Source: an uncultured Phycisphaeraceae bacterium (GTDB taxonomy: Bacteria > Planctomycetota > Phycisphaerae > WQYP01). Taken from it: a DNA stretch of 64,000 bases. The position numbers were made by a program, and so were the translations under genes. The stretch is taken from NCBI GenBank assembly GCA_964610975.1, contig CAZSYN010000007.1:26150-90149 (forward strand). Reading direction: 5' to 3'. Positions within the stretch are counted from its first letter, which is position 1. Each line of letters opens with the position of its first letter. Shown piece by piece: positions 1 to 64,000 of this stretch. The notes beneath the pieces were generated by a model. It was not told the DNA's origin. It saw only the letters and a program-made list of their open reading frames with translations, and searched no databases.

Positions 1-10603: not shown

Positions 10604-11362
10604 ATGTCAGTTGTCAATTTCAATCGTGTAGTCGGTTCCTATGTAGCTGCGGCTGTACTGGGCGTTGTGGCGGCATCTCTTGCGTCAGCGGCGGTGGTCA
10701 GCACCCTAGATGGCACGACGTCGCTAGGTGGAAATCGCGTGACTCTCGCCAATGAAGGTGCGATTGAGACGCTGGCGACAGCGGGTTATGTTCTCTATGG
10801 GACTTCCACCAATTTTGATGATGTCAATTCTCGTCAGAGCGTTGTTCATCTTCCGTCGTGGGCAACTGTCAGCCTGGCGCCTGAGTTACAAGTGGAATAC
10901 ATGTGGAATGTAAGCAAGATTTCCGCCGGCGGCACGACTTATAACACCGGTTCAGCTTACTACGATGTTGGTACCACCCAGACTGTTGCATCCTTGGGAA
11001 CCATCACACTTGGGGCAGATGTCCCGTCTTCATTCACGTTGGGGCTACTGATTGGTAATGGATGGAATGGCGCCATGTACTCCGCAGCTATTGAAACGAG
11101 CTTAGTGAGCGGGTCGAGTACCGCAACACTCAATACCGCTGATCAGCTTGGAACCGAACGCGCAAACAATTTTTACCTCTTTACAATAACCGGAGCATCG
11201 GCAGGCGATACCATTGAAATTCGCCAGAAGACTGCTTGGTGGAGCGGTTACACGACGGTTGCCATCGGCGGTATTACGTTCAGTGTTGTTCCCGAGCCGG
11301 CTTCGCTTGGCATGCTGGGACTCGGCGCGATCGCCATGATGGCCCGTCGTCGGCATTTCTGA
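10604..11362 (+). CDS. PEP-CTERM sorting-domain protein (secreted / exosortase substrate)
   Basis: N-terminal signal peptide. The C-terminus 'VPEPASLGMLGLGAIAMMARRRHF' is a PEP motif followed by a TM helix and a basic tail. Confidence 0.8.
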   Translation: MSVVNFNRVVGSYVAAAVLGVVAASLASAAVVSTLDGTTSLGGNRVTLANEGAIETLATAGYVLYGTSTNFDDVNSRQSVVHLPSWATVSLAPELQVEYMWNVSKISAGGTTYNTGSAYYDVGTTQTVASLGTITLGADVPSSFTLGLLIGNGWNGAMYSAAIETSLVSGSSTATLNTADQLGTERANNFYLFTITGASAGDTIEIRQKTAWWSGYTTVAIGGITFSVVPEPASLGMLGLGAIAMMARRRHF

Positions 11363-11454
11363 TCCATAGGTGGTGGCGCAATATAGTCCCGGGGTCCCGG
11401 GGATGGTGGGATCCCTGGGATTTTTATTTTGAAATAGCGTGGCGTTTTGTTTTT

Positions 11455-14400
11455 ATGAGGTGGTCGATGCGCATATGGCGAGTGGTACGGAATGGAATGA
11501 TGACTGCGGCCACGGTCGTGGCGGTGATAAACGCAGCAGGCTTGGTCTGGGCTGACGGAGCCGCGCCCCTGATCGCGAGTTATGAAATGGAGCCGGATCC
11601 CTCAGCGGCCGCTCGCCTGGTGGATTCAGGCCCGCTGCATTTGAATGGCGAAATCCCACCGAGCTCGTACGTTCCCGGCCATAAGGGGATGGGTATCCGG
11701 ATCGGTTCTGATGAGCAGCGCGTAAAGGTTTACCCGGCCGGGCTCGCGGACAAGATTGGTAATGAGTTGACGATTTCAGCATGGGTAAATCCTTCAGCAC
11801 GGCCGTCGTGCAACCCTGTCTTGTGCAAGCGTGAGAATAACCAGGGTCAGCCGTTCGCGTTCGGAATCGCCGGCAACGGTAGGCTTTATTTCAGCGGTAG
11901 CGGCGGGGCGGAATGGTTCAATTTTTACAGTAACGGCGGTAACGAAATACCACTCAATCAATGGACCCACGTGGCGGTGACCTATCGTAAAAACGGCGAT
12001 TCGGTTCTATATGTCAACGGCAAAAAAACAGAACAGCGCGAAGCGACTTATACGCTGCAGAATAACGATTTTCCCCTTGTCATCGGCCGCGACTGGTATT
12101 GGGATGTTGGTTCCTCGCAGATGAAAGCGGCGCTGTTTCAGGGAACTCTTGATAGTATTCATATTTTTGCCGTAGCGCTTTCGGAACAGCAGATTACGCA
12201 GGATATGAGCGGCCAACTGGCCACCCGCGCCGCGAAGGATGCGGACTTCGGCGCGCCGATGCTGGCGAGTAAACTGCGGCTAGTGCGTTATGACATGCTG
12301 ATCGGCCAAGTGAATGAAAATGTCGATCGCGGCCGGACGCGGCAAACAGCCCTACGCAAAGGGGGGCCGGACGCTGTCGACTGGCCGGCGATCACTATTA
12401 AGCTGGACAAGCAGTTGCCACGGCAGATCTTCAAGGAATCAGGAGAGACTGCCTTTGAACTGCCATTGATCGATGACGGTCGTAACCGACCGCTGTTTCA
12501 GGAGTCGTACGATAACACCATTGAGCCGGGCGCGCATTGGCTGCGCGCTCTCAAATGGATGTGGGGGCAGACCTACATATACTCGACCGATGGCACAGCA
12601 CGTAGCTGGATGGCAGACTACGAACTTTGGACATTTCCAGTAATAATTCAGGGAACTGGCGAGCGCGATGTGCGCAACGTGACGTTAAAATATGATGGGC
12701 AGACGATCTACACCAGCACCGGGTCGCTTCATTCGCTTACCCTGCTGCTGCCGCAGAATATGCGCGGGAAAAAATATTCGCTGACGGTAGCTGGCGGAGC
12801 GCCTGTGGAATTTGATGTCGGCCTGATGCCCATCGAACCGGGTAAACCTGTCGAACAAGCGATCAGCTTCCAGCATACAATCTCCGGCGGCTTGAGCGTC
12901 GCATCACTGAGCCGGCCGGAGGAATTTCCAAATCAAAAAAAATGGGATGAGGATATCGCTGCGCTCAACAAACCGATTCCCGCATCCATTACGTATGTAC
13001 CGAGAAAGAATACGCTGGATTGGCATTTTGGAATTGATACTCAGCGTTCGCCTCTGACTGTTTATTTCAACGCACTTCCGCACGGCATGAGCAGCGGATC
13101 ATTTTTTGAAAGTACGTGGTATGGTGAGGAACTTCACAAACGCACACCAAAGGCTTTTAGTGAGATCGGATCGGCGGATGACTACGCTGACTATCTCTCT
13201 GATACCGGCTACGATCTGACAATTGAACGAGCATTTATTGGCTCACTAGAGGGTATCAAGGCCGGATCCAAAGATAAGGATTTCGGTAATCTTGCCCGTG
13301 CGTTGGCCGATCACGGTGTTCGGATCGGTTTTTCCCCTTCGGATTGGGATATCGCATCTCCCAGCCATCCGAATATTGCTTTTTTTTCATACAACCTTCC
13401 ACGTTACCATCAACCGATTTATCGGCAAATGCAACTTGGCATGCAGCGACTACGCGCTTATCCGAATGCGATGGGCGCTGCCATGGGGGCCGACAATGGT
13501 GCGTACATCAGCTTTTGGGATTGGGCTCCGCCGGTGCCTAACCGCCCGTGGGGAGAAGCATATATCAACCAACGCAAGGGACGCCCGGCGGTAGTGCCCA
13601 TGCCTGCACAACTTGATTTGGCTTATTCGCACAGTGTGCGGGCGAAGAATGTCGCAGAGTTTGTTGACTGGGTGGGCGAATACGATCTAGCATTTGGCCA
13701 GTATGGTTACTTTGCACACGCGATTTCGGAAGTGGATCCCAAGTTCACATTGACCACAGGATCTTTCGGCAGTTCGCCGGGCATTGGTGCAGGCGGCGGA
13801 TGGCCATGGGCTACGGTTCCAGGCAAAGTTATGTTCAAGGATATGAGTGTTCTTCAGGCCTACGACTGGAACGAACTGCTTTCCTCAAAACCGATGCATA
13901 TTGAGGCGTTGGTCGATCGTCTACGTTCATACTATCCAGATAAGCCGTGCTGGGCGCTCATTGACGATTTCGTGAATTTATTCGGACGCGAGGCGCGCCA
14001 AAGACAATATGCACTGGCTCTCACACGCGGTGTAAAATCCGTCGGAACGACTTTTCTTGCCAATCCAATGGGAGCAATCTCCCGGCGTGAAATCATCAAG
14101 GAGCAGAAAGAGCTTTACGATTGGATTCATAAGTTCGGCGGCGCTTATGCCATGACCGAGCCGACGCCAGTGGTGGGTATAATGTATGTGAACACACAGT
14201 CGCTGATGCGCCCAATTGATCAGGGTGCGCAAGAAACATATGAGGGACGCATTCGCGGTGGACATGAAGGCAAAACCAGCGAAGCATTATTCTTCTGTCA
14301 TGCGGCAGGACTGCCAGCAAAGATTATCACACCTGAGGAACTCAAGCGTGGATTGCCCAAAAGTATTAAGGTGATTCTGCTGACAGGGCTTAACGTGTAT

Positions 14401-15681
14401 GATGATTCGTGGCACTGGTATGACGGAATTGAGCGTGAACTCAGTCAGTTTACCGCCGGTGGAGGAAAAATCGTGGCGGATGACGAGTCGACGGCGCCAT
14501 TGCAGGTGATAAAAACCGATATGGTCGTACGTTCTTTCATCGCCCAACGGAATATGGATTGGACGCCCGATCTGCTCAAACGCAATCAAGATAATATCAG
14601 CAAGCTGCGCGCCGCTGTGAAGGGTGTTAATATTCCGGTAGCCGAGTCTGACAGCCAAACGGTATGGGCGGTACCGACGATTGCCGGTAATACCCAGTAT
14701 TTGACGGTGGTCAATCAGGCGACACCTGTAGGCAAGAATGGTAGCGAGTTTGTGGAAGGCCAGATCGGAACGATTAAGTGGAATACCACACGACCGATAT
14801 ACGATGTGCGCTTGGGTAAAAAAATTACTCCTCAGGAGGCACAGCGCGTAAACTTGATGGAAGATGGATTCCAGTGGTATGCGCTGCCCGTAGCTGAAGT
14901 GACGGTGCCGCAGGTAAATGTAACCAGAAACGCTTCGGGTCAGTATGAAGCAGCAGTAACGATCAGCAATCCATCGTCGATGACTGGTATTCCTGTCGAG
15001 ATCGTCATACATACTGCCGCGGATTCTAGCGGTCGGCGGGCGGTGCGAATCTACACAGCAACCGGAATGACGGCCGCGCTGCCACTAGCTGAAGGTGACC
15101 CGGCAGGAGAGTACGTGATCAAAGCAACCGAGTTGCTATCAGGGTTGAATGTATCGACGAAAGTAAAACTAGAGCCAAAAACGGAAATGAATGTTGCGGC
15201 GCCAGTTGAACTGGTTGGTGTTAATGCAATCCGTGCCTTTGGTGAGCGCTTGGATGTGCCACTGACTATCGGCATGACACCCGCACAGGCTGGCAACGCG
15301 AGCATTAAAGCTGTATGCGATCGACTGGTTCGTCACTATCAGTCTTTGGGTCGCAAAGTTGTATTAGGCAGCGTTGATGCGAACGGAATTGTCCTGTCAC
15401 TTCAGGAACAGGTAGGTTTTGCGATGTATCCGCAATGGCGTACGATAGATTCCGACCTTGTGTTGATTGGAAAGCCGAACAATAACGTGCTGTTGATGGA
15501 TCAAGCCAGAGGGTTTTTGCTGCCGTCTGCTCCAGCCAGTGGAAAACCAATGGTATGCGTCACGTATTCTCCTTTTGTCGGCGAGCGTCAATCGCTGAAC
15601 CTGCTGGCTTCCGATGCTGAGGCGATGGATGAGGCTGTCAGTGCGTTAATTAATTTGCCGCGTGCGCCAGGCGCAAAGTAA
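11455..15681 (+). CDS. Large secreted protein (~1400 aa) with a LamG / concanavalin-A-like lectin domain
   Basis: Start chosen at the internal ATG at 11455, ahead of the signal peptide 'MMTAATVVAVINAAGLVWA'. The ORF-track start at 11236 overlaps the upstream gene. The LamG-like block is 'LTISAWVNPS...WTHVAVTYRKNGDSVLYVNGK'. Confidence 0.7.
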   Translation: MRWSMRIWRVVRNGMMTAATVVAVINAAGLVWADGAAPLIASYEMEPDPSAAARLVDSGPLHLNGEIPPSSYVPGHKGMGIRIGSDEQRVKVYPAGLADKIGNELTISAWVNPSARPSCNPVLCKRENNQGQPFAFGIAGNGRLYFSGSGGAEWFNFYSNGGNEIPLNQWTHVAVTYRKNGDSVLYVNGKKTEQREATYTLQNNDFPLVIGRDWYWDVGSSQMKAALFQGTLDSIHIFAVALSEQQITQDMSGQLATRAAKDADFGAPMLASKLRLVRYDMLIGQVNENVDRGRTRQTALRKGGPDAVDWPAITIKLDKQLPRQIFKESGETAFELPLIDDGRNRPLFQESYDNTIEPGAHWLRALKWMWGQTYIYSTDGTARSWMADYELWTFPVIIQGTGERDVRNVTLKYDGQTIYTSTGSLHSLTLLLPQNMRGKKYSLTVAGGAPVEFDVGLMPIEPGKPVEQAISFQHTISGGLSVASLSRPEEFPNQKKWDEDIAALNKPIPASITYVPRKNTLDWHFGIDTQRSPLTVYFNALPHGMSSGSFFESTWYGEELHKRTPKAFSEIGSADDYADYLSDTGYDLTIERAFIGSLEGIKAGSKDKDFGNLARALADHGVRIGFSPSDWDIASPSHPNIAFFSYNLPRYHQPIYRQMQLGMQRLRAYPNAMGAAMGADNGAYISFWDWAPPVPNRPWGEAYINQRKGRPAVVPMPAQLDLAYSHSVRAKNVAEFVDWVGEYDLAFGQYGYFAHAISEVDPKFTLTTGSFGSSPGIGAGGGWPWATVPGKVMFKDMSVLQAYDWNELLSSKPMHIEALVDRLRSYYPDKPCWALIDDFVNLFGREARQRQYALALTRGVKSVGTTFLANPMGAISRREIIKEQKELYDWIHKFGGAYAMTEPTPVVGIMYVNTQSLMRPIDQGAQETYEGRIRGGHEGKTSEALFFCHAAGLPAKIITPEELKRGLPKSIKVILLTGLNVYDDSWHWYDGIERELSQFTAGGGKIVADDESTAPLQVIKTDMVVRSFIAQRNMDWTPDLLKRNQDNISKLRAAVKGVNIPVAESDSQTVWAVPTIAGNTQYLTVVNQATPVGKNGSEFVEGQIGTIKWNTTRPIYDVRLGKKITPQEAQRVNLMEDGFQWYALPVAEVTVPQVNVTRNASGQYEAAVTISNPSSMTGIPVEIVIHTAADSSGRRAVRIYTATGMTAALPLAEGDPAGEYVIKATELLSGLNVSTKVKLEPKTEMNVAAPVELVGVNAIRAFGERLDVPLTIGMTPAQAGNASIKAVCDRLVRHYQSLGRKVVLGSVDANGIVLSLQEQVGFAMYPQWRTIDSDLVLIGKPNNNVLLMDQARGFLLPSAPASGKPMVCVTYSPFVGERQSLNLLASDAEAMDEAVSALINLPRAPGAK

Positions 15682-15690
15682 GTATTGTGT

Positions 15691-15856
15691 TTAGAGCCTA
15701 TCCGAATATAACCCAGCGGCGGTCTGCTGGTCTGCCGGTTCATCTGCGGCGTCCTCGGGCCTCGGAATATTATAGAATATGCCTCGGCCCTGCGTCCTTG
15801 CAGATAAGCCGGCATCCTGCGCATCCCTTACCACTGGGTTATTCGGATAGGCTCTT
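15691..15856. repeat. MITE-like element, copy A (TIR-bounded, GC-rich core)
   Basis: TIR agagcctatccgaata(ta)acccag at 15693-15716 pairs with its reverse complement at 15831-15856. The core is homologous to the reverse complement of copy B (tctgctggtctgc..., tcctcgg..., atcctgcgcatc). Each end is flanked by TA. Confidence 0.55.
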
Positions 15857-15875
15857 AGTATGCAGGAGTTTGAAA

Positions 15876-16685
15876 ATGCGTGGTGTGGTTGGCATGTTGG
15901 TTTTCACTGGAATATGTCTATTAGGAACGGGGTGTCAGATCACTCCGTTCTCCAATGTGCCGGTAGCAATCGAGCGAAATAATCTTCCGGAACTCACCGT
16001 TCCCGTAGCGCGGCGAATTCCCCGTGTAGATGCTTCCGCCGATGATCCTGCATGGCAGGAAGCTGCGGTTATTTCCACACTATCGCTTTCCCGTGGCGGG
16101 GATAATATTGGAATGACTGCCTCGTCTACACGAGTATTGTTGCTCTGGCAGGAATCTTTTCTTTACGTGCGGTTCATCAGCATTGGTCGCGAGTATTATT
16201 CTCCTATCCACGGACGTGACGCTCAGTTGTATCAGGCTGATGTTGTGGAAGTATTTCTCGATCCAGTGGGTGATGGTAGGCAAATCGTTGAACTTGCGGT
16301 ATCACCCGCAAATGATGTTTTTGACCAGGTTCTGTTGCTGACGTGCGATGCCAAATGCAATGAACATGGCCGCTTGTTGCAGGATATTTTGGCGCGCGAC
16401 TTTTGGTCTGATCGAAGCTGGGATATCAACGGCCTCAAGACTGCTAGCCGGATCGAGGGATCATCATGGATTGTGGATATAGCGATTCCGGCGGCGGATC
16501 TGCTCCGTCGGCGTGGAGTGGAGACTTTTCGGACGATGGATCTTCGGGCAAATTTTCTCCGTTATGAATACCGTGCACAATCTATTGGTCAGCCGCGCCG
16601 TCACATTGCGATGAACTGGTCCGTAATTGATCACGGTTGCCCGCATATTTCCCCAGGAGCGTTCGGGATTCTCCGTTTACGCTGA
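15876..16685 (+). CDS. Lipoprotein with a CBM9-like / DOMON-like carbohydrate-binding domain
   Basis: Internal start at 15876 with a GGAG RBS. Lipobox 'LLGTGC'. 'DASADDPAWQEAAVIS...LLWQESFLYVRF...VEVFLDPVGDG' resembles CBM9-like domains. Confidence 0.6.
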   Translation: MRGVVGMLVFTGICLLGTGCQITPFSNVPVAIERNNLPELTVPVARRIPRVDASADDPAWQEAAVISTLSLSRGGDNIGMTASSTRVLLLWQESFLYVRFISIGREYYSPIHGRDAQLYQADVVEVFLDPVGDGRQIVELAVSPANDVFDQVLLLTCDAKCNEHGRLLQDILARDFWSDRSWDINGLKTASRIEGSSWIVDIAIPAADLLRRRGVETFRTMDLRANFLRYEYRAQSIGQPRRHIAMNWSVIDHGCPHISPGAFGILRLR

Positions 16686-16687
16686 CC

Positions 16688-16858
16688 TTTAGAAACTATC
16701 CCAAAAGGGGCCGGGCGTCAGATGCGCAGGATACGAGCCCGGATGCGAGGACGCAGGACCGAGTGATATTCGCCAATATCAGCGAGCGTCCGAGGACCAA
16801 GCAGACGGGCACGCAGACCAGCAGATAACCCCGGAAGCTTTTGGGATAGTTTCTTAGC
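16688..16858. repeat. MITE-like element, copy B (inverted relative to copy A)
   Basis: TIR agaaactatcccaaaag at 16690-16708 pairs with its reverse complement at 16838-16855. The TIR consensus is related to copy A (AGA[GA]NCTATCC[GC]AA[TA]A) and the core is homologous. Confidence 0.55.
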
Positions 16859-16951
16859 AGTCGGGATTAACACGCTTCGTATTTTATCTTTTGAGAGTAA
16901 GTTATTAATTATTCATTTGGGGCAATTACTCATTATAAACAGGAGAAGCAT

Positions 16952-18601
16952 ATGAGGTATAAGATAGCGTTGTTGATGCTGGCTATCTGCGTACATGGCA
17001 AAACAGCGTTGGCCGCTGCCGAGACGCCGATTAGCTCGGCTGATTTTTATAATTCAATCGGAATCAATACGCATTTTGCATTTTCACTTGATTCAAATTC
17101 GATCTGGTATCAATCAACCATGCTTACTGATGCATTGATCAAGTTGAAAATTACGCATGTACGTGATAGCTTGATCCCAGCATATGTACTTGATTCCCAA
17201 TATGCAGACTCCAATTATCTTAAAGCTTTTAAGACCATGGGAGTTGCGGGCATCAAAGTGAATCTCATTACTTCGCCTACTGAGACTTATGGCAATCTCG
17301 GTACAATTCAGTCTTCCGTGAACAGTGTCATCGCCATTAACGCTCTTCATACCGGTACGGTTGAGGCCATTGAGGGGCCAAATGAACTAGATAATCAATC
17401 GTCTTGGACTTATAACGGCACAACTTACTCTGGTCGTACCGGCTTCGCCAAAGGAATCGTGCAATATCAAGCCGACTTGTATTGCGCCATCAAGACCAAC
17501 AGTTCAACACACGATCTTACTGTTATTGGCCCAAGCGAGGGCGGAACGTATTCGTCGCAGTATGGCAGCACCAGTAGCGGCGCACAACCCATCCCTAACG
17601 GCGCTCTGTATGACTATTGTGACTGGGGCAATTTTCATCCTTATACGTTCGGAGGTAATTTTGCCACACAGCATTATAGTTATGATACCATTAAGGACTG
17701 GTACTTTGGTAACAGCCAGTCTCCAAGTGTTAATCTGAGCCCTTCAACTACCGCTGGAATGGCTGATGGGACCAAAGCTTTCGCGTTTCAGAATTATCAG
17801 CAACCGTACCAGCGGTTTACTGACGGAGTAGTCGTTGATTCGCGTCCTATGGCTGCTACCGAGAAAGGATATTTCACCGGCACTGCGCAAAAGAGCGTTT
17901 CGCAGAGTACTTTTGCCAAATATATACCGCGAGTATTTGCAACGGATATGCGATACGGTATCGCTCGTACGTATTTATATGAATTGGTGGATGAGGGTGC
18001 AAATACACAGGATCCAGAACAGAATTTTGGGTTGATCCAATACGACGGTACTGCCAAGCCGGCGTACTATACGCTTCAGCATTTGCTTGCATTAACCGCC
18101 GATACCAGCACTGCTAAAAGTAAAAGTACGCTAGATTTCACTCTGAATGTCACCATTCCACAAGCCTATCAGACTGCCGATCCGAATTATTTCGGTATTC
18201 CAGAAACGGTTGAGCATCTGCTACTGCAAAAGGATGACGGCACTTATCAGCTGTTGTTATGGAATGAGGTATCATCATCTTCACTGACGGATTTGAATGG
18301 CAATACGCTGACTGGTACTGCGCGTGACATTGACGTTCCGGTATTCACCACAAAATTATCTATCGCGACGCCGATCATGAGCAACGCAACGTTATATATA
18401 CTGAATCCGTATGGAACCACCGCTGAAGATACCCTTATTACCCGCAATGTGTCTTTTTTGAATAACGAATTGGTTTTGGATGTTCCGGATTACGTTATTA
18501 TACTTGAATTCAGCGCCGTGCCTGAGCCGACTACTATGACTATTCTTGGATTGGCCGGTATCCCTTTGATTTGTAGGCGGTCGCGCAATTGGGGTGTATG
18601 A
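16952..18601 (+). CDS. Secreted PEP-CTERM protein, putative glycoside-hydrolase-like (TIM-barrel) enzyme
   Basis: Signal peptide 'MRYKIALLMLAICVHGKTALAAA'. 'IEGPNELDN' resembles a GH5/GH39 catalytic-acid motif. C-terminus 'VPEPTTMTILGLAGIPLICRRSR'. Confidence 0.65.
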   Translation: MRYKIALLMLAICVHGKTALAAAETPISSADFYNSIGINTHFAFSLDSNSIWYQSTMLTDALIKLKITHVRDSLIPAYVLDSQYADSNYLKAFKTMGVAGIKVNLITSPTETYGNLGTIQSSVNSVIAINALHTGTVEAIEGPNELDNQSSWTYNGTTYSGRTGFAKGIVQYQADLYCAIKTNSSTHDLTVIGPSEGGTYSSQYGSTSSGAQPIPNGALYDYCDWGNFHPYTFGGNFATQHYSYDTIKDWYFGNSQSPSVNLSPSTTAGMADGTKAFAFQNYQQPYQRFTDGVVVDSRPMAATEKGYFTGTAQKSVSQSTFAKYIPRVFATDMRYGIARTYLYELVDEGANTQDPEQNFGLIQYDGTAKPAYYTLQHLLALTADTSTAKSKSTLDFTLNVTIPQAYQTADPNYFGIPETVEHLLLQKDDGTYQLLLWNEVSSSSLTDLNGNTLTGTARDIDVPVFTTKLSIATPIMSNATLYILNPYGTTAEDTLITRNVSFLNNELVLDVPDYVIILEFSAVPEPTTMTILGLAGIPLICRRSRNWGV

Positions 18602-18713
18602 TTCTGGTGGGGACAAATTCAACCGCGGTTAGCCTTAAAGCCGATCTCAACAAAATGATCACTTTAATCACCAAATTTAGTCATGGCTGATCATCTATTT
18701 GTGATGAGAGGAT

Positions 18714-18941
18714 TCAAACCACCAGGTAGCGTCTGTCAATATGCGCACAATTAAAAAGAGCTTCTCCGCAGGAAGCTTCAAAGCAGATCGCCAACAGCCC
18801 TGCCAGTCTCTTGAGCCACTCGACCACCCGTATCCACGGGCCAATCAGCGTAGTCTGCTGAATTTGCTGGCCATTTTCAGCCAGCACGCACACGGATGAA
18901 CGCCGCAAATGAACATCTATTCCCACATACCACATGAGCAA
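18714..18941 (-). pseudogene. IS110-family transposase N-terminal fragment (75 aa)
   Basis: 'MWYVGIDVH...VLAENG...WLKRLAG...ICFEASCGE' matches the DEDD N-terminus of IS110 transposases. The ORF terminates inside a copy of the IS256-end-like 52-bp repeat. Confidence 0.55.
18728..18782. repeat. Extra direct copy of the 52-bp IS256-end sequence
   Basis: gtctgtcaaWWtgcgcacaattRaRaagagcttctccgcaggaagctt. It shows 4 mismatches in 52 bp to the copy at 18970-19022. Confidence 0.5.
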
Positions 18942-18971
18942 GCTCCTTTTCGTGAGTCTTTTTCCCGGTCG

Positions 18972-20490
18972 TGTCTGTCAAATTGCGCACAATTGAGAAG
19001 AGCTTCTCCGCAGGAAGCTTATGGCGAGAGGATGAGGCCTGAGCCGTAGGCGAAGGCCTCATCACCTCACACGCGCGGCTCACGCGGCCGCCGGTTCTGG
19101 GGTCTTCTGCTCGTGTTCTCCTGCTGGTCTCGGATTCTCTCCGCCGGCCTCCTGTTCCCATAGCCGGTTCATGTCCAGGTACTTGCGCGTTCCCCACTTG
19201 GTTCCGGCTACATGCCGCAATCTTGCTGCCGTGAGCATCAGGGCGCTTTGTCCGTCTGGGAACGCTCCCACCACCCGCGTGCGCCGCCGGACCTCCCGGT
19301 TCAGCCGCTCCAGCGGATTGTTGGTTCTCAGGCACCGCCAGTGCTCCCGCGGGAAGGCGTAGTAACTCAAGGTCTCCATGGCGCCTTCAGAGACGATCTG
19401 CGCCGCCTTGGATAGCTTCATCTCGATCAGCTTGGCCGCCACCGCCTGAACCTTCTCCTGGGCCGCGGGCTTGTCTTCCTGCGCGTGGATCGCCTTGAGC
19501 ATGGCCACTACCGGCGCCATCTTGTTATGTGGAACCGCCGTCATCACGTCACGGTAAAAATGCACCACGCACCGTTGCCATTTGGCCTGCGGATAGCACG
19601 CTCCCAACGCTTCCACCAGACCCAGGCACTTGTCGCTGACAAACAGCCTGACTCCCGTCAGACCGCGCTCTTTTAAGTGCCGCATAAAATTCAGCCAGCT
19701 TGCGCCATCTTCCTTGGCCCCTTCGGCCACGCCCAAAACCTCCCGGTAACCGTCCTGATCGACTCCGATGGCAATGAGCACCGCGACATTCTTCACTTCG
19801 CCGCCCCAGCTGCGTTTGAGCCAGATGCCGTCCAGATACACATACGGATGCTGGCCTTCGATCTTCCGGTTCCGCCAACTCTCGATCTGAGAGTAAACCT
19901 TCTGGGCCATCTGGCTGACCGTGCTGGCGCTGGTGCGCACGCCCCAGAGCGCCTCGGTAATGTCTTCCACCCGCCGCATCGAGACGCCTGATAGATACAT
20001 CTCTACCAGGGCTTCTTCGACCGACGATTCGCGGCGCTTGTAGCGCTCGATGATCGCCGTCTCCAGCGGCAACTTCCGCAGCCGGGGCACCTTAAGCGTC
20101 ACTTCGCCCGCCTGGGTCACCAGCTTCCTGGAATAACTGCCCGCGCGGGTGTCCTGGCGCTCGGGCGAGCGTTCGTAACGCTCGGCGTGGCAGAGTCGGT
20201 CGGCCTCGGCATCCAGCAGGCTGTTGAGCGTCTGTTCCACCGTCTCGCGCACCATCTGATCCACGTGCGACCTGACCTTGGCCGCATCCACTGAAAAGGC
20301 CTCTTTCAGCGGTTCTACGGCCGATTCGGTCTGCGGACTGACTTCCTGGGTCACTTCTCTCGTGCCTTCCTGACTCTGATCTGGTAACTTGTCCATTGCA
20401 GCTCTCCTTGTGGGTTTGGGGTTGCTCGTACACAACAACACCTTCCCGCGGAGAGTCTGCTTTTTCAAATCTGCGCATCTTTCAGTACGT
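18972..20490. mobile_element. IS256-family insertion sequence (~1.5 kb) with imperfect ~45-bp terminal inverted repeats
   Basis: One transposase ORF is flanked by related inverted ends at 18975-19020 and 20440-20487 (ctgNNaa.tgcgca...ctccgcNggaag). Confidence 0.7.
19080..20396 (-). CDS. IS256-family (mutator-type) transposase
   Basis: 'YLDGIWLKRSWGGEVKNVAVLIAIGVDQDGYREVLG...' is the MULE/IS256 signature. Start set at 20396 (MDKLPD...) with RBS aaggagag; the ORF-track start is 20468. Confidence 0.85.
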   Translation of the reverse strand: MDKLPDQSQEGTREVTQEVSPQTESAVEPLKEAFSVDAAKVRSHVDQMVRETVEQTLNSLLDAEADRLCHAERYERSPERQDTRAGSYSRKLVTQAGEVTLKVPRLRKLPLETAIIERYKRRESSVEEALVEMYLSGVSMRRVEDITEALWGVRTSASTVSQMAQKVYSQIESWRNRKIEGQHPYVYLDGIWLKRSWGGEVKNVAVLIAIGVDQDGYREVLGVAEGAKEDGASWLNFMRHLKERGLTGVRLFVSDKCLGLVEALGACYPQAKWQRCVVHFYRDVMTAVPHNKMAPVVAMLKAIHAQEDKPAAQEKVQAVAAKLIEMKLSKAAQIVSEGAMETLSYYAFPREHWRCLRTNNPLERLNREVRRRTRVVGAFPDGQSALMLTAARLRHVAGTKWGTRKYLDMNRLWEQEAGGENPRPAGEHEQKTPEPAAA

Positions 20491-20551
20491 TATCTTTTTC
20501 CCTGTCTGCTATACCACAGCAGGTACTTTAACAACTCACCTCAAGGCTTCC

Positions 20552-21397
20552 TCATGGAATCAGGACGAGTGATTTTACCGCCCATGTTGCAATAACCAAA
20601 TCCACTATGAAATGACAAAAACAGACGCTTATAAAACCTCCGGTTCGATAACGGATGATGCCCATTAAAAGACCGAATACTCCCGCCGCTAGCATGCCGC
20701 TAGTTCCAGCTGGCACCCCATGGTTGTGTATTGCCCCAAAAGCTGTGGCCTGAGCAATGCACGCCGCAGACCGCCCAATTTCAACTTCAAAGGCATCCAT
20801 CATGATGCCACGAAACACTACCTCTTCCATGATTGCATTACCTGCTGCAAACACAAAAGAGCCGAATAATAATACAAACGGATGTATAGTTTCCAACCAA
20901 CCGGGAAGATTTGGTATTTTCCAATGCACCAAGATTAATACACATAAAGCCGATACTATTGCAATGCCTGCTGTCAGCATCCCTATCTGCCATGTGATCC
21001 GTCCCATCCTCAGCCAGCCTGGTCGACACTTAGCACCCAAGCCAAGCCAACGGAACAACACGAAATAGACAATAGTTGCTATAGTAAAAACAAGTTTGGC
21101 ATTCCAAATACCTAAGCTGAATAATAGATAAACTGTTCCTATCCAAGCAGCAAAAACAGTAGCGCCACGGCTGCCCACAGACCATCCGAAAACACTTAAC
21201 ACACCCGCAACCATAACCACAAACGGCAGATGATCGCGACTCAGGGTAAGCCATCCAAAAATGAAAGCTACATAAAGTATGACATCGATGCAGCACTTGA
21301 CCACGCATATCCATTTTTTCTGCTTGGATACAATATGGACCGGCGCTGCAACTTCGTCAGCTTCTACGACAATGTCATTTTTAAGGTCAGTTACCAC
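20552..21397 (-). CDS. CPBP-family intramembrane metalloprotease (CAAX protease / Abi-like)
   Basis: Polytopic membrane protein with motifs 'EEVVFRG' and 'FGAIHNH'. Confidence 0.75.
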   Translation of the reverse strand: MVTDLKNDIVVEADEVAAPVHIVSKQKKWICVVKCCIDVILYVAFIFGWLTLSRDHLPFVVMVAGVLSVFGWSVGSRGATVFAAWIGTVYLLFSLGIWNAKLVFTIATIVYFVLFRWLGLGAKCRPGWLRMGRITWQIGMLTAGIAIVSALCVLILVHWKIPNLPGWLETIHPFVLLFGSFVFAAGNAIMEEVVFRGIMMDAFEVEIGRSAACIAQATAFGAIHNHGVPAGTSGMLAAGVFGLLMGIIRYRTGGFISVCFCHFIVDLVIATWAVKSLVLIP

Positions 21398-21621
21398 AAT
21401 TCAGTTTTACTATCGTTAAATATCTATAGCATTTCTCAAATAAAGTATTGTTCATGATAAGCAATAGTGCCTTCTGAGCTAAATGGCATATCAACATATA
21501 GCTGTTTTCTATGAAACTTTATAAGCACCGATTCGAAATATAATTAACACTAGTAGCATTCTATTGTTTTCCCATAAATATCAAATCGGAAGATTCAATT
21601 CTACTTGTTGTGCGCCGATTA

Positions 21622-22644
21622 TTATTCGTTATCAATTGCCCACGCGGTGTTTTTCCCGTCTCCTTTATATTGATCAAGAACCGGGGACTCCACACCTGAA
21701 ATCAAATCCTGCATGTATATCGCGTTCGACCTATAATAGCACAAAAATCGCCCACTGTGAGATATTCTCGGCCACCACCCCTTTGCAATAAATTTTGGAG
21801 GTTCCTGTGGCTGAGCAATTTTTATAGCGTAAATGCCCCCTTTAACAACATATGCAACATTCTGTTTCACATCAATTGCAGTGCATAACCCTGCACCAAA
21901 TCGAATAGGCGTATCATTTCCGCTCACATCAACTTCATACAACATTGAACCAAGCTCATTTTTATATGCAGCTTCAAAATAGATTTTGCGCCCGTCATTG
22001 AACCATAATGGCATCTCACGCGCTGGTCCCCCAAACCGTGTGGCGTTACTTGGACCAGCTAATTGCTTTGACTGCCCACTAGTAACATTGACAATGCGGA
22101 GGCATATGTCACCTGTTAAGTTCGCTGCATAAAATGCAATCCACTTTCCATCGGGCGACCATGCAGGAGATAGCAGTATTTCTTTTTGTTCAAAAAGAGA
22201 TCGCGTTTGATTCTTTTTTATGTCTAGTACCCGAAGGGAATAAAGGTCGTTCTCTTTTTGAATAAATGCTATCGTGTCATCATAACAATCCATGCTCGTT
22301 TCACTATTGATTTGCGGAAAATGAATGAGATCGATAGTTGTAACATTCAAGCGCCCACGCTTTGTTGTACTAATTGCCTGTTCGCCGTGTTTATCCGTTT
22401 TGAGAAGAATAACGCACTTTCCACTCGACACCGTAAAGTTGCACACGATCTCATCCGGTCTCGATATTGGAATAGTTTGTATTTGGCCACGATCAAAAGT
22501 AGCTTGGTAGACTTTCGCATCATGCATATAAACAAACACATCGGCTAATGGACCGTCAGGACGAGTATCACCTCTGCATTGCATACAGATATTTATATTT
22601 AGAGCAATGAACAAAATAAATAAAATGCGATATGGCATTGGCAT
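21622..22644 (-). CDS. Secreted TolB-like / PD40 beta-propeller protein
   Basis: Signal peptide plus repeats such as 'SPDGKWIAFY'. Confidence 0.55.
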   Translation of the reverse strand: MPMPYRILFILFIALNINICMQCRGDTRPDGPLADVFVYMHDAKVYQATFDRGQIQTIPISRPDEIVCNFTVSSGKCVILLKTDKHGEQAISTTKRGRLNVTTIDLIHFPQINSETSMDCYDDTIAFIQKENDLYSLRVLDIKKNQTRSLFEQKEILLSPAWSPDGKWIAFYAANLTGDICLRIVNVTSGQSKQLAGPSNATRFGGPAREMPLWFNDGRKIYFEAAYKNELGSMLYEVDVSGNDTPIRFGAGLCTAIDVKQNVAYVVKGGIYAIKIAQPQEPPKFIAKGWWPRISHSGRFLCYYRSNAIYMQDLISGVESPVLDQYKGDGKNTAWAIDNE

Positions 22645-22674
22645 AAACTATCCTTACGCTATTTGATAAATAAT

Positions 22675-23067
22675 TCACGGCCGTTTAAACACCTTAACAG
22701 TCATTGGTTGGAATGCGGCGTTGCAGTTATCAGCCCACCGTCCAGCACTGGATTCAGCCCATTTATAAGACTCGTCTGCTCCTGGAACTCCACCGTGCGT
22801 TGCAGTTACCGGCTCATTGTTTGCCCCATACGTCGTACTGCCTGACCAGACAGTTTGCGAATGCGCAAGAGTCCCATCGTTTGTGTAATAAACCACAATA
22901 TTTCCTCGTGCACACGCATCTTGTATTTTTTTTATTTTTGTTGCATCCATTGGTAGTTGAACCTCAGCAAGCACATTCCAACCTCCAGGGATTGAACCAG
23001 ATGATCCACTTCCTGAACCATCATATAGATGGTTTGTTGATCCGTGGCAGTTCCAAGTACCTGACAT
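22675..23067 (-). CDS. Hypothetical protein, possibly the 3' half of a frameshifted gene with 23098..23586
   Basis: Only a 30-bp gap separates it from the upstream ORF, and there is no signal peptide or RBS of its own. Confidence 0.3.
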   Translation of the reverse strand: MSGTWNCHGSTNHLYDGSGSGSSGSIPGGWNVLAEVQLPMDATKIKKIQDACARGNIVVYYTNDGTLAHSQTVWSGSTTYGANNEPVTATHGGVPGADESYKWAESSAGRWADNCNAAFQPMTVKVFKRP

Positions 23068-23097
23068 AGTGACCGTAATACCACATTTTGTGAAAGT

Positions 23098-23586
23098 TCA
23101 ATTGTCTTTGCATGAAATTCCGACTCCAAAATTATCACGGTCTCGACTCAAATGATCTTGGTAAATGACAATTTTTCTTTTATCGGGAGTCCCGGCCACT
23201 GCTGCAGGGCTGCCTGTCTCGGCGCTGAGTGTGACAAATCCCTCGCCTGATGTAGCGGGTGCGGTGTGAGTTGGATTGAGTGTATCAGCGCTAGCGAGTG
23301 TGCCCACTGCAGCGTCCATTTCCCACTTGGGAGTATAATTGCCACTCTTGGCGCTTATTTCGCCTTTAACTGTAAGTACATATGGTCCTGGCGATCCGGT
23401 GGTTACTCCTTGAAAATCAAAACGCGATTTTGATGAATCCCAGGAAGATTGTATATCAGCGGCGCTTAATGCAGACCCTGTGGGTTTTACGCCATCAGAC
23501 GATCCTTTCGGATTTGTGATTTTTATCGTCAAAGCTTGCCCTGTATTCGATCCTGCAGCTGGCTGACGGCCATTTTTCCAGGACAA
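23098..23586 (-). CDS. Hypothetical protein (Ser/Thr/Gly-rich)
   Basis: Called from the ORF only. It follows directly after the upstream propeller gene. Confidence 0.35.
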   Translation of the reverse strand: MSWKNGRQPAAGSNTGQALTIKITNPKGSSDGVKPTGSALSAADIQSSWDSSKSRFDFQGVTTGSPGPYVLTVKGEISAKSGNYTPKWEMDAAVGTLASADTLNPTHTAPATSGEGFVTLSAETGSPAAVAGTPDKRKIVIYQDHLSRDRDNFGVGISCKDN

Positions 23587-23604
23587 GAGTTTTTGTATAG
23601 GACG

Positions 23605-24747
23605 CTATTTGTCTTCTATTGGTTGCATATCAATCTCTGTTATGGCTTTTCCATTTGTTGTATTTATCACTCGAACAGTATTAGAGGCCCTTTTGGCTTC
23701 GACTGTATTAGAAACCGCTGCTTCCGGCGTTTGTTTGCCGTTCGCGATTATCTTTGGAAGAATAAAAAGCATCTGTCCGTTAGGTGAAAATAAGCAATCC
23801 TGCTGATTATCGATGTGTATCGATTGTACAATACCCTCCTGCGGCCAATTATAGAACACTAGCTGTCCGCCTAAGATAGCGGCTTGGCGAGAACAGTCAT
23901 TAGAAATTGCCACTAATTGTCCGACGTCCGTGAAACGCTTTTGCCAGATAACTGTGCCTAGATTCTTTAAAATGCCGTATATTATTCCGCGTTTTTCATC
24001 TGAGACGACTAAGATCTGCTTTTCTGCCGAAAGCACTTCAGGTAAAGGTATCGACCATTCGCCACCTACCATAGAGGGTAATTGCCATAACTCTTTTTTT
24101 TCTGGTGAACAGGCCATGATTGATTTGGGTGTTATTTTTATGGTTCCACTTCCATCAGTTATTACTCCTACCATCGGACGCAATATTAGCGGCTCACGCT
24201 TTTCTTCTTCATCCAGAACATCGGCTTGCCAAATTTCTTTTCCTGTCGCAACGTCTATCGCATTTATTTTACCCGTTTGAACTTCTTGATAGAAGAAAAG
24301 CTTTCCGACTGGGCTAATACCCAGACTGTTTACCAAGCCAGATTTCAGTACAACTTCAATAAAAGCCTTTTTTGTATCAACGGGAATTAATCGAAGTTTA
24401 AATCTTCCTGAGACGAATTGAACTACAGCAATCTGCGATTCATTACTTGGAACGGTGAGCATCTGGATATTATAGAGCTCGTCTGAAATTAACCTTCTTG
24501 AAAACCCTATTTGTGGTGCTGCGACTGATCTTATCTCAAGATTACCTGACGCAAAGTACGCCGCAATATTCGTGTCATTACCAACCCATCGTATAATCTG
24601 GCTGGCAGAGTATGTTAGTGAAGGCGACTCATGCTTTGCAATAACCTCGGGAGAGATAGCTATCGAAAAAAACAGAGCTACCACTGAAAGCATTTTTAGC
24701 GTGTAATTCTTTATCATGGGTTTCCAATATCGCATTATATTCTGCAT
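23605..24747 (-). CDS. Secreted PQQ-like / WD40-like beta-propeller protein
   Basis: Signal peptide 'MLSVVALFFSIAISPEVIA' followed by repeated propeller-blade-like segments. Confidence 0.5.
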   Translation of the reverse strand: MQNIMRYWKPMIKNYTLKMLSVVALFFSIAISPEVIAKHESPSLTYSASQIIRWVGNDTNIAAYFASGNLEIRSVAAPQIGFSRRLISDELYNIQMLTVPSNESQIAVVQFVSGRFKLRLIPVDTKKAFIEVVLKSGLVNSLGISPVGKLFFYQEVQTGKINAIDVATGKEIWQADVLDEEEKREPLILRPMVGVITDGSGTIKITPKSIMACSPEKKELWQLPSMVGGEWSIPLPEVLSAEKQILVVSDEKRGIIYGILKNLGTVIWQKRFTDVGQLVAISNDCSRQAAILGGQLVFYNWPQEGIVQSIHIDNQQDCLFSPNGQMLFILPKIIANGKQTPEAAVSNTVEAKRASNTVRVINTTNGKAITEIDMQPIEDK

Positions 24748-24772
24748 TGCTAAACCATCGCTTATTCGGCAA

Positions 24773-25525
24773 TCAAGGTCCTTTCATAGTCGCAGCAGAT
24801 TGGGTAGTGGCACTTTGTGTGGCGGCTGCAACTGCTATTTTTCCTTCTCTTGAAAGAAGATTTTGATATTCATTGATCAAATACGCTTTAAGCTCTGTCG
24901 CGGTTGTTATTTTCTTATTTATAACTTCAGTTACAGCAGCATGTAGTATGTTGGTAACACTATCGATATGTTCAATACGAGCATTAAGATTATTATCGTT
25001 AACACCCGCAATATGAAGCAACCTTTCACCATCAATCCGCCATTTGTTATCTTTTTTAGAAAAATAAATGGGCTCATGAATTCGCAAATTCGGAATAAAT
25101 TTGGCGGGCTGTAACACCGCAATATTCCCATTTATCTTCAAATCGAAATCACCTTCGTGTGTCAGTATAACCTCAATTTGATCTTCAATTGGCAATATAA
25201 AAACGAGACCCGACAAAATCTTTGCCTCTTCACCAAATTGTTGCTCGGCTATACGATTTAATGCCCGCCGAGCGATAACCATGTCGCATGATTGCTCAAG
25301 GAATTTATGGGGTGGGCCTTGCGATTCTGCGAAAATTTTAATTAGTGCATTTTTATTTTGACTTTCAATAGCAGCTTTCCACTCTTTTAACAGGGCTCTA
25401 ATAAGTCGAATATCAGAATCTTGCTCAGAAGTAGTCTGAGCGCCTAATTGAATAACAAGCGTCAATACAAGTATGATGGTTAACCAACATTGAATTCTTT
25501 TTGTAAAAATCATCAGATAATCCAA
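24773..25525 (-). CDS. Hypothetical secreted protein
   Basis: Signal peptide. Its stop abuts the start of the next gene, consistent with an operon. Confidence 0.5.
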   Translation of the reverse strand: MDYLMIFTKRIQCWLTIILVLTLVIQLGAQTTSEQDSDIRLIRALLKEWKAAIESQNKNALIKIFAESQGPPHKFLEQSCDMVIARRALNRIAEQQFGEEAKILSGLVFILPIEDQIEVILTHEGDFDLKINGNIAVLQPAKFIPNLRIHEPIYFSKKDNKWRIDGERLLHIAGVNDNNLNARIEHIDSVTNILHAAVTEVINKKITTATELKAYLINEYQNLLSREGKIAVAAATQSATTQSAATMKGP

Positions 25526-27040
25526 TTAATCTTGTACCCAATGAAGAACATCATTACCACCATTTTGTGTCCAAATCGGGAAATCGTGGCTTGCTGCTAA
25601 TGGATCACTTCCCTGATTCAAGGTACCAGCTACCGGCACCCATCCAGAAGGATCAGAGGTATCAGGGCGCCATCCTTGAGCACTCCACCACCAACTACCC
25701 TTAGCGACCGGTACATAGATGGAATTTGTTTCTCCGGGGTTATAGAGTACGTAAAAATTGAAAGACATCACATCAGTAAAGCGGTAATCGTAACTTCCTC
25801 TAGTAAAAGCATCTCCGGGGCTATCGCTAAAGTACTCAATATTATCATATGGAAATGTGGTATCCAAGCCAGAATTGGGTTCTAGGTGTTCAGTCCAGTC
25901 ACCCAGCCATCCGCTATGCACGCAAGTCGTAATCTCTGATTGAATCAGTTGCACCCAACAATAGGATCCGGTGCTGGCAAACGGTGCGGGCGTGGTCGCA
26001 CCATGTCGAGCATAAATGCCAACAATTGTAGCAAACGGATAGGGAACGCCCAATGCTGGTGGCAACCGATTTGCAAGCCCTATATAACTTCCGGCAATAT
26101 TATATGTGCCACTTGTGCTGAATCTTTTGTAATCTACATGAGCAACGTCCAATACTTGCGAAAAAGGATTGCACGAAGGCTCTTTTACATTACAAGTTGT
26201 TTTAGCTTTCAACGATTTGCTACTAACGGTGGCATCAACAGTTAATGCGCGACCATCTTGTCCATCCACCCAATAGTAGGTTACGGACTGTTTTTGCAGA
26301 TCGCTCTGAGACAGCTTTACGACGGACGCCGAAGTGGCGGCTGATGAAGTCGAATAAATAATTTTGTAGTCACGAACATAGGTTCCTGGAATTGACCAAG
26401 AATATGTTGGCGTTAAATCCGAAGGTAGCACCACGGCAGTATAATTCATTTGACGGCCGATAATTTCATCACTTGTCTTGTCTGTTGCTAAAGTAGTGGC
26501 ACGGTAGATATCTAATTTAACAACCGTAACTTTGCCGGTTTTGGCGTCGGCTGCACCACCCCAAGATGCATTGGGGTCATTTGGTTTCTTCTTATCAACC
26601 CAGCCAAGCGAGCCTGAAACGGTAAATGTCCAATATCCTGGCGTTTTAAGCAAACAACGAATAGATGCCGACGAATTTTCGGTCGAAATGGAGGCTTGCA
26701 TGTTGTTATCTTGAAATCCGATCTTGTCATCAACACCTGGCGCATGTGGTGTTCCATTTTTGGTATCTGCGACCACCGCGCTGACAGAAAATGTCCACGA
26801 CTTTTTTAGATCTGCTTCTTTATCTGGTTTTGGATCGCTTGGTGATGGCTCTGTGTCACCACTCACCTGAAAGCTAAAACCTTTACCGCTTTCCTGTGGT
26901 TCCGTAGGCAAATTGCTTAAAGAGATTGCAGGGGTTCCATCTAATGAGCCGGCATAGGCCATTGGCAAGCAAAACACAAAACCAAGCAGTAAAAATTGTT
27001 TAATTATGGTTTGCTTTATGTGTCGCAACTGGTAGTACAT
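25526..27040 (-). CDS. Hypothetical secreted protein (504 aa)
   Basis: Signal peptide 'LLGFVFCLPMAYAGS'. Its stop abuts the neighbouring gene start. Confidence 0.5.
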   Translation of the reverse strand: MYYQLRHIKQTIIKQFLLLGFVFCLPMAYAGSLDGTPAISLSNLPTEPQESGKGFSFQVSGDTEPSPSDPKPDKEADLKKSWTFSVSAVVADTKNGTPHAPGVDDKIGFQDNNMQASISTENSSASIRCLLKTPGYWTFTVSGSLGWVDKKKPNDPNASWGGAADAKTGKVTVVKLDIYRATTLATDKTSDEIIGRQMNYTAVVLPSDLTPTYSWSIPGTYVRDYKIIYSTSSAATSASVVKLSQSDLQKQSVTYYWVDGQDGRALTVDATVSSKSLKAKTTCNVKEPSCNPFSQVLDVAHVDYKRFSTSGTYNIAGSYIGLANRLPPALGVPYPFATIVGIYARHGATTPAPFASTGSYCWVQLIQSEITTCVHSGWLGDWTEHLEPNSGLDTTFPYDNIEYFSDSPGDAFTRGSYDYRFTDVMSFNFYVLYNPGETNSIYVPVAKGSWWWSAQGWRPDTSDPSGWVPVAGTLNQGSDPLAASHDFPIWTQNGGNDVLHWVQD

Positions 27041-29596
27041 TTAATTCTCCTTTGCGGTTGATTTTAAGTTATCATTTAGCTGAGAGTCTCTTCGCTGTCT
27101 CAAAATCTGAATCCATTTTTCACGAAATTGACGATCATCATCATTGAATATTCCGAGCTCTGCTCGAAAATGACCAAGAGATTGCTCATTAACCTTGGCA
27201 GCAAAGGCGTGACGATAAATCAGCGTTTTCAGGTAGCGTGCATTATTCGGCTGATATCTTAATTCTGCTGATCTTGCCGTTTCTAAAGAATTATTAAAAT
27301 ACTCTTGCAAAGCTGGCAAGGAAGACATTTGATTGAAAATCGCACTCGTTGGGATACCAAGGTCAGCTATGCAACTTGGGGTAACATCCTCAAGGTTCGT
27401 GCGGGGCCCAGAGATTTTATCTAACAATATGGCCGAGCAAATTGTATTGAAGGAATAGTTCCTTTCAATAGCGACAAGATATTTGCAGGGTCCCTCGACC
27501 AAGAATGTTTTGTACACACCGCCCCAAAAATCTCGAATCCGCGTACTCGCCAGCATTGGCGAATTCGGCATTACACCGTACGTTGATGGCAGCGAAGGGT
27601 AAATTCGAAGCATATAATCGCGCCAGCGATTTGCGGAGTTATGACCGTCCTTGTTCATAAAATACAATGAGAGACGGTGCGTCCCGGCCGGAACATCAAC
27701 ATCAATCCAAATATCGGGTCCCTGCACTGACATCCTGTAGGTTTCGCCGTGATCGTCAATTTCCGCTTGTCTTCGAGTTCCATCTTTTGGATCAATCATA
27801 CAACGTGGGTTCGTAGTGCTTTCCCAATGTAGCCACCGCCGAAGGGTGTCGTGATCTCGAAAAGCGGGGCTTATTTCCGCACGCACTTTATAAAAGGCTT
27901 CACCGCGGCCAACATAATGGTCCCAAGGCCACCCAGCACCGAACAGAACGGTATCGTCTAGACCATAGCGGCCAAGCCAATCTCCTTGAGTGCACCAGTC
28001 TTCTTTGTAATAAACTGCCCGAGGTCTGGCTGCAGGTATTGGTTTTCTGACTAATTGTCCGTTTTGTTCGACAAGAATTGGTGTAATATATTGCAATGTA
28101 CGGTCCCATACTCTATGGCCATACTCCGCTTCTTTACCAATCCTATCTTGTAAATATTTTGCAGTAGCAGTTAGGTCATCTGCACTTGGTATCTCTGCCA
28201 CGCTTGGCATCGATGGCAAACTAGAATAGTTATTAGTGGGACCTGATTGTTGTATTTTCGCCAATCCAAATTTTGAAACATATGCCGCTCGTTGTCGGCT
28301 GGGCATCTTCTTTGCAAATTGTACCAACTTACCGCCGTAACGCGCGATGAGTGGCTGCTTATCTGGTAATGGTTGAATCGCGGAAATGTAGCCATCCACT
28401 AATGTCATCCGCTCATCTTCCATGCTACGATATTTCGCGTTAGTGATGGGATCTATGACTTCATAGCCCTTCTGGCGGTAGGTCACCCATACGTAGCCAT
28501 TCTGGTCTGCTGCGATACCCGTGATATAGTCTTCCAAAAGTAAATCGGCAAGTTGTTCCTTGGTCGGTTCTTTCCAGTTTTTGGGCGGTCCTCCCCAAAG
28601 CCCCTTGACCTTGGCAGCATAATCTTTACCACGAATATAGTTCCATGTACTTCCGCCATCCCGACTGAAGGCGATACCTGTAGTTGTACCTACGCAAATA
28701 TTTCCATTGGGAAGAATCGTAATGCAGTTGATAAGATTGGTCGGCAGCCCTCGGCCAGTGGGTGCGGTGGGCATCTGGTCAGGTCCTCTGACGGTCCGCC
28801 AAATCTTGTAATCGCCCAAAGGAGTGCTGATCGCCAGACCATCACACTGGGTGCCGACGAATAGCGTTCCCTTTTTGTCAAACGCCAGAGCCTGGATTTG
28901 ATCCGAAGGCAAGCCATCCGCGCGGGTGTAATATGTCCAAGTGTATTTGCTGATCGAATAGCGGGAAAGCCCGGCATCGGTGGCGATCCAGACGTCGCCA
29001 TCCACCGGCGATGTAGTCATGGCAAAGACGCGCGGCCCGAGTGGACCAGTGACAACGTCGTAATTCTGCCATTTTTCACCATTAAAGACGCTCACGCCAT
29101 GATTGAGATGGCCGACCCATACACGGCCAAGATAATCACAAGTGATAGCGTACGCATAATTGTCAGCCAAGCCGTCGGCAACAGTGTATTGCGTCCACGT
29201 TTCCTTGCCGTCCGTGCCAACCTGATAATAGTAAACCCCGCTGTCCTCGGTACCGACCCACACGCCACCGGTGTAATTATATTGATTGGGTTTATCGCTC
29301 CGGTCACGATCCAGAGCGAGCCCCACAATAAACTGGGCCGGGCATTGCAGGGTGGTTTCCACTTCGGCACGCTGCTTTTCCAGCTCTTCACGTTCTTCGG
29401 GAGTGAGATCTGAGAGTTTTTTGTTGGCGGGTTTTGTGGAGGCAGTTGAGGACGACGAAGAAGCGGAACCAGCATTTTTTGAGGGGTTTGTTTTATTTGA
29501 AGTTGGTTTGGAGGTTTGATTTTGCGAATACACGTTGGCATTGGCAAGCCAAAGCATGCTCAAGGTAAGGGCAGCAATGATGCACGGACTACGCAC
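27041..29596 (-). CDS. Large secreted protein with two-component-regulator-propeller (Reg_prop / Y_Y_Y-like) repeats
   Basis: Signal peptide plus repeats such as 'YYYQVGTDGKETWTQYTVADGLADNYAYAITCDYLGRVWVG'. Confidence 0.55.
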   Translation of the reverse strand: MRSPCIIAALTLSMLWLANANVYSQNQTSKPTSNKTNPSKNAGSASSSSSTASTKPANKKLSDLTPEEREELEKQRAEVETTLQCPAQFIVGLALDRDRSDKPNQYNYTGGVWVGTEDSGVYYYQVGTDGKETWTQYTVADGLADNYAYAITCDYLGRVWVGHLNHGVSVFNGEKWQNYDVVTGPLGPRVFAMTTSPVDGDVWIATDAGLSRYSISKYTWTYYTRADGLPSDQIQALAFDKKGTLFVGTQCDGLAISTPLGDYKIWRTVRGPDQMPTAPTGRGLPTNLINCITILPNGNICVGTTTGIAFSRDGGSTWNYIRGKDYAAKVKGLWGGPPKNWKEPTKEQLADLLLEDYITGIAADQNGYVWVTYRQKGYEVIDPITNAKYRSMEDERMTLVDGYISAIQPLPDKQPLIARYGGKLVQFAKKMPSRQRAAYVSKFGLAKIQQSGPTNNYSSLPSMPSVAEIPSADDLTATAKYLQDRIGKEAEYGHRVWDRTLQYITPILVEQNGQLVRKPIPAARPRAVYYKEDWCTQGDWLGRYGLDDTVLFGAGWPWDHYVGRGEAFYKVRAEISPAFRDHDTLRRWLHWESTTNPRCMIDPKDGTRRQAEIDDHGETYRMSVQGPDIWIDVDVPAGTHRLSLYFMNKDGHNSANRWRDYMLRIYPSLPSTYGVMPNSPMLASTRIRDFWGGVYKTFLVEGPCKYLVAIERNYSFNTICSAILLDKISGPRTNLEDVTPSCIADLGIPTSAIFNQMSSLPALQEYFNNSLETARSAELRYQPNNARYLKTLIYRHAFAAKVNEQSLGHFRAELGIFNDDDRQFREKWIQILRQRRDSQLNDNLKSTAKEN

Positions 29597-29969
29597 GGGA
29601 CACTTCCGTTAGCCTGCATTAAACAGCAGGCTTAGCAAAGGAGACAAACAAAGGGGCTAAAACGCGAAGAAATCCAACGCAATTTATATGAAAGCGGAAT
29701 CGCCTACGAATTGATTCCGAAGTTGCCAAAAACTCAGTTGCTGAGCTGTGAAAATACTCCTTCCCTAAAAAAGGTCAAGAGAAAAATAATCGAATTTACA
29801 AAGATCAAATAGGTTGACGGATACTGAAAAATCGTATCACTTACGAGCCAAATAGCATTTTACCCAAACTCATCACCCTGTTTGAAAAAAGAGAAATCCT
29901 GGAAAATTATCTCTGTTCGTACATCTATCTATTGAGGAAGAGAGGTTCCGGTAAGTAAGGAGAAGAGTT

Positions 29970-30191
29970 ATGAAGACCATGAATTGCACAGATGTCCGGG
30001 AAATGATCGCCGACCATGTGGCCGACCACCGCAATAATAAATGGAATGCCAATATTTGTTCCCACATACAACACTGTCGAACCTGCCGAACCTTTGCAGA
30101 AGACTGCGCCAGAATTATATCGATTCTTGATTCTGAATCAGAACTTGATGATGCGGAAAATGCATGGACTCAGAAGCTGCCCACAGAGTAG
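29970..30191 (+). CDS. Putative zf-HC2 anti-sigma-factor-like small protein
   Basis: 'MNCTDVREMIADHV...HIQHCRTCR' matches the C..vre.l..yvd......H...C..C pattern. It has no TM segment and no adjacent sigma gene. Confidence 0.4.
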   Translation: MKTMNCTDVREMIADHVADHRNNKWNANICSHIQHCRTCRTFAEDCARIISILDSESELDDAENAWTQKLPTE

Positions 30192-30204
30192 ACTTTGAGG
30201 CAAT

Positions 30205-31041
30205 ATGATGAAACTCAGTGAGCGCATCAAGCTTCTCCACGGCCCATACCGTTCGCCCCGCGTTCGTCGCGGCGACGTAATGTTTTGCGAAATACGCGGT
30301 TCCGTCCGGGTCACCAGCTTTACCAACGGTCCCATTCCTTGGCCACGTGCCTTGATTCTTGGCCACGGCCGCAGAGGGAAACCCGCCATGGTGATCTGCG
30401 GAGATCTGCTGCAGGCCATACGCACGGAATCCAATCTGGCCGTTCAGTATTGGTGGGGAGTTAAGGAATGCTGCGTGACGCGCTGGCGGAAAACTCTGGG
30501 CGTAGCAGAGTTCAATGAAGGATCCAAACGGTTGTGCGTTGCCAAAATGGAGGATATCAAGCCACCAGACTGGCGCGAGCGAATCGCGGCCAGAAGCCAT
30601 AAGCTGGAGTCTCATATCAAAGCATTAGCGACCCTGCGTGCCAATGGACGGCACAGGGGCAACCTGCGTCAGTGGAAGCCCGACGAAATCACACTGCTGG
30701 GGACCATGCCTGATCCTGCTCTGGCTATGATGTTGGGTTGCTCGGTTTACCTGATCGCCAAAAAACGTCAGGAGTTAGGCATTGCATCCTATCGCGGTTG
30801 GAAAGAGCGCAGAGGAGTCTATCGCGCCATTTCACGGACCAAATTGATTGCTCGCCGCTATGAATTGGGCCTTACCCGCGCCGAAGTGGCGCGCCGGATG
30901 GGCTGCAGCGGTACGCGTATCATGTATTTTGAAAATATCAGCCAGAGGGTCAGACCCGAAACGCTTACGCGGCTCGCACATGCGCTGGAATGTCCGCCCA
31001 GCAGGCTGGAAGAAGTCAAAAATAGCAGTGTTGATCGCTAA
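30205..31041 (+). CDS. HTH-domain regulator (C-terminal XRE-like HTH), probably prophage-borne
   Basis: 'LGLTRAEVARRMGCSGTRIMYFEN'. The GC content is phage-like. Confidence 0.4.
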   Translation: MMKLSERIKLLHGPYRSPRVRRGDVMFCEIRGSVRVTSFTNGPIPWPRALILGHGRRGKPAMVICGDLLQAIRTESNLAVQYWWGVKECCVTRWRKTLGVAEFNEGSKRLCVAKMEDIKPPDWRERIAARSHKLESHIKALATLRANGRHRGNLRQWKPDEITLLGTMPDPALAMMLGCSVYLIAKKRQELGIASYRGWKERRGVYRAISRTKLIARRYELGLTRAEVARRMGCSGTRIMYFENISQRVRPETLTRLAHALECPPSRLEEVKNSSVDR

Positions 31042-31174
31042 ATATTTCCCAACGATTGCCCCTGCATGATATATCGAGTTGCCTCATAGCCGTGAACATG
31101 GGCGATGGTATTGATATATAGATGTAATGATATTTGTATCTATTAATTCGATTTATGATGAATAGTTTGCATTC

Positions 31175-32455
31175 TTATCCATACGAGAATTCCGGCTTAA
31201 ACAGCACCAACTGCCAATCATACGGCTGACAGCCATAGGCTGGCGAGTAATGCTCACCATATCCAGTGGCATCCACCGGCGCGGTCTGGAATGTCCCCGG
31301 CGTGGCCGTGCCGATGGTCACGCTGATCGGAAAAGCTTGGTTGATGTTCTGATCGTAGATCTTGAGTGGCCGGTCCTGCACAAATCCAAGCCCCGCCTGA
31401 TCAAAATACGTTGGTGTCTGATCAAATCCTGTTACGCCATGCATGGCGGCATAGGCTTGAAGATGCCCAGTCGTCGGTAACTGATTGGTTTGCAAATTCA
31501 CCTGGGCGTAGCCATTAATGCGAAGCGGATACGTCAGTACGGCACGATAGCACCAGGCGAAGCAGACATACGGGCCGGGATTATCATTGGTTCCCCGGTT
31601 ATAGATCATGTGACGCGTGTAGGTCATCGAAGCGTAATTAATATAGTCTGCCGGCTGAGTAATGATGTTGGCTAATGCATAATCCAACGCCTCTTGCGGC
31701 GTGGGGAATGGAATCTCCGAACCAAACGACCACGTATAATTCCACCAGATATCCCGACCATAGCTGAACGCATAACGGGTATAGCTGATGGTTCCCTCAT
31801 TGGTATAGGTATAAGCGCAGAGAATCTTGAGTGCTTTGAGTACGGCACGCATTTCTTCAAAGATCCACGGGCCTATATAATCACCACCAATATTGCCACC
31901 ACTGCTGGAATTTGCATTGATGACACCATACGCGGTGATGACATCCGGCGGCGTGGTCTGATCTTCATGGAGGATCCACTTGGTTCCATCGTGACGATAG
32001 ATGGCGCCAGCCACCAGGCCGCCATAGCCATACCAGCAGCGTGCGACATTGCCGGCGGCGCCAGTGTCGTTGACGTAACCAATCTCGCGAGGATATTTGC
32101 GCGTAAAATGACTTTGGTTGTATCCTGCGGCGGCCAGCACTTCGCCGATGTTCTGGTAACGCACCTTGATGGCCGGTGTGCCATCAGACGTGGAAGCAAT
32201 CTGATTAACCGTGTACTGCTCGATCGGCAGCTTGGATTCATTGAGATAATAGACACAGACTTCGGCGATGGCCCGCTGCAGATAGGCGTATTTCTCGGCA
32301 ACGGAGCCATCACCCGGCGATACGTAACCGTAATAGTAGTTGTCGATGTAGGCGCCGCGCTCTTTGATGGCATCGCGCAGCATGTTGTAGACGGCCGCCT
32401 CAAGCAGCGATACTTGAGTGAGATCAGTTGCTTCCCATGTCGGATTGTAGGCCAT
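31175..32455 (-). CDS. Distal tail / putative host-recognition protein
   Basis: It is the last gene of the tail module; 426 aa with no recognised domain. Confidence 0.4.
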   Translation of the reverse strand: MAYNPTWEATDLTQVSLLEAAVYNMLRDAIKERGAYIDNYYYGYVSPGDGSVAEKYAYLQRAIAEVCVYYLNESKLPIEQYTVNQIASTSDGTPAIKVRYQNIGEVLAAAGYNQSHFTRKYPREIGYVNDTGAAGNVARCWYGYGGLVAGAIYRHDGTKWILHEDQTTPPDVITAYGVINANSSSGGNIGGDYIGPWIFEEMRAVLKALKILCAYTYTNEGTISYTRYAFSYGRDIWWNYTWSFGSEIPFPTPQEALDYALANIITQPADYINYASMTYTRHMIYNRGTNDNPGPYVCFAWCYRAVLTYPLRINGYAQVNLQTNQLPTTGHLQAYAAMHGVTGFDQTPTYFDQAGLGFVQDRPLKIYDQNINQAFPISVTIGTATPGTFQTAPVDATGYGEHYSPAYGCQPYDWQLVLFKPEFSYG

Positions 32456-32461
32456 AATGAA

Positions 32462-33139
32462 TCACCAAAAGCGTGGATAATCCCACGCGTAGGTTGTGGC
32501 GGATGTCATCTGCAAAACCTGCCCGCGCGCGGTACCGGCGGCCACGCCGGAGGCCCGGCCGAGCGCAATCAGTGCCCACTGAACACCCGTGCCACCTTGA
32601 CGCCACAAAATGGCGGACGATCCCGCGGTGCCGGCTCCCAGATAGGCAACCTGGCCATCGACAATTTCTACATACGGATAATCATTGGTAGTGTCCGGAA
32701 CGGTGATCTGGACCGGGCAGGCGCCGGCAGCATACGCCATGCCAATAGCTCCGGCTTTCAGCGGTTCTAAATTGATGATGTACCGGCCGATATGCGTCTT
32801 GGTGCGCGGTATGACGCCGGATACCGCCACCTTGTTTTTGAAGGAATCCAGATTGGCATCCGGCGTGATAATCGGGCCATTGACGCCCAGCACGCAGAAG
32901 CGATTGAGATCACTTCCCGTATCGTTGCGTACCAGAATGATGCCGCTGGAACGCTGGGCAGCCTGGGGCGTCGATGAGAGATTCCGCTGGCGGGATTGAT
33001 AATCGAGGGCCGTATCAATGAACGCATTGTACGTGGCGGCAGGGATGCGCAGCTTGTCGCCGGACTTCACTTTTTTAAATGAATCGCTCATGGCAATCTC
33101 TTTGTTCCAAATAAAATGATTCACCACTGAGAAGAACAA
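32462..33139 (-). CDS. Tail / baseplate protein (hypothetical)
   Basis: Assigned by position in the tail module. Confidence 0.4.
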   Translation of the reverse strand: MFFSVVNHFIWNKEIAMSDSFKKVKSGDKLRIPAATYNAFIDTALDYQSRQRNLSSTPQAAQRSSGIILVRNDTGSDLNRFCVLGVNGPIITPDANLDSFKNKVAVSGVIPRTKTHIGRYIINLEPLKAGAIGMAYAAGACPVQITVPDTTNDYPYVEIVDGQVAYLGAGTAGSSAILWRQGGTGVQWALIALGRASGVAAGTARGQVLQMTSATTYAWDYPRFW

Positions 33140-33149
33140 AACAAAGAAT

Positions 33150-33295
33150 CATTCACCACAGAGATTACAGAGCACACAGAGATTAAAAACAAAAAACATT
33201 TTTATTCTTCTCTGTCTCCTTCCTCTGTGTTCTCTGTGCGCTCTGTGGTTAATCTTTTTTATTTTCTCAGCGCCTCCGTGTCTCCGTGGTGAATG
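33150..33295. promoter_or_regulatory. Nested imperfect palindrome built from CACAGAG / CTCTGTG heptamers
   Basis: Three CACAGAG units at 33156-33180 oppose three CTCTGTG units at 33225-33248 around an A/T loop. An outer repeat cattcaccacagag has its reverse complement at 33281-33295. The structure lies between two tail genes. Confidence 0.45.
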
Positions 33296-33297
33296 TG

Positions 33298-34098
33298 TTA
33301 GTTGATAGCCAGTCCTGCAAAATCCGCCAGGTCATAAACCTTTTCGATGTACACCGCCACCGGCTTTTTGATCAGCGTCTTGGATGATGTATCCTCGGCA
33401 TCCTGGTAGCGCACCCACATGTATTCCCAGCCTTTTTTGTTGATGCCCGTGATACTGCCGACGGTCAGATTGGTGACATTGAGCGATCCGGCGAACTTGA
33501 AGGTGATCTCCCAATCATCATCAGCCGATTTGCCGCGCCTCGAACCCGAGGCGCCCAGGAACAGACATTCACCGGCCTGAAAGCCGCGGAACACGGTACT
33601 ATTCGCCTTGCCGGTGAGCACAAACAGCTGGCGCTTGTAGGCGTCCGTCACCACGGAGGCCGACAGGTAATGCGTCTCGGAGAACTGGTAGACCGGGATC
33701 GTAATATCCACGCCTTCGACACTGTCATGCGTGACACCCACGGCGCCGCCCATATCCGGCGCACTGCTGGGGTAGCGATTCACGGTGCCCAGGCTCTGGG
33801 TGATATGCTGTGTCCCGCCGCCGGTATCAAAAGAGAAGGATGATTCACCGGTTTCCGGCTTCTGGTTGTCAGGTGTGACGTAGCGAACCGTGCCATCCCA
33901 CAGAGAGGGGCCGACCGGCTCAATCCGCAGCGTCTGGCGGATCAGACCGTTGTAATCAGTGGGTGCAGTTGCCGCCAGTGACTGCTTGGCCAGCAGATCG
34001 TCGTCCGTACCGGAGACGACATATTGCAACTCCACCTGCGAACTGTCGGCGTCGGTGCTGTCCCGGCTGATGAGTTTTTCAACAACGGTGATAGGCAT
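33298..34098 (-). CDS. Tail protein downstream of the tape measure (distal-tail-like, hypothetical)
   Basis: Assigned by position in the tail module. Confidence 0.4.
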   Translation of the reverse strand: MPITVVEKLISRDSTDADSSQVELQYVVSGTDDDLLAKQSLAATAPTDYNGLIRQTLRIEPVGPSLWDGTVRYVTPDNQKPETGESSFSFDTGGGTQHITQSLGTVNRYPSSAPDMGGAVGVTHDSVEGVDITIPVYQFSETHYLSASVVTDAYKRQLFVLTGKANSTVFRGFQAGECLFLGASGSRRGKSADDDWEITFKFAGSLNVTNLTVGSITGINKKGWEYMWVRYQDAEDTSSKTLIKKPVAVYIEKVYDLADFAGLAIN

Positions 34099-34103
34099 TG
34101 CGA

Positions 34104-34195
34104 TAGGCTGTTAGACTGTAGACTATTAGACGGTTAGGAAGAAGGGTGCCGTGTATGTGTGCCTAATAGCCTAACAGTCTGTAGTCTAACAGTCT
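34104..34195. repeat. IVS-like palindromic element, copy 1
   Basis: Arms taggctgttagactgtagactattagacggttagg and cctaatagcctaacagtctgtagtctaacagtctc. It fills the gap between two genes. Confidence 0.7.
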
Positions 34196-34210
34196 CTTCT
34201 GCCCCTCCTT

Positions 34211-36202
34211 TCAGTCAAACTCCATCTCGTCATCCTGCTCGGCCATATCGACGAGTTTCTTGGTATGCTTGGCCGTGTCTTCGGAGGCTTTGGCAATACG
34301 ATCGGCCATGTTCCCACCAGCCATCCCACGGGCCTCAAAAGCATTAAAGGAACCGACGACGCCGATGGTCTTCTGGGCAATCGTTGGCCCGAGTCCCTCC
34401 AGGTAATCCGGCATGGAGGGCGGCTCCTGTAAACGATCCGGTCCCTGGGCGTTCTTGAGTTGGCGTTTCTTCTTGGCTTCGGCGATGGACTTCTGCCATT
34501 CTTCGCGGGTCTTGTTTAGCTCATCCTGCGATTCCTGCATCTTTTTGGCGTACTCATCGTCCAGTTCTTTCTCTTTATCCTGGGATTCCTGGCCGATCTG
34601 GGTGAGCGCCGCTTCGTGGGTTTGGGTCTCATCAGCGCGTTCCTGCCGACGTTGCTGTTCGCGCGCCTGCAGGGCGGATTGTTTCTGCTTATCGATCTCG
34701 GCATTGGTGGCAGCCAAGTCCTCATCGGCCATCTTCTTGGCCGCATCCACATCTAGGCTTGAATCAAACAATCCCTGCAGATCCAGCAATCGCTTGGCCG
34801 TCCAGTTGATGGCGGTATTCCAGGCCTTCTGGAATCCGGCTGTAAAGCTGGTCCAGACTTTGGATAGGAATGCGGTCGTCTCAATCCAGGCGACTTCAAA
34901 GCCGTGCCAGACGATCTCGCAGGCCGCCAGTGCGCCATAAAACGCGTCATAGGCCATCTTGATAAAGAAGTTTCGGAACGTCAGCCAGACTGATTCGAGT
35001 ACCTGCACTCCCTTGATCCAGGCAATCTTCAAAGTGAGCCACAGAATCTGTGCCGCCAAGGCGATATCGCCGGCCGCCAGAGCATCGGAGATGCCTGCAA
35101 ATGCCTGCGAGGCAAATTCTGATAGCTCCCCAAACCGCTGCCCCAGCCAGTCCAGCGCCTTGCCACCCAGACCGGAGGCGTAAACCAGATACGCTCCCAG
35201 CGCCACCACGGCCGCCGTGACCAGGCCAATCGGAGTCAATAACCAGGCAATCACCGATCCTACCGCACCCAATACCGTACCGACCCCGGTGACAATACTG
35301 GCCAGCACGCCCAATACACCACCGATGAACACGATGGCCTTGCCTAATAGCATGAGCGCCGTGCCGGCGGCCGAAACCACCAGGGCAATTTTGAACACGC
35401 TGACCACCAGATCCTTGTTCTGCTTGATCCAGGTGGTTCCTTTGACCACGATGTCAATGAGAACATTGGCCCACTGCGTCAGCAGCGGTGCAATGGAAGA
35501 ACCGAGCGTATTGGCGAGCTTTTTGAGCACTTTCCACAGGGTAGAGAGGGTTTCTTCCAGTTCAGCGCCGATCTGGACGCCAGCGGCGGAGGCCGTAAGC
35601 CCCAGCCGCCGGGCCTGCTCCTGCATGGCCTCAATACCGGCCGCGCCTTGGGAGAGCATCGGGAGAAGAGACGTACCGTTGCGGCCGAAGATCGCCAGCG
35701 CCAATGCCGCGCGTATCGCTGGGCTTTGAATGCTGGCAAGTTTGTCGGCAATCAATTTGAACTGCTGGTCGGGCGACAGGCCGCGCAGGTCATCCACCGT
35801 CAACCCCAATTGCGCCAGTGCATCGGTGGCAGCTTTCGATCCCATCGCGGCGGCGGCAATGGTCTTTTGCATCTTGCGGATACCCAGTTCCAGCGTGTCG
35901 ATGTCGGAGCCGGAGATCTGAGCGGCATAGCCGAGTTCTGAAAGTGCCTCCACGGAGATGCCTGTCCGCTGGCTCATGCTGAGTAACTCTTTGGAGCCGG
36001 AAGCGGATGCCTTGGCAAAGGCAATCAGCGGCGCGGTAATGACTGACCCGGCAGCGGCCAGCTTTTTACCCCAGCCGCTGATGGCATCGCCGAAGGCCTT
36101 GAGCTTCTTGTTGGCGCTCTGCAGGCCGCGCACGAGTTTGGAATCGTTGACAAACAACTCCACATAGGCGGCCCCGGCGCGTATGGAACGGGCATCGGCC
36201 AT
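34211..36202 (-). CDS. Tail tape-measure protein
   Basis: 663 aa, Ala/Gly-rich, with coiled coil and TM segments. The N-terminus is typical of TP901-family tape-measure proteins. No SD is present; element copy 2 abuts the ATG. Confidence 0.8.
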   Translation of the reverse strand: MADARSIRAGAAYVELFVNDSKLVRGLQSANKKLKAFGDAISGWGKKLAAAGSVITAPLIAFAKASASGSKELLSMSQRTGISVEALSELGYAAQISGSDIDTLELGIRKMQKTIAAAAMGSKAATDALAQLGLTVDDLRGLSPDQQFKLIADKLASIQSPAIRAALALAIFGRNGTSLLPMLSQGAAGIEAMQEQARRLGLTASAAGVQIGAELEETLSTLWKVLKKLANTLGSSIAPLLTQWANVLIDIVVKGTTWIKQNKDLVVSVFKIALVVSAAGTALMLLGKAIVFIGGVLGVLASIVTGVGTVLGAVGSVIAWLLTPIGLVTAAVVALGAYLVYASGLGGKALDWLGQRFGELSEFASQAFAGISDALAAGDIALAAQILWLTLKIAWIKGVQVLESVWLTFRNFFIKMAYDAFYGALAACEIVWHGFEVAWIETTAFLSKVWTSFTAGFQKAWNTAINWTAKRLLDLQGLFDSSLDVDAAKKMADEDLAATNAEIDKQKQSALQAREQQRRQERADETQTHEAALTQIGQESQDKEKELDDEYAKKMQESQDELNKTREEWQKSIAEAKKKRQLKNAQGPDRLQEPPSMPDYLEGLGPTIAQKTIGVVGSFNAFEARGMAGGNMADRIAKASEDTAKHTKKLVDMAEQDDEMEFD

Positions 36203-36206
36203 GGGG

Positions 36207-36330
36207 ATTAGGCTATTGGGAAAGGCATTTAGGCTACAGGCTGTTAGACTATTAGGTCAGGCAATGTCATACACTCCTCTTTTTCCTAACAGCCTAATAG
36301 TCTGCAGTCTAATAGTCTTTCTCAATAGCC
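36207..36330. repeat. IVS-like palindromic element, copy 2
   Basis: Arms ...aggctacaggctgttagactattaggtcagg and cctaacagcctaatagtctgcagtctaatagtc. Confidence 0.7.
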
Positions 36331-36339
36331 TCCTTTCTT

Positions 36340-37113
36340 TCAAGCGGTTTGTCCGGTTAACTCACGAATGTCCTCCACCGGCGAGGTCTTGATCGCCAGC
36401 CAGAACGACCCGCGCACGAGACTTTCAATCAGCACCCATAAGCCGACCGTCAGAATGACCCCGCCGGCCACCCACGGCAGCCAGTGCTGAATCTGGCCGA
36501 CGATCATGCAGGCAACCACCACAGCCAGACCACCGGCGCCGCCGGCAATGGAAATTCGGAAGTCGTGCATCAGGACGCCGACCGCCACGGCAATGCCGAT
36601 CGCGACAATCGCGAGCCATGAGATGGTGCGGAACATCGACTCCCACTTGCTGTTGGCGGCGGCGAGCTTTTTCTCCCAGGCGGTGTTGTCGTCGGCCCGG
36701 CCTTTTTTCTCTGTTTCCAGTGCGGCTGCTGTCTGCTGCATTTCCTTCTTGCCGGCTTGCACTTCGGATTTAAGGGTATCGATGTCCTTGCGGACATCGG
36801 CGAGCGCATTGCCCTGCGCCAGCAGTATCTGGGCGTTTGCAATAATGCGCGACCAGAAGGGATCCAGTGTGGGACGTACGGATTCCGGCGTGGCATCATG
36901 ACCAGCGCGCGCGGCAGTGGCGATTTCGGCTGCCGAACCGCTCACCTGCGTGGCCGCCGACGAGACCTTCTGGCCAATGTCATCAGCATGGCTATCGGCA
37001 TTGGACCAGGAGGATTCGGGCTGGGTTTGCGAGACGCAGCCATAAAAGGCGCCGATGAGCACTATTAATAAGGATAGGAATAACGTCAGTTTGAGAACAT
37101 CACGGTTCATCAA
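36340..37113 (-). CDS. Membrane protein with a coiled coil (N-terminal signal anchor, C-terminal TM helices), possibly a moron
   Basis: 'MMNRDVLKLTLFLSLLIVLIGAFYGC...' followed by multiple TM helices. It is inserted between the chaperones and the tape measure. Confidence 0.45.
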   Translation of the reverse strand: MMNRDVLKLTLFLSLLIVLIGAFYGCVSQTQPESSWSNADSHADDIGQKVSSAATQVSGSAAEIATAARAGHDATPESVRPTLDPFWSRIIANAQILLAQGNALADVRKDIDTLKSEVQAGKKEMQQTAAALETEKKGRADDNTAWEKKLAAANSKWESMFRTISWLAIVAIGIAVAVGVLMHDFRISIAGGAGGLAVVVACMIVGQIQHWLPWVAGGVILTVGLWVLIESLVRGSFWLAIKTSPVEDIRELTGQTA

Positions 37114-37376
37114 GGATTCTCCTGTTTGGGAGGGTTATCCACAAAAACGGATTTGAGCATTTGAATGTCACCCCGCAGCGGGCGCTCCTGCGTGTGCCCG
37201 CGGACCGGCATGGGATGAAAATCCACTGGCTTGAACGCCCGTATCCGTTTGGGGCGATTGACGTTGGCCAGCATTGCGAGAATCACAGACGTGTGATTCC
37301 ACATTTCGCGCTGGCGCGACTCGGTCATCTCCAGCAATTGCCTCAAGGTGAAGCAGCCGGGGTTGATTCCGAGCAT
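37110..37376 (-). CDS. Tail assembly chaperone, GT-like frameshift partner (putative)
   Basis: It overlaps the upstream chaperone ORF by 34 nt, directly ahead of the tape-measure region. Confidence 0.4.
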   Translation of the reverse strand: MLGINPGCFTLRQLLEMTESRQREMWNHTSVILAMLANVNRPKRIRAFKPVDFHPMPVRGHTQERPLRGDIQMLKSVFVDNPPKQENP

Positions 37377-37843
37377 TCCGGCGCACTGCCAGATGAGTTG
37401 CTCGGCGTGGATCGCTGCACGGCCAGCAGATTCTGAAGCTGGTTTTCCAGTTCCGGGCTTTCCAGACGAGTCTCCACCGCTGTCAGCGCGGCCGTCTCGA
37501 ATTTCCGCAGCCTGGCCAGAGCCTTGCTGAGTACTCTCCGCCGGCCCGCAGGGAAAAAATCGACCAGTTCCTCCAGCAGCGCGGTCGTTGCGCCATCAAT
37601 GGCGTCGCCCGCCATCGCCCGGCCAAAATCAACATCCGAGATCTTCTGGGCGTCGGCCTCCGGCTTGCAGATCACATAAATGATGTCGCAGAGCAGCAGC
37701 GGATCGGAGATGAGCTGCTCCAGCAGTTTGCCTTCGACCACTTCCAGCAGATTCACCTTGACGAGGTCGCGCACACGCCGGATCACATCCACATTGACCT
37801 GGATGGTCCACGTGCGGCCGGCGTTGTCGACAAAGGTTTTCAT
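37343..37843 (-). CDS. Tail assembly chaperone (gpG-like)
   Basis: Acidic 166-aa protein lying between the major tail protein and the tape measure. Confidence 0.45.
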   Translation of the reverse strand: MKTFVDNAGRTWTIQVNVDVIRRVRDLVKVNLLEVVEGKLLEQLISDPLLLCDIIYVICKPEADAQKISDVDFGRAMAGDAIDGATTALLEELVDFFPAGRRRVLSKALARLRKFETAALTAVETRLESPELENQLQNLLAVQRSTPSNSSGSAPECSESTPAASP

Positions 37844-37853
37844 GGGAACTCCA

Positions 37854-38282
37854 GACTGTTAGGCTGTAGACTGTTGGACTGTTAGGAGAACACAAACATG
37901 CGTGATCACACCAAACTCACCGCTTTCCACAAAGCTGATGCTCTGGCATTGGCGGTCTACCAAGTCACGCGGAGTTTTCCGCGCGAAGAACAGTTTGGGT
38001 TAACCAGCCAGATGCGCCGCGCGGCAGTTTCCGTCGCGTCGAACATCGTCGAAGGCTGCGCTCGGCGTACCGAAGCTGATTATCTACACTTTCTTGATAT
38101 GGCATTCGGATCACTCCGTGAACTAAGCTATCAGTTGTCTTTAGCTTTCCGACTGGGCTACCAAACCCAGGAGACTTACGATCCAGTCCGATTACAGGCC
38201 GAAGAATGTTCCAAGGTGCTTGCAGCGCTGATCCGCTCTTTCCGCAGTGCCTAACAGTCAAATAGTCTGTAGCCCAACAGTA
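37854..38282. repeat. IVS-like palindromic element, copy 3, carrying a cargo ORF
   Basis: The left arm gactgttaggctgtagactgttggactgttagg is identical to copy 4. The right arm is cctaacagtcaaatagtctgtagcccaacagt. The arms flank the plus-strand four-helix-bundle gene. Confidence 0.7.
37898..38254 (+). CDS. Four-helix-bundle protein (PF05635 / TIGR02436; 23S rRNA intervening-sequence protein family; family of the DGR accessory protein Avd)
   Basis: 'FHKADALALAVYQVTRSFPREEQFGLTSQMRRAAVSVASNIVEGCARRTEADYLHFLDMAFGSLRELSYQL' matches the family consensus. The RBS GGAG is formed by the end of the element arm. It runs opposite to all neighbouring genes. Confidence 0.8.
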   Translation: MRDHTKLTAFHKADALALAVYQVTRSFPREEQFGLTSQMRRAAVSVASNIVEGCARRTEADYLHFLDMAFGSLRELSYQLSLAFRLGYQTQETYDPVRLQAEECSKVLAALIRSFRSA

Positions 38283-38288
38283 TGGGGC

Positions 38289-38744
38289 CTACGGCCCCAC
38301 GGTCTTCCACACCGGCGGATTAACCGAATACGTCGGCTTGGCCGTCACCTTCACACTGATGGCATCTTCCAGCGGTTCATCCCGGCTGAAGTCCGTGATC
38401 ATGCAGTCGGCCCACAAGCCTTGGTTGCCATTGGAGCCGGCGCCGGTGATCGGGCCATCCATCACGGCCAGGCCGATGATCGAATTATTAAAATACGCAT
38501 CCTTGATGGCTGTAAAGCCGGCGTCGGCCGTGTCCCACACCATCTCAAACTCAATGGTTCCTTCCTTGAGCGTGCCGGCGGTGGCCTTCCAGCCATTGTT
38601 GGCACGCGTGGTGACATCCGCTTCACCTTTCTGCAAGGTCAGCGTGACATTTTTGACGTTGGTCAGCTCGGTCCAGGTCGGCGTACCGCCGATGCCTGCG
38701 GCGCAGAAGTACAATTTTGCATCTAAGCCAAACTTTACACCCAT
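38289..38744 (-). CDS. Major tail (tail tube) protein
   Basis: The 151-aa size, composition and position match TP901-1 / lambda-V-like tube proteins. Confidence 0.6.
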   Translation of the reverse strand: MGVKFGLDAKLYFCAAGIGGTPTWTELTNVKNVTLTLQKGEADVTTRANNGWKATAGTLKEGTIEFEMVWDTADAGFTAIKDAYFNNSIIGLAVMDGPITGAGSNGNQGLWADCMITDFSRDEPLEDAISVKVTAKPTYSVNPPVWKTVGP

Positions 38745-38757
38745 AAAAACTCCTTGG

Positions 38758-38895
38758 ATAGACTGTTAGGCTGTAGACTGTTGGACTGTTAGGAGTAATT
38801 AAGACTATTAGACTACAGACGGTTAGGCGGTTAGGAAAAAAACCAAAGACGTCGTTGCCCGACCTAACTGCCTAACAGTCTGTAGCCCAACTGCC
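38758..38895. repeat. IVS-like palindromic element, copy 4
   Basis: Same 33-nt left arm as copy 3, additional units, and right arm ctaactgcctaacagtctgtagcccaactgcc. Confidence 0.7.
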
Positions 38896-39288
38896 TTACC
38901 TCACTGATCCGGCCCACATGGCAGGCAGACGGTCTTTTACTTGTTCCAGTGCCGGTCCCATGAACGGCCTCCGGTCGTAACGCTCGCGTTTGTACTTGCC
39001 ACCGAACTCATGCGCTGCGCCGGAAGTCCCGGCCACCTGACGATCCGGCCCGATCACCACGGACTGCTTATCTTTCACCACTGCGTATTTGATCGCGTTA
39101 CGCATCCGCCCTTTGCGTGTGTTAGGCGGCGTACCAGAAGGAGATTTCTTGGGCGACTTTTTGATCGAATGCCGCGCGATTAAACGTACGGCAGCGCCCG
39201 CGTGGCCGAGATTACGGATGTTGGCCTTTTTGGCAGCCCACCGAATCTTGCTGTTATCCGTCTTGATCTTGGCTTTGGCCTGAATCAT
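38896..39288 (-). CDS. Tail completion / virion morphogenesis protein (HK97 gp10-like, putative)
   Basis: Basic 130-aa protein upstream of the major tail gene. Confidence 0.4.
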   Translation of the reverse strand: MIQAKAKIKTDNSKIRWAAKKANIRNLGHAGAAVRLIARHSIKKSPKKSPSGTPPNTRKGRMRNAIKYAVVKDKQSVVIGPDRQVAGTSGAAHEFGGKYKRERYDRRPFMGPALEQVKDRLPAMWAGSVR

Positions 39289-39294
39289 GGTTAT

Positions 39295-39437
39295 GTGAGA
39301 CTGTAGGCTGTTAGGCTATTAGGCTGTTAGGTCAGACAATGACGCCTTGGACTCTTTTCCTAACAGCCTAACAGTCTGTAGTCTAATAGTCTTAATTCCT
39401 CCCAAAAGTCAAACAGCCTGTAGCCTAATAGTCTTCC
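39295..39437. repeat. IVS-like palindromic element, copy 5
   Basis: Arms gagactgtaggctgttaggctattaggctgttaggtcag and cctaacagcctaacagtctgtagtctaatagtc, plus an extra half-arm. Confidence 0.7.
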
Positions 39438-39889
39438 TACCGTGCCACTCTGTACGTGACCGTCAGCACGCTGGTAAAGACCTGCTTCTGCTCCAAATGC
39501 TCGGGCGAATAAATCGGAACATTTTCGGTTTTCACCCAGATCGCAGAACCTTCACAGCCATCCTTGCCGAGTACCAACCGCCTGAGACGCAGGTAATCGG
39601 CGATCTGCTCTGCCAAGGCCATCAGGGGATCCAGTTCTGATGTACTGATTGAGCTGATTTTCTTCTGAACCGCCACATCCACTGACACATCATGCTGATT
39701 GATATTGCGGCCCAAACTTGCAATCTCAATCTTTTTGGGCACCACTGTCACTCTTAAAGTTTTGAGCTGCGCCAGATCATATTCTGGTTTGTACTGACGC
39801 TCCGCCGTAAACCCCTGTGCAAATGTCCCGGCCTGCGCGGTATTGAGTACATTAACAATCGCATTGGCAACCGATACAACCATGCTCAT
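39437..39889 (-). CDS. Head-tail joining / tail terminator-like protein (hypothetical)
   Basis: Assigned by position in the head-tail module. Confidence 0.35.
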   Translation of the reverse strand: MSMVVSVANAIVNVLNTAQAGTFAQGFTAERQYKPEYDLAQLKTLRVTVVPKKIEIASLGRNINQHDVSVDVAVQKKISSISTSELDPLMALAEQIADYLRLRRLVLGKDGCEGSAIWVKTENVPIYSPEHLEQKQVFTSVLTVTYRVAR

Positions 39890-40164
39890 GACGATTCACC
39901 ACTTCTCTGCGGCCGGCGTGGCCGCTTGGGTTCCAGATTCAGACGAGAAATTTCAGCATCAATCTCTTCTTTGGTCCCGATCAACATCGTGTTGCTGGCC
40001 GGCGTACCGACCCGGCCTTCACCAGGTGCAAGCAATTCAATAACCTGCTTGCCATCATGAACCAGCACATATTTGTCCGGATAAACATCCGACTGCTTGA
40101 TCTCCACTGTGGAGGAAGCGATTTCCTGCATGTTTGGAATCCTTAATTGGTGGTGACGGTCCAA
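39886..40164 (-). CDS. Hypothetical small structural-module protein
   Basis: ORF with overlapping start/stop coupling to its neighbours. Confidence 0.35.
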   Translation of the reverse strand: MDRHHQLRIPNMQEIASSTVEIKQSDVYPDKYVLVHDGKQVIELLAPGEGRVGTPASNTMLIGTKEEIDAEISRLNLEPKRPRRPQRSGESS

Positions 40165-40715
40165 CCCCGGCTGATAAGCGTGTTTTTCAGTGCCACTCCG
40201 TTTGGATTGGATGGCGCAGCATTGGCGCCACTGCTCATATCCAAATACCCATTGGTCATGCCGCTGGCCACCATGTCGGTAAGTACCTGGTCAATCATGG
40301 CCTGCGGCAATGCACATCCCATCAGATAGAGATAGTGCATATTCGTACATCCCTGAAGATTGATAAAGGTCAAACTGGTGCAGAAATAGACATCCAGTTC
40401 GGTAATGTTCGTATTGCCGTGGGCATCCACTTCCAGCAGACTTTTGTTATTACCGGCATAGCAGCCATTGAGTTTGGGCAAACGCCAAATTTCCAGTTTT
40501 GTAAGCTGGCAACTGTATACATCCAGCGAAGCAAGATTTTTCAGGTCGTTCCACGGTAAGGTTGTGAGTAGCTGGTTTTCACAAATCAGTTCAGTCAGGT
40601 TCGGCATGTTGATACTATCGATTCGCTCAACAAACCCGGACCAGGGCAATACCAGCATGGGCCACTGTTCCAGTGGCGGATAGGTAATCAGAGGCTCAGA
40701 CTTCCATGCCGGCAT
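40143..40715 (-). CDS. Leucine-rich-repeat (LRR) protein encoded inside the head-tail module
   Basis: The LRR units 'LTELICENQLLTTLPWNDLKNLASLDVYSCQLTKLEI...LLEVDAHGNTNITELDVYFCTSLTFINLQGCTNMHYLYLMGC' are present. Its start overlaps the stop of the upstream gene. Confidence 0.6.
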   Translation of the reverse strand: MPAWKSEPLITYPPLEQWPMLVLPWSGFVERIDSINMPNLTELICENQLLTTLPWNDLKNLASLDVYSCQLTKLEIWRLPKLNGCYAGNNKSLLEVDAHGNTNITELDVYFCTSLTFINLQGCTNMHYLYLMGCALPQAMIDQVLTDMVASGMTNGYLDMSSGANAAPSNPNGVALKNTLISRGWTVTTN

Positions 40716-41047
40716 CAGCGAATCTCCACAAACAAGTCTGTAAAATTCACACCGGCTACCAGGTTCCGAGCAACGATACGTGCGCCAACGGCAATACCGC
40801 CGGGAATGACGATCTCCCGCCAGTAGTTGGGCGGGATCAAAAACGACTTCTCCTGGCCGGCGGCATCACCGATGGAGACCAGGGCGCCGCCGGAACCCAC
40901 GCGAATAAAGGCCAGCCGGCTCTCGTGGGTGACACTGCCTGAACTCGCGGTGGTGTAAGTATCACCACCGGTTGACCAGTAAAGCAGATCCGGCTTGCCG
41001 GCGCCCTCCAGAACAGGTCCGCCGACATCCACATGCATAAGACCCAT
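40715..41047 (-). CDS. Hypothetical head-tail module protein
   Basis: Start refined to the ATG at 41047 with a GGAGG RBS. Confidence 0.4.
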   Translation of the reverse strand: MGLMHVDVGGPVLEGAGKPDLLYWSTGGDTYTTASSGSVTHESRLAFIRVGSGGALVSIGDAAGQEKSFLIPPNYWREIVIPGGIAVGARIVARNLVAGVNFTDLFVEIR

Positions 41048-41051
41048 GACA

Positions 41052-41291
41052 TCAGCCTCCGACGATGATGAGTTTCCAAAGAGCCGACACTGCCAGCGAT
41101 ACCACGGCGCCGGCAATAACCCAAAGCACGCGCGAACGCGTGCGTTCAGAGGCTTCCAGCCGATCCAGCCGCGCATAAATACCCGGCTTGCCGTTGCCAC
41201 GGATGGCCTCATCGAGCCGATCAAGCTTGACGTGGATCTCGGCTAGTTCCTGCCGATGCAGGCGGTCCAGTTCTTCTTCAGCGTGTGTCAT
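41052..41291 (-). CDS. Small coiled-coil protein with a C-terminal TM helix
   Basis: '...RLDRLEASERTRSRVLWVIAGAVVSLAVSALWKLIIVGG'. Confidence 0.4.
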   Translation of the reverse strand: MTHAEEELDRLHRQELAEIHVKLDRLDEAIRGNGKPGIYARLDRLEASERTRSRVLWVIAGAVVSLAVSALWKLIIVGG

Positions 41292-41665
41292 GATGCGTCA
41301 ACCTGCTTCGTGTGTATCCGGTACGTTCGGCGATAAGGATCGCTGTAACGCCAGCAGGGCTCATCACCCGGCGCCATGACTTCGTACACATAAGAATGGT
41401 CGCCATCAGTCTCGGTGATGCGATCTCCGCGCTGGGGTGTTACCGCCTGGCCACCCAGCACCAAATCACTGGCCGTAATCAAAAAGTCTCGGCTCTCCAC
41501 GCGCAGTGCGGCGCCGGTGCCGTCATCTACTTCAAAGACGGTCTGTCCGATGGTGGCAGCGATTTGCAGTGTCTGCTCACCACGCTGATATACAACCATG
41601 CGCGACATGAATTTTGCGCGCTGATTCTGAAGCCAGTCAGATGCTTGTTGAAGAAGATCAGGCAT
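41288..41665 (-). CDS. Head-tail connector / adaptor protein (gp6-like, putative)
   Basis: 125-aa protein placed after the capsid and decoration genes. Confidence 0.4.
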   Translation of the reverse strand: MPDLLQQASDWLQNQRAKFMSRMVVYQRGEQTLQIAATIGQTVFEVDDGTGAALRVESRDFLITASDLVLGGQAVTPQRGDRITETDGDHSYVYEVMAPGDEPCWRYSDPYRRTYRIHTKQVDAS

Positions 41666-41820
41666 AGGCTGTTGAAACAGACTATTAGACTACAGGCGTT
41701 TTGGCTGTTAGGAGAGAAATCAATCGCACAAATGTATGACCCAACAGTCAAATGGCCTGTGGTCTAACAGCCTTTCCTTCTGACCAAACAGTCAAACAGT
41801 CTGTAGCCTAACAGTCTCCT
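41664..41820. repeat. IVS-like palindromic element, copy 6
   Basis: Arms ataggctgttgaaacagactattagactacaggcgttttggctgttagg and ccaacagtcaaatggcctgtggtctaacagcc, plus ccaaacagtcaaacagtctgtagcctaacagtctcc. Confidence 0.7.
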
Positions 41821-41822
41821 CC

Positions 41823-42152
41823 TCACTGGCTCAGCCGCGCACGAACCTTTTCATCATCATCCGAGGCCGCGCGAACCGTTTTGCCGATTCCCTTATTGCC
41901 TGCGGAAGTCGTGGTCGCCTGCTGCGCGGTGGCATTCCAATAAAGAATTGCCCCAACCGCGATGGCCGTACCAGCGCCCTTGGCCTTGGGAAAATCAAAA
42001 ATACCATCCACGACCAGACCGCCGGTGGTATTGGCCGGAATCGGCCGAGCGGCCACACCCACCAGTTCCCCCTGTACCACTACCGATCCAGCAGCAACAT
42101 CCGCAGCGGGGGTGTAATCAATCGCCGATCCATCACTGACAAAAGTCGCCAT
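41823..42152 (-). CDS. Head decoration / DUF2190-like protein (putative)
   Basis: Gly/Ala-rich 109-aa protein directly after the capsid gene. Confidence 0.4.
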   Translation of the reverse strand: MATFVSDGSAIDYTPAADVAAGSVVVQGELVGVAARPIPANTTGGLVVDGIFDFPKAKGAGTAIAVGAILYWNATAQQATTTSAGNKGIGKTVRAASDDDEKVRARLSQ

Positions 42153-42208
42153 GTGCGAGTTTCCTTTTTTTAATTCATCATTCAGACTTCAGCATTCAGA
42201 ATTCGCTC

Positions 42209-44314
42209 TTACGCTTCTCCTTTGTTCTTCACGCCCGCGCGCGGATCCTGCATCGCCACGCCAAAATCGTGATAACCGCGCACCGTGATGCCCAGCACAT
42301 TGGGATTGGCTTCAATCGTTTCAATGGTGGGCGACTCATTACCATTCAGGAACGCGACTTCAATTAGCGGCAGGTCGTTGGCATCCGCCAGCAGGTACCA
42401 GGCCTTCTGGCTGGAGCCAGCGTACCGGGCATTGCCCAGGTATCGACTGACTTCCACCCGGTAGGCATTCTGGTGCGGGTTGGCGATCGGCATTTTGGTA
42501 TTGCTGGTCGTATCGCGGATTTCCGTCGACTTATAAAGCTGCGTCGCCATGGCCGAGAGTGACGTCGGCACCAGCAATACTTTCGGATCGACGCTGATCG
42601 GCTTGCCATCCGAATCGACCTGATCATTAAACGCCTGCACTGCATTACTCAGGGAATCAATTCCCAGCACCGTACCGGCGCCGGAGAGATAATTCTTATT
42701 GGCGGCGGCGAAGATGGCAGCATTGTTCAGGAAGATCGTCCAGAACACATCATTGATCTTCAGACCCGACCCACGGCCGAGCTTGCGCGGCACGGTGGTG
42801 ATGGCGCCCAGATCATCATTGATGATGTCGCGCCGTTCAATCGTCAGCATCAGGCCGTAAGTGTCGGCCTTGTTGGTGTAGATTTCATTACCGAGGGTGC
42901 CGTGCTTAAGCTCACCGCCGGGCGCAATCAATTCATACTGATCGGTACCGATCAAGCGGTAGCTCGTGACGGTCTTAAAGTCCGTCACACTGCGGACCGC
43001 ACAGATATTCCGCCAGGTCCGTTCAACCGAGAAGAATCCGTCGAGCAGGAACTTATTACCGACATTCGAGAGAATCGGCGCGATATCAATCGTGGCATAT
43101 CCCGCCTCAATCTGCGCTTTGCTCGGGAAGGCCATCGCCATGATGGTATGCGGATCACTGCGGAAGGTGCGGCCGATGTAACCATTGACCATCGCCGCTT
43201 CCACCATCAGGTCCTGCAGGCTGATTCCGTTCCGGAATCGTTTGCTGGCGGCATCCAGATCCTGCTCGCTGCAGTGGTTTCCCGGTTTGGATAAACCTGC
43301 CGAGAGCAGACAGGCCGCCTCCAGCATGGCCGATGTCGTCGGTCCAGGCGAAGCAAAGCTAAAGCCCATCGGCGCACCCATGACATTGCCACCCGCCACG
43401 GGCGCCTTGGGCCGACTGGCGCGCAGAACTTCCAGTTCCGTCTTGGTCTGATCCCAGCCATCACGAATCGCCTGCGCTTCAATATCTGTACACTTGCCAT
43501 TGCAGATTCGGCGAATGCCGGCGATGCGGTTGGTCTCCGCAAGCGCTTCGGCGCGAATCTGATCCATACTGCGAACATCCGCTGCATTGACCGCAGATAC
43601 GGCGGCCGCCTGAACCGGCGGAGCGGCAACAGCGGTGCCAGCAGAACCAGTACCTGTCGACGTGCTGGCGGATGTTGAATTGGTAGTGGTGGAAGTGTTT
43701 GTGGTAATACCGTCCATCGTGGCGGTCTCCTTTTCATGTACTGTATCGATCTGCGACGCGGCCACCTGCGCAGAGGTGTTGCCGTCGGCGCCCAGGTCTA
43801 CAAAACTGATCTCGCCCAGTGTTGCCTTGCGGACAACATTCACCGGGCCCTCAAACGTCCGGCCGTTGACAATGGCCTTCTGGCCATCTTTGACGAATTC
43901 AAACTCTTCCACTGACGCGCCAATACTGGCCTGCCAGGGGAAGCCATTCTTGGAACTGACGACAATCTCCCGCGCCGCCGGCGTATCCCGTGAGACCACG
44001 CCAGCCGCGATGAGTTGCCCGGCCTCTACGGAGATGGCATCAGTATGACCGACACCCGCACCCGCGCTGGCATCATGGCCAAAGCGGATCGGCCTGTTTT
44101 GACTCGGGATCGCCAGACCTGCCAGATCCACAATCACCGGGAAGCGCCAGCCGGCGATCCTCATCGGCCCGCCGGTGTAGGCCACCATGCGAAAGCGCGG
44201 CAAGGCTGGCGCAGCACCGGTTTCGCCCGCTGGCATGCCTGCCTCAATTTGAAAGCTCGCCAGCAGCGCCAGCGGACCGGCCTGATTGTCATTCTTCTTG
44301 GGCGACTGACTCAT
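42209..44314 (-). CDS. Prohead protease – major capsid protein fusion (HK97-fold)
   Basis: Start at 44314 (MSQSPKK) with an AGGAGA RBS. The N-terminal ~200 aa is protease-like (HD... and S.G segments). A Thr/Ser-rich linker follows, then a capsid-like C-terminal ~450 aa. Confidence 0.6.
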   Translation of the reverse strand: MSQSPKKNDNQAGPLALLASFQIEAGMPAGETGAAPALPRFRMVAYTGGPMRIAGWRFPVIVDLAGLAIPSQNRPIRFGHDASAGAGVGHTDAISVEAGQLIAAGVVSRDTPAAREIVVSSKNGFPWQASIGASVEEFEFVKDGQKAIVNGRTFEGPVNVVRKATLGEISFVDLGADGNTSAQVAASQIDTVHEKETATMDGITTNTSTTTNSTSASTSTGTGSAGTAVAAPPVQAAAVSAVNAADVRSMDQIRAEALAETNRIAGIRRICNGKCTDIEAQAIRDGWDQTKTELEVLRASRPKAPVAGGNVMGAPMGFSFASPGPTTSAMLEAACLLSAGLSKPGNHCSEQDLDAASKRFRNGISLQDLMVEAAMVNGYIGRTFRSDPHTIMAMAFPSKAQIEAGYATIDIAPILSNVGNKFLLDGFFSVERTWRNICAVRSVTDFKTVTSYRLIGTDQYELIAPGGELKHGTLGNEIYTNKADTYGLMLTIERRDIINDDLGAITTVPRKLGRGSGLKINDVFWTIFLNNAAIFAAANKNYLSGAGTVLGIDSLSNAVQAFNDQVDSDGKPISVDPKVLLVPTSLSAMATQLYKSTEIRDTTSNTKMPIANPHQNAYRVEVSRYLGNARYAGSSQKAWYLLADANDLPLIEVAFLNGNESPTIETIEANPNVLGITVRGYHDFGVAMQDPRAGVKNKGEA

Positions 44315-45851
44315 CGTCATTCTCCTGATCCACAGGTGTACTTGCTGGGGTTGAGGTCGTCGGCGTCGCAACCAACCCGAGTTCCTTCATCAACGCCATT
44401 TCCTTGGCTCTCTGGCGCAGCTCAGCTTCCCAGTCGCGTCCCTGGCGCGCATATTCATAGGCAAGGGTGGTGGTATTGCTGGCCAGGCGCGTGGCCTGAG
44501 CATTGGCTTCCTTGGCCGGGTCTACATGTTCCTGGCCATCCCAAAACCACTGGTGGAGAGGCAAGGCTGTTTGGCTGCAGGCTGTTTGACTGTTAGCTTC
44601 GCCTAACAGCCCAACAGTCAAACGGCCTAACAGTCCTTCCACTAATCTGGCTTCGCTCAACCAAGCCCGCAAAATCGGATCGAGTACCACGCGACCCATA
44701 TGCGCCTGATCGACGCGGATCGATTTGTAATAGACCTGATGATCCAGACGTCCCGACGCGTAGTTGTAGCCCGATGAATTGCCCGCCGCGACATTAAACG
44801 GCATGTTCAGGCAGCGAGAGATTTCGTTGAGGATTTCCTTTTTGAATTCACCGTAAGTCGTCGTCGGCTGCTCGGCGGTGACCTGACCCAGTTTCCATCC
44901 ACCGGGCAAGACCGTTGCCATGCGCCGTTCCAACTCCACGATATCCATCGGTTCAACTGGATCGGCCTCGCCGTTGGCGGGCGCATCGGTATACAAAACC
45001 GCTGCAAAATCCGCAGCCGTCTCCGCTGCCGCAATCACCGCAAGCGTGTAACGCCGCAATTGGGCAAACAGTGGCAGCGCGGCCGTGATCTCTGGAATCC
45101 CCCGGCTCTGGCCGGGACGATCAGTACGGTAATAATGAATCATCGCACTGGCTGGGATCCGATCAAAGCCAGAAAGCCACGATCCGAAGAGTGAGTTATC
45201 ACCTGGATGCGCACGAAGCAAATGATATTCAACAGGATTCCCGTAGTTGTCATACACAATGCCATCAGTCAGGCTGTTAGGCTGTAGACTGTTAGACTGT
45301 TTGTGCCTAATAGCCAAACGGTCTAAAAAGCTAACAGCCTCCCACGGCGTGCTGATCTGGTCCGCTTCAAAGAGCTTCAGATCCAGCTTCACCGGCGAAT
45401 CAATCATGGGATTGGCTACCAGCATGCCAAAGACTTCACCCGATTCGGCGCGCGAAGCGCGCATGGTGCGGAGCTTTTCAGGGAGCCGAATTGCCTCCGC
45501 CCAGTGCATAAACTCCTGCTCGGCCACCCGGTTGGCTGCATCCTGCTCGGTGAGCATCTGCAAGCGCGGGCCGGTACCGACGACATCATTAGCGAGCGTG
45601 AGCACAATCCCACGGGCATACGAGTTGTTCGCTACCTCGTAGCGCGCACGAGCACGCAAGGTCTTGCGTACGGCCGCACTGTTGGCGGCGTTCGCCGAGA
45701 GATGATCGGCGGCGGCCCAGTGGCGACGGTTATCGTCATTGGTGGCCGCCGCATCATAGCGGCCGCCAATCCGCATGGGCACGTGCACAAAGCGCGTGAC
45801 CCGCTGCACCGATTGCGCCGGCAGAAGTTTTTTGAGTAGTCCCATCATCAC
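44289..45851 (-). CDS. Portal protein
   Basis: The 520-aa size, position after the terminase, and the '...RYEVANNSYARGIV...' N-terminus are typical of lambda/HK97-type portals. It contains two in-frame repeat-element insertions. Confidence 0.7.
   Translation of the reverse strand: MMMGLLKKLLPAQSVQRVTRFVHVPMRIGGRYDAAATNDDNRRHWAAADHLSANAANSAAVRKTLRARARYEVANNSYARGIVLTLANDVVGTGPRLQMLTEQDAANRVAEQEFMHWAEAIRLPEKLRTMRASRAESGEVFGMLVANPMIDSPVKLDLKLFEADQISTPWEAVSFLDRLAIRHKQSNSLQPNSLTDGIVYDNYGNPVEYHLLRAHPGDNSLFGSWLSGFDRIPASAMIHYYRTDRPGQSRGIPEITAALPLFAQLRRYTLAVIAAAETAADFAAVLYTDAPANGEADPVEPMDIVELERRMATVLPGGWKLGQVTAEQPTTTYGEFKKEILNEISRCLNMPFNVAAGNSSGYNYASGRLDHQVYYKSIRVDQAHMGRVVLDPILRAWLSEARLVEGLLGRLTVGLLGEANSQTACSQTALPLHQWFWDGQEHVDPAKEANAQATRLASNTTTLAYEYARQGRDWEAELRQRAKEMALMKELGLVATPTTSTPASTPVDQENDDESVAQEE
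44571..44650. repeat. IVS-like palindromic element, copy 7 (in frame within portal)
   Basis: gcaaggctgtttggctgcaggctgtttgactgttagc / ttcgcctaacagcccaacagtcaaacggcctaacagtcc, translated as 'LLGRLTVGLLGEANSQTACSQTA'. Confidence 0.65.
45261..45333. repeat. IVS-like palindromic element, copy 8 (in frame within portal)
   Basis: aggctgttaggctgtagactgttagactgtttg / gcctaatagccaaacggtctaaaaagctaacagcctcc, translated as 'EAVSFLDRLAIRHKQSNSLQPNSLTDG'. Confidence 0.65.
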
Positions 45852-46054
45852 TCGGCACCCGACGGAGAGATCTTTTTCAGACTCACGCCCAGACCTTTGC
45901 GTTTGGTGGCGTTCTTGCTTGCCAAATACTTATCCGCCGCGATCTGGTCCGGCAGCGGATGCTGCTCCATCTCCACATTGTCGCCCTTGGCCTTGCGCGG
46001 GCCGGCGGCGTTATCGCGGATCGTCTGGGTTAAGTTATCAGGGGCACCAGTCAT
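45848..46054 (-). CDS. Small protein (68 aa) between terminase and portal (gpW-like position)
   Basis: ATGA-type overlap with the portal start. Confidence 0.35.
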   Translation of the reverse strand: MTGAPDNLTQTIRDNAAGPRKAKGDNVEMEQHPLPDQIAADKYLASKNATKRKGLGVSLKKISPSGAE

Positions 46055-46223
46055 GCAAGCATCTTTCGTGAACAGTTACATCAGCCAAACACATCACATC
46101 CCTCACTATTGTATTTTTGAGAAAAAATCGCATCCTGAGCAACGAGACAAAGTTTTTTGTTGAAAAAGAGGGTGTAGGGCAGGTGTGGCTACCGATGGTT
46201 ACGCTAATGGAACAGCAAGATAA

Positions 46224-46418
46224 TTATGCCCGTTCGCGCGTAGGGATGCGCCGGCCACAATAACGACACTCACGCAGACGCATGATGCAACCCGGCCGGG
46301 CACGCGTATACACAACATCCAGATGCCGGCAACCGCACTTGGGACATGCAAGACCACGCGGAACGGGTGCATGGTCCGTCCTTGCGGAATTTTCGTTGAT
46401 GGGTAATGGGTCTCTCAT
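46224..46418 (-). CDS. C4 zinc-ribbon protein (NrdR / Ogr-Delta-like finger), translationally coupled to terminase
   Basis: 64 aa. 'CPKCG...VVYTRARPGCIMRLRECRYCGRRIPTRE' carries two CxxC pairs ~22 residues apart. It has an ATGA overlap with the TerL stop and a GGAGG RBS. Confidence 0.55.
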   Translation of the reverse strand: MRDPLPINENSARTDHAPVPRGLACPKCGCRHLDVVYTRARPGCIMRLRECRYCGRRIPTRERA

Positions 46419-48715
46419 CTCCGCCTCCCCTGGATATCGGATAAACGCACGCGCGCTTTGCGTGGCGCTTCCTTGCTGTCCGTGCCAAACAAGACCGCTC
46501 CCTGCATGCTCGCACCGACCGCGCAACCGACCAGACAATCCAGCCAGTGGTTATCCAGGCCCGGCGTGCGGAGTTTCCATTCATCAAGCTGACGGCCACG
46601 ACCGGATGTCTTGATGCAATACTCGGCGGCCAGATGCTCTGACACAAGCCGATGATCTGTACCAGCAAAGAGTGACAGACATCCCGGATCACCCATCGGC
46701 ACCGCCAAGCGTGCATGCACAAAACTCTTCCAGTAGTTGGTATCAATCAGCGCATACCGCACAGCGCGCTTGCCCTGCAGGTTGGGGATGCGCCAATGCA
46801 GCCCGGTGCGATCTCCCTTGCGCGGCTTGTAATCAGAGAACGGCGTACTGGCCGCGCCGACATAACGCCCGTGGCTGGGCATCACAATGGCCGAGTGTGC
46901 CGATTGTCGGCAGAACTGATACACCACATCGGTACTGTTGCCCCAGTTGGCGTCAATCAAACACCGCTCAATGGTCATCTCGGCGCCATCATCACGCTGG
47001 AACTTACGGGATAAATGCACTGCCGTCAGGGCCTCCAGCCCAGCGTAGATCGCCCCTTCCTGGCCGGTGCCGCTATGAACCAACATCAACGTCCGCCGAG
47101 CATCACGTAATGTAAAATACGCTCGCTTCTGGTCCGGATACTCCCCATAGTCCAGCACGTACCCAGTAAAATCATCCTCCCAACCGCAGATCAGCCAATA
47201 CAGCAGCGTCCCCTGCACATCCACAAACATCGTCAGATGGCTCACGCCGACCGGCAATTCGCCACGCTTCATACCATTGGTCTTCTCGGCAATCGTGTCC
47301 GCCGAGAGCATGTCGGATCCGAGCGTTTCCTCCGGTAGCGGTTCATTTTGGTATTCAGCCCAGAACGCGGCGTCCCCCTGATCCAGCTTGAGATTCATGG
47401 CATGCTGAATGGCCGAGAGTTCATCGGGATTGTACCGATGAGACCAGGCGACTTTGGCTCCCGCATCCATATCGATCTGGTTGGCATGATAAAACTCAGT
47501 CGCTTCGCCGACGCCACGGTCATTGCGCTGACCATCCGCACGGAGCTGGGCATACTGCTGCCAGAGTTTTTCGTTAGCGGGGAAAACATACACCATCTTC
47601 GTGCGCTGGCCCTGCCACTGCGGATGTTTATCGCGATTCAGGATCCGATCCGCCATATCATCCGGTCTCACGACCGTCAGCGTCATGAGACCAGCAATCT
47701 TGCGTCCCGGACCCGCCAACCCCAAAATCGCACCCGCCAGGATCTGCTCACGCGTGACACACTGGGAGGGTGACCGTGCCGATTCATCGGTTTGAGGATC
47801 ATCCAGCAGCACCAGCGACGGGCGCACCGTCTTGCCATCGGCCCGCTTGTGCTTCATGCCACGGATACGACCGGTGATGCCGGCGACCTTAATCACCGCA
47901 CCCGAGGCCGCGCTCCCCGGTATCGTCGGCAGCGCAATATCCTTGGCCGTCCAGCCAATATGGGTGCGCGCCCCCTGGTAAAGCTGCCCGGCTGCGCGCT
48001 GGTGGATCCCTTCGAGCGCCCGGATGGGCCCACAGGCCTCAGAAAAATCCTCCTCCAGCAGGTCGTTATTCTCCAGTTCCGATTTGATCGACTCGAGCAT
48101 ATCCCCGGCATGCTCTTCGTCCGCGCCGATCAGGGCCACAAATTCCCGGTGACCGTAGAGTAGCGCCCATAGGCAGGCAGTCTCGCACAAGGTGGTTTTG
48201 CCCGAGCCACGCGGCATGGCCATCGCAAACAGACCGCCATTGAGGACTGCCTCTTCAATCTTGGCAATGACTTTGAGGTGATCGTCCGACCAGGCCAGAT
48301 GAAACGTCTGTAGAAAGTACAACTCGCAAAATAGACGGAAGGACCGGCGGCAACGTTCCTTACGTTCCAGGTCCACCGGCGCATGGATCCAGTTCTCCTG
48401 GGTAATATCGCGCGAGGATTCCGACATCCCCCGGCTGCGCGCATTGACCGCCTCTTTGTGCGCCGCGTAATTCTTCTCCGTCCACCCCGGCTCAAAGGAT
48501 TCATGCCGCGCATGAAACAGCCACGCCGCGTAACGGACAAGATCGATACGTCGCCCATCACCGATGCGGTACGCCGCTCGGTTCAGGTGCCGATACACCA
48601 CATGCGGCCCAGCCACCTCGCCCAGCGGCGTGGAGTTCAGCAGCCGCACGACCTCGGCCACGCGAAGTTGTCGGGGATCCATTTTCACCTGGATTGCATC
48701 TCCCGCATCAGCCAC
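46415..48715 (-). CDS. Terminase large subunit with a ~200-aa N-terminal extension
   Basis: Walker A 'AMAMPRGSGKTT' and Walker B-like 'LVLLDDPQTDE', followed by a C-terminal nuclease region. Confidence 0.8.
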   Translation of the reverse strand: MADAGDAIQVKMDPRQLRVAEVVRLLNSTPLGEVAGPHVVYRHLNRAAYRIGDGRRIDLVRYAAWLFHARHESFEPGWTEKNYAAHKEAVNARSRGMSESSRDITQENWIHAPVDLERKERCRRSFRLFCELYFLQTFHLAWSDDHLKVIAKIEEAVLNGGLFAMAMPRGSGKTTLCETACLWALLYGHREFVALIGADEEHAGDMLESIKSELENNDLLEEDFSEACGPIRALEGIHQRAAGQLYQGARTHIGWTAKDIALPTIPGSAASGAVIKVAGITGRIRGMKHKRADGKTVRPSLVLLDDPQTDESARSPSQCVTREQILAGAILGLAGPGRKIAGLMTLTVVRPDDMADRILNRDKHPQWQGQRTKMVYVFPANEKLWQQYAQLRADGQRNDRGVGEATEFYHANQIDMDAGAKVAWSHRYNPDELSAIQHAMNLKLDQGDAAFWAEYQNEPLPEETLGSDMLSADTIAEKTNGMKRGELPVGVSHLTMFVDVQGTLLYWLICGWEDDFTGYVLDYGEYPDQKRAYFTLRDARRTLMLVHSGTGQEGAIYAGLEALTAVHLSRKFQRDDGAEMTIERCLIDANWGNSTDVVYQFCRQSAHSAIVMPSHGRYVGAASTPFSDYKPRKGDRTGLHWRIPNLQGKRAVRYALIDTNYWKSFVHARLAVPMGDPGCLSLFAGTDHRLVSEHLAAEYCIKTSGRGRQLDEWKLRTPGLDNHWLDCLVGCAVGASMQGAVLFGTDSKEAPRKARVRLSDIQGRRR

Positions 48716-48915
48716 GCCATGTAATGCACTAAATTCATGCGTCCGTTACGCTCCAACGGCGCGCCGGCGTCGACATCCGCTTTGATTTCTTCCGGCGTGA
48801 CCTTTTTCCCACCGGCGGCTGACAGCATGCGTGCCAGTTCCTCTACGGAAAGGGATAACGGGTTCACCTTCGTCGCTTCATTTAGCATTGTGAATCCCTC
48901 AGAATTTATATGCAT
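48685..48915 (-). CDS. Small protein overlapping the terminase start (hypothetical)
   Basis: 67-76 aa, depending on which start is used. Confidence 0.3.
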   Translation of the reverse strand: MHINSEGFTMLNEATKVNPLSLSVEELARMLSAAGGKKVTPEEIKADVDAGAPLERNGRMNLVHYMAWLMREMQSR

Positions 48916-48988
48916 TCACCTTGATATAACATCAAAAGCATGGCTGAATGTCTCTGGAATGGACACTTTAAACAAAGGAGAATGTCAC

Positions 48989-49471
48989 ATGTCCAAGCGT
49001 AAGAAAACTGTTTCCAAAACCAGCGCCGCCAAAACTAAGCGTTCGCCCATCCTCAGCGGCCGCGAGGCCATTGCCGCCCTGAAGGGAAAACAGGGCGGCA
49101 AGAAACGCCCCTGGCGCGAGCAGGCGGCAATCATCAACCAGGAGCGGGACAGCAAGATTGAAGAAACGCAGGCACCTGGTAGTGCAGAAACAAACCCGGC
49201 GCCCGAAGTTGCCGATAAGCAACCAGCTCCACCGGTCGAGAAAAAGATGTCGGCGCTGGACGCCGCCGCCAAAATCCTGGCCGAGGCCGAGATGCCGCTG
49301 AACACCCGGATGATCGTGGAACGGATGATCGCGCAGGGTCTCTGGACCACGCAGGGACGAACGCCATCGGCCACAATTTATTCGTCCCTCATAAGAGAGA
49401 TAGCCGCCAAGGGTGAGCAAGCCCGCTTTAAGAAAACCAACCGCGGCTTGTTTGTCTTGCGGAAAAACTAA
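48989..49471 (+). CDS. Basic protein with a Lys-rich N-terminal tail and a C-terminal HARE-HTH / Mrr-N-like winged helix
   Basis: Start at 48989 with RBS AAGGAG. 'MSKRKKTVSKTSAAKTKRSP...' and '...TPSATIYSSLIREIAAKGEQARFKKTNRGLFVLRKN'. It lies on the plus strand among minus-strand genes. Confidence 0.55.
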   Translation: MSKRKKTVSKTSAAKTKRSPILSGREAIAALKGKQGGKKRPWREQAAIINQERDSKIEETQAPGSAETNPAPEVADKQPAPPVEKKMSALDAAAKILAEAEMPLNTRMIVERMIAQGLWTTQGRTPSATIYSSLIREIAAKGEQARFKKTNRGLFVLRKN

Positions 49472-49488
49472 TGCTAAACCGAGACTGC

Positions 49489-49941
49489 TCATAGGTTTCC
49501 TTTCACCCCGGCCACGGTGACCGGGGTTTTCTCCGACCACAAAGTTTCATTCGCTCGATGCTGCCGCTTGTTCTCCACCGCCAATTCGCTGGCGCAGCGC
49601 TTGCAGACGCCCATGACGCCCGTGGTGCCGGGGTAGACATAGAATTCATCCGCCACCCGCTTATACCAGCGGCAGCGGCGGCATCGCTTCCACCAGGTGT
49701 CTCCCGTGCGGTAACACCGACCGTGGATGCGCTTGTGCGTCAGCCGGGTGACCAGACAGAGGTTCTCGATCCGGTTGTCGAGCTTGTCGCCGTTGATGTG
49801 ATGGATTTCCATCCCTTCCGGGACCGGGCCGTGGTGATCTTCCCACACCACGACATGCTCCATCACGAGCCGACGACTCCCCGGACGCCGCACGCGCCGG
49901 TAGCCATACTCCGTGATGGTGCCGCGAGCCGGAGGTCTCAT
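49489..49941 (-). CDS. HNH endonuclease (packaging-associated)
   Basis: 'HHINGDKLDNRIENLCLV...H' plus Cys-rich zinc ligands. It sits adjacent to the terminase. Confidence 0.8.
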   Translation of the reverse strand: MRPPARGTITEYGYRRVRRPGSRRLVMEHVVVWEDHHGPVPEGMEIHHINGDKLDNRIENLCLVTRLTHKRIHGRCYRTGDTWWKRCRRCRWYKRVADEFYVYPGTTGVMGVCKRCASELAVENKRQHRANETLWSEKTPVTVAGVKGNL

Positions 49942-51347
49942 CGCATTGCCTCCTCGCGTGGTTTCATGGGGATTGGCGAGTGCCCCGTGCGCTCCAGCAC
50001 GGCGGGCTGGCCGGTGAAACGCTGGTAGCGGTCCGCAATGAGGTCCGCGTAGAGGGGATCGAGTTCCATTAAAAACGCCCGACGGCCGGTTTGCTCGGCG
50101 GCGATCAGGGTGCTACCGCTGCCGCCGAAGAGATCCAGTACGTTTTCACCGCTGAGGGAAGAATATTCCATGGCGCGGAGAGCCAGTTCCACCGGTTTCT
50201 GAGTTAAATGCTGCATGCTCTGCGGATTGATCTTTTTGACCGGCCAGACGTCGGTGGCGTTGTTCGGCCCGTAGAACTTATGCGCCGCGCCTTGTTTCCA
50301 GCCGTAAAAGCACCACTCGTGATTCCCCATGAAATCTTTCCGCGTGAGCACCGGGTGTTCTTTCACCCAGATGATCGCCTGGCTGAAATACAACTCATGC
50401 TTTTCGAGGAACGGCGGATAGTTGGCGCAGTTGGCATAGCCGCCCCAGATGTAAAACCCGCGCCCGGCTAGCAGCACGCGGGCGATGTTGCCAAACCAGG
50501 CATCAAGCAACCGGTCAAACTCCTCATCAGAAACAAAATCGTTGGCCAAAGGCCGATCCTTGGCGCGCAGCTTCTTCTGGGTGGGCTTGGCTTTCTCCGG
50601 ATGGCGAGCGAGATCAAGCCCCTGGTGATGGGTCTGTGGTTTGGCGTTGGTCGCCTGGAAGGATGACAAACCGGCTGCAATCGCATTGTTGCTGCGCGGT
50701 TCCACGCGCACCCCGTAGGGCGGATCACAATTACAAAGATGAACCGGCTGGCCATCCAGCAGGCGGTCTACGTCGTCCGCCTTGCTGCTATCGCCGCAGA
50801 GCAAACGATGGTTGCCCAAAATCCACAGGTCGCCCGGTTTGCTGATCGCTTCATCCGGCGGTTCCGGCACATCGTCCGGATCAGTGAGTCCCTGCTGTAC
50901 GTCGCCCGACATCAGGCGCGAGAGTTCTTCGGAATCAAAACCCAGCATGCCCAGGTCAAAATTCATTTCCTGCAGGCCGGAGAGTTCAATGGGCAGAAGT
51001 TCATAATCCCATTCAGCAAGTGTGGCTGTCTGATTATCGGTGATCCGGTAAGCTTTTACCTGCGCGGGTGATAAATCCGTGGCAACATGTACGGGAATCT
51101 GCTTGAGCCCCAGCTTGAGCGCCGCCTTGTAGCGCGTGTGGCCGACGATGATAACACCTTCGGTGTCCACGACGATTGGCTGGCGGAAACCGAATTCCTT
51201 CAAACTTGCCGCCACGGCATCCACCGCTTCATCGTTTTGGCGCGGGTTGCCGGGGTACGGCTTGATCTGGTCCATGGGGCGCAGCTCGATCTGCATAAAC
51301 TTCTCCCTGTTTTCAAAGATTTGAGGTGTCAATTTCAAGCAAACCAT
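49938..51347 (-). CDS. ParB-N (ParB/Srx nuclease-like) domain – DNA methyltransferase fusion (DPPY motif, N6-adenine type likely)
   Basis: The N-terminus 'PMDQIKPYPGNPRQNDEAVDAVAASLKEFGFRQPIVVD...GHTRYKAA' is ParB-N. The methyltransferase motif 'HLCNCDPPYG' and AdoMet-binding segments follow. Confidence 0.8.
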   Translation of the reverse strand: MVCLKLTPQIFENREKFMQIELRPMDQIKPYPGNPRQNDEAVDAVAASLKEFGFRQPIVVDTEGVIIVGHTRYKAALKLGLKQIPVHVATDLSPAQVKAYRITDNQTATLAEWDYELLPIELSGLQEMNFDLGMLGFDSEELSRLMSGDVQQGLTDPDDVPEPPDEAISKPGDLWILGNHRLLCGDSSKADDVDRLLDGQPVHLCNCDPPYGVRVEPRSNNAIAAGLSSFQATNAKPQTHHQGLDLARHPEKAKPTQKKLRAKDRPLANDFVSDEEFDRLLDAWFGNIARVLLAGRGFYIWGGYANCANYPPFLEKHELYFSQAIIWVKEHPVLTRKDFMGNHEWCFYGWKQGAAHKFYGPNNATDVWPVKKINPQSMQHLTQKPVELALRAMEYSSLSGENVLDLFGGSGSTLIAAEQTGRRAFLMELDPLYADLIADRYQRFTGQPAVLERTGHSPIPMKPREEAMR

Positions 51348-51849
51348 CCCAACACAACTCCGGCATCGCGGTGGCGGATTCTTCCGCTGGTGGCGGGCCG
51401 GTCGGCTTTTGGCGATGCGAAGCTAATTTGAAACTGGCGGCGGTAAACGCAGCACGCACGCATTGCGGTGTAACACCCGTACGGCGTGCGATCTGGCGGG
51501 AGGTCAAACCCAAAGCCGTCCAGGCGAGCGCTGATTTTTGCCGGCGCGTGAGCCGGGTAAAACGCGGGTGATCCAACATCGCCAGGGCCTGCTTTACGCG
51601 CTCGGCAGGCACACGGTGGCGCGGCAACTCACCGTCGGCCACCATACGCAGGGTGACATCGCAACCAACATCGTGGAGAATCGTCCGCACGCGGGTGTGG
51701 CTGATATGAAACTTCTGGGCGATCTGGCGCAGGGACCATCCCTCTTGCCAGCAGTTCAAGCAATCCAGCAAACGCTGCGTTTTTGCACTGGGTGTAAACA
51801 CTTCTAAAACTGCCGTTTTCAGTTGTAACTCTTGCGTTTGGCGTAACAT
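51313..51849 (-). CDS. Regulator with two sigma70-region-4 / LuxR-type HTH motifs (putative late-gene activator or TerS-like)
   Basis: 'WSLRQIAQKFHISHTRVRTIL' and 'LTSRQIARRTGVTPQCVRAAF'. Confidence 0.5.
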   Translation of the reverse strand: MLRQTQELQLKTAVLEVFTPSAKTQRLLDCLNCWQEGWSLRQIAQKFHISHTRVRTILHDVGCDVTLRMVADGELPRHRVPAERVKQALAMLDHPRFTRLTRRQKSALAWTALGLTSRQIARRTGVTPQCVRAAFTAASFKLASHRQKPTGPPPAEESATAMPELCWDGLLEIDTSNL

Positions 51850-52067
51850 GCCATCTCCGAGTGAAAAATTTTTATTGCCTCAGACAACTCTGTCATGCTC
51901 GGCGAGCGTTCCCCCGCGCCTCACAAAACGAGTTTTTGGCCCGGAGTACCTATTTGCGAATATTTGCGGCTATAAATGAACATTATTGTGAATAATTCGT
52001 GTTTACGGGCTAATCCTTCCTTGTTTGATTCGCTTCTATGAACGATCACAACCTACTTCCTTCTTTT

Positions 52068-52172
52068 GCAGAGCGGTCAGTCACACGCGCACAAAGGCCT
52101 TTCCCTTTAGGCGCGGTCCTCTCCGCGCCTAAGGGGGGTGTGGGGGGTGTGCGTGACTGACCGCTCGGCTGT
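52068..52172. promoter_or_regulatory. Nested inverted repeats at the replication / regulation module junction
   Basis: Outer arms gagcggtcagtcac(ac)gc at 52072-52089 and gcgtgactgaccgctc at 52152-52167. Inner arms ccctttaggcgcgg and ccgcgcctaagggg with a G-run. The primase stop codon lies inside. Upstream at ~51955-51972 is a tatttgcg direct repeat in an AT-rich stretch. Confidence 0.4.
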
Positions 52173-54212
52173 TTTTTCGCTTTTGGGTGACTGCGGCAGG
52201 GTTGAAAAGTCCGCCCGATTGGCCGGTCCGATGCGCCAGCGATGGATCAAACCATCCTCCTCGGCCACCGCCAGCAGGGACTTGGCGCGCCGCGCGGTCA
52301 GGCCGGCTTCCTGGGCTTTGGCCAAAATTGAAGCCTGGGCATGGGGAGTCGTGCTGATAAACTTTTCTGCAAACCGCGCGGGCGTCCAGTCATCGGTTTT
52401 GGGTACTGACGCCGTGCTCTTTCTAGAGCCGGGTGAACGCAGCGCCGTGGGATCAAGGCTTGGTTCGGGCAGCCACAGCGGGTATTGCCAACGCAGACAC
52501 AAGGCGGCGGGTTGGGGCCATGAGCGCACTTCGGCCTGAAATACCGCGCACCCTTCTTCCTCGTGCCAGCGCAGGGCGATGTGGGCATCCGGCGCGCGGC
52601 TTTGCGCTCCGGCGCCTGATCCGACGTCGGTAATTGATTTTTGCGACTGATCCCCTTTACTGGTGTGATGGATCAATACAAAGCTGCTGCCGGTGATCTG
52701 GGCATAGCGGTCGATGAGGTTGTACAATCCCGCCATGGCGCCGTTGTCATTTTCATCCATGCCGCTGGGTAAAAAGCGATAGAAGGCATCGCAGACAATC
52801 AGATCAAAACGTCCCGGCTCCAGGCTTCGGAAATACCCTTCCATGCCCGGCAGGTCACGCAGTTTGCCGCGCAGGCTTTCCACAAAGATCTTCCGACCCA
52901 CCAGTCCCATGCCGATGTTGCGGGCGGCCATGACCTTGGGCATGCGATGGGCCAGGGTTTCCCTATGCAATTCGTTGTCAATCAGCAGCACCCGGCCGGG
53001 TTCACATTGAAACGTACCGAGAAATAGTCCGCCCGTGGCGACCGCCAGCGCCAGATCCAGCGACATCCAGGACTTGCCGCATTTGGCCGCTGCAACCAGG
53101 TTGGCAGTTTCACCACGCCGCAGGAGGCCGTGAATCAGCGGCGGACGCTCCTGCGGATAAGCCGCTACCAGATCCATGATGCTCTGAGGCTGGGGTAACA
53201 GCGGCTCCGGCTGCACACCGAAGGTAGTATTTGTGGGCATGACATCGGCGCCATAGCCCTGTGACCGCAGCGCGGAGGCGGCACGCGTGTAATCGCCGCC
53301 ATGTTCCAGCAGCGTGTACACGGCAAAGGGGCCGTAGGCGCGGTCGGATTCAAACGGAGCCGCGTTGGAACTGAAGACATAAAACACCCGCCCCTTGAGC
53401 GTGGCGCTCCAGCCCTGTGTTTTGCCTGGCCGGCGCCAACATTGGTTTTCGCCATCACGCGCAAGCGTCCAGCCGTGCGCCTTGAGCAGCGCGACGACAT
53501 CGCCACACTGGTTATAGGCGTCACCGGGCCGCTCATGCCCGGCGGCGGGCGCAATCGGATCCGTTGGCACAGCCACGGGCGATGGGATCAGTTCATTGAG
53601 TGACCATGCCGCTTCCAGCAGAATCTCGCGCTCGGCCGCAGCGAGCACCGGCGGATCGCTGATTTCCCCCTGCACAATCTGGTAGCCTGGCGTGGGGTGG
53701 CAAAGGAACAAGCCACCTTCACCACGGGTCTCAACCAGCGTGAGAATAATCTCCCAGTGGCCGGCGGCATTGCGGCGCGGTTTGTACGATTTTCCCGCCA
53801 GCACGATCGGCGACTCATCCTTGGCCACTACCGCGCGCTGCGCCAGGTGGATATTGCCGCAAACCGCTTCCGTGCACCGGTAAATCACGTGCCATCCACC
53901 CGATTGCGATTGCTCGATGACCACGCGGCCCATCAGGCCGGGCGCTTCCGCCTCAACCAGTGCTGCCCAGCGATCAAAAAGCTCACCACCGTTGTCGAAA
54001 TCAAGCAATTCCAAATTGCCCGATACGCCGCCGGTCACCACGCAAAGCGAATCATGATCATTGGCAAACCACGCCGAGATCTCTGCTTCGGTCGGCAGTT
54101 TGGCTTGGTATTCCTTCCAGCCAGCAAGCGCGGGCCTTTTCTGCGCTCGCGACGCTGGCAGTACGCTCAAACCCGCGCGCTGGTAGATAATGGCTGTTTC
54201 CTGTAATGACAT
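52107..54212 (-). CDS. Bifunctional primase-polymerase (PrimPol N-terminal domain) fused to a RecA-fold AAA_25 / RepA-like ATPase
   Basis: The N-terminus 'LPASRAQKRPALAGWKEYQAK...LCVVTGGVSGNLELLDFD' is PrimPol. 'VAAAKCGKSWMSLDLALAVATGG...LLIDNE' is Walker A/B. Confidence 0.75.
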   Translation of the reverse strand: MSLQETAIIYQRAGLSVLPASRAQKRPALAGWKEYQAKLPTEAEISAWFANDHDSLCVVTGGVSGNLELLDFDNGGELFDRWAALVEAEAPGLMGRVVIEQSQSGGWHVIYRCTEAVCGNIHLAQRAVVAKDESPIVLAGKSYKPRRNAAGHWEIILTLVETRGEGGLFLCHPTPGYQIVQGEISDPPVLAAAEREILLEAAWSLNELIPSPVAVPTDPIAPAAGHERPGDAYNQCGDVVALLKAHGWTLARDGENQCWRRPGKTQGWSATLKGRVFYVFSSNAAPFESDRAYGPFAVYTLLEHGGDYTRAASALRSQGYGADVMPTNTTFGVQPEPLLPQPQSIMDLVAAYPQERPPLIHGLLRRGETANLVAAAKCGKSWMSLDLALAVATGGLFLGTFQCEPGRVLLIDNELHRETLAHRMPKVMAARNIGMGLVGRKIFVESLRGKLRDLPGMEGYFRSLEPGRFDLIVCDAFYRFLPSGMDENDNGAMAGLYNLIDRYAQITGSSFVLIHHTSKGDQSQKSITDVGSGAGAQSRAPDAHIALRWHEEEGCAVFQAEVRSWPQPAALCLRWQYPLWLPEPSLDPTALRSPGSRKSTASVPKTDDWTPARFAEKFISTTPHAQASILAKAQEAGLTARRAKSLLAVAEEDGLIHRWRIGPANRADFSTLPQSPKSEKTAERSVTHTPHTPLRRGEDRA

Positions 54213-54224
54213 CTCACGCCCGTC

Positions 54225-55991
54225 TCAAAATGGAATGTCGTCTTCGGCTATGGCCGGCTCTGGCTCAGATGAATCACGATCCCACTCGCCGTCGTTTACA
54301 GGCTCCTCCAGTGCCACTGGATTAATCGCTGCGATACCCAGCGCCACCGGATCGGGAATATCTCCGAGCTGGTAATCCACGATGCGGTCGTATTTCTCGC
54401 CGGCCACGCTGCGCACGGTGATGGATTGCACGTCGGCCAGTGCGCCGGACTGCGCCAGTTGTACTGCTTCGTCTACGCTATCCGGTACCGGTACATGGGA
54501 GCGCTGTTTCCACCAAACCTCGGCCTTCTGCCGTGCATAGCCGGTGTGCTCCAGGCAGATCCATTCCGATTTGTACTTGTAAAAGCCGATTTCATAATCG
54601 ACGCGTAAGGACCGCGGCGCACCGGACGCCGCATCTCGCTTCACATGCACAGAGTACTGAACGCTCCGCACGACGTAATCATTAAGCGTGACCTGCCCGG
54701 TCAGTACGCCATTAGCGGCGGCCTCGCCATCGTGCGCCAATCGTTCCGGCGGCGGAAATTCATAACCGCATTCTGGACACCTGGCATATCCCGTGGCGAT
54801 GAGCGCATGGCACTGCGGGCATTCCTTCGCTGGCGCGATACCTGTGCCCTTGGCGGCAGGATCGCTCACCCGGATCTGATCCACTGGCCCATGGCGCAAT
54901 ACGTTGCCGCCATAATCCAGAATCAAGCAATCGGTCTTGCCAGGACATATGCGGAAACCTCTGCCAACCTGCTGGTAATACAAACCCGGCGACATGGTCG
55001 GTCGCAATAACGCCACGCAATCAATATTCGGCGCATCAAAGCCGGTGGTCAGCACATTCACATTGGCCAGGTACTTCAGTTGGCCATCACGGAATCGCCG
55101 GATAAGCTGATCGCGAAAGATGCTCGGCGTCTGGCCGTCAATAAACCCGCATTCCTGCTGGGCGTATTGTTCAATCAGCTTGGCCACATGCTGGCCATGC
55201 TTGACACCCGACGTGAAGATCAAACAAGCCTTACGCTCTTGAGTGAGTTCAACAATCTCCTTGCACGCCGAGTGAACCAGCATCTCCTGATCCATCAGCG
55301 CTTCCACTTCACCGGCAACAAACTCGCCGCCGCGCACGTGCAGATCGCTGGTATTGGCCTTCACCTTGCCCGCTTTGGATTTCAGCGGCGACAAATAGCC
55401 GTTCCGGATCAGTTCCCGCACGCCGATCTCATAGCAGACGCTGTTAAGGATGCCCTCCGGCGGCGGCACGCAGATCGGCCCGCTAGACATGCGGAATGGC
55501 GTGGCGGTCAAACCAATCACCCGCAGATGCGGATTGATCTTCCGGGCGTCCTCCAGAAAATGCCGGTACATCCCGTCGCCTTCCAGGGTAATAAGATGCG
55601 CCTCGTCTACGATAATCAGATCAAAATGCCCCAGTTGATCGGATTTCTGGTACACCGACTGGATGCCGGCGACAAGGACAGAATGCTTCGTATCACGCCG
55701 TCCCAAACCTGCGGAGAAAATACCGACATCCAGGGATGGCGCCAGAATCTGGATTTTCTCCGCCGCCTGCTCCAGCAGTTCGCGCACATGCGCCAATACC
55801 AGCGCGCGACCTGACCACATCACGGTGTCCATGCAGATCTGCGCAATGAGCAAGGCTTTGCCTCCGCCTGTGGGTAAGACCACGCACGGGTTATCCTCTC
55901 GCTCTCGCAGATGCCGGTAGACAGCATCAACGGCTTCGCGCTGGTACGGCCGCAATGTCAGCAGCTTATGTTCAGGTTTGAACAGATTCAC
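54225..55991 (-). CDS. SF2 (DEAD/DEAH-box) DNA helicase with a C-terminal zinc ribbon
   Basis: 'VVLPTGGGKA', 'IIVDEAHLI' and a C-terminal 'CPQCH...CPECG'. Confidence 0.8.
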   Translation of the reverse strand: MNLFKPEHKLLTLRPYQREAVDAVYRHLREREDNPCVVLPTGGGKALLIAQICMDTVMWSGRALVLAHVRELLEQAAEKIQILAPSLDVGIFSAGLGRRDTKHSVLVAGIQSVYQKSDQLGHFDLIIVDEAHLITLEGDGMYRHFLEDARKINPHLRVIGLTATPFRMSSGPICVPPPEGILNSVCYEIGVRELIRNGYLSPLKSKAGKVKANTSDLHVRGGEFVAGEVEALMDQEMLVHSACKEIVELTQERKACLIFTSGVKHGQHVAKLIEQYAQQECGFIDGQTPSIFRDQLIRRFRDGQLKYLANVNVLTTGFDAPNIDCVALLRPTMSPGLYYQQVGRGFRICPGKTDCLILDYGGNVLRHGPVDQIRVSDPAAKGTGIAPAKECPQCHALIATGYARCPECGYEFPPPERLAHDGEAAANGVLTGQVTLNDYVVRSVQYSVHVKRDAASGAPRSLRVDYEIGFYKYKSEWICLEHTGYARQKAEVWWKQRSHVPVPDSVDEAVQLAQSGALADVQSITVRSVAGEKYDRIVDYQLGDIPDPVALGIAAINPVALEEPVNDGEWDRDSSEPEPAIAEDDIPF

Positions 55992-56236
55992 CGCGCCACC
56001 TCAGGTATACTGCTTGCCTGCAACACCAGATCACGATGCCCCGCCCGGCGCAGCGCGCGATTCCCGGCGGCGCGTAAATCTGCCTCTGCCCGATTGAAAA
56101 TCGCCATCGCCTCGCAAAGAGACATTTGTTTGCGCCAAGTACAAGGGAAAGATTCGAACCAGTCCGCCACCGCGCAATAACGCAATGCGGCGCCAAGCAG
56201 TTCGCTTTGAATTTCTGATGGCAGTTTCTCTTTCAT
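55988..56236 (-). CDS. Hypothetical small protein
   Basis: Its stop overlaps the helicase start by 4 nt. Confidence 0.35.
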   Translation of the reverse strand: MKEKLPSEIQSELLGAALRYCAVADWFESFPCTWRKQMSLCEAMAIFNRAEADLRAAGNRALRRAGHRDLVLQASSIPEVAR

Positions 56237-56582
56237 GGTCGCACCTCAAGAAATATCATCATGGGATTCCCGCCAGTGAGAACCGCTGACGGGAAGTCCC
56301 ATCGAAAGGTGGGTTCGTTGAAATAAACATTTTTCTGTGACGACTCTTGGATCACTTGAAACCGATGATCTTTCCATCAAAGACCGGCGCTAATGGTTCC
56401 ACCGGCGCGGACGCCTCGCCATGCCCAACCAAACCCCGCCACGCCACGTCGTGCCCAACCATGCCGCACCCGATCCAACCACACCTTGTCTTGGCATTGG
56501 TCTGTGTGCTATACGTATCACCACGCTCATACTTCCATGACCGTGTGATTTTGTATGGGAATGATTGGCCGCAGTGCCGATG

Positions 56583-57200
56583 CTATTCCTTAAGCACCTC
56601 GAAGTGCGTCACCTGGAAGCGACCGTAAGTCGGACGAAAATCCGCAATGCCGATCAGGCGCCCGGCATCGGTGAGTAAAGCGTGAAGCAGTTCCGGAGAT
56701 ACATACTCTGGCAGATTCACCAGGAAGATAAACCGCGCCGTCCAACCGGCCTTGATCGCCGGCCGCACACGCGTGATGCCACTGCGCTGTATTTGCACCC
56801 GGCATTGATGTTCGTAATCCCAGGCCCGAATACCCAAGCTGGCCAGGGGCGTTAAATTGACGACGGCTGCTTTGACCAGATCGACCGCGCTCTTGCGCGG
56901 CGAGCGCGGGTCCTGACGAAACTTGGCCGCGCCGATAACGGCCTGGCGAACATATTCACCGGGCACACATAACTCACGATTTTCATTGCGATAAACATAC
57001 GATTCGATGTCGTCGGTCTTTTTGGCCGCCGATCCCTTGGCGGATTTGGCTTTCGCTTCAACCGCCTGGCAGTTCCAGCGGTGCAGGAGCAGATCCGCTT
57101 CACCCCGCAAAACAATTTCCACACGGTATGGCGCAGAAAGCTCAAGTGTTCTGGCCGCACCGTTGGTCACATCCGGTCCGATGGCCATTGCCGTACTCAT
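56583..57200 (-). CDS. Hypothetical replication/recombination-module protein
   Basis: ORF only, 205 aa. Confidence 0.4.
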   Translation of the reverse strand: MSTAMAIGPDVTNGAARTLELSAPYRVEIVLRGEADLLLHRWNCQAVEAKAKSAKGSAAKKTDDIESYVYRNENRELCVPGEYVRQAVIGAAKFRQDPRSPRKSAVDLVKAAVVNLTPLASLGIRAWDYEHQCRVQIQRSGITRVRPAIKAGWTARFIFLVNLPEYVSPELLHALLTDAGRLIGIADFRPTYGRFQVTHFEVLKE

Positions 57201-57338
57201 GTAATATTCCCCAATGATTGTTTCTCAAAGGCCTGCGCCGATGTTTCCACCGGCGCGGGCGCCTTGCCACACCTCGCCTCACACAGCCCAGCCTCACCAT
57301 GTCACGAGAATGCCGCCGATCATGATGGTGGGCCAGAT

Positions 57339-57596
57339 TCATGTCGCTTCACGCTCCTGCGGCACGTCTCGCCAATCCATGAATTCCGCCAGATACGCTT
57401 CAGCTTCCAACTGGCACGCGAAGTTTTTCCGCCGGCACGGATCCTTGGTCCAAATCACGCCATCAAAAGGTTCATCACTCATCCAGTGCTCAAACTCCGG
57501 ATCATAGATGGCGTAAAATGTTCGGATGACAATCCCATCCATGCTCTCAGCGAGTTCCACCACGCGCTCGGAGTCAGTGATCGCAAGATTCTCCAT
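57339..57596 (-). CDS. Hypothetical small protein
   Basis: ORF only. Confidence 0.35.
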   Translation of the reverse strand: MENLAITDSERVVELAESMDGIVIRTFYAIYDPEFEHWMSDEPFDGVIWTKDPCRRKNFACQLEAEAYLAEFMDWRDVPQEREAT

Positions 57597-57607
57597 GGCG
57601 GTACTCC

Positions 57608-58087
57608 TTAGCGTTTCCAGGGCGGGGTTGTTCCGGCGTACGGATTGCCGCCAGCGGGATTGGTGGCAGCCTGCGGTGTTTGGCTGTTACGCTCATATTT
57701 CTCAAAACCACGAATTTCATTGGCCGGTTCATTGGTGTCTTTACGGTTTTTGAGTTTCACGACAAGAACCACCGGCAAATTGTGCAATTCCGCAGAGTCG
57801 CGCGGCTGCATCACACTGACACAGCGACATAGGGCCGACAATTGCCCACGAGCAATTTGCGTCGTGACCGGATTCGGATGCTGGAGGCACAACCGGTGCC
57901 ACACCATGCGCCCTTTGTACGGACCCTCCAGGATTTCAAATTGAAGTTCCAGGTATTGTCCGCTGCCATTTTTCGTAGGCTTTTGTTCCGAAGCGACGAT
58001 GGCGGCAAGATACTTGCCGGCCGGAACGGGATCGAAAGCTTTTGAGGGCTCCACTTCATTGGCATTAAAACCATTGAGATTGGCCAT
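57608..58087 (-). CDS. DUF669-family phage protein (SSB-like partner of Sak4)
   Basis: The 159-aa size and its adjacency to an AAA_24 ATPase fit the conserved phage module. Confidence 0.55.
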   Translation of the reverse strand: MANLNGFNANEVEPSKAFDPVPAGKYLAAIVASEQKPTKNGSGQYLELQFEILEGPYKGRMVWHRLCLQHPNPVTTQIARGQLSALCRCVSVMQPRDSAELHNLPVVLVVKLKNRKDTNEPANEIRGFEKYERNSQTPQAATNPAGGNPYAGTTPPWKR

Positions 58088-58144
58088 AATTGGCTCCTTG
58101 TGATGATGGCAAAATAAGATCAGAAACGGTGGTACATATTGGTG

Positions 58145-58936
58145 TTAGGAGGTGGCGGTTTCTGTCGCCGATGCAACGGTGTTCATCGGTAATACATTGG
58201 TTGCGATTGATACCGCTGCATGCGCCTGCTGCTGGAAATATCGATAAGCTTCCCACTCCAAGGGCAATTCGGGCGGCATGTTCAGCCGGTTCTTAGCCAC
58301 ATGCGTCGGCCCCTCGCTGGTCCGCATGATGCGCTCAGGGGTGACATTCTTGACTTTCTTGGGATCCGTGGCGCTGCTGTAGCAGGCGAAAAACAGTTCA
58401 TCGGTCCATTCGGCAATCAACGCGCTGGCCAGCTTGTGCAGGCGCGGAGAGAAGCGATCAAACGCTGAATCCTCCGGGGTCTGGAATTTCTCGATCTTGG
58501 TATGGGCGATCAAAACAATCGCCATGCCGCGCTCGCGGCGCAGCAGATCCAGGGCATCCAGAAACGGCCGCCAGTAGTTCAGCGCGTAGGTATATCCCTT
58601 CTGGAAGCCGATCTTTTCGATGTTGCTGACATTCTCAGCCGTGCAGACCTCCGCCCAGATCAAGCGTTCGAGCCAATCAAGACTGTCGATGACCACGGTC
58701 TTAAAGTCATGTGGCGTGCCGCGCAGTTCTTCCAGCGCCGCCATCACTTCACCAAAACTGCGTGCCAGCGGGAACTTGGCACAATTGATCTCACCCAGGC
58801 CGTCCTCGGTCTGGATGAAAATCGGATGGTCACTGGCGGCCGCCCAGGTGCTCTTGCCCACGCCCTGCACGCCGTGAATCATGCAGCGCCGGGGCGCCGG
58901 CCGTTTGCCAACGTGAATTTGCGATAACAGGCTCAT
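58145..58936 (-). CDS. Sak4-like AAA_24 RecA-fold ATPase (phage single-strand annealing / recombination protein)
   Basis: 'IHGVQGVGKSTWAAAS..HPIFIQTEDG' and an overall size of 263 aa. Confidence 0.65.
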   Translation of the reverse strand: MSLLSQIHVGKRPAPRRCMIHGVQGVGKSTWAAASDHPIFIQTEDGLGEINCAKFPLARSFGEVMAALEELRGTPHDFKTVVIDSLDWLERLIWAEVCTAENVSNIEKIGFQKGYTYALNYWRPFLDALDLLRRERGMAIVLIAHTKIEKFQTPEDSAFDRFSPRLHKLASALIAEWTDELFFACYSSATDPKKVKNVTPERIMRTSEGPTHVAKNRLNMPPELPLEWEAYRYFQQQAHAAVSIATNVLPMNTVASATETATS

Positions 58937-59014
58937 GCTTAAATTCTCCTATGGGGATAATGATTCGTTCATAAAAGCCGGGGTCGGTCGACCAGCCGGG
59001 CCGCGCCATGTAGG

Positions 59015-59851
59015 TCAGACCCAGGCCAACGTTCGCGGCTCTTCATAACCGGTAGGCCAAAAGCCGCTCTGCCGGCATTGCCGCAACTGCTGGATGGCAA
59101 TTTCGTTTTCCCGCGCGGCCGTTGCCAGCACCTCTTCGCCGATCTTCCAGACGCCGCAGCGGAACGGCTGCTTTTTCTCCACCGCAATCAGATGCACCGG
59201 AATTTCACGCGGATCCATCCGTGCAGCCGCCGCCAGAATCGACCTGTAAAACGCCAGTTGATGCGTGTATCCATACCGCCGGGCATCCGCCTCAAACCAG
59301 GTCAGATCGTCGCAGGTCTTGAGATCCACAATCGCCGCGCCGGCCACCAGCGAGAACCAGTCCAGCCGGATCTGGCATGCTACGCCATGCCACTGACAGC
59401 GCGTCACGGCCTCGGCAATTCCTTTGGAGAGCAACTGCCGCGCGATGCTCTGGCTCATCACCCCCTCGGCCATCTGGTCGATCATCCGCGCCTGGTCGGT
59501 GGTGATCACCGGCTTGCCCTGCGCCATCGCCCACTCAGCAAAAGCCTTGGTGGCGGCGCCATACGGCTCGCCGGTTTTCGGATTCACCGGCCCGCCGATG
59601 GCATACTCAGAGAGCAGTTTCTTGCGGCCTTCCAGAATCAGCGTGTGAGCGGCCCGGCCGATCTGGTACGCCGGGCGATCCTCATCGGCGATCTGCCCCG
59701 ACTGTTTTCGCAGGTAAAGCTGCGGGCAGCGCCGAAAGTCCGCCAGCCGGTGACTGGTCAGGTAATTCACTCTGGCCGCGTGGTACTTTTCCGCCGGCTC
59801 GTGAATGAGCAGATCCAGGTTGATTGGTGTGGGTTGGTCCATGGTATTCAA
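59015..59851 (-). CDS. PD-(D/E)XK-superfamily nuclease (Cas4/RecB-like exonuclease, putative)
   Basis: It follows Sak4 and DUF669 in the conserved module, and its length and composition fit. Assignment rests on context. Confidence 0.45.
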   Translation of the reverse strand: MNTMDQPTPINLDLLIHEPAEKYHAARVNYLTSHRLADFRRCPQLYLRKQSGQIADEDRPAYQIGRAAHTLILEGRKKLLSEYAIGGPVNPKTGEPYGAATKAFAEWAMAQGKPVITTDQARMIDQMAEGVMSQSIARQLLSKGIAEAVTRCQWHGVACQIRLDWFSLVAGAAIVDLKTCDDLTWFEADARRYGYTHQLAFYRSILAAAARMDPREIPVHLIAVEKKQPFRCGVWKIGEEVLATAARENEIAIQQLRQCRQSGFWPTGYEEPRTLAWV

Positions 59852-59908
59852 AATTCACTCCTCCTATAGTTGTATTTTTGGGCTTTGGGACGATTGTGAG
59901 CAGAAAAA

Positions 59909-60463
59909 TCACAAAACAGCGGTCGGTGCGATCTGGGCAAAGACGGGCCGGAGCCTTTTGAGCGTGCGATAGACCGCTGAAGGGAAGACTCCCAGCCGCT
60001 GCGCGGCCTCATAGGGAGATTTACTTGTCATGACCATCTGGCAGATATGTTTATCCTGAGCCGGGAGCGTCTGGAGTACATGCTGGACATCCAATGCCGT
60101 ATCGATCTGCGCAAGCGTCAATTCGGCCGCCGGATCAACGATAAATGCTGTGATTTGCTCTCCCACATCTTCCAGCGAGATGGCGTTTATCACCTGGGCC
60201 TTGCGTGCGTGTTTAAATTCGCGCACATGAAACTTATAGCGGACATTGAGAACCATCGTGATGTAGCGGTCCAATGGGCATCGGGTCGGATCGTAACGCC
60301 GGGCGGCGCGAATCAGGATCATCCAAAAATCCTGCCGCAAATCTTTCTGATCTGCACGCGAAAGACAAAACTTGCATCCCAGCCGCGCCACGCGGAAGTT
60401 GATGCGCTGGGCCGCGGAATCGGAAAGGAACTCGGAATCAGCCGGTGAGGAAGATAAAAGCAT
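59909..60463 (-). CDS. Phage-encoded sigma-70-family (ECF-like) sigma factor
   Basis: Start refined to 60463 with an AGGAG RBS. Region 2 is 'DLRQDFWMILIRAARRYDP...' and region 4 is 'SPYEAAQRLGVFPSAVYRTLKRL'. Confidence 0.6.
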   Translation of the reverse strand: MLLSSSPADSEFLSDSAAQRINFRVARLGCKFCLSRADQKDLRQDFWMILIRAARRYDPTRCPLDRYITMVLNVRYKFHVREFKHARKAQVINAISLEDVGEQITAFIVDPAAELTLAQIDTALDVQHVLQTLPAQDKHICQMVMTSKSPYEAAQRLGVFPSAVYRTLKRLRPVFAQIAPTAVL

Positions 60464-60669
60464 CTGCAAACTCCTGGAGGGAGAGAATGGAGCGGCCGTC
60501 CACAACAGACAGCCTTCAACCCCCAGGCGATTTGCAGATAAGCGCAAGTTGAAAGTGCAAAAAATCAGAAAACGGCCAATTGACAGGGCATTGAAGCCCA
60601 TAAAAAAACTCTTGCACTTGCGCATCAGAGCGCTAAGTGCAAGAGTTCGTGGCTAAACTGCAAAGAGAA

Positions 60670-61650
60670 TTACGATCCGAAATTCAGCACGTCGTCCAGG
60701 TTGGCGGCGATTTCCCAGAGTTTTCGGATTTGCGGATCGTCGTTAAAGCACCGGGTGATGTCATACGATTGAACGCCGGCCCGCAACGCCAGTTCGCTCT
60801 TGGAGGGCCGGGGCAGCAATTCTGCCGACTGGCCGCTCTCGTAGAGGTCGTTGGCGTGTCGATGCGAGGCTCGGATGTGCTCCAGTAACTCGCGGCGGAT
60901 GGCTTCAATTTTGACCGCCCGCTCCGTGCGTTTGCGTTTGGGACGCTTGTTTTGAAAGTTTTCCGGCAGGTGAAGCTGCCCCATCCATGCCGCCTGATGG
61001 GATGGCCAGGAATCGCCGGCAACAAGCGTTGTTCCATTGTGCGTGATGATGTCATTCAGGGAGATCAGCAGACACCGGGCCTCACGGCAGCGATCCGGCA
61101 GGTCGGCGCCCCACAAATCCCGTGTCGGGGTCAGAAGGATGGCGGGTGTCTTGGCGTCGGCAATATATAAACGAATTGCGTCATTCACATCACGTGCCGA
61201 CTGCCCGCAAACCATGATCACTGGAAATGCCGCGGCCGGCTTGGGTTCCCAGTTTCCCAAGATCATCAGATCATGCGTGATTTCAGCTTTGGAGCAGACC
61301 AGTCCCAGCGTCTGGCACAAGACCTGCCGGAGTTTTCGCCGGTCCAGCTCATAGAACACCAGATCCGCAGCATTGAGCTGAATTTTATTGCTGCTATCCT
61401 CGGTATCAATAGCCGCCATGCTCCCGTTCCGATACCGTACCACCCGCCAAGGAAGCTGATGCGGATAAGAAGCGGGATACGACGTGGCCCATCGATCCGT
61501 CGGTTGCAATAACGGCTTAATCGCGGGAAAACAATCCTGCATGCGGCTGCGCCACTCGGCCATGACCGCCACAAGATGTCGTCGCGATTCAAGCAACTGC
61601 CATAAGGGAGCGGACATAACCATTACCTGTGCGCACAAAGCCCCGCGCAT
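60670..61650 (-). CDS. Hypothetical early protein
   Basis: ORF only. Alternative starts at M10 or M12 reduce the overlap with the upstream gene. Confidence 0.4.
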   Translation of the reverse strand: MRGALCAQVMVMSAPLWQLLESRRHLVAVMAEWRSRMQDCFPAIKPLLQPTDRWATSYPASYPHQLPWRVVRYRNGSMAAIDTEDSSNKIQLNAADLVFYELDRRKLRQVLCQTLGLVCSKAEITHDLMILGNWEPKPAAAFPVIMVCGQSARDVNDAIRLYIADAKTPAILLTPTRDLWGADLPDRCREARCLLISLNDIITHNGTTLVAGDSWPSHQAAWMGQLHLPENFQNKRPKRKRTERAVKIEAIRRELLEHIRASHRHANDLYESGQSAELLPRPSKSELALRAGVQSYDITRCFNDDPQIRKLWEIAANLDDVLNFGS

Positions 61651-62788
61651 TCATCCAGCGGGAGAGCAACTCCCCATCCGATTCCCGATCAAAGATCGTG
61701 ACATTGGGCGGGCGGATGATCACGGTGCGCGGGCGAAGAGAATCCGCGAACTTCACACGAAAGCCCGCCCGCAGCAACTTAGCGCCATGCGGAATGATGC
61801 GGCCGATCTGCTCCATGGCATTCAATACGTCATCGGCTCTATGCACTTCCACGTGATATTGCATCACATCATGCCGGAACTGAAGTTCCACCAGGCGGAT
61901 CTCCTCAATCCCTTCAATATCGCGGCAGCATAGGCAGGCTTTCTGCTGTTCGATGATCGGCTCAAGGGTCAGCTTTCCCTCAATGCCCAGGGTATCAAAG
62001 AACGTATCGCTTCCAAACACATGCTTGCCCAGGCACCGGCAATAAGCCAGCTTCTCACCCTTGGTACCGGCATGAATGGCCAGCTCACCTAAATCCGGAT
62101 GATAAACCAGGACATCGAATTTCTCGGGACGGTAATACACGCTGGCCGACTGGCCATTTTCAATAGCTCCTTCCCGCTTGAACGGCTGGCCATGACGAAT
62201 CAAAAACCACAAACCGTCCTTGCGAAGAAACGAAAAGATCCGCGTCCCCCGGCCGCGCTTGCGGGTTTCAAACCAGTCGTTGAGGTCGTTTTCGGCTGCC
62301 TGCATGTATGATGCCGCCGGCAATGTGTTGATTTCCGGTAAATGGGCCGCAGTGGATAAAAATGACTGAAATGACTTGGGCTTGATCAAAAAACGCTCAG
62401 CATGCAGGCTCTCCAGAATATCCGGATTGGCCAGCCATACCCTAACCGCCAGATCCGCCGGGCTGATGTGATCGCCTAAGCCCAGGTCAAGGTTCTGATT
62501 CACAGCTTCGGTACGCAAATCCTCAAAAGAATCCGGCGTGGAGAGTTCGTCAATGAAAAACAGCGCGTCGAGCAGTGCGTCAGGCGTGTTTTCATCCGGC
62601 GACATGAGAATCCCCGCCAGGAAGTCGTAATAGACCGGAGTTTCATTCCCCAGCACCAGGCCGCGCGCCTTGAAAAAATCCGCGAAAGGCTCCAAAAACC
62701 GTACCAGCAAACCGGGATCGATTTGCCTCAGAATGGAAGGATGACAAAAATGCCGCAGCTTAAAATGGCCCGCCATGACGCCCCTCAA
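61589..62788 (-). CDS. Hypothetical early protein (399 aa)
   Basis: ORF only. It is the first gene after the AT-rich region. Confidence 0.45.
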   Translation of the reverse strand: MRGVMAGHFKLRHFCHPSILRQIDPGLLVRFLEPFADFFKARGLVLGNETPVYYDFLAGILMSPDENTPDALLDALFFIDELSTPDSFEDLRTEAVNQNLDLGLGDHISPADLAVRVWLANPDILESLHAERFLIKPKSFQSFLSTAAHLPEINTLPAASYMQAAENDLNDWFETRKRGRGTRIFSFLRKDGLWFLIRHGQPFKREGAIENGQSASVYYRPEKFDVLVYHPDLGELAIHAGTKGEKLAYCRCLGKHVFGSDTFFDTLGIEGKLTLEPIIEQQKACLCCRDIEGIEEIRLVELQFRHDVMQYHVEVHRADDVLNAMEQIGRIIPHGAKLLRAGFRVKFADSLRPRTVIIRPPNVTIFDRESDGELLSRWMNARGFVRTGNGYVRSLMAVA

Positions 62789-63106
62789 CAGTAACTTGCC
62801 AGTGTCAACCGATACCTAACATATACAAAACAAATTACTACTGATTCGAGCTTGAGACAAGTGAAAAGTTTGTATTTTATTAGGTAATGTTTTTACCCCA
62901 TACACAACGTCTTACGTAACAATGTTTTGCGCTAATTGTTAAATTTTTTGTTTCTATCGATAGGGGTATTGAGAGGGATATGGCGGCAGAATGCAATGAT
63001 GCGGACCATGTGATAATGTGGAGCAGACCGGAGCGGGGGTTGGCGAGTCGGCACGTTACTGCCCTATTTACGAAAGCGATATCAACCATGTCCGGAGTGG
63101 AAACGT
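62789..63106. promoter_or_regulatory. AT-rich putative early promoter/operator region
   Basis: It contains a TTACGTAA palindrome at 62912-62919, ATCGAT, and runs of A/T, and lies upstream of the whole minus-strand early operon. Confidence 0.35.
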
Positions 63107-64000
63107 TTACTTACCCTCAAGTGCCTTGCGGGTCTTTTCCAGTTCCGCAGCAATTTCTTTTTCTTTCGGGAGTGTCATCTTGTATTGGGCGGCCATAACC
63201 CGGCTTGGAAGATTTTCCAAGGCGTAATGGGCCAGCGCGGCATCCTTTTGGGTGCAGAGAATAAGTCCCACGGGAGGATTCTCATCCGGCAGAACCCAGT
63301 GCTCCCTGGCATAATTGCAATACAGGTGCATTTGTCCGGCATCGGCATGGGTGAACGCCGTGGTCTTGAGGTCGATAATGACCAAACACCGCAGTCGGCG
63401 GTGGAAAAAGATCAGATCAATGCGATACCACGTGTCGCCAATACGCAGGCGCCGCTGACGCCCGACAAACGTAAAATCACCGCCCAGTTCCAGCAGAAAC
63501 GTTTCCAGATGCTGTATCAGGGCCTCCTCCAGCGTGGATTCCGAGTATTCATCTTTAAGTCCCAGAAATTCCAGCACGAAGGGATCTTTGATTTGTTCTT
63601 CCGCCGTGACCGCGTCTTCGGTTTTTGGGCGATTATGTTTGGTCAGCATGGCCGCTTTGTTGCGACTCAATGCCGTACGTTCGTAGAAAGCCGATCCTAT
63701 CTGGCGTTCGAGTTGTTTGACCGTCCAGCCGCCGCGAAGCGCTTCCGTTTCATAAAAGCGGCGGGCTGGCTCGTTTTCAACCGCAAGTAATCGAACATAG
63801 TGGGACCAAGGCAGGGGGAATACTTCAGATGCCGTCTGAAGTTTTTGGCCGGCCGATTCCTGTAGCCGCCGCTTTCCCCAAATCAATTCTTCAGACGTCG
63901 TCTGAAGAATCTTTTTCATGGGCCAGCCAAGATAAAATCGACGCATTTGAGTGAGATTGACATATCCGAAGCCACGGCCAAATCGCTGCGTCAAATCACT
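63107..64000 (-). CDS. DUF1016 / YhcG-family PD-(D/E)XK nuclease, N-terminally incomplete (continues past the window end)
   Basis: 'FGRGFGYVNLTQMRRFY...LPWSHYVRLLAVENEPARRFYETEALRGGWTVKQLERQI...DPFVLEFLGL...FVGRQRRLRIGDTWYRIDLIFFHRRLRCLVIIDLK'. The frame stays open through position 64000. Confidence 0.8.
   Translation of the reverse strand, partial: SDLTQRFGRGFGYVNLTQMRRFYLGWPMKKILQTTSEELIWGKRRLQESAGQKLQTASEVFPLPWSHYVRLLAVENEPARRFYETEALRGGWTVKQLERQIGSAFYERTALSRNKAAMLTKHNRPKTEDAVTAEEQIKDPFVLEFLGLKDEYSESTLEEALIQHLETFLLELGGDFTFVGRQRRLRIGDTWYRIDLIFFHRRLRCLVIIDLKTTAFTHADAGQMHLYCNYAREHWVLPDENPPVGLILCTQKDAALAHYALENLPSRVMAAQYKMTLPKEKEIAAELEKTRKALEGK

Follow-up and report, generated by a model that had tools for sequence, protein, structure and literature searches.

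Two related palindromic elements, here referred to as A and B, bracket the gene for a CBM9-like lipoprotein in the 64-kb window (the whole stretch of DNA analysed), and we consider it very probable that they are separate insertions of a non-autonomous, Tourist-like DNA transposon, i.e. a MITE. The mobile unit is a ~160-bp, non-coding element with 15-bp terminal repeats (GAGCCTATCCGAAWA) that duplicates a 3-bp TWA within a YTWAR site, and its two copies landed at TTA in short intergenic spacers: A in the 30-nt spacer between the LamG and CBM9 genes, and B in the 101-nt spacer behind CBM9. Mobilisation would have occurred in trans, through an IS5-family DDE transposase with specificity for the 15-bp ends (IS427/IS1031-type, related in bacteria to PIF/Harbinger). 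Since such a transposase is absent from the window, the copies are probably stranded at present.

Anatomy of the two elements

Element A, 161 nt in length, is a full-length imperfect palindrome at positions 15694-15854 (plus strand by convention), as delimited by its repeats, its fold, its alignment with the minus strand of B and a covariance model. Its left terminal inverted repeat (GAGCCTATCCGAATA, 15694-15708, plus strand) fits the superfamily consensus GAGCCTATCCGAAWA and is 100% complementary to the right one (15840-15854, minus strand), the latter being recovered by arm comparison and a degenerate-pattern search. Element B, likewise a full-length imperfect palindrome, comprises 162 nt (16692-16853, minus strand), is inverted relative to A and was delimited by fold, alignment and covariance model. 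Its CBM9-proximal terminal repeat (GAAACTATCCCAAAAGG, 16692-16708, plus strand) was 17/17 complementary to 16838-16854 in blastn, and the other repeat was placed at 16837-16853 (minus strand) by arm comparison, degenerate pattern and blastn. Complementarity of the terminal repeats thus amounts to 16/16 in A and 17/17 in B, where it extends to 25 nt at 88%. Read directly, TTA stands at 15691-15693 and again at 15855-15857 around A, and at 16689-16691 and 16854-16856 around B, at both copies in the context T-TTA-G. The initial annotation had located the two elements correctly around the CBM9 gene, yet not their exact limits as given above, and had described a TA flank at each end; instead, A and B are each flanked left and right by a direct 3-bp TTA, that is, the target-site duplication for which it had recommended to look.

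As had been proposed, the GC-rich cores run in inverse orientation: A(+) and B(-) align over their full length with 110/165 identical positions, compared with 91/168 for B(+), and blastn within the window returned 82 nt at 75.6% identity (E 9e-6). Overall, the two copies are ~67% identical and differ in their terminal-repeat variants, the terminus starting with GAG in A and with GAA in B. In an unfiltered window search, the covariance model of A/B scored 195 bits for A and 199.5 bits for B (minus strand). The GC content of the elements is 55-61%, as compared with 47-57% in CBM9 and the LamG gene upstream of it and 35-45% in the DNA after B, so that the description of the surroundings as AT-richer holds downstream of B and fails upstream.

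The degenerate terminal-repeat pattern matched the window seven times, against 0.48 expected, and four of these seven matches are the ends of A and B. Terminal-repeat-like matches at 11694, 21177 and 22465 lie inside LamG, Rce1-like and PD40 coding genes and were set aside as chance. Neither blastn (word size 7) nor the degenerate-repeat search nor the unfiltered covariance-model search detected a third copy in the 64 kb. A 12-bp match to the terminal repeat of B had been taken as a trace of further, decayed copies; it lies at 6870-6881 rather than 6866-6877, has a blastn E of ~1, falls into a minus-strand hit for a group II intron domain (RF02003, 6783-6924; E 4e-22) and is a chance match. 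Besides, in two short-read assemblies of the same organism, contigs with unique flanks reach 44-97 nt into the elements, which speaks against the presence of further identical copies there.

With 161 and 162 nt, both elements are below the ~300-400 bp of MITEs and lack credible coding capacity. Their concatenated six-frame translations gave zero matches among 5.8 billion proteins at E up to 10, and none of three ORFs within them had an exact counterpart on record. A 332-aa ORF that runs through A is spurious upstream of the lipoprotein signal peptide. The true start of CBM9 is the ATG at 15876, and both points affect the annotation.

A superfamily in environmental metagenomes

Metagenome contigs were scanned with the pattern CTATCCSAAWA...TWTTSGGATAG, which specifies 11 bases of each terminal repeat, and at least 120 loci carried a terminal-repeat pair; 114 complete matches among those listed were evaluated. 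In these 114, the four bases outside the pattern were G (83-88%), A (79-84%), G/A and C (74-75%). At the terminus of the matches listed, position 1 was G in 86%, position 2 was A in 82% and position 3 was G in 61% or A in 35%, with GA[GA][CT] present on both sides in 67 of the 114. Identical TTA or TAA flanks at the exact offset were seen on both sides of 71/114 listed matches (38 TTA/TTA, 33 TAA/TAA) and three were discordant, while the same test at other flank offsets gave 0-3 identical pairs among the matches listed. This ratio of 71:3 for direct to discordant flanks (again among the matches listed) excludes TWA as a part of the inverted repeat. The YTWAR context was present in 60 of the 71 listed matches with identical flanks.

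The metagenome elements listed have a mean length of 162 nt and a mean fold energy of -84 kcal/mol, which makes A and B typical members. The matches listed include subfamilies of 28, 12, 6 and 5 members, and their host loci range from 31 to 71% GC and stem from sediment, soil, sludge and freshwater metagenomes. On more than 100 of the metagenome contigs listed, isolated single elements with the same ends and TWA duplication stand between ordinary genes; several contigs hold extra full or partial copies, some of them 2-3 copies. Open frames run through the GC-rich elements in metagenome loci and blur naive ORF calls there. The interior of A/B found no match among the 116 metagenome elements listed, and the A/B subfamily consists of two known copies only. 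Judged by their ends and flanks, A and B are members of a MITE superfamily that is widespread and is marked by the 15-bp terminal repeat GAGCCTATCCGAAWA and a TWA target duplication. The initial label "MITE-like" is strongly backed by size, terminal inverted repeats, true direct target duplications and a large metagenome family.

Widespread as it is in environmental bacteria, this superfamily is apparently undescribed in Rfam, PLSDB plasmids and the searchable literature. The window search against Rfam 15 assigned no covariance model to A/B at gathering thresholds, and relaxed Rfam searches gave nothing meaningful at E up to 10 for the A/B region or at E up to 1 for eight loci of another subfamily. 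A distant blastn search of PLSDB plasmids with A returned nothing; a PLSDB match of a subfamily-1 element, 43 nt at 86% in a TonB gene, was taken as unrelated. The terminal-repeat-only scan of IMG/VR yielded one chance match in an AT-rich phage. A genome-contig scan with a subfamily-specific pattern (interior plus terminal repeat of A/B) produced seven matches, all of them chance in coding DNA of unrelated taxa, and the window's own copies were unmatched, which means that the source genome is either missing from the scanned contigs or masked in them. When the literature was searched in full text for terminal-repeat strings, all that came up were primers and unrelated sequences.

Relation to IS5 and PIF/Harbinger elements

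In elements of the IS427/IS1031 groups and of PIF/Harbinger type, termini begin with GAG or GA, and the 3-bp target duplication is typically TWA/TNA. The elements A and B and most of the metagenome matches listed have a 3-bp TWA target duplication, and their termini start with GAG/GA, the value for comparison being drawn from IS1237. On sequence grounds, GAGCCTATCCGAAWA ends together with a TWA duplication typify the IS5 family (IS427/IS1031 groups) and PIF/Harbinger-Tourist elements. The repeats of IS1237, a member of the IS5 family (IS427/IS1031 group), begin with GAG, and TTA (TAA) is duplicated (PMC2516522); canonical Harbinger elements, which are grouped with the IS5 family, have 3-bp duplications as well (PMC12730594). 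The present elements share the TWA duplication, the GAG start, short terminal repeats and a small non-coding body with Tourist/PIF-Harbinger and IS5 elements such as IS1237. However, the IS1237 repeat (GAGGTGGTTTCAGTAGTCG) has only the GAG start in common with GAGCCTATCCGAAWA, and, unlike in these relatives, the entire body of the present elements is one covarying hairpin.

The window yielded neither a transposase nor a full-length IS that carries these terminal repeats. Likewise, no parent IS was detected in 920 kb of MITE-bearing metagenome loci, where we looked for repeat pairs at IS spacing, recurring ORF clusters and half-element matches and encountered only ABC transporters, kinases, SDRs and similar.

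The CBM9 gene in its operon

The CBM9-like lipoprotein gene (Pfam CBM9_1; 15876-16685, plus strand) stands between a LamG-domain giant gene (P0122, 1404 aa as called, Pfam Laminin_G_3; 11467-15681, plus strand), whose stop codon precedes the TTA of A by 9 nt, and a 549-aa gene downstream of B (16952-18601, plus strand). With A and one TTA removed, an ordinary 30-nt LamG-CBM9 spacer remains, its ribosome-binding site (AGGAG, 15864-15868) being outside A and intact; the start codon is untouched, too. B sits in the 101-nt spacer after CBM9 in the orientation opposite to A. The predicted uninserted junctions are GTATTGTGTTTAGTATGCAGG (without A) and CGCTGACCTTTAGCAGTCGGG (without B).

Three distant relatives have homologs of the GntR regulator, DUF1559, LamG giant, CBM9 and 549-aa genes in clusters of the same type, and in their loci the terminal repeat had no match. 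In one of the related loci (L015), the LamG giant homolog (42% identical) adjoins CBM9, and the gene for the homolog of the 549-aa protein (26% over 544 aa, E 2e-29) is located directly upstream of CBM9; in another (L012), a 4-nt overlap joins the LamG-like gene to CBM9. The equivalent spacers of the relatives are without the element, although the CBM9 proteins there are only 45-49% identical (nearest 49%), so that these spacers are not true empty sites. Judged by such homologies, the locus is a native polysaccharide-related operon (GntR, DUF1559, PEP-CTERM, LamG giant, CBM9 lipoprotein, 549-aa protein). The gene content, with DUF1559/N-methyl and PEP-CTERM, would fit a PVC-type bacterium. Unrelated long palindromes fill the equivalent spacers of relatives (L015, 7920-8025; L136).

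This context bears on the composite-transposon-like frame that the initial annotation had proposed, i.e. on the idea that the inverted MITE pair moved, or could move, CBM9 by means of its outer (or inner) ends. Two related inverted copies do bracket exactly one gene, and MITE pairs mobilise intervening DNA elsewhere, as in the integron mobilisation unit (IMU) reviewed in PMC3184786. TTA at all four flanks is compatible with this model; since it is the preferred target of the family, the target duplications do not discriminate between composite and separate insertion. Against mobilisation as a unit, however, stands that CBM9 is a native partner whose LamG, GntR, DUF1559 and 549-aa neighbours cluster with it in element-less relatives, and that its GC content equals that of the upstream LamG gene. 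Besides, the ~67% identity of A and B and their different repeat variants point to old or independent copies rather than a recent matched pair, and a transposase was not found. While the IMU, too, has two MITE copies around a gene-bearing segment, its pair is near-identical, its transposition has been shown and only its outer ends are duplicated; here, by contrast, each of two ~67% identical copies has TTA flanks of its own, and the gene between them is native. We therefore regard a mobilising frame as highly improbable: CBM9 and both its neighbours are native to a conserved cluster that is found element-free in relatives. What looked like a gene in a transposon frame would rather be an ordinary operon with two selfish insertions.

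Hairpin structure and covariation

In both A and B, the palindrome spans the whole length of the element, beyond the terminal repeats. RNA folding gave -89.4 kcal/mol (z -7.6) for A and -77.1 kcal/mol (z -7.1) for B, and folds were very stable in both orientations. Between the stems of A and B, 10/45 pairs are compensatory and none is broken, every stem difference being either compensated or G-U compatible, with the proviso that the consensus structure was built from A and B themselves and the 100% pairing is thus partly circular. In a 23-member subfamily other than that of A/B, 27/51 pairs covary (163 cells versus 48 +/- 6 in shuffles). Mismatches there are slightly more often G-T than A-C on one strand (29 versus 13, p ~0.02), a figure that is biased by RNAalifold's choice of structure and by shared ancestry. 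The internal loops of the largest subfamily are invariant and asymmetric, e.g. CCGA facing GAA between G-C helices, an arrangement that recalls a tandem G-A or kink-turn-like motif. Across the superfamily matches listed, the 15-bp ends and the ~160-nt length are constant, interiors differ by subfamily, and stems are kept compensatorily.

If the genes are co-transcribed, the CBM9 cistron would be framed in the mRNA by two hairpins (-77 to -89 kcal/mol), which, by analogy with other bacterial MITEs, could be cut by RNases or could hinder decay or read-through. Another proposal would have the hairpins retained by the host as RNA elements: serving in processing, as decay barriers or as attenuators, they could make CBM9 expression differ from that of its neighbours. 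The very stable folds in both orientations, the compensated or G-U-compatible stem differences, the strong covariation in another subfamily, the slight G-T excess, the position of both elements within a co-directional gene string with ribosome-binding site and coding sequence untouched, and the unrelated palindromes in the spacers of relatives would all agree with such a role. Nevertheless, we judge it unlikely. There is no Rfam match, and A and B, lying opposite to each other on the same transcript, share no strand-specific RNA motif. As to the supply of promoter and terminator signals suggested by the initial annotation, simple consensus scans revealed no sigma-70-like promoter, and terminator-like matches were arm fragments lacking a proper T tract. 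As for the structural arguments, A/B pairing is partly circular, the G-T excess carries the biases named above, and covariation may equally reflect selection on the ability to transpose, or palindrome arms that evolve in concert.

In integrons, attC sites contain RYYYAAC and GTTRRRY core sites, and successive sites have the same orientation. A single gene between two imperfect palindromes whose size is close to that of attC could in principle recall a promoterless cassette between two attC sites. Yet here the two sites are in opposite orientation and the core sites are absent, the ends reading GAGCC...GGCTC (TTAGAGCC...GGCTCTTAG) plus direct TTA, not RYYYAAC...GTTRRRY; the same ends and TWA delimit isolated elements in more than 100 metagenome contigs listed, and a Pfam scan of 26 ORFs of the window brought up no tyrosine recombinase. 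Given these sequence features, we rejected the integron cassette, whose probability is close to nil.

Discussion

Long imperfect palindromes in intergenic DNA, as described here for A and B, are a feature of Correia/NEMIS and ERIC elements as well, and Correia elements duplicate TA. The terminal repeats and targets of Correia/NEMIS and ERIC differ from those of A and B. In those families, long intergenic imperfect palindromes become part of mRNAs and can act as RNase targets or carriers of regulatory sites (PMC10969869, PMC3184786). [quoted passage not shown] Chunjie differs from A and B in its dimensions and composition: it is 178-235 bp long and A+T-rich, with 21-bp terminal and 9-bp direct repeats, compared with ~160 bp, ~55% GC, 15-bp repeats and 3-bp TWA here. 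The Nezha MITEs of cyanobacteria measure 130-170 bp, have terminal and direct repeats and a stable hairpin, and their parent IS is found only in another species (PMC3184786). They resemble A and B in size, in both kinds of repeats and in the stable hairpin, a likeness by description; text searches of the literature gave no match.

On the other hand, the strong covariation of the stems is unusual and without account in the insertion model. Compensatory change exceeds what would be expected of passively decaying selfish DNA and therefore hints at a constraint on the hairpin that lies outside the MITE explanation. The long hairpin might be a functional structured nucleic acid, be it folded single-stranded DNA or RNA used for mobilisation, or a module for RNA processing or stability of the operon that the host has retained. 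We put this forward as a tentative and rather doubtful idea; if true, the superfamily would constitute a widespread, undescribed class of "structured MITE".

In summary, we favour two separate insertions of a Tourist-like MITE into a native operon. The combination of GAGCCTATCCGAAWA and a TWA duplication can be used as a marker of what would be the bacterial counterpart of Tourist MITEs, and the covarying stems of this superfamily are well suited to asking whether selection on MITE hairpins acts through transposition or through RNA functions in the host.

Two inverted elements around the CBM9 gene

Direct reading and a repeat finder place copy A, the first of two MITE-like elements, at 15694-15854 (starting GAGCCTATCCGAATA... 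and ending ...TATTCGGATAGGCTC) and copy B at 16692-16853 (starting GAAACTATCCCAAAAGG... and ending ...CTTTTGGGATAGTTTC). According to the repeat finder and blastn, the terminal inverted repeats are complementary at 16/16 positions in A and at 17/17 in B, the latter extending to 25 nt at 88%. Whole-length alignment of A with the minus strand of B gave 110/165 identical positions, as opposed to 91/168 with the plus strand, and a blastn core of 82 nt at 75.6% (E 9e-6). Together, these approaches bore out the proposal of the initial annotation that two related elements in inverse orientation surround the CBM9-like lipoprotein gene (15876-16685). Direct TTA trimers lie on either side of A (15691-3 and 15855-7) and of B (16689-91 and 16854-6), in every case with T before and G after. 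Target-site duplications, for which a check had been suggested, are hence found at both copies; the flank, initially given as TA, is a 3-bp TTA. As to the supposedly AT-richer surroundings, this applies downstream of B (35-45% GC) only, since the values are 47-57% in CBM9 and in the LamG gene upstream, and 55-61% in the elements.

Neither blastn nor an unfiltered covariance-model search revealed a third copy within the 64 kb, the weak covariance-model matches being generic intergenic hairpins. The best non-self match (21.8 bits; 3476-3525, intergenic), with 23-nt arms at 87% complementarity and a 4-nt loop, looks like an ordinary terminator-type stem-loop. A degenerate terminal-repeat pattern had seven matches in the window (0.48 expected), four of which are the ends of A and B; the other three carry two mismatches each and lie within the coding sequences of LamG, of an Rce1-like protease and of a PD40 protein. 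The 12-bp match to the B terminal repeat, initially taken for a decayed copy at 6866-6877, is located at 6870-6881, has a blastn E of about 1, falls within a match to group II intron domains D1-D4 (6783-6924, minus strand; Rfam RF02003, 104 bits, E 3.7e-22) and is chance. Just upstream of this intron fragment sits another MITE-like unit (6377-6540, 164 nt) with 22-nt terminal inverted repeats (TAGAGCGTGTTATGCACTTTGA / TCAAAGTTCATAACACGCTCTA, 95% complementary), which lacks sequence similarity to A or B.

A widespread MITE family

A scan of metagenome contigs for CTATCCSAAWA and TWTTSGGATAG separated by 115-145 nt (i.e. 11 bases per terminal repeat, with flanks and interior unspecified) matched at least 120 loci. 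In IMG/VR, this pattern had one match, which was due to chance. Among the matches listed, 114 had complete flanks. In these, the four bases outside each end were, on both sides, G (83-88%), A (79-84%), G/A and C (74-75%), with GA[GA][CT] on both sides in 67/114. At the next three positions, 71 of these 114 have one and the same trimer at either end (38 TTA/TTA, 33 TAA/TAA) and three are discordant; identical trimers at other offsets numbered 0-3. As TTA and TAA are mutual reverse complements, the ratio of 71 direct to three inverted cases among the matches listed shows that the target site was truly duplicated and that the trimers do not merely prolong the inverted repeat. A Y-TWA-R context surrounds 60/71 duplicated targets among the matches listed, as well as A and B.

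Also among the matches listed, the elements have a median length of 162 nt, a mean GC content of 55% and a mean fold energy of -84 kcal/mol; they fall into subfamilies of 28, 12, 6, 5 and fewer members and some 40 singletons, between which the interiors are unrelated, and several contigs bear extra full or partial copies. The host loci of these matches span 31 to 71% GC, and the neighbours are ordinary genes (ABC transporters, kinases, dehydrogenases). A and B have only the terminal repeat in common with the matches listed and form a subfamily of their own. The two arms of an element agreed at terminal-repeat position 11 (G/C) in 114/118 and at position 14 (A/T) in 111/118 of the matches listed, so that the seemingly compensated changes between the terminal repeats of A and those of B reflect a general family property.

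The small non-coding body, terminal inverted repeats, direct target duplication and many dispersed copies of the family identify A and B as MITEs, as first suggested; the large family elsewhere is the decisive evidence. Termini in GAG and a duplicated 3-bp TWA target lead to the IS427/IS1031 groups of the IS5 family and to the eukaryotic relatives of these groups, PIF/Harbinger elements and their Tourist MITEs. IS1237 of Leifsonia (IS5 family, IS427/IS1031-like) likewise has repeats starting with GAG and duplicates TTA (TAA) (PMC2516522). Canonical Harbinger elements have the 3-bp duplication in common with our family, and transposase trees group them with IS5, IS427, IS1031, IS903 and ISL2 (PMC12730594). 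These terminal and target signatures, on which alone the assignment is based, point to A and B as bacterial Tourist-like, IS5-type MITEs. They differ from Chunjie, the best-known 'MITE inside an operon', which has 9-bp direct repeats, 21-bp terminal repeats, an A+T-rich composition and a size of 178-235 bp (PMC3184786). The suggested search for a full-length IS with the same ends covered the window and 920 kb of loci bearing MITEs, and detected neither such an element nor a transposase with these ends.

Probable separate insertions into a native operon

The CBM9 gene lies in a cluster comprising a GntR-type regulator with a periplasmic-binding-protein domain (7927-9111), an N-methyl/DUF1559 protein (9670-10476), a PEP-CTERM protein (10604-11362), the LamG giant (11467-15681) and a 549-aa protein (16952-18601). 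Although its closest homologs are only 45-49% identical, the same gene families cluster in three of their loci, none of which contains a terminal-repeat match. Blastp linked every gene of the window cluster to one in the relatives' clusters, including LamG (42% over 972 aa), the GntR regulator (28-31%), the DUF1559 proteins and the 549-aa protein, which matches the gene just 5' of CBM9 in one relative (L015; E 2e-29). In another (L012), CBM9 shares 4 nt with a LamG-like gene. The conserved clusters devoid of the terminal repeat show that CBM9 is a native operon member. Without A and one TTA, the spacer between LamG and CBM9 would measure 30 nt, with AGGAG located 7 nt 5' of the ATG; without B, the spacer after CBM9 would measure 101 nt.

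The initial annotation had envisaged A and B as a composite-transposon-like frame around the CBM9 gene. The target duplications do not discriminate here, since the preferred target TTA is present at each of the four flanks, yet the same neighbour families accompany CBM9 in the relatives, and A and B, at about 67% identity and with different terminal-repeat variants, are too diverged for a recent matched pair. We therefore regard the composite transposon as very improbable. The most plausible reading is that A and B were inserted separately, into the spacers flanking CBM9. They lie in opposite orientations, probably on one transcript. That they supply promoter or terminator signals found no support, as simple scans of both were negative for a sigma-70-like promoter and a proper intrinsic terminator. 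A 332-aa ORF (15687-16685) runs in frame through all of A into the CBM9 gene; it is an artefact, because the lipoprotein signal peptide begins at ATG 15876 (AGGAG at 15864-15868), and could mislead gene callers.

The surroundings are rich in mobile DNA, given an IS256/Mutator-family transposase directly 3' of the 549-aa gene (19080-20468, minus strand) and, further left, an IS3-type integrase-core ORF (4512-5477), a zeta-toxin-like ORF (3859-4428) and a Fic protein (799-1848). One short-read contig stops at 18948, in keeping with a repeated IS at this place. A prophage-like block (~23000-62800, minus strand) encodes a capsid (42209-44371), a terminase gpA nuclease (46415-48715), a ParB-N6/N4 methylase (49938-51347), a Prim-Pol/AAA_25 primase-helicase (52107-54212) and a ResIII/DEAD-box helicase-domain protein (54225-55991). 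Between its genes lies a separate intergenic palindrome family (34105-34195, 39298-39384, 44579-44628) of short repeated units (AGGCTGTTAGACTGTAGACTATTAGAC...).

Full-length hairpins and covariation

Each copy is palindromic over its full length rather than at the ends alone (69% identity of A and 68% of B to their own reverse complements). As single strands, both fold into one long hairpin, at -89.4 kcal/mol for A (z -7.6) and at -77.1 (plus strand) and -78.6 kcal/mol (minus strand) for B (z about -7). Two independent short-read assemblies of the same organism contain contigs that enter the elements from unique flanks, cover 44-97 nt of them and break off close to the middle of the palindromes. 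In order along the window (Logan contigs L138, L001, L002 and L010), a first contig reaches 15737, a second covers 15803 to 16772 or 16777 and a third begins at 16757; some 65 nt in the middle of A are absent from those retrieved. Both assemblies presumably use k = 31; with breaks at the centres instead of the element borders, this fits hairpin-related drop-out, not a multi-copy repeat, and the breaks are probably a sequencing or assembly artefact of the hairpins. Indirectly, the evidence is negative for near-identical further copies in the source genome. A genome scan with a subfamily-specific pattern yielded chance matches only, and none of 5.8 billion called proteins resembled a translation of A or B.

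In the A/B consensus hairpin, whose 100% pairing is partly circular because A and B themselves served to derive the structure, 10/45 pairs changed on both sides yet remained paired, two changed on one side via G-U and none was broken; with partners slid by 1-3 columns, such compensated pairs fell to 0-2. The 23-member alignment (A3) of the largest MITE subfamily among the matches listed has 51 predicted pairs, which are 94.3% paired overall and 27 of which show compensatory changes. Some of these pass through GC, AU, CG and UA without ever being broken. The 163 compensatory cells compare with 47.8 +/- 5.7 in shuffles (0/500 as high) and with 16-29 upon sliding by 1-3 columns. A second, less diverged subfamily showed compensatory change in 8/65 pairs. 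On the aligned strand, G-T outnumbered A-C mismatches (29 vs 13, p about 0.02), a count biased by structure choice and shared ancestry.

In columns 24-33 and 141-147 of A3 (loci L017-L134), invariant asymmetric loops (GTC vs A, and CCGA vs GAA beside G-C helices) are unexpected for a simple foldback transposon; the CCGA/GAA loop recalls a tandem G-A or kink-turn-like motif. In relatives, spacers within this type of cluster likewise contain long palindromes, which are unrelated (L015 7920-8025, 5421-5472 and 12418-12500; L136 9471-9800), for instance with 44-nt arms at 86% complementarity directly 3' of a CBM9 homolog, or as a 329-nt spacer after a LamG homolog (fold -187 kcal/mol). Extended hairpins between genes may be a common trait of these genomes.

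The family had no match in Rfam, the two elements tried had none in PLSDB plasmids, and the terminal-repeat strings were absent from the relevant papers of the full-text literature searched. A and B hence belong to a widespread and apparently undescribed family, the covariation of which possibly stems from selection for transposition competence, concerted evolution of the palindrome arms or an RNA-level function.

Follow-up and report, generated by a model that had tools for sequence, protein, structure and literature searches.

Tandem heptamers associated with hairpins have been described in two settings. In Coxiella, the intervening sequence (IVS) of the 23S rRNA carries an S23p ORF adjoined by tandem heptamers (two to three GACAGAT units), and its stem is cleaved by RNase III; heptamer number varies by strain and, among rRNA IVSs, ORF decay and ORF-less forms exist and mobility has long been suspected (PMC4990558). 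In cyanobacteria, STRR tandem-heptamer hairpins lie between genes, for example hupS and hupL, and their function is unknown (PMC2670836). The window analysed here, a 64-kb stretch of DNA, includes a prophage whose structural module contains eight long palindromes, E1 to E8. The preferred reading is that they belong to an IVS-like or STRR-like mobile hairpin family. It is rather probable, though far from settled, that the eight are copies of one dispersed, mobile, hairpin-ended family comprising one ORF-bearing member and seven miniature derivatives. The original prediction that nothing similar had been described was overstated, since both the STRR heptamer hairpins (PMC2670836) and the Coxiella IVS heptamers (PMC4990558) were known.

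The eight elements and the E3 cassette

All eight predicted palindrome clusters were recovered at the coordinates claimed. Their arms are inverted arrays of 7–8-nt units of the types RRCTGTTAG, RCTGTAG and RCTATTAG. A search of both strands of the 64 kb for RRCTGTTAG gave 24 matches against 0.90 ± 0.93 expected, a number reached in none of 100 shuffles, and every match falls within the eight elements; the family is real and far from random. No further copies were found by blastn with the elements across the 64 kb, and no Rfam family matched them. E1 to E8 occur in both orientations. Identity between copies is merely 70–83%, one 36-nt arm excepted, and there is thus no sign of very recent transposition. 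Copies share a non-repetitive linker, GGAG(T/G)AATTAAG, and E2 and E5 have loops in common. Folding of the copies as RNA, proposed as a check, gave strong structures: every short element beats its dinucleotide shuffles, with z from −3.4 to −8.6. U-tracts, terminator signals and promoter signals in the elements do not exceed chance, which bears out the earlier statement that these are not ordinary rho-independent terminators.

Two elements between genes are single ORF-less hairpins. E1 (34106..34194, arms 34106-34138 and 34162-34194; fold z = −4.3 on the − strand and −4.9 on the + strand) separates the tape-measure gene (34211-36202, −) from gene 33298-34098 (−). E2 (36210..36331, 47-nt arms; z = −7.7 and −8.6) lies between gene 36340-37113 (−) and the tape-measure gene, and shares 80% identity with E5 over 82 nt that take in the loop. 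E3 (37853..38282, +), by contrast, is a full cassette in which arms 37853-37886 and 38250-38282 enclose an SD (TTAGGAG) and an ORF (37898-38254, +), so that the description of each copy as a palindrome with a 20–30-bp spacer fails for this copy. It runs antisense to the phage genes and separates the tail tube gene (38289-38744) from the chaperone gene (37343-37843).

The E3 ORF is intact, and its 118-aa product is assigned by sequence to the PF05635/TIGR02436 four-helix-bundle (4HB) family, the '23S rRNA intervening-sequence protein' family (PF05635, E = 5.1e-35; TIGR02436, 120.9 bits; PDB 2GSC, E = 5e-25). Genes of this family are encoded inside 23S-rRNA intervening sequences and are related to DGR Avd, and the presence of one within E3 ties the element family to those intervening sequences. 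No catalytic role is known for the 4HB protein. Its closest relatives (82% and 75% identity) are encoded antisense at other junctions of related phage structural modules, and a second copy, 95% identical, lies on the same 335-kb contig. Together with the related phage L133, which has a cassette and three ORF-less hairpins, these placements speak for movement within the phage group and the genome. The first reading of this DNA overlooked both the PF05635 gene and the coding location of E7 and E8. The ORF-bearing form is thus a cassette of about 430 bp, and the other seven are ORF-less versions of 70–150 bp with the same arms and a short spacer, some of them nested or composite. That these spacers are ORF remnants is weakly indicated, by GTGCC abutting TAA(C/T)AG at the right junction of E1 and E8 only.

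The claim of exactly one element per gap does not hold for E4, E5 and E6, each a composite of a hairpin and a solo arm. E4 (38760..38895), between gene 38896-39288 (−) and the tail tube gene, combines a solo arm (38760-38795) that repeats the E3 left arm with a hairpin (38803-38895). The two arms had been called identical over 33 nt; the identity is exact, but extends over 36 nt (37853-37888 = 38760-38795). E5 (39299..39433; hairpin 39299-39391, solo arm 39410-39433) separates gene 39437-39889 (−) from gene 38896-39288 (−) and repeats E4 in inverted orientation, with 83% identity over 122 nt. E6 (41666..41816) lies between the cement gene (41823-42152, −) and the head-tail joining (HTJ) gene (41288-41665, −), placed between the ATG and the GGAGGAG that follows the cement stop codon. 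Elements were predicted to sit just upstream of the next gene's RBS, which is correct for E3 and E4 only: at E1, E2 and E6 a GGAGG comes after the upstream stop codon but before the element, with the ATG 1–8 nt past the element.

A further palindrome, H (33156..33248; CACAGAG/CTCTGTG, period 9; z = −7.1 and −4.9), lies between genes 33298-34098 and 32462-33139. The palindrome at 33140-33297 had been set apart as non-family; its unit does differ, and no blastn similarity links H to E1–E8, but its architecture is identical. H is a separate sequence family built like E1–E8. CACAGAG-type hairpins also occur near CTAACAG/CTACAG arrays in two metagenome contigs (L189 and L276), and one is present in L166.

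Orthologous sites in related phages

The junctions were compared with those of 80 syntenic related phage loci, the number of usable relatives differing per junction. Across some 60 of the syntenic related phages these gene junctions measure 3–40 nt. The junction from the tape-measure gene to the next gene, occupied by E1, spans −1 to 36 nt in relatives (median 12) and 112 nt here; the tube-to-chaperone gap, occupied by E3, has a median of 38 nt in 34 relatives and measures 445 nt here; and the gap from gene 38896-39288 to the tube gene, occupied by E4, has a median of 14 nt in relatives, where it reads TAAGGAGatcgaccATG, and measures 151 nt here. Likewise, the E5 gap is −4 to 31 nt where both genes adjoin in relatives and 148 nt here, and the cement-to-HTJ gap, occupied by E6, has a median of 13 nt in 61 relatives and measures 157 nt here. 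The coding ends on both sides of the empty sites are conserved and alignable.

E7 and E8 had been described, like the other copies, as intergenic. Both lie instead within the portal ORF (44289-45851), whose 520 codons are uninterrupted, and both are translated through in frame: the hairpin E7 (44564..44636) yields approximately ...GLLGRLTVGLLGEANSQTACSQTALP... and the hairpin E8 (45271..45340) yields ...WEAVSFLDRLAIRHKQSNSLQPNSL... The closest portal homologue (89% identity) has neither, and is 12 aa shorter at the E7 site. The E7 segment is 31 aa long here and 16-22 aa in 48 of 50 related portals (27 and 28 aa in the other two), while the E8 segment is 30 aa long here and 14 aa in 42 of 69. 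Another related portal, that of L105, carries at the E8 site an independent in-frame hairpin of CTGTAG/CTGAAG units. Since the orthologous junctions are short in relatives, the comparison identifies E1–E8 as insertions, into tight gene junctions and two variable portal segments, and not as conserved sites evolved by the phage.

This result bears on the alternative that fares best, although I regard it as improbable: that the hairpins are the phage's own RNase III processing or mRNA-stabilising sites, analogous to T7 R-sites or to hupS-hupL, dividing the late polycistronic mRNA. With 30–45 bp the stems are long, every one of them folds far above shuffles in the mRNA sense, six elements stand exactly at gene junctions, RNase III cuts the rRNA IVS stems of the same gene family (PMC4990558), and STRR hairpins have been proposed as transcript stabilisers or translation couplers (PMC2670836). 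A few relatives also have analogous hairpins at these junctions: L157 at cement-to-HTJ and capsid-to-cement, and L133 at several. However, most related phages lack the elements at the same junctions, which is at odds with the option of conserved T7-type sites put forward in the original prediction, and in 1.04 Mb of related phage DNA an incompletely sensitive detector picked up 14 inverted tandem-array pairs, compared with eight elements in 11 kb here. Both orientations occur, copies reside inside portal coding sequence, and like elements lie between unrelated chromosomal genes. Nor is there a strand-specific wobble signature: among arm mismatches, G·U-compatible changes are in excess on neither strand (78 versus 69 in cassettes, 21 versus 13 in the window copies), so that RNA-level selection on one strand is not demonstrated.

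Dispersal beyond the phage and the origin of the arrays

Inverted arrays of 7–8-nt units flank 51 of 78 4HB loci, which are spread over phyla including Planctomycetota, Hydrogenedentota, Acidobacteriota, Actinomycetota, Gammaproteobacteria and others. The unit sequence co-varies between the two arms of these loci: in 32 of 77 the most frequent 6-mer upstream is the reverse complement of the most frequent 6-mer downstream, whereas permutations gave a mean of 6.2 and at most 14. Unit type also tracks 4HB protein similarity (p < 0.0005). The arm motif itself is present in at least 120 metagenome contigs, for the most part in hairpins that have no ORF. Among the arm-motif matches listed, 114 of 120 are intergenic, with housekeeping genes as neighbours, about 55 are accompanied by a partner arm at a distance of 30–120 nt and 4 by a 4HB gene. 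The element family is widespread and poorly described.

One possibility, again an unlikely one and slightly more so than phage-owned processing sites, is that the units are binding sites of the pentameric 4HB protein, acting as operators, nucleation sites or insulators under the control of the cassette's product, and that the cassette is a moron-like accessory gene which the prophage expresses in antisense to its late genes. The units show periodicity and keep a CT..AG frame, and unit type correlates with 4HB sequence, but the effect is small (69.1% versus 65.5%) and expected from plain co-inheritance. The cassette is antisense in all four independent phage placements (the window, L133, L403/404/406 and L407-409) and of mixed orientation at non-phage loci; it also matches what defines a moron, namely additional DNA separating genes that adjoin in relatives. 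Avd, a homologue of the 4HB protein, binds nucleic acid and reverse transcriptase. Conversely, ORF-less copies far outnumber 4HB genes, many hairpin contigs lack a 4HB gene in the vicinity, a search for promoter-like signals of the ORF gave none, and the protein matched none of the defence-system models.

Somewhat more doubtful still is a derivation from REP/BIME-type host repeats, with a RAYT (Y1/HUH) transposase that works on single-stranded hairpins moving them in trans and the 4HB gene as passenger. The elements form palindromes, most of them intergenic, are scattered among housekeeping genes and show no target-site duplication, either at the window copies or at 29 metagenomic hairpins with well-defined bounds; GTAG, which is the conserved tetranucleotide of E. 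coli REPs, occurs in many units. GTAG is missing, however, from many unit types (CTGGAG, CTTGAG and CTGAAG among them), the arms are tandem arrays of variable number and not one defined palindrome, and unit type is co-inherited with the 4HB gene. Among those window ORFs that were scanned against Pfam (part of all ORFs) there was no RAYT/Y1 transposase; the two transposases found are of the Mutator family and rve type. That each array expanded locally by replication slippage, independently of the others in STRR-like fashion and without any mobility, is very improbable and already disfavoured: unit number does differ from copy to copy, as heptamer number does among Coxiella strains (PMC4990558), and relative L098 has a 14-nt tandem triplication at one of these junctions, but copies have non-repetitive loops and linkers in common, one mixed order of units, CTGTTAG-R-CTGTAG-R-CTRTT, is met again in at least 120 unrelated contigs, and the inverted pairing of arms is left unexplained.

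Of the three roles originally offered, a self-propagating MITE/REP/RPE-like element is therefore the best supported, given the absence of the elements from orthologous junctions, their two orientations, the two in-frame copies and the dispersal of the motif among housekeeping genes. In such a mobile hairpin family, copies would persist where insertion is survivable, that is, between genes or in frame in tolerant loops. The arms would fold into a 30–45-bp stem in the late transcript and, at E1, E2 and E6, its formation would loop out the insert that parts the GGAGG motif from the start codon. RNase III is likely to accept such stems as substrates, by analogy with the rRNA IVSs of the same gene family, for which cleavage has experimental support, and cleavage of the transcript at the stems is plausible; at E1, E2 and E6, cutting between GGAGG and ATG would split the RBS from the start codon, a point against this reading. 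The lack of target-site duplications and of any transposase within the element counts against the mobile reading, and suggests that the elements are mobilised in trans or recombine through their repetitive arms. The distribution in the window, eight copies in 11 kb of prophage and none in 22 kb of host DNA, is likewise odd for a genome-wide repeat.

Comparison with described elements

Like phage morons and the ultra-small mycobacteriophage mobile elements (MPME), the elements are extra DNA, with or without a small ORF, between genes adjacent in related phages. Morons carry their own promoter and terminator, neither of which was detected at the elements here, and MPME have 11-bp inverted repeats and a putative transposase ORF, features the present elements lack. 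T7 RNase III sites are hairpins at gene junctions of a phage operon, as here, but are conserved phage features, whereas these elements are absent from most relatives, lie in both orientations and are also chromosomal. REP/BIME sequences are intergenic imperfect palindromes without target duplication, often with GTAG, and in these respects resemble the elements; they differ in their RAYT transposases, none of which was seen among the Pfam-scanned window ORFs, and in lacking variable tandem-array arms and a 4HB gene association. Rickettsia palindromic elements are palindromic repeats that lie in frame in protein genes and add a peptide segment, as E7 and E8 do to the portal, but their sequence and host are unrelated and just two of the eight copies here are coding. 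Correia/NEMIS elements of Neisseria are MITEs, and RNase III cuts their inverted repeats once these are transcribed; the likeness lies in short ORF-less elements with inverted ends, co-transcribed with their neighbours and stem-forming, RNase III processing being a feature of Correia/NEMIS. In Correia elements the terminal repeats are of a defined 26 bp and the target duplication is TA, whereas the ends here are tandem unit arrays and no target duplication was found.

STRRs are closer, being intergenic tandem 7-bp units inside operons and capable of forming hairpins. The STRR3 unit CAACAGT is the complement of the ACTGTTG unit seen here, and 4HB genes adjoin heptamer arrays on Nostoc and Calothrix plasmids. 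Phylum and context differ, and the literature searched describes for STRRs no link to a PF05635 cassette, no insertion and no in-frame coding insert. The 23S rRNA IVSs occupy helix 25 or 45 of 23S rRNA, unlike the present elements, which lie in a phage structural operon and a protein-coding gene, have longer arms (three to six units per side) and for which excision by RNase III is a possibility. In both, however, an ORF is bracketed by inverted repeats that make a long stem and is adjoined by tandem heptamers of variable number, and the protein family of E3 is that of the S23p/PF05635 ORF found in the IVSs of Leptospira, Coxiella, Brucella and Xanthomonas relatives.

The prophage and its hairpin elements

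The phage structural module occupies 33 to 46 kb of the window, on the minus strand. Genes assigned there and next to it encode the large terminase (46415-48715), a lambda-family portal (44289-45851), a capsid fusion (42209-44371), the cement protein (41823-42152), the head-tail joining protein (41288-41665), the tail tube (38289-38744), two overlapping chaperone-like ORFs (37110-37843) and the tape measure (34211-36202). Replication genes (primase-polymerase, helicase, AAA_24) lie downstream of the module, while the stretch from 1 to ~22 kb looks chromosomal: it holds two transposases, what is left of a group II intron, and genes for a DUF1559/N-methyl protein and a GntR regulator. The window can therefore fairly be described as containing a prophage in a Planctomycetota-like genome; relatives of the portal are annotated as Phycisphaerae, Planctomycetaceae and Fontivita.

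Several other features of this DNA deserve mention. The intron remnant matches group II domains D1-D4 (RF02003, 104 bits; 6783-6924, minus strand) and adjoins short ORFs, and the transposases near it are of the Mutator family (19080-20468) and of the rve type (4512-5477), so that the host flank is rich in mobile DNA. In the host part, two palindromes of ~165 nt (15685-15860 and 16685-16860) bracket an ORF with a weak CBM9 match (15687-16685); when one is inverted the pair are ~70% identical, and with their ends TAGAAACTATCCCAAAAG…CTTTTGGGATAGTTTCT they look like a different MITE-like family. An HTH_31/XRE-type regulator gene (30205-31041, plus strand) is encoded on the opposite strand within the tail-gene region of the prophage. 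Finally, an imperfect palindrome of ~95 nt (52071-52166; GAGCGGTCAGTCACACGCGC…GCGTGACTGACCGCTC), unrelated to the elements described below, overlaps the start of a primase-polymerase/AAA_25 gene (52107-54212, minus strand).

All eight clusters of CTGTTAG-type units that had been claimed for the structural module (copies 1 to 8, hereafter E1 to E8) are present where they had been placed. A compositional artefact, the doubt raised with the original prediction, is rejected. Counting both strands, there are 24 matches to RRCTGTTAG where 0.9 would be expected, a number reached by no shuffle, and all of them lie within E1 to E8. Searching the 64-kb window with the elements by blastn revealed no further copies. 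Seven of the eight are short (70–150 bp) and devoid of ORF, and, being multi-copy with terminal inverted repeats, resemble MITEs to that extent. RNA folding indicated that every short copy folds far better than its shuffles on both strands (z −3.4 to −8.6). E4, E5 and E6 are composites, each made of a hairpin and a solo arm; E4 and E5 flank gene 38896-39288 in opposite orientations and share 83% identity over 122 nt. Copies 3 and 4 do share an identical arm, as had been noticed, its length being 36 nt instead of 33 nt.

A palindrome of CACAGAG/CTCTGTG units with a period of ~9 (33140-33297) has the architecture of E1 to E8 and no sequence similarity to them, and its junction is, in three related phages (L403, L404 and L406), the site of a cassette of the kind described next. 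Hairpins of the CACAGAG type also occur near CTAACAG/CTACAG arrays on two metagenome contigs (L189 and L276), and one was found on a third (L166). The capsid-cement gap, the only gap of the structural module without a palindrome, contains within its 56 nt a direct tandem array of the heptamer AATTCAG (42172-42204, 4.7 copies), for which no inverted partner was seen.

Copy 3 had been described as a plain palindrome and turns out to be a cassette. Its arms (37853-37886 and 38250-38282) enclose an ORF (37898-38254, plus strand) that is preceded by TTAGGAG and encodes a product of 118 aa, and they pair to form a long stem around this ORF, as in the intervening sequences (IVSs) of 23S rRNA. The product matches PF05635, '23S rRNA-intervening sequence protein' (E = 5.1e-35), scores 120.9 bits on TIGR02436, 'four helix bundle protein' (cutoff 24), and matches the structure of pentameric XCC0516 (PDB 2GSC, E = 5e-25); I hereafter call it the 4HB protein. 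It had no match to a defence system in PADLOC, nor any in 50,697 phage records searched by tblastn at an E-value limit of 1e-8. A second 118-aa 4HB protein (P0241), 95% identical to that of the window with 6 residues different, is encoded on the same 335-kb source contig; the source genome therefore holds at least two ORF-bearing cassettes. Similarity of the short copies to remnants of the ORF is mostly explained by the arm units and only weakly supportive.

Copies 7 and 8, predicted to be intergenic, proved to lie inside the portal gene, whose reading frame continues through both. In an alignment with the closest portal (P0002, 89% identity), 18 residues at E8 and 12 at E7 have no counterpart in P0002. 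The first of these segments, at E8, measures 14 aa in 42 of 69 related phage portals and 30 aa here; the second, at E7, measures 16-22 aa in 48 of 50 related portals (27 and 28 aa in the other two) and 31 aa here. In one related phage (L105), the portal site of E8 is occupied by an in-frame hairpin made of CTGTAG/CTGAAG units.

Occupied and empty junctions in related phages

A portal-based search of viral contigs yielded 80 syntenic loci (60–73% portal identity), onto which the window proteins were mapped so that orthologous junctions could be measured. The junction between the cement and head-tail joining genes has a median length of 13 nt in the relatives (n = 61) and 157 nt in the window. 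The corresponding values are 14 and 151 nt between gene 38896-39288 and the tube gene, 38 and 445 nt between tube and chaperone, and 12 and 112 nt between the tape measure gene and the next one; where genes 39437-39889 and 38896-39288 (both on the minus strand) have adjacent counterparts, these are separated by −4 to 31 nt, against 148 nt in the window. Side-by-side comparison of the junction sequences revealed that the empty sites are flanked by conserved coding ends. For example, one relative (L102) reads ...gtgaaaTAAGGAGatcgaccATG, whereas the window has, at that place, TAA followed by 151 nt and AAGGAGtttttATG. Judged from these junctions and from the portal segments, the elements are insertions.

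Elements of this kind are absent from most of the related phages. A detector of inverted tandem arrays combining TRF with arm alignment, whose sensitivity is partial (it misses E2 and E6), reported 14 pairs in 1.04 Mb of related phage DNA. Detectors based on exact 6-mer tandem seeds or on antidiagonal seeds were too noisy or too strict, and in the GC-rich relatives intergenic gaps could not be told apart by their MFE per nucleotide. Among the occupied relatives, L133 carries an antisense 4HB cassette with CTGTTGG arms at the tube-chaperone junction, as in the window, together with three ORF-less hairpins, two of the CTGTTGG type and one of the CTGGAG type. L157 has a nearly perfect (GGCTGTTG)5…(CCTAACAG)5 hairpin between the cement and head-tail joining genes and a CTGGAG-type hairpin after the capsid gene. 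Two further cassettes were found through their 4HB proteins: that encoding P0122 (82% identical) comes, in a related phage, after the gene homologous to 33298-34098 and runs antisense to the structural genes, and that encoding P0125 (75% identical) lies, also antisense, between the capsid and cement genes. The cassette is thus antisense in 4/4 independent phage placements, its orientation being mixed in non-phage loci.

The P0122 cassette and its right flank are identical in L403 (2380-2900) and L405 (715-1215), while their left flanks differ (a 288-aa tail-region gene in the former, the cement gene in the latter), with the break within the left arm. Either the cassette was inserted at two sites, or the repeat gave rise to a chimera during assembly. 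In L098 (6709-6795), the counterpart of the E5 junction has a 14-nt gene-end segment (gtggtgaggtaagc) triplicated in tandem; junctions appear, from this triplication, to be prone to slippage. Upstream of the terminase region, L107 (2767-2997) and L113 (2831-3067) contain a long, nearly perfect palindrome of ACTGTCGCG-type units, which may represent another unit family with the architecture of E1 to E8.

Arms around 4HB genes across phyla and dispersal outside phages

The association of 4HB genes with inverted arms was examined at 80 loci (61–73% identity) retrieved from species-representative genomes with the window 4HB protein. Most are from Planctomycetota; the others belong to Hydrogenedentota, Acidobacteriota, Actinomycetota, Zixibacteria, Gammaproteobacteria, Lentisphaerota, Deinococcota, Bacteroidota and more. 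An inverted repeat between the 150 nt before and the 150 nt after the ORF, well above shuffled controls, is present in 51 of the 78 usable loci. The arms are made of tandem 7–8-nt units whose sequence varies by locus within a common CT..AG frame (for example CTGTAG, CTGGAG, CTTGAG, CTGTTAG, CTGAAG or CTTTAG). At 32 of 77 loci the 6-mer most frequent upstream and the one most frequent downstream are exact reverse complements (permutation mean 6.2, maximum 14), which is covariation at the level of the whole unit. Identity between 4HB proteins is 69.1% within a unit type and 65.5% between types (p < 0.0005). Since unit type tracks protein similarity, gene and arms travel together. Heptamer arrays also adjoin 4HB genes on Nostoc and Calothrix plasmids.

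The mixed arm motif CTGTTAG-R-CTGTAG-R-CTRTT is present on at least 120 metagenome contigs. In ~55 of the 120 matches listed, a partner arm lies 30–120 nt away, and so about that many contigs carry ORF-less hairpins; a 4HB gene is found on 4 of the 120 contigs listed, and the rest are solo or tandem arrays. Only 1 of the 120 contigs listed encodes a homologue of the proteins of the window phage. Among these listed matches, 114/120 sites are intergenic, and the neighbours are ordinary chromosomal genes such as those for thiolase, gyrase B, a tRNA synthetase or ABC transporters. The ends of the metagenomic hairpins are typically AGGCTGT…ACAGCCT. The exact arm motif had 0 matches in IMG/VR, and E5 had no blastn match in plasmids.

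Nature of the elements and their likeness to known systems

The best-supported account of these data is a family of mobile, hairpin-ended elements, IVS-like and STRR-like (after the short tandemly repeated repetitive heptamer hairpins of cyanobacteria), that behaves like a MITE and has colonised this prophage unusually densely: seven miniatures and the ORF-bearing cassette share 11 kb. How the elements move and what the 4HB protein does are both inferred. A more ambitious version, which I hold to be possible though rather unlikely, is that 4HB cassettes and ORF-less hairpins form a single cross-phylum mobile class uniting IVSs, STRRs and the phage insertions. An Avd-like pentamer, the sole encoded protein, would recognise its own units and recruit host enzymes (polymerase/reverse transcriptase, nuclease or recombination machinery), so that the element is copied while its target stays unduplicated. 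The structural operons of Planctomycetota phages would be the niche of one specialised lineage, inserted there in antisense orientation only.

Do the hairpins act as RNA or as DNA? Predicted stems of 30–45 bp are long enough for RNase III, for which the Coxiella IVS described below is a direct precedent. Conserved processing sites of the T7 R-site type had been proposed. These are rejected on the junction medians of 12–38 nt in relatives, few of which have analogous hairpins. A strand-specific wobble test revealed no asymmetry: G·U-compatible mismatches between the two arms favour neither strand, in cassettes (78 vs 69) or in the window copies (21 vs 13). Folding is equally good on both strands, and E1 to E8 are found in both orientations. 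Taken together, symmetric DNA ends, or hairpins active whichever strand they are on, account for these observations no less well than a dedicated mRNA signal would. In addition, reading of E1, E2 and E6 places GGAGG directly after the upstream stop codon, then the hairpin, then the ATG 1–8 nt on. RNase III cleavage between GGAGG and ATG would be awkward for translation, whereas a stem merely looping the insert out would not.

Other candidates for E1 to E8 are rejected as well. A diversity-generating retroelement, of which the copy 3 protein would be the accessory protein Avd, is rejected on a score of 34 bits on NF033474 (cutoff 80) and on its neighbours, the tail tube and chaperone genes. Intrinsic terminators are rejected too: 12 terminator-like sites were found against 12.2 expected, none coinciding with an element, and the scan for promoters and terminators gave nothing above chance. 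Rfam, at gathering and permissive thresholds, returned only sub-threshold plant miRNA-precursor and snoRNA models. A CRISPR array is contradicted by the inverted arms, by directly adjoining units and by copies lying kilobases from one another, and no cas gene is present among the 30 window ORFs scanned against Pfam. The published TAACTGA direct repeats of Beggiatoa are a different phenomenon.

Since about 1990 it has been asked where rRNA IVSs and the highly abundant 'four helix bundle / S23p' genes come from, whether they move and what they are for. The window offers a compact natural experiment: it has one cassette and seven miniatures, two of them inserted in frame in the portal, a protein that is well understood, and dozens of related phages show the empty sites. 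Placing 4HB genes between inverted, co-varying 7–8-nt arrays, with dispersed ORF-less hairpins, makes a testable class of elements out of what was a vague annotation. Their insertion lengthens the gaps between genes and gives proteins extra peptide segments. The conflicting flanks of L403 and L405 suggest that they may also lead to chimeras in metagenome assembly, and they may confuse repeat and CRISPR finders: 23S_rRNA_IVP genes have been reported from within cas loci (PMC3936711), which fits the link between 4HB genes and these elements, as do strain-specific 4HB genes with cross-phylum best hits (PMC8700078). The link of PF05635 genes to inverted tandem-unit arms, ORF-less derivatives, phage operon junctions and in-frame coding inserts is absent from the literature searched, where the repeat strings retrieved nothing relevant.

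How do the elements compare with known families? They are not classical MITEs, because target duplication and transposase are both lacking: no consistent target-site duplication was detected at six window junctions compared with empty sites or at 29 well-bounded metagenomic hairpins (a possible AAGG duplication at E4 has no parallel at the other sites), and the one copy with an ORF between such ends codes for the 4HB protein and for no recognisable transposase. With regard to REP/BIME elements, no RAYT (Y1/HUH) transposase is present among the 30 window ORFs scanned against Pfam. For STRR heptamer hairpins, which lie between cyanobacterial genes, a role in transcript stabilisation or in translational coupling has been proposed (PMC2670836). 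Nor do the elements belong to the rRNA-IVS class in the strict sense, because their location is wrong: they lie between or inside phage structural genes and not in helix 25 or 45 of 23S rRNA, and no rRNA was found in the window. The Coxiella IVS, located in 23S rRNA, encodes S23p, of the same family as the 4HB protein, has two or three tandem GACAGAT heptamers beside its ORF and is excised at its stem by RNase III; IVS mobility has long been suspected (PMC4990558). Copy 3 shares with the 23S rRNA IVS a PF05635/TIGR02436 ORF, stem-forming inverted repeats and tandem heptamers beside the ORF.

Follow-up and report, generated by a model that had tools for sequence, protein, structure and literature searches.

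The window, i.e. the whole 64-kb stretch of DNA analysed here, carries in its left part a planctomycete chromosome with genes for DUF1559/N-terminal-methylation proteins and with IS elements. From ~30 kb onward, it contains a siphovirus-like prophage, which is transcribed on the minus strand. In the late operon of this prophage, a short antisense gene flanked by two inverted arms forms a cassette, which takes up all of the DNA separating the major tail gene from the gene in the position of the tail assembly chaperone (37343-37843). The features of the prophage and the cassette are as follows:

52-62 kb, prophage: replication module
46415-48715, prophage: terminase
44289-45851, prophage: portal
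42209-44371, prophage: protease-capsid
38289..38744, minus strand: major tail protein gene, the late-operon upstream neighbour of the cassette (assigned from PHROG major tail families)
38250..38285, no strand: right arm of the cassette (from inverted-repeat finding and folds)
37898..38254, plus strand: gene for the 118-aa four-helix-bundle protein, annotated as '23S rRNA IVS protein' (from PF05635/TIGR02436, the 2GSC match and dN/dS)
37851..37886, no strand: left arm of the cassette (from inverted-repeat finding, the unit motif and folds)
37343..37843, minus strand: gene in the tail assembly chaperone position, the downstream neighbour of the cassette (assigned from position)
34211-36202, prophage: tape measure

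In the window sequence and the ORF map, the ORF at 37898..38254 on the plus strand starts with ATG and encodes 118 aa. The gene is antisense to the phage late operon, and inspection of the ORF map is consistent with it being the only gene of the structural module on the plus strand. An earlier note on this DNA had assigned the ORF to the PF05635/TIGR02436 family; profile searches bore this out over the full length of the protein, with matches to PF05635 (E = 5.1e-35; score 120.4 bits, cut-off 33.8; positions 2-105 of the 106 in the profile) and TIGR02436 (E = 2.6e-35; score 120.9 bits, cut-off 24). Among Pfam profiles, the protein matched PF05635 and bAvd only, and a transposase domain was absent. 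The nearest solved structure was that of XCC0516 from Xanthomonas campestris (PDB 2GSC, E = 4.8e-25, residues 2-116), and PDB 2RLD gave a second structure match (E = 3.3e-9). These sequence matches indicate that the 118-aa protein is homologous to a solved four-helix-bundle toroid. Relative to close homologues, dN/dS was 0.05-0.2, with synonymous sites saturated. Thus, we conclude that the protein is functional and under purifying selection. A second gene or a pseudo-gene copy was not detected within the 64-kb window. A first homologue search returned >7,000 cluster representatives at E <= 0.001; in the phage collection, the 33-46 kb region had no DNA match and the 118-aa protein had no tblastn match.

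Avd belongs to a homologous four-helix-bundle fold family, and the 118-aa protein could in principle be the Avd accessory of a diversity-generating retroelement (DGR) acting in trans. The similarity to Avd was weak (PHROG 3206, E = 1.1e-11; NF033474, 34.2 bits; PF22296, 30.7 bits), and the latter two scores fall below the cut-offs of the Avd models, i.e. 80 and 40 bits, respectively. Moreover, a Pfam scan of 39 ORFs, the largest ORFs included, gave no match to a reverse transcriptase, and a direct repeat resembling a TR/VR pair was not found in the window. The sole retroelement trace, which is also the only Rfam match of the window, was a 5' fragment of a group II intron at 6783-6924; it lies outside the prophage and is not accompanied by a reverse transcriptase ORF. 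On the basis of the low Avd scores, the lack of a reverse transcriptase among the 39 ORFs and the lack of a TR/VR-like repeat, we rejected the DGR reading, in agreement with the earlier statement that the window supports no classical DGR, and we regard an Avd acting in trans as highly improbable.

The arms at 37851-37886 and 38250-38285 are imperfect inverted repeats of 36 nt each, which are 83% complementary and separated by 363 nt, confirming that the ORF is enclosed by inverted arms. Both arms consist of tandem units of 7-9 nt; in the left arm, these units read GACTGTTAG, GCTGTAG, ACTGTTGG and ACTGTTAGG. As had been proposed, the last, i.e. inner, unit of the left arm supplies the Shine-Dalgarno sequence of the gene (AGGAG, 37883-37887), 10 nt before the ATG. 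At the other end, the TAA stop codon (38252-38254) falls within the first unit of the right arm. The outer end of the left arm overlaps the GGAG Shine-Dalgarno sequence of the minus-strand chaperone gene, and 3 nt separate the end of the right arm from the major tail stop codon. In total, the cassette of ~435 bp comprises an arm, a Shine-Dalgarno sequence, the 118-aa gene and a complementary arm. In the minimum-free-energy fold of 37846-38292, the two arms pair as a terminal stem on either strand, with fold z-scores of -4.9 for the plus strand and -5.1 for the minus strand.

The units of the cassette recur in the prophage. Across the window, ACTGTTRGR is found 17 times compared with an expectation of 1.1, and none of 100 shuffles reached 17; all 17 occurrences are confined to 34170-45296. 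Direct-repeat families in the window comprise 10 left-type arms and 8 right-type arms. Sites with cassette-type units number eight, all of which lie in the 34-45 kb module and none elsewhere in the window. Seven further sites in this head-tail module are ORF-less hairpins or arms made of the same units, and folding predicts long hairpins for the ORF-less copies (z = -3.4 to -7.7). The individual hairpins and arms are listed here without strand:

34101..34199: ORF-less hairpin separating the tape measure gene from the tail gene that follows it (fold z = -5.3)
36205..36333: hairpin without an ORF, upstream of the tape measure gene (fold z = -7.7)
38760..38795: orphan left-type arm just upstream of the start of the major tail gene (from repeat finding)
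38803..38895: ORF-less hairpin between the tail-completion and major tail genes (fold z = -4.7)
39297..39436: ORF-less hairpin plus an extra half-arm (fold z = -3.5)
41672..41821: nested double hairpin without an ORF, downstream of the cement-like gene (fold z = -4.3)
44562..44640: complete hairpin element in frame inside the portal ORF, encoding GLLGRLTVGLLGEANSQTACSQTA
45270..45301: single left-type arm in frame inside the portal ORF, encoding HKQSNSLQPNSLT

The orphan arm at 38760..38795 is identical to 37853-37888 over 35 nt and could pair with the right arm of the cassette at 38250-38285, thereby enclosing the major tail cistron. The loop of the hairpin at 39297..39436 is homologous to that of the hairpin at 36205-36333 (family D2, 95% identity). 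Inside the portal ORF, the stretch at 44562..44640 is 10 residues longer than, and aligns poorly with, the homologue in the related phage L171/L173, and the arm at 45270..45301 sits in a 16-residue insertion relative to the same homologue. The loops of the ORF-less hairpins retain no gene ends; therefore, these hairpins are not simple deletion derivatives of the cassette.

The restriction of the cassette-type units to one module, with eight sites in 34-45 kb and none in the rest of the window, would fit hairpins that are the phage's own intergenic regulatory structures and a gene that landed in one of them by chance. However, two of the copies lie within the portal coding sequence, an unexpected place for a regulatory hairpin. 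Moreover, related phages are almost devoid of arrays of the cassette type: we found five in 554 kb and two in 292 kb of relatives compared with nine within 11 kb of the window. The exact arm pattern had no match in the viral contigs searched.

We compared the locus with 80 related phage loci from viral contigs and 80 from metagenomes, in which the major tail protein is 59-89% identical. The four-helix-bundle gene was present in 0 of these 160 loci. In the closest relatives, 15-70 nt separate the major tail gene from the chaperone gene, and the gap at this junction was <=100 nt in 53 of 70 metagenome loci. The phages with the closest empty sites share no more than 84-89% identity in the neighbouring protein, and the spacers of these phages could not be aligned; a phage relative closer than 89% was not found in the metagenome scan. 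Inserts of >300 nt were present at the same junction in 15 of the 70 metagenome loci, and those examined contain unrelated ORFs that are co-oriented with the operon. Based on these long inserts, the junction between the major tail and chaperone genes is a general hot spot for accessory genes.

Such a hot spot for unrelated ORFs, together with an antisense orientation that is typical of morons, speaks for the gene being an ordinary moron, i.e. an accessory gene that is expressed from the prophage and has, e.g., a host-benefit or defence-related role; the hairpins would insulate the gene from the late operon and have no special tie to it. On the other hand, the other cargo ORFs at the junction are co-oriented with the operon and are not flanked by such arms, and scans detected neither a sigma-70-like promoter near the antisense gene, upstream of which the left arm is the sole non-coding DNA, nor an intrinsic terminator in 37400-38900, i.e. 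a GC-rich stem followed by a T run. A PADLOC search for defence systems gave zero matches, and the defence-system reading was dropped for this reason.

Close homologues of the protein are found in other phage loci. A 75% identical protein is encoded antisense between the capsid and cement genes in the late operon of a related phage (L171-L173), the portal of which is 62% identical to that of the window. In L171, the gene is present and the ORF-less hairpins are absent; therefore, the protein is not sufficient for the spread of the hairpins. An 82% identical protein (L167) is encoded antisense between homologues of the window genes at 33298-34098 and 32462-33139. This copy lies at a distal tail junction of a related phage. 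L167 and a further locus, L169, are 99.5% identical over 1091 nt from the outer edge of the left arm and unrelated leftward of it. Either the assembly is chimeric at this breakpoint, or the comparison points to arm recombination rather than to clean transposition of the cassette. The 75-82% identical homologues share the ACTGTTAG unit flavour despite saturated synonymous sites, and unit type tracks protein phylogeny. That the arms keep their unit flavour over this divergence argues for constraint or concerted evolution acting on them.

To compare flanks across the PF05635 family, we used 80 genome loci with homologues that are 61-73% identical, mostly from Planctomycetota but also from Hydrogenedentota, Actinomycetota, Zixibacteria, Deinococcota, Gammaproteobacteria and others, and aligned the 100 nt preceding the gene with the reverse complement of the 100 nt that follow it. 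The mean score for flank complementarity was 32 compared with 18.6 in pairs taken from different loci, and 32 of the 80 loci exceeded the 95th percentile of this control. These loci carry upstream tandem arrays of units such as GGCTGTA, GACTGGA or GGCTTGA with the complements downstream. By a strict array pattern applied to 85 IVP genes, sense arrays were found upstream of 36 and antisense arrays downstream of 34; the opposite orientation was found upstream of 3 and downstream of 7.

We also applied a unit-agnostic periodicity test to 98 non-redundant homologue loci from many phyla, with random 100-nt windows and shuffles as controls. A significant tandem array was present on at least one side in 66 of the 98 loci and on both sides in 32, compared with rates of 5.8% in random 100-nt windows of the same loci and 1% in shuffles; about one third of the loci in this test had no significant array. 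Period 7 was dominant among the arrays. On the sense strand, upstream arrays were purine-rich in 40 of 45 cases, and downstream arrays were pyrimidine-rich in 43 of 53. At the homologue loci, the arms are ~32 nt long, with median distances of 19 nt from arm to ATG and 5 nt from stop codon to arm. The spacing from a sense array to the next antisense array is bimodal, i.e. either 13-130 nt, corresponding to gene-less hairpins, or 344-544 nt; array pairs of the latter spacing enclose a PF05635 gene or, in few cases, tRNA genes. In total, the flank scores, the frequency of arrays and their consistent orientation demonstrate that the association between gene and arms is not an accident of this locus. 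The earlier description of ORF-less copies scattered through the phage, like the ORF-containing and ORF-less variants of 23S rRNA intervening sequences (IVS), also held, in that the two forms co-occur in other genomes. G-U asymmetry, tested as a sign that selection acts on one of the RNA strands, did not reach significance (51 vs 36, p = 0.13), and pairing of the arms could matter at the DNA level instead.

The gene-plus-inverted-array package occurs across phyla and in diverse contexts, i.e. in tRNA arrays, accBC, cas operons, nrd and phage late operons. In planctomycete genomes, 31 of the 85 genes sit in tRNA arrays, with a tRNA gene no more than 300 nt away, and the tRNA genes neighbouring PF05635 genes are antisense to them in 94 cases and not in 1. 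In Xanthomonas, the orthologues of XCC0516 sit between accB and accC and are preceded by the array GGGAATC GGGAGTG GAGAATC GGGAATC and followed by the array CCATTCCC CATTCCC GACTCCC TATTCCC. Homologues on plasmids from cyanobacteria, alphaproteobacteria and Gemmatimonadota were compared at 31-44% identity; the units and insertion sites at such loci are:

Calothrix: unit GGGTGTA, no operon insertion noted
Anabaena sp. 90: unit GGTGACA, gene between cas6 and cas4
Picosynechococcus: unit GGAGATA, gene between cas10 and cmr3
Aulosira and Nostoc: unit AGTCAGG
Nostoc edaphicum: unit GGGAGTA, gene antisense between two ribonucleotide reductase (nrd) genes
Geminocystis: unit AAGGGAA
Azospirillum: unit GGACAGA

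The pattern varies among loci. An array was absent at the locus of Calothrix sp. PCC 7716; the arrays of Pseudanabaena are direct rather than inverted; the locus in Nostoc PCC 7120 has mismatched flanks beside an IS element; and that in Gemmatirosa has an array on the downstream side only.

These comparisons bear on both alternatives raised above. The occurrence of homologues inside cas operons agrees with a moron; however, the arms accompany the gene over phyla and contexts and co-vary with it, and we consider it unlikely that the gene is an ordinary moron without a tie to its arms. Similarly, chance insertion of the gene into a regulatory hairpin of the phage is difficult to reconcile with arrays at the closest homologues, which were checked for them, and with homologues in unrelated genomes that have their own inverted arrays at the start and stop codons; we judge this explanation to be less likely still.

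The cassette shares its anatomy with the IVS of 23S rRNA. The IVS of Coxiella is 428 nt long and has a 28-bp terminal stem, which is cleaved by RNase III; upstream of its S23p ORF lie three or four GACAGAT heptamers in tandem, in a number that differs among strains, and the 5' cut is at the first repeat (PMC4990558). Leptospira also has an ORF-bearing IVS in its 23S rRNA, and the function and origin of IVS elements and their 'S23p' ORF have been unexplained for >30 years (PMC4990558). The cassette and the IVS have in common the protein family, a size of ~430 nt, a stem that is formed around the ORF by terminal inverted repeats, tandem heptamers of variable copy number between the stem and the start codon, and ORF-less relatives. 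They differ in that the phage cassette lies outside rRNA, antisense within a late operon, and in that its protein evolves under purifying selection, in contrast to the ORF of Coxiella, which is decaying and does not appear to be translated (PMC4990558). Moreover, the RNase III cut was determined experimentally for Coxiella while the phage cassette is known from its sequence and predicted folds. The cassette is flanked by phage genes on both sides rather than lying in helix 25 or 45 of 23S rRNA, and the 23S motifs searched for were found at 0 of 80 homologue loci. The suggestion that 23S IVS and the phage elements are one class was thus supported, as were the other parts of the earlier interpretation that could be put to a test. 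The protein family shared with the published Coxiella IVS, the heptamers and the terminal stem support the one-class idea, and it appears that a single kind of element has given rise to the inserts in rRNA and in the phage; however, because it lies outside rRNA, the cassette is not an IVS in the narrow sense.

Four other systems resemble the cassette in part. GGGAATC arrays, often as convergent pairs, have been described in Xanthomonas without mention of the gene (Rehm et al., PMC4692102). XCC0516 is the closest solved homologue of the phage protein, and its orthologues likewise lie between inverted arrays; they differ from the phage gene in being co-oriented with the host operon and in the unit sequence.

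In REPIN-RAYT systems and MITEs, a gene lies between inverted copies of a repeat that also forms many gene-less intergenic palindromic doublets. The phage gene is similarly flanked by a repeat that is also dispersed as gene-less palindromic copies, but its protein lacks a transposase domain and its arms are tandem arrays of heptamers, not a single REP. Moreover, a target-site duplication is not definable for the phage cassette given that the spacers of the closest empty sites cannot be aligned with it. In phage T7, long imperfect hairpins between the genes of polycistronic operons serve as RNase III processing sites. The hairpins of the window differ from these in that they represent a repeat family that is absent from close relatives, and in that one of them carries a gene. 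Finally, cyanobacterial STRR are tandem heptamers, which are located in intergenic regions and in helices of stable RNAs, and one reported unit is CAACAGT. This heptamer is found in the right arm at 38250-38285, and cyanobacterial homologues are flanked by heptamer arrays; however, none of the three classical STRR sequences corresponds to the units beside those cyanobacterial genes that were examined. We treat a connection between the cassette arms and STRR, as suggested by these sequence similarities, as a lead. An excess of intergenic heptamer repeats in bacteria has been noted and is unexplained (PMC4692102). In the literature that could be searched, which was incomplete, no paper connects PF05635 genes generally with inverted tandem arrays at their flanks; within that scope, a link of the whole PF05635 family to inverted heptamer arrays is undescribed.

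Altogether, these observations suggest, with fair confidence, that the element is an IVS-type stem-bounded cassette in a planctomycete siphovirus-like prophage and that RNase III probably removes it from transcripts. Based on the predicted folds, the arms would form a duplex of ~36 bp whichever strand is transcribed. By analogy to the Coxiella IVS, RNase III would cut this duplex, and the cassette would thereby be removed from, or insulated within, the host transcript. In the late transcript, such a cut would part the cistron for the major tail protein from those for the chaperone and the tape measure and discard the antisense insert, and the cassette and the ORF-less hairpins would serve as processing or stabilising punctuation between the cistrons of the late operon. 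If so, removal or insulation by RNase III would explain why essential and highly expressed operons tolerate such elements, as do rRNA, tRNA arrays, accBC, cas operons and the late operons of phages. The protein would probably bind the nucleic acid of the arms and aid in maintenance or spread of the cassette. Avd binds RNA and a polymerase, and binding of this kind is a lead to the function of the 118-aa protein by analogy; as described above, the phage protein differs from Avd in scoring under the cut-offs of the Avd models, and a reverse transcriptase and a TR/VR pair were not found. We infer cleavage, a mobility mechanism and a function for the protein in this scheme, and the cassette may be called mobile on the basis of its presence or absence among loci and its multiple sites.

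A broader and more speculative reading, which we hold as possible but doubtful, is that PF05635 genes, heptamer arrays and gene-less hairpins together represent one widespread and unrecognised class of self-propagating cassettes, which would reside in the transcribed spacers of highly expressed operons and encode their own factor. According to this reading, the protein would bind the arm repeats and recruit a host nuclease or polymerase, possibly via an RNA intermediate released by RNase III. The Avd protein of DGR would then be a domesticated offshoot of the four-helix-bundle protein, and cassettes of this class would account for much of the intergenic heptamer excess, including the cyanobacterial STRR and the GGGAATC arrays of Xanthomonas.

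The locus shows that the plan of the IVS is not confined to rRNA, as a phage late operon, tRNA arrays and essential operons of various phyla all harbour the same package. It thus joins two old puzzles, i.e. the purpose of the IVS ORF and the excess of intergenic heptamer repeats. Cassettes of this kind can mislead the annotation of operons, and they are one possible reason for the reported associations of the PF05635 family with CRISPR loci. Finally, a very large family of four-helix-bundle proteins gains a concrete candidate partner in the repeats that flank its own genes.

The major tail cistron of the prophage is bracketed by two arms of the element, i.e. the right arm of the cassette that carries the four-helix-bundle gene and an orphan arm of the left type, so that two alternative partners are available for pairing with the right arm:

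38250-38285, right arm of the cassette
38760-38795, orphan left-type arm immediately upstream of the major tail gene, 35 nt of which are identical to the left arm of the cassette

Repeat elements of the same kind also lie within coding sequence, and two are found in frame inside the portal ORF:

44562-44640, complete hairpin element of 78 nt (26 codons)
45270-45301, single arm of about 33 nt

In an alignment with the 62% identical portal protein of the related phage loci L171 and L173, the single arm lies within a 16-residue insertion, and the stretch with the complete hairpin is 10 residues longer than its homologue and aligns poorly. Moreover, the portal frame of L171 contains a stop codon at the site that matches the single arm.

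The junction between the major tail and chaperone genes is an accessory-gene hot spot in related phages. Other cargo ORFs, which are co-oriented with the operon, are common at this junction (L093, L104, L147, L159, L202, L213, L225, L265 and other loci), and one of them encodes a secreted, protease-like protein of 345 aa. In two related phages, different heptamer arrays or hairpins are present at these junctions:

L094, about 2198-2260, GGTCAGT units 3' of the major tail gene
L237, 529-604, CTTGAGA/CTGCAGG hairpin directly 5' of the major tail gene

L167, with an 82% identical homologue, and comparison locus L169 share 99.5% identity over a 1091-nt stretch that begins at the left arm's outer edge (position 2431 in L167 and 748 in L169) and runs rightwards. 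To the left of that edge the two loci are unrelated: one has tail genes, the other genes for cement and head-tail joining. The breakpoint is explained either by recombination at the arm or by a chimeric assembly.

Elsewhere in the window, we found one further heptamer array, for which there is no inverted partner, as well as traces of other mobile elements:

42175-42205, four heptamers in a one-sided array (CTGAATG type when read on the minus strand), between the capsid stop codon and the start of the cement-like gene
6783-6924, minus strand, group II intron fragment, domains 1-4 (Rfam RF02003, 104 bits)
4512-5477, rve transposase
19080-20468, Mutator-family transposase ORF
18722-18778 and 18964-19020, direct repeat of 57 nt around the 3' end of the Mutator-family ORF, the two copies being 88% identical and 242 nt apart

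The intron fragment is surrounded by IS and recombinase fragments, and neither a reverse transcriptase ORF nor a match to domain 5/6 was detected near it.

Outside phages, cassettes and gene-less hairpins occupy spacers of planctomycete tRNA gene arrays (L013, L014, L018, L035, L046, L053, L056 and 15 more loci), which contain up to 29 tRNA genes within 6 kb. The tRNA genes adjoining the four-helix-bundle gene are antisense to it rather than on the same strand by 94 to 1, and the spacer occupied differs among homologous arrays (Trp|His, Ser|Ala, Ser|Ile).

Homologues are also present within host operons. In Xanthomonas (L184-L188, about 2425-2875), orthologues of the crystallised XCC0516 occupy the accB|accC junction in the acetyl-CoA carboxylase operon, which is essential, and are flanked on both sides by GGGAATC heptamer arrays, which have already been described (PMC4692102). 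Similarly, the homologues on cyanobacterial plasmids (L163, L164, L166, L180) are operon-internal insertions, at the following sites:

cas6|cas4 (type I-D) and cas10|cmr3 (type III-B)
between ribonucleotide reductase subunit genes, antisense

The insertions in cas operons may have contributed to reports in which the four-helix-bundle family is called CRISPR-associated.

Follow-up and report, generated by a model that had tools for sequence, protein, structure and literature searches.

What is a leucine-rich-repeat (LRR) gene doing among the genes that join the head of a phage to its tail? The window analysed here, a 64,000-nt stretch of DNA, holds a prophage that runs from about 20.5 kb to beyond 63 kb, and the LRR gene sits in a siphovirus-type late operon on its minus strand (Pfam, PHROG). 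The initial annotation offered two kinds of role for the product: a neck, whisker or fibre component that binds a protein or glycan, or an injected effector. The first of these is the one that the comparative evidence favours, through the fibre-type cargo found at the same slot in related phages and through relatives of the protein in baseplates and beside tail fibres. Our preferred answer, held with modest confidence, is that the protein is an optional virion-surface adhesin, the binding subunit of a three-gene cassette; its presence on the virion, its point of attachment, the roles of its two partner proteins (o110 and o81) and its ligand are what we infer from the comparisons that follow.

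The first step is the identity of the protein, which had been read from the sequence as an LRR protein with at least five repeats. The ORF at 40143-40715 encodes 190 aa and contains the sequence cited in the initial annotation letter for letter. The profile search that the initial annotation proposed as a check gave LRR matches in both Pfam and the PDB. The LRR_4 family matches at 31.6 bits against a gathering cut-off of 27 (E=1.8e-7), and a profile of 16 homologues run against PDB sequences has internalin J (3bz5) as its top match (E=5e-15), followed by Leptospira LRR proteins, SHOC2 and InlB. An AF2 model made with the homologue alignment (mean pLDDT 94.1, pTM 0.88) has parallel strands at residues 20-22, 42-44, 63-65, 84-88, 106-110 and 128-130, a period of 21-22 residues that gives five full solenoid turns. 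In a Foldseek search of the PDB with this model, the top 50 matches listed are all LRR proteins, with TM-scores up to 0.65. An LRR_4 match above threshold and a curved solenoid with one parallel strand per repeat are what defines the LRR superfamily, and the five turns agree with the repeat count of the initial annotation. In the LxxLxLxxN register the “N” position is taken by Q48, C69, N90, C112 and C134, forming a Cys/Asn ladder. The model also has extra short strands at 95-97 and 117-119, which are 11 residues out of phase and give each turn a second strand on its other face.

The protein divides into three parts: an N-terminal cap, the LRR turns and a C-terminal domain (Table 1). The cap is modelled at a pLDDT of 61 for residues 1-10 and about 90 or more afterwards, and its first residues vary with the type of gene that lies upstream (MPAWK after o110, MPYIQEP after an 84-aa leader). 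A signal peptide is not evident at the start of the protein (MPAWKSEPLITYPP), which has no hydrophobic signal, and Pfam and PHROG scans recognised neither a known virion-anchoring domain nor a trimeric fibre shaft. The turns carry a stripe of nearly invariant tyrosines (Y67, Y86, Y110, Y128 and Y130; entropy 0-0.5 bits). The C-terminal 55 residues are the best conserved part of the family (0.76 bits), with the motif GxNAAPSxPxGxALKxxLISRGWTVxTN, and no Pfam model matches them, either here or in the domain-bearing relatives scanned.

Where the gene lies can be stated plainly. The order of the late operon is gpA-type large terminase, lambda-type portal, protease-capsid fusion, Phage_cement_2, Phage_H_T_join_3, o79, o110, the LRR gene, o81, o150, Neck1/tail completion, tail tube, chaperones and tape measure, and this Pfam/PHROG order bears out the earlier placement of the LRR gene within the head-tail module. 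The block 39437-41665, in which it lies, is uninterrupted and co-directional. The initial annotation also had the gene joined to both neighbours by overlapping stop and start codons. That is so upstream, where the o110 stop and the LRR start overlap in TGATG with base 40715 common to both. Downstream, the next gene (o81) most likely starts at ATG 40131, which is preceded by AAGGA and lies 11 nt past the LRR stop codon; a TTG start at 40164 is less likely because relatives show an 8-nt gap at this junction. On that side there is thus a spacer and no overlap, and the coupling is still tight. A scan for promoter-like sites, which covered the sigma-70 type only and is weak for Planctomycetes, gave none at the LRR region, and terminator-like sites around the gene were no more frequent than expected by chance. 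A moron would be expected to have its own promoter and terminator and, in many cases, a distinct orientation and composition; this gene lies on the operon strand, overlaps the gene upstream and leaves an 11-nt spacer downstream.

Base composition dips over this part of the operon. The GC content here is about 0.47-0.49, against 0.57-0.62 just upstream, and the dip (0.47-0.52) covers the LRR gene, o81 and the core gene o150. Horizontal acquisition, as judged from GC, was considered and rejected, since the dip is common to the core gene o150.

Table 1. Features of the prophage in the window, listed along the minus-strand late operon; the last three rows give repeats and regions outside the coupled block
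Feature	Position	Strand	Remarks
TerL	46415-48715	-	gpA-type large terminase
Portal	44289-45851	-	lambda-type
Two further palindromic repeat pairs within the portal ORF	44563-44620, 45270-45324		in frame
Protease-MCP fusion	42209-44371	-	
Cement protein	41823-42152	-	Phage_cement_2
Phage_H_T_join_3 head-tail joining protein	41288-41665	-	Pfam E=2.3e-49
o79	41052-41291	-	small; coiled coil and C-terminal hydrophobic helix; predicted membrane-type
o110 (leader gene)	40715-41047	-	110 aa; mechanical ORF extends to 41224; stop overlaps LRR start
LRR protein gene	40143-40715	-	ATG start; 190 aa plus stop codon; 16 homologues at 33-100% identity
LRR N-terminal cap, residues 1-37	40605-40715	-	MPAWK start; invariant W18, P24, N36 (homologue alignment)
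Five 21-22-aa LRR turns, residues 38-135	40311-40604	-	strand periodicity
C-terminal alpha-beta-alpha-beta domain, residues 136-190	40146-40310	-	AF2: H138-150, E157-160, H172-182, E186-189
o81 (partner gene)	39886-40131	-	81 aa; beta-rich N-terminus, helix, basic tail KRPRRP
o150 (core neck-module gene)	39437-39889	-	bounds the variable site on one side; relatives in IMG/VR: at least 414
Neck1/tail-completion protein	38896-39288	-	PHROG 5 and 26, E about 1e-4; synteny
Inverted repeats of 145 nt	38760-38904 / 39290-39434		78% complementary; flank the Neck1/tail-completion gene
Tail tube	38289-38744	-	
Four-helix-bundle ORF	37898-38254	+	between tail chaperone and tail-tube genes; palindromic repeats on flanks
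257-aa predicted membrane-type protein	36340-37113	-	hydrophobic helices; between chaperones and tape measure
Tape measure	34211-36202	-	
Palindromic repeat gaps	34104-34196, 36222-36319, 37852-37897, 38246-38284, 38759-38897, 39289-39435, 41678-41818		
Distal tail region	21622-29596	-	beta-propeller-type proteins; low GC (0.41-0.48)
Left prophage edge	19080-21397		IS256/Mutator-family transposase (E=2e-114) and Rce1-like CAAX protease

Several other features of the prophage were noted along the way. Palindromic repeats of 8-nt units (AGACTGTT/AGGCTGTT) occupy nearly every intergenic gap of the structural operon, and most of the gaps they fill hold one forward and one inverted copy, which could form a long hairpin. 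They bound the coupled block 39437-41665, with none inside it, and related phage loci have next to nothing of this motif (two single matches). The two pairs within the portal ORF coincide with insertions of about 10 and 20 aa that are missing from three homologous portals; they resemble the in-frame palindromic elements known from Rickettsia. The 145-nt inverted repeats on either side of the Neck1/tail-completion gene could mark an invertible or mobile segment or could simply be intergenic palindromes. The four-helix-bundle ORF has a 23S_rRNA_IVP match (E=5e-35) and a bAvd-like match below the family cut-off. A link through this ORF to a diversity-generating retroelement was rejected on those two results and on finding no template/variable-repeat pair; the Pfam scans that were run, a non-exhaustive set, gave no reverse transcriptase. 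In the distal tail region, Reg_prop repeats occur in an 851-aa ORF, PD40 in a 340-aa ORF and a weak PQQ_2 match in a 380-aa ORF, and these beta-propeller-type proteins are candidate primary receptor-binding proteins; in related phages the corresponding region encodes LRR proteins. To the left of the prophage lie host genes and an IS256-type transposase.

If the LRR gene lies so firmly inside the operon, is it a structural gene of the phage like its neighbours? Relatives were selected through the core neck gene o150 and not through the LRR gene, and the best 80 of at least 414 in IMG/VR were surveyed. The LRR gene is present in 1 of these 80. In 6 of the 63 loci with both flanks readable the module is compact and insert-free (H_T_join_3-(o79)-o150-Neck1-tube), and the remaining 57 carry other cargo: 41 downstream of o150 (spanning 0.4-3.7 kb), 11 upstream and five on both sides. 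On its other side, the variable region is bounded in most relatives by the Neck1/tail-completion gene. The cargo genes mostly point the same way as the operon and lie close together, and the cargo often opens with an 84-aa protein (c0, 37 of the 80 loci) or a 120-aa protein (10 of 80). The position is thus a hypervariable hot spot for present-or-absent accessory cargo in this phage lineage, which comprises Phycisphaerae prophages and IMG/VR contigs. The initial annotation had held that this was not a typical moron site, a statement that these counts do not bear out for this lineage. A late-operon neck gene that is present in some relatives and absent from others is also what is expected of an accessory neck appendage. 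For annotation there is a warning here: location inside a head-tail block is not the same as being a core structural gene.

The same counts bear on one account of the protein that its position would otherwise invite, namely a role as an assembly factor (chaperone or scaffold) in neck formation or tail joining, after which it would not be kept in the particle: its place among connector genes and its tight coupling fit such a role, but it varies in repeat number and at surface residues in the manner of a binding protein, and the core neck evidently assembles without it (LRR gene in 1 of 80 relatives, 6 of 63 insert-free), which makes this account very improbable.

What fills the slot in other phages also says something about function. 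Recognisable domains were found in five of about 20 alternative cargo proteins scanned, and all five are typical of fibres or adhesins: two Ala/Gly/Ser-repeat proteins matching PHROG 892 “tail fiber protein” (E=4e-22 and 3e-13), a collagen-repeat protein of 591 aa that has tail-fibre matches in PHROG, a protein with Lcl_C (PF07603, E=1e-18) and one with a weak right-handed beta-helix match. The rest had no match.

The LRR gene does not enter the slot alone. In the close family o81 follows it directly in 35 of 35 LRR-carrying loci (29 from IMG/VR, four from Phycisphaerae/Planctomycetes genomes and four further metagenome contigs, sets that overlap), and among the 80 loci selected with o150 it occurs only in the single one that carries the LRR gene. 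The order leader-LRR-o81 is kept in the 33 loci in which the upstream side is visible. The leader is an o110 homologue in 15 of these and the unrelated-looking 84-aa c0 in the other 18, and its stop again overlaps the LRR start. In the window and in loci L001, L002, L009 and L010 the cassette lies on the upstream side of o150, and in the remaining 29 readable loci on the downstream side; it therefore moves as a unit and behaves as a mobile cassette. The gene before it, o79, is semi-core and lies outside the cassette, as it is found in many relatives that have no LRR gene.

The partners themselves give few clues by homology. The leader o110 is modelled as a jelly-roll beta-sandwich, a fold that cement and turret proteins of phages and CBMs also have; it had no match in Pfam or PHROG and nothing significant in the PDB profile search. 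No Pfam, PHROG or PDB match was found for o81, and o150 likewise gave none in Pfam or PHROG and nothing significant in the PDB profile search. Comparison of the three leader families (o110, the 84-aa c0 and the 120-aa c2) by hhalign gave probabilities of 0.13, 0.007 and 0.05, which are not significant. The only hints of kinship are an N-terminal motif, M-x-K-R-x-I-x-S-x-D-V, common to the long o110 homologues and c2, and a common “IGD..GQ..P..P.NY” motif. It was also observed that cargo proteins encoded after the 84-aa leader often begin with M-(P/G)-Y or MMGY (MPYIQEP, MPYTPID, MPYRFSA, MGYGSIV, MGYWGIA, MMGYRVT), both in unrelated cargo (L066, L075, L078, L130, L109, L094, L124 and L085) and in L005-type LRR genes; this could be a short docking motif or chance. 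Locus L005 belongs to a related prophage of Planctomycetales bacterium ZRK34 (CP050848.1, at around 5.50-5.52 Mb).

How the LRR protein varies among its relatives is consistent with a binding surface. Its 16 database homologues are mostly 190-191 aa, and a 280-aa form has about four additional turns inserted within the repeat region. Across the homologues, positions predicted to be exposed have an entropy of 1.59 bits against 0.77 bits for the predicted core, exposure being assigned by repeat register and not by coordinates; exposed positions thus vary twice as much as the core, and this, together with the variable repeat number (190-aa and 280-aa forms), is counted as evidence for an adhesin. 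Between close relatives the LRR segment is the most divergent region: it is 74% identical between P0002 and the window protein (flanks 87-89%) and 54% identical for P0005 (flanks 68-80%), with the genomic contexts of P0002 and P0005 taken by inference. On a 404-kb NCBI contig, where adjacency of the two genes is likewise assumed, the leader is 93% identical to that in the window and the LRR protein 64%. Second copies outside the window were seen on an NCBI contig of 335,615 bp (leader P0208, 86% identical; LRR P0002, 81% identical), and the source genome is likely to contain a pair of related prophages whose LRR genes have diverged.

LRR proteins had been called rare in phages, which holds for cultured phages and not for uncultured ones. 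With the 190-aa protein as the query, tblastn found no relative among 50,697 INPHARED phage records, and for a distant LRR relative searched by tblastn against deposited phage genomes, the matches were confined to generic LRR genes of Listeria and Leptospira phages. Pattern scans, on the other side, located homologue loci in four Phycisphaerae/Planctomycetes genomes and 53 in IMG/VR, PHROG has two phage LRR families (phrog_7816 and phrog_6688), and BFVD holds many phage LRR models, which are uncharacterised.

The C-terminal domain links the small protein to much larger ones. In a full HMMER scan its last 58 residues matched 422 cluster representatives (E<=1e-3), in which the match lies mostly at the extreme C-terminus and is sometimes present in two to six copies per protein: in P0066 a collagen segment precedes a tandem array of the domain, and P0054 consists of three solenoid-plus-domain modules. 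The comparison with LRR tail proteins of metagenomic phages, also proposed at the outset, was run: the distant IMG/VR relatives that combine LRR repeats with this domain are larger tail proteins. One of them (L043, 602 aa) opens with DUF2612, a PHROG “baseplate protein” match (E=1.6e-31), and continues with the repeats and the C-terminal domain; its gene has a baseplate wedge gene on one side and a tail-fibre gene on the other. L052 comes from a phage that is related to the window prophage in its tape measure and distal tail proteins. There the gene for a 429-aa LRR protein begins where a 1003-aa collagen-like tail-fibre gene has its stop codon, and a further tail-fibre-like gene comes next. 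L041 combines Laminin_G_3, LRR and the C-terminal domain.

Put together, these observations suggest how an adhesin cassette might work. The genes o110, LRR and o81 would be expressed with the late structural operon; the leader o110, and possibly o81 too, would dock the LRR protein on the particle, either on the capsid or close to where head and tail join. The solenoid, with its tyrosine stripe amid variable exposed residues, and the C-terminal domain would then bind a host-surface protein or glycan, this binding would bring about reversible primary adsorption, and the tail-tip proteins would perform the irreversible step. Some observations count against an adhesin: most alternative cargo at the slot is without annotation, the LRR protein is small and has neither a recognised fibre shaft nor a known anchoring domain, the comparison of the three leader families gave no significant sign of homology, and the conserved tyrosine stripe could be the interface for a conserved phage partner such as o81. 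A hypervariable slot in a structural operon can also hold non-structural genes, as the anti-CRISPR loci of Mu-like phages do.

The alternative that survives best builds on that last point. It would make the locus a non-structural accessory set with a moron-like function: LRR protein and o81 would be made late or in the lysogen and would bind a protein of the host or of a competing phage within the cell (anti-defence or superinfection exclusion), never reaching the particle. A present-or-absent distribution at a hot spot suits such a set, as does a protein with neither a recognised virion-anchoring domain nor an evident signal peptide; the conserved concave tyrosine stripe suggests a conserved protein ligand, and the GC content is lower than just upstream. 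Yet the low GC is common to o81 and the core gene o150, the LRR gene runs in the operon direction, overlaps its upstream neighbour by stop and start codon and showed neither a promoter nor a terminator of its own in the scan, the recognisable cargo at the slot is of fibre type (collagen, PHROG tail fibre, Lcl_C), and elsewhere the same LRR and C-terminal-domain module is fused to a baseplate protein and found within tail-fibre clusters. We therefore regard this alternative as rather unlikely.

The injected effector of the initial annotation fares less well. Here the protein would be packaged inside the particle, ejected with the DNA and directed at a host target. LRR effectors are a known class (YopM and IpaH), the gene lies among head-completion genes, and the basic tail of o81 could accompany DNA. 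However, nothing speaks for ejection specifically: the relatives of the module are external tail parts, a rigid solenoid would need to pass through the tail channel, and the alternative cargo consists of long fibre-like proteins, whose ejection is unlikely. The account as a whole is quite improbable, and the surface adhesin stays the preferred reading.

Accessory appendages at the neck or head are well known from other phages. The collar and whiskers of T4 (fibritin, wac) and the head fibres and neck appendages of phi29 are non-essential or accessory, are attached to neck or head and aid adsorption or its control, and in T4 the wac gene adjoins the neck genes. These appendages, compared here by description only, are trimeric coiled-coil or beta-helical fibres without LRRs. 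The closest documented analogue of the LRR cassette is NPS of the lactococcal 936-group (Skunavirus). In 936 phages an accessory nps gene upstream of mtp gives rise to a neck collar with whiskers, as seen by immunogold EM (PMC4759559); like the LRR cassette it is an accessory late-operon gene, lies just upstream of the tail-tube gene and sits in a reported rearrangement hot spot (PMC4759559). There are multiple differences. First, NPS is a single gene, whereas the cassette has three genes and an LRR subunit, with no sequence or domain relationship between them. Second, the virion location has been shown for NPS, whereas that of the cassette is predicted. Third, the hosts are Gram-positive bacteria in one case and Planctomycetes in the other.

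The fold itself has its nearest likeness in InlJ, InlB and the Leptospira LIC proteins, which share the 21-22-aa repeats and the cysteine ladder at the Asn position and use their solenoid for surface binding, as proposed for the window protein. The window protein is not an internalin: it lacks a signal peptide, the internalin N-cap, the Ig-like inter-repeat domain and a cell-wall anchor (LPXTG or GW), it matches only LRR families in Pfam, it ends in a different 55-aa alpha-beta-alpha-beta domain, and it is phage-encoded. Other, uncharacterised phage LRR proteins (PHROG 7816 and 6688, cyanophages S-CAM8, S-SKS1 and S-TIM5, Nonlabens phage P12024S and the DUF7941-LRR proteins of Goslar) also have LRR solenoids with a presumed role in host recognition, and many of those from metagenomic phages share the C-terminal domain of the window protein. 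They are multidomain proteins of 300-1400 aa in tail or baseplate regions, in contrast to the minimal 190-aa form in a neck module. LRRs in putative host-recognition proteins of phages have thus been noted already, for example in Goslar; new here are a predicted minimal LRR adhesin in a neck-module cassette, the architecture of that cassette and the recurring C-terminal domain.

A broader and more tentative idea, which may well not hold, is that the neck slot is a general plug-and-play dock used throughout a large lineage of uncultured Planctomycetes phages. The universal dock for interchangeable adhesins (LRR, collagen fibre, beta-helix, Lcl_C or Ala/Gly/Ser-repeat fibre) would be a leader with a small, conserved jelly-roll (o110, the 84-aa or the 120-aa protein). 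The LRR version would have the added 55-aa C-terminal domain, perhaps a new module of phage fibres for ligand binding or oligomerisation.

To our knowledge, almost nothing is known about how Planctomycetes phages recognise the unusual cell surface of their hosts. The locus flags a small conserved C-terminal domain to which no Pfam model gave a match and which is met again at the ends of phage fibre-like proteins. If the adhesin reading is true, this locus would mark primary-attachment genes of a widespread uncultured phage lineage (at least 414 relatives of o150 in IMG/VR), and it would offer the LRR solenoid as a phage adhesin in a minimal, tractable form of 190 aa.

Follow-up and report, generated by a model that had tools for sequence, protein, structure and literature searches.

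A prophage spans about 30-64 kb of the window (the whole 64-kb stretch of DNA analysed here), and its portal gene carries two copies of a palindromic repeat that are translated in frame. These are the portal gene and its two copies, named here site A and site B:

44289..45851, (-) strand, portal gene of the lambda family, 520 codons, host of both in-frame copies
45271..45342, (-) strand, site A copy in the portal gene, 72-nt hairpin of arms only, loop of ~4 nt, residues 171-194
44560..44640, (-) strand, site B copy in the portal gene, 81-nt hairpin of arms only, loop of 6 nt, residues 405-431

The portal ORF matches the lambda-family portal family of Pfam (PF05136) with an E value of 1.5e-58 and 199 bits, the cut-off being 32.9. 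The ORF and this match agree with the earlier note, where the 520-codon frame was described as unbroken by both copies. The relatives of the portal come from Planctomycetota, and homology runs on seamlessly on either side of both segments, in a 27-sequence alignment as well as in the DNA comparison. Residues 171-194, encoded by the site A copy, correspond to EAVSFLDRLAIRHKQSNSLQPNSL, and the non-native part of site B corresponds to residues 409-428, GRLTVGLLGEANSQTACSQT. The limits initially proposed for the copies (45261-45333 and 44571-44650) shift by a few bases when they are based on the fold, although the copies themselves are present. The portal, an essential, dodecameric phage assembly protein, is the host of both repeats.

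A repeat family around an S23p/Avd-like cassette

Besides the two portal copies, the repeat family occupies six sites between genes (seven hairpins or cassettes) of the head-tail operon at 34.1-41.8 kb. Nine element sites were counted, with RNA folds ranging from z -3.1 to -7.4. Outside the portal gene, the features are the following:

37852..38285, (+) strand, full-length cassette formed by a 35-nt arm, the S23p/Avd-like ORF and an inverted arm
37898-38254, antisense to the phage genes, S23p/Avd-like ORF of 118 aa, PF05635 (E 5e-35)
34104..34196, no strand given, intergenic hairpin between genes 34211-36202 and 33298-34098, fold z -5.1
36209..36333, no strand given, intergenic hairpin between genes 36340-37113 and 34211-36202, -54.8 kcal/mol, z -7.4
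38759..38897, no strand given, intergenic composite of two left arms and one right arm, between gene 38896-39288 and the tail tube gene (38289-38744), z -5.5
39289..39435, no strand given, intergenic composite of one left arm and two right arms, between genes 39437-39889 and 38896-39288, z -3.8
41666..41818, no strand given, intergenic composite between the cement gene (41823-42152) and the head-tail joining gene (41288-41665), z -4.7

The arms are built of tandem 8-nt units (AGRCTRTT) with a central CTGTAG. In the cassette, they occupy positions 37852-37886 and 38250-38285, and the TAA stop of the S23p/Avd-like ORF lies inside the CCTAAC of an arm. The cassette sits between the tail tube gene, identified by PF06199, and the next tail gene of the prophage. 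PF05635 is the best match of its ORF, which also matches bAvd (E 4.8e-7). A second S23p paralogue, P0272, was noted as well. The hypothesis that the cassette belongs to a diversity-generating retroelement (DGR) was discarded, there being no reverse transcriptase in the window. The architecture of arms plus S23p ORF recurs across phyla, with inverted tandem-repeat arms flanking 57 of 72 independently found S23p relatives (79%) and 0 of the controls. Moreover, the cassette has an orthologue in a related phage, L165, where the hairpins without an ORF are of the same unit type as that phage's own arms. The element at 37852-38285 is the likely source of the arm-only copies. The short copies share a loop motif (TCAGRCAATG...CTCTTTT), and their global alignment to the cassette ends is uninformative on a derivation by internal deletion.

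Regarding the portal copies, a degenerate 29-mer arm pattern gives 11 matches in the window, compared with none in 100 shuffles. Also, an nhmmer profile trained only on the 14 non-portal arms recovers each of the portal arms, four in number (E 2.4e-9 to 5.5e-3), and nothing further at E<1 in the 64 kb. At site A, the arms are located at 45270-45302 (E 2.4e-9) and 45306-45325 (E 5.5e-3), the stronger one being 94% identical to the cassette arm at 37852-37883, and at site B they are located at 44563-44596 (E 6.6e-8) and 44602-44635 (E 2.8e-3). On the mRNA strand, the fold reaches -39.2 kcal/mol (z -4.2) for site A and -39.9 kcal/mol (z -3.1) for site B, with 0 of 200 shuffles equally stable in each case. 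The GC content is 46-50% in the portal segments, 58% in the remaining gene, and 41-45% in the intergenic copies. Judging from these sequence matches, the membership of the portal segments in the repeat family is well beyond chance. The peptide signature that had been pointed out before (PNSLTVCSLTV, QSNSLQPNSL) is present in the translated intergenic copies, being a trivial consequence of the shared DNA.

Within the 64-kb window, all arm matches are found between 34.1 and 45.3 kb, and both the replication module and the 30 kb of host DNA are free of them. Beyond the window, the arm motif occurs at 111 loci in many phyla, with near-identical 29-mers in MAGs, and 0 of 123 canonical arm matches elsewhere lie within long ORFs, a biased test because the search pattern itself contains TAA. 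A strict octamer-cluster scan gave related phages as being without such elements. This result was misleading and was set aside, since these phages carry hairpins of other tandem-unit types in the same module. A home-made hairpin finder was insensitive, with several known copies missed.

No target-site duplications or direct repeats are present at the junctions of 8 copies, and no mobilising enzyme for the arms was found within the 64-kb window. A permissive Rfam search of 33-47 kb returned no family for the elements and no rRNA. The only matches of that search were sub-threshold, plant miRNA-like, and located on a different hairpin at 33.14-33.27 kb. Promoter and terminator scans at the elements yielded nothing, the counts being at shuffle level.

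The portal copies replace native loops

Alignments of the portal with 26 close homologues and with 138 diverse homologues (139 sequences in total) were used to establish the insertion status of the segments. In the latter alignment, sites A and B are the only internal runs with an occupancy below 20%, being 0-14% at 16 of the 17 residues between 175 and 191 for site A (residue 186 reaches 88%) and 0-4% at residues 409-420 for site B. The nearest homologue, P0002 (core identity of 0.912), has short native loops at both sites, and its site A loop (TLSITNSV) follows the normal family pattern. Short native loops at both sites are also present in ~180 other homologues, aside from two lineages with a site A hairpin, L001 and L137, so that the alignment suggested beforehand does identify the segments as lineage specific. 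Furthermore, no connection of the portal other than those at sites A and B is strongly variable in length. Among ~184 homologues, the loop length has its mode at 13-15 for site A, being 29 in the query, and at 21-22 for site B, where the 33 of the query is the unique maximum. An insertion of its own, 8 residues long, is present at site B in the solved Chi portal.

Both portal segments are loop replacements and not clean insertions. At site A, ~6 native loop codons are overwritten by a stretch encoding 24 element residues, with a net gain of 18 residues with respect to the nearest homologues. At site B, where the replacement junction was read from a DNA comparison with nine relatives, 8 native codons are replaced and ~20 element residues are present, with a net gain of 12 residues with respect to the nearest homologues. 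Here, the outer base pairs of the hairpin overlap the native EGLL and ALP codons. The earlier estimate of about 27 residues added per copy is thus too high, because 6-8 native codons were overwritten. This replacement of native codons is not predicted by a cut-and-paste model.

The structural location of the segments was assessed in an AlphaFold model built on the 139-sequence alignment (pLDDT of 86.2, pTM of 0.86). A model built on the 27 close homologues alone reached a pLDDT of 52.7 and was discarded. A Foldseek search with the 139-sequence model matched the portals of phages Chi and lambda (E ~1e-21, TM 0.70-0.78), confirming the portal fold. The sole internal pLDDT dips of the model correspond to residues 171-190 and 411-430, with values of 56-61 at site A (flanks 88-93) and 61-63 at site B (flanks 86 and 95). 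Hence, the structural check proposed with the original observation places both segments as low-confidence excursions at length-variable connections.

Absence of stop codons in the portal frame

The canonical repeat carries a TAG or TAA every 8 nt, so that stops rotate through all frames. To persist in the portal frame, a copy had to be free of stops there, either from the outset or through mutation. Each of the five complete intergenic copies is interrupted by one or more stops in all the mRNA-strand frames, and of 30 combinations of copy and frame a single one is open. Among synthetic arm-only hairpins, ~11% of the frames are open. In the portal copies, only the used frame is open, and the changed positions are exactly the would-be in-frame stops: TAG became TTG in CGT TTG GCT and CGT TTG ACT, and TAA became AAA in CAC AAA CAG. 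TAG-less unit variants (TTGG, TTTG) are present in intergenic copies too, and the missing portal stops need not be mutations that occurred after insertion. The data support that the portal segments are lineage-specific copies of the palindromic repeat of the window, filtered for an open frame.

Comparison with known palindromic repeats

Rickettsia palindromic elements (RPEs) are short hairpin repeats found in intergenic regions and in frame inside unrelated ORFs, where they add a tolerated peptide (PMC10969869). The elements described here resemble them in being a multi-copy hairpin repeat, both intergenic and intragenic, with in-frame copies in an intact ORF at what the model suggests is a structurally permissive place. 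However, the portal copies span 72-81 nt and not the ~100-150 bp of RPEs, the arms are made of tandem 8-nt units, they have a likely ORF-bearing parent in the S23p cassette, and native loop codons are replaced. Also, the host is a Planctomycetota-type prophage, and the arm motif is found in many other phyla. Host range and Rfam set these elements apart from RPE families 1-10, with no Rfam match and no Rickettsia among the 80 of the 111 arm-motif loci whose titles were shown. The in-frame tolerance of a palindromic repeat, read by the earlier note as the hallmark of RPEs, is then real, but the elements are not RPEs and the likeness is one of analogy.

A second comparison corresponds to the S23p intervening sequences (IVSs) of 23S rRNA in Coxiella, Leptospira and others. 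In both cases, terminal inverted repeats pair into a long stem within a transcription unit, and a PF05635 ORF occupies the loop of this stem. Nonetheless, the cassette of the window is not located in helix 25/45 of 23S rRNA but in the late operon of a phage, where it runs antisense to the genes. Moreover, its arms are tandem-repeat arrays, and ORF-less copies have probably been spawned from it, two of which are translated. The cassette ORF also falls in the same four-helix-bundle superfamily as Avd, the accessory protein of DGRs, although neither a reverse transcriptase nor a template/variable repeat pair is present in the window. The homology between Avd and S23p is discussed in PMC10053308.

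Like the Correia elements of Neisseria and the ERIC and REP sequences, the arm-only copies are ORF-less palindromic repeats within operons, co-transcribed with them. In those systems the stems are processed by RNases, and by analogy the stems of the window may be processed too. Unlike them, the elements show no TA duplication, no IHF site, and neither promoter nor terminator signals, no associated transposase or RAYT is present in the window, and the copies are not dispersed, being clustered in one 11-kb operon. REP/BIME sequences are palindromes of 20-40 nt that begin with GTAG or CGTC and occur in genomes with a RAYT gene. The arms carry an internal CTGTAG and no terminal GTAG, and there is no Y1 transposase within the 64-kb window.

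The arms have MITE-like traits, being small, multi-copy, and transposase-free, with terminal inverted repeats. Against a classification as MITE, target-site duplications are absent, and the only ORF-bearing version encodes the 118-aa PF05635 four-helix-bundle protein and no transposase. The IS3 and IS256 transposases of the window have ends unrelated to the arms, and no arms are found nearby.

Origin of the portal segments and alternative explanations

As a whole, the observations are probably best explained by arm repeats of the resident cassette that became embedded in the portal as tolerated in-frame loops. ORF-less arm copies have accumulated around the cassette in the head-tail operon, giving five intergenic hairpins and the two minimal ones of the portal. 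The portal copies overwrite 6-8 native loop codons and are read through in frame. At the protein level, the segments would be tolerated passengers in wing-region loops and not new functional modules. At the RNA level, each copy would keep in the portal mRNA an imperfect stem of ~30 bp, the kind of substrate that RNase III cuts, and the hairpins may reduce the level of portal mRNA compared with that of the capsid message downstream. By way of analogy, the stems of S23p-bearing IVSs in 23S rRNA are excised by RNase III (PMC4990558), and Correia inverted repeats are cut by the same enzyme (PMC10969869).

These RNA properties could also be the reason for the presence of the hairpins, which we regard as unlikely. 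They would then be functional RNA, acting as processing sites for RNase III or another enzyme, or as ribosome roadblocks, that lower portal expression with respect to the overlapping downstream capsid gene and help to set the ~12:400 portal-to-capsid stoichiometry, the peptide loops being the price. The retention of ~30 bp stems despite the coding constraint is consistent with such a role, as are the restriction of the elements to the late operon, between most of its cistrons, the other tandem-unit hairpins in the same module of related phages, the processing of S23p IVS stems and Correia elements by RNase III, and a site A hairpin kept with different sequences in three portal lineages. However, most relatives have no portal hairpin, the nearest one (91%) included, which argues that it is not needed for this phage type. 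In addition, one arm of each portal copy is degenerating (E ~1e-3, compared with 1e-8 to 1e-9 for its partner), and the mutated stop positions have no compensatory changes and lie in internal loops.

Site A deserves separate consideration, because a hairpin segment of the same length is found at exactly this site in two further portal lineages, L001 (equivalent to P0005/P0040) and L137. In the three carriers, the distance from anchor to anchor is the same (117 nt) and so are the ends (GAGGCTGT...CAGCCT), while the interiors differ in sequence, and the L001 and L137 segments are tandem-unit palindromes of the same superfamily as that of the window. The site A loop is therefore a recurrent target, hit in three lineages. 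The presence of the same segment in other portals had been named in advance as a sign of ancestral portal sequence. Same-length segments do exist, but an ancestral origin is not borne out, given that the interiors differ, that the nearest relatives of each carrier (80-92% identity) have no hairpin segment, and that the sequences themselves are tandem-unit palindromes. Nevertheless, the identical ends and length could mean an older shared feature or recombinational exchange and not a fresh local insertion. In its full form, this explanation would consider site A as an old hairpin, inherited or exchanged among portals and homogenised in the window by gene conversion with the arms of the phage itself, and it appears somewhat less probable still than a functional RNA. 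The shared length, the first 8 nt, the similar 3' end, and the same missing native residues in the window, L001, and L137 point to it, and each interior resembles arm types found elsewhere. On the other hand, the carriers are not mutual closest relatives (the core identity between window and L137 is 0.686, rank 166), their insert-free neighbours have normal loops, and many precise losses restoring a native-looking loop would be demanded. For L137, moreover, no other such element lies within 15 kb to act as conversion donor.

The added loops might instead be adaptive at the protein level, for example by altering the portal surface met by portal-sensing defence proteins or by capsid and scaffold partners. 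Both segments are at variable connections of the wing region, and site A has been struck repeatedly in different lineages. The peptide sequence is, however, dictated by the repeat DNA, carriers show no peptide conservation beyond the shared DNA ends, and the predicted confidence is low, all of which makes an adaptive role very improbable. Finally, a defective prophage whose portal is a decaying remnant still open by chance, or an assembly artefact at the repeats, is hardly to be expected: although transposases of the IS3 and IS256 types are encoded close by in the host DNA, the contig is probably metagenome-derived, and repeats can mislead assemblers, none of the strongly conserved portal positions is lost (in a 27-sequence alignment that includes the portal of the window, whose invariant residues are present by definition), the portal copies are open in the used frame only, with the would-be stops specifically absent, portal homology is seamless beside both segments, and the neighbouring morphogenesis and replication genes are all intact ORFs.

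Implications

A broader and speculative scenario, which we consider doubtful, would extend the embedding of arm repeats to the whole gene family. S23p (Avd-like) genes located between inverted arrays of tandem 7-9-nt units would be unrecognised selfish cassettes shared across phyla, and processing of their stem in the transcript would be the reason why they reside in transcription units (23S rRNA, phage late operons). Their arms would be shed locally, spreading ORF-less hairpins, and two of these would have been absorbed into the portal, where they would double as mRNA processing sites tuning its output. The kinship with Avd would hint at a possible RNA or cDNA intermediate.

In-frame palindromic repeats are best known from metabolic genes of Rickettsia. 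The portal described here provides a phage example of a protein that tolerates selfish palindromic DNA, in this case an essential dodecameric assembly protein. The two portal loops are natural insertion-tolerant sites that would be useful for engineering or tagging lambda-type portals. Moreover, the origin and mobility of the intervening sequences of 23S rRNA have been a standing question since the 1990s. The repeats are tied to an S23p/Avd-like cassette with the anatomy of these intervening sequences, which offers a testable handle on both the gene family and the repeats.

Portal gene and prophage layout

The portal ORF, of 520 codons, belongs to the lambda family (PF05136 match, E 1.5e-58, 199 bits vs a cut-off of 32.9) and lies in a prophage spanning about 30-64 kb of the window. 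Its packaging and structural genes, which share the minus strand, run in the order terminase large subunit, portal, a 720-aa capsid-containing ORF, cement protein, head-tail joining protein, and then the tail tube with more tail genes. The main features are as follows.

1-30 kb, non-phage genes, two of them IS transposases
799-1848, Fic-domain gene
4512-5477, IS3-type (rve) transposase gene, non-phage part
19080-20468, IS256-type (Transposase_mut) transposase gene, non-phage part
37898-38254, plus strand, S23p ORF of the cassette, 118 aa
42209-44371, minus strand, 720-aa capsid-containing ORF
44289..45851, minus strand, portal ORF
46415-48715, minus strand, terminase large subunit
49-64 kb, replication, methylase, and helicase genes

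The 720-aa ORF downstream of the portal, which as called shares 83 nt with the portal ORF, has its capsid domain (PF25209) confined to residues 423-716, and its N-terminal 420 residues, without an assigned domain, include a T/S/A-rich linker; it is probably a scaffold or protease-capsid fusion. The short spacer between this ORF and the cement gene holds 4.7 tandem copies of the heptamer AATTCAG (42172-42204), where the related phage locus L165 has a repeat-hairpin. Also, a second, unrelated repeat-hairpin (33140-33295; -60.9 kcal/mol, z -7.7) stands between genes 32462-33139 and 33298-34098, with arms of 9-nt units (CACAGAG/CTCTGTG) around an A/T-rich apex and sub-threshold plant miRNA matches in Rfam on both strands.

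Two portal segments belong to a palindromic element family

A repeat search of the window revealed a family of palindromic elements whose arms measure about 34 nt, consist of tandem AGRCTRTT octamers with CTGTAG or CTACAG at the center, and end in TTAGG, the layout being arm, loop, and an inverted arm starting CCTAAC. A degenerate arm 29-mer gives 11 matches in the window vs none in 100 shuffles. The earlier note placed two copies of this element in frame inside the portal ORF, and this placement was borne out. A profile built from 14 arms outside the portal gene only recovers all four portal arms (45270-45302, E 2.4e-9; 44563-44596, E 6.6e-8; 44602-44635, E 2.8e-3; 45306-45325, E 5.5e-3), and over the 64 kb it yields no match at E<1 beyond the training and portal arms; therefore, both segments are members of the family. 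The peptide signature common to the portal and intergenic copies, reproduced by translating the latter, is shared because the DNA is shared.

According to the profile, each portal copy has one near-canonical arm and a far more diverged partner. Both copies retain hairpins, folding on the mRNA strand as long imperfect stems at 44560-44640 (-39.9 kcal/mol, z -3.1) and 45271-45342 (-39.2 kcal/mol, z -4.2), a stability equaled by none of 200 shuffles. All arm matches fall within 34.1-45.3 kb, around the S23p cassette, with none in the replication module or host DNA of the window and no arm-like repeats near the IS3-type or IS256-type transposase genes or the Fic-domain gene. No Rfam family and no promoter or terminator signal were found for the elements.

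Each portal copy reads through in a single frame

A canonical arm carries TAG or TAA every 8 nt, so that stops rotate through all three frames. Each of the five complete intergenic copies meets at least one stop in every mRNA-strand frame; of 30 copy-by-frame combinations just 1 is open, and about 11% of frames are open in synthetic arm-only hairpins. Each portal copy has one open frame, precisely that used by the portal. The would-be in-frame stops are altered at unit junctions, TAG to TTG in CGT TTG GCT (site A, residues 171-194) and in CGT TTG ACT (site B, residues 409-428), with a further change of TAA to AAA in CAC AAA CAG. Since TTGG and TTTG unit variants are present in intergenic arms too, these changes could precede or follow insertion; whichever the order, selection to keep the portal intact would leave this pattern. 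The proposal of insertion followed by selection for portal function is supported, with the correction that native loop codons were replaced.

Lineage-specific replacement of native loops

A database search with the portal gave thousands of relatives, the closest from Planctomycetota. When 26 of these were aligned with the query, extra residues at site B appeared in the query alone, and those at site A only in the query and the homologues P0005 and P0040. In a census of loop length covering about 184 homologues (120 database proteins and up to 80 IMG/VR loci), the modal length of the site A loop (ADQ[IV] to DG[IV][IV]) is 13-15 residues vs 29 in the query, and that of the site B loop (AWL.EA to WFWDG) is 21-22 vs 33, the unique maximum. 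Moreover, an alignment of 139 sequences, with identities as low as 43%, has its sole internal runs below 20% occupancy at residues 175-185, 187-191, and 409-420. Even the nearest relative, P0002 (identity 0.912 over 444 gap-poor columns), has ordinary loops (site A, TLSITNSV; site B, PQEMRRQDISL). The portal segments are therefore lineage-specific. Their GC content is 46% and 50%, compared with 58% in the rest of the gene and 41-45% in the intergenic copies.

Comparison at the DNA level shows that both events replaced native loop codons. At site B, native EGLL[PQSLRRTG]ALPEHQW became EGLL[GRLTVGLLGEANSQTACSQT]ALPLHQW, with the outermost stem pairs overlapping the native GGN CTG CTG and GCC CTG codons; at site A, 24 codons of the element occupy a place where about six native ones would be expected. 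Because of this replacement the net gain is +18 and +12 residues, less than the approximately 27 per copy first proposed.

Structural placement

A first AlphaFold model from close homologues only was poor (pLDDT 52.7), and a deeper alignment gave a model of pLDDT 86.2 and pTM 0.86 that resembles portal structures solved for phage Chi (8vhx) and for lambda (8xow, 8k39, 8k38), with TM scores of 0.70-0.78. Its sole internal confidence dips are residues 171-190 (pLDDT 56-61) and 411-430 (61-63), the flanking blocks being at 86-95; both segments are at variable, low-confidence connections between well-predicted blocks. Strands 156-161 and 198-200 bracket site A, and site B directly follows the 40-residue helix 364-403 and precedes strand 433-436 and the C-terminal helices; by canonical portal topology, both would be in the wing region. 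In a profile alignment, the Chi portal shows an 8-residue insertion of its own at site B, which supports indel tolerance of this connection.

Hairpins at site A in other portal lineages

The same segments at the same positions in portals of unrelated phages would mark them as ancestral portal sequence. Hairpins do occur at exactly site A in the loci L001 (encoding P0005, with P0040 similar; -52.6 kcal/mol) and L137, and in the window, L001, and L137 alike the site measures 117 nt anchor-to-anchor, starts GAGGCTGT, and has a similar end, CAGCCT. Yet the interiors differ (GAAGG and GCAGG units), and the carriers are not mutual nearest relatives: core identity to the window is 0.804 for P0005 (rank 16) and 0.686 for L137 (rank 166), and each carrier has insert-free neighbors at 0.80-0.92. 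These comparisons argue against an ancestral origin of the site A segment; either site A has been hit repeatedly, or phages have exchanged this segment. No further such element is found in 15 kb of L137. In L001, further GACTGCAGACTGCAG-type arms are read in frame (9936-10093 and 11458-11564), one at the annotated portal N-terminus (LLRTADCRLRTV), and another hairpin straddles the portal stop and the start of the next gene, being translated in both tails.

An S23p cassette as the probable parent element

In the tail module, half-arms at 37852-37886 and 38250-38285 flank the plus-strand S23p ORF, which is antisense to the phage genes, matches PF05635 (23S rRNA intervening-sequence protein, S23p; E 5e-35) and, more weakly, bAvd, and has its TAA stop inside the CCTAAC of the arm. 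This parent cassette is widespread. The arm 29-mer is found at 111 loci in one-genome-per-species bacterial contigs, against a chance expectation that we estimate at about 0.25, and is rare in viruses, with only 6 stretches in 2.9 million viral contigs. MAG labels among the matches listed include Deltaproteobacteria/Desulfobacterales/Smithella, Bacteroidales, Lentisphaerae, Kiritimatiellae, Verrucomicrobia, Spirochaetes, Ignavibacteria, Elusimicrobia, Calditrichaeota, and Planctomycetales. At 13 of these loci an S23p homologue is no more than 170 nt away, and full-length cassettes elsewhere have the same layout (arm, ATG CGN GAY CAY, ORF, inverted arm).

Among the arm loci (L002-L112 in genome contigs, L193-L198 in viral contigs), the 29-nt motif is near-exact in the genomic set, over some ten phyla and often on several contigs per MAG. 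The motif is usually ORF-less; some loci have a small GC hairpin with a T-run in the loop, and some are long pure tandem arrays.

In the reverse test, 72 S23p relatives of 62-82% identity were fetched from metagenomes independently of the arms (L199-L278). Flanking inverted repeats scoring at least 16 accompany 57 of the 72, compared with none for the reversed control and none for the maximum of 20 shuffles. These arms consist of tandem 7-9-nt units whose sequence differs between lineages; among the many types are GGCTGTAGG, GGCTGGAGG, GGCTGAAGG, and GGCTGTTAGG.

The related phage L165 (about 62% portal identity) has an S23p ORF (16898-17245) 69% identical to that of the window, also antisense and at the same position, beside the same neighbor gene (MKTFTDNAGRTWTI... 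vs MKTFVDNAGRTWTI...) and with flanks 71% and 64% identical. L178 (10099-10287) and L179 (16913-17116) likewise have an antisense S23p ORF, located some 5.5 kb downstream from the portal. The cassette, orthologous in L165, is therefore an old resident of this phage lineage. A second S23p paralogue, P0272, 95% identical, lies outside the window on the same 335,615-bp contig, and therefore the cassette is multi-copy in this genome. The arms of L165 are GGGCTGTT/CCAACAGYC, and its two ORF-less hairpins (13513-13586 and 18829-18918) have the unit type of its own arms; hairpins in other related phages are built from other units. With all arm matches of the window clustered around the resident cassette, arms would spread locally, or be homogenized, from it. 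Neither target-site duplications at the elements nor an element-related transposase, RAYT, or reverse transcriptase in the window was found.

Comparison with known elements

Identity as a MITE fails on target duplication and on a transposase-bearing parent. In-frame survival of palindromic repeats is most frequent for Rickettsia palindromic elements (RPEs) and "not unusual" for MITEs (PMC10969869). In this respect the portal copies behave like RPEs, as the earlier note had read them, although they are not RPEs. The inserted peptides would be tolerated passengers.

The closest anatomical likeness is to S23p-bearing 23S rRNA intervening sequences, where the ORF also lies within terminal inverted arms, whose stems RNase III excises (PMC4990558); the cassette differs in being located in a phage operon and not in rRNA. 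RNase III also processes Correia elements (PMC10969869). By analogy, putative RNase III cleavage of the portal stems could lower portal mRNA compared with the capsid message that overlaps it.

In-frame palindromic repeats and RNase III processing of Correia elements or intervening sequences are known already; the cassette behind the portal insertions is more out of the ordinary than the insertions themselves, which are of moderate note. For S23p-in-stem anatomy, the literature searched describes rRNA cases only, and inverted tandem-unit arms may be a general, apparently undescribed trait of S23p genes outside rRNA.
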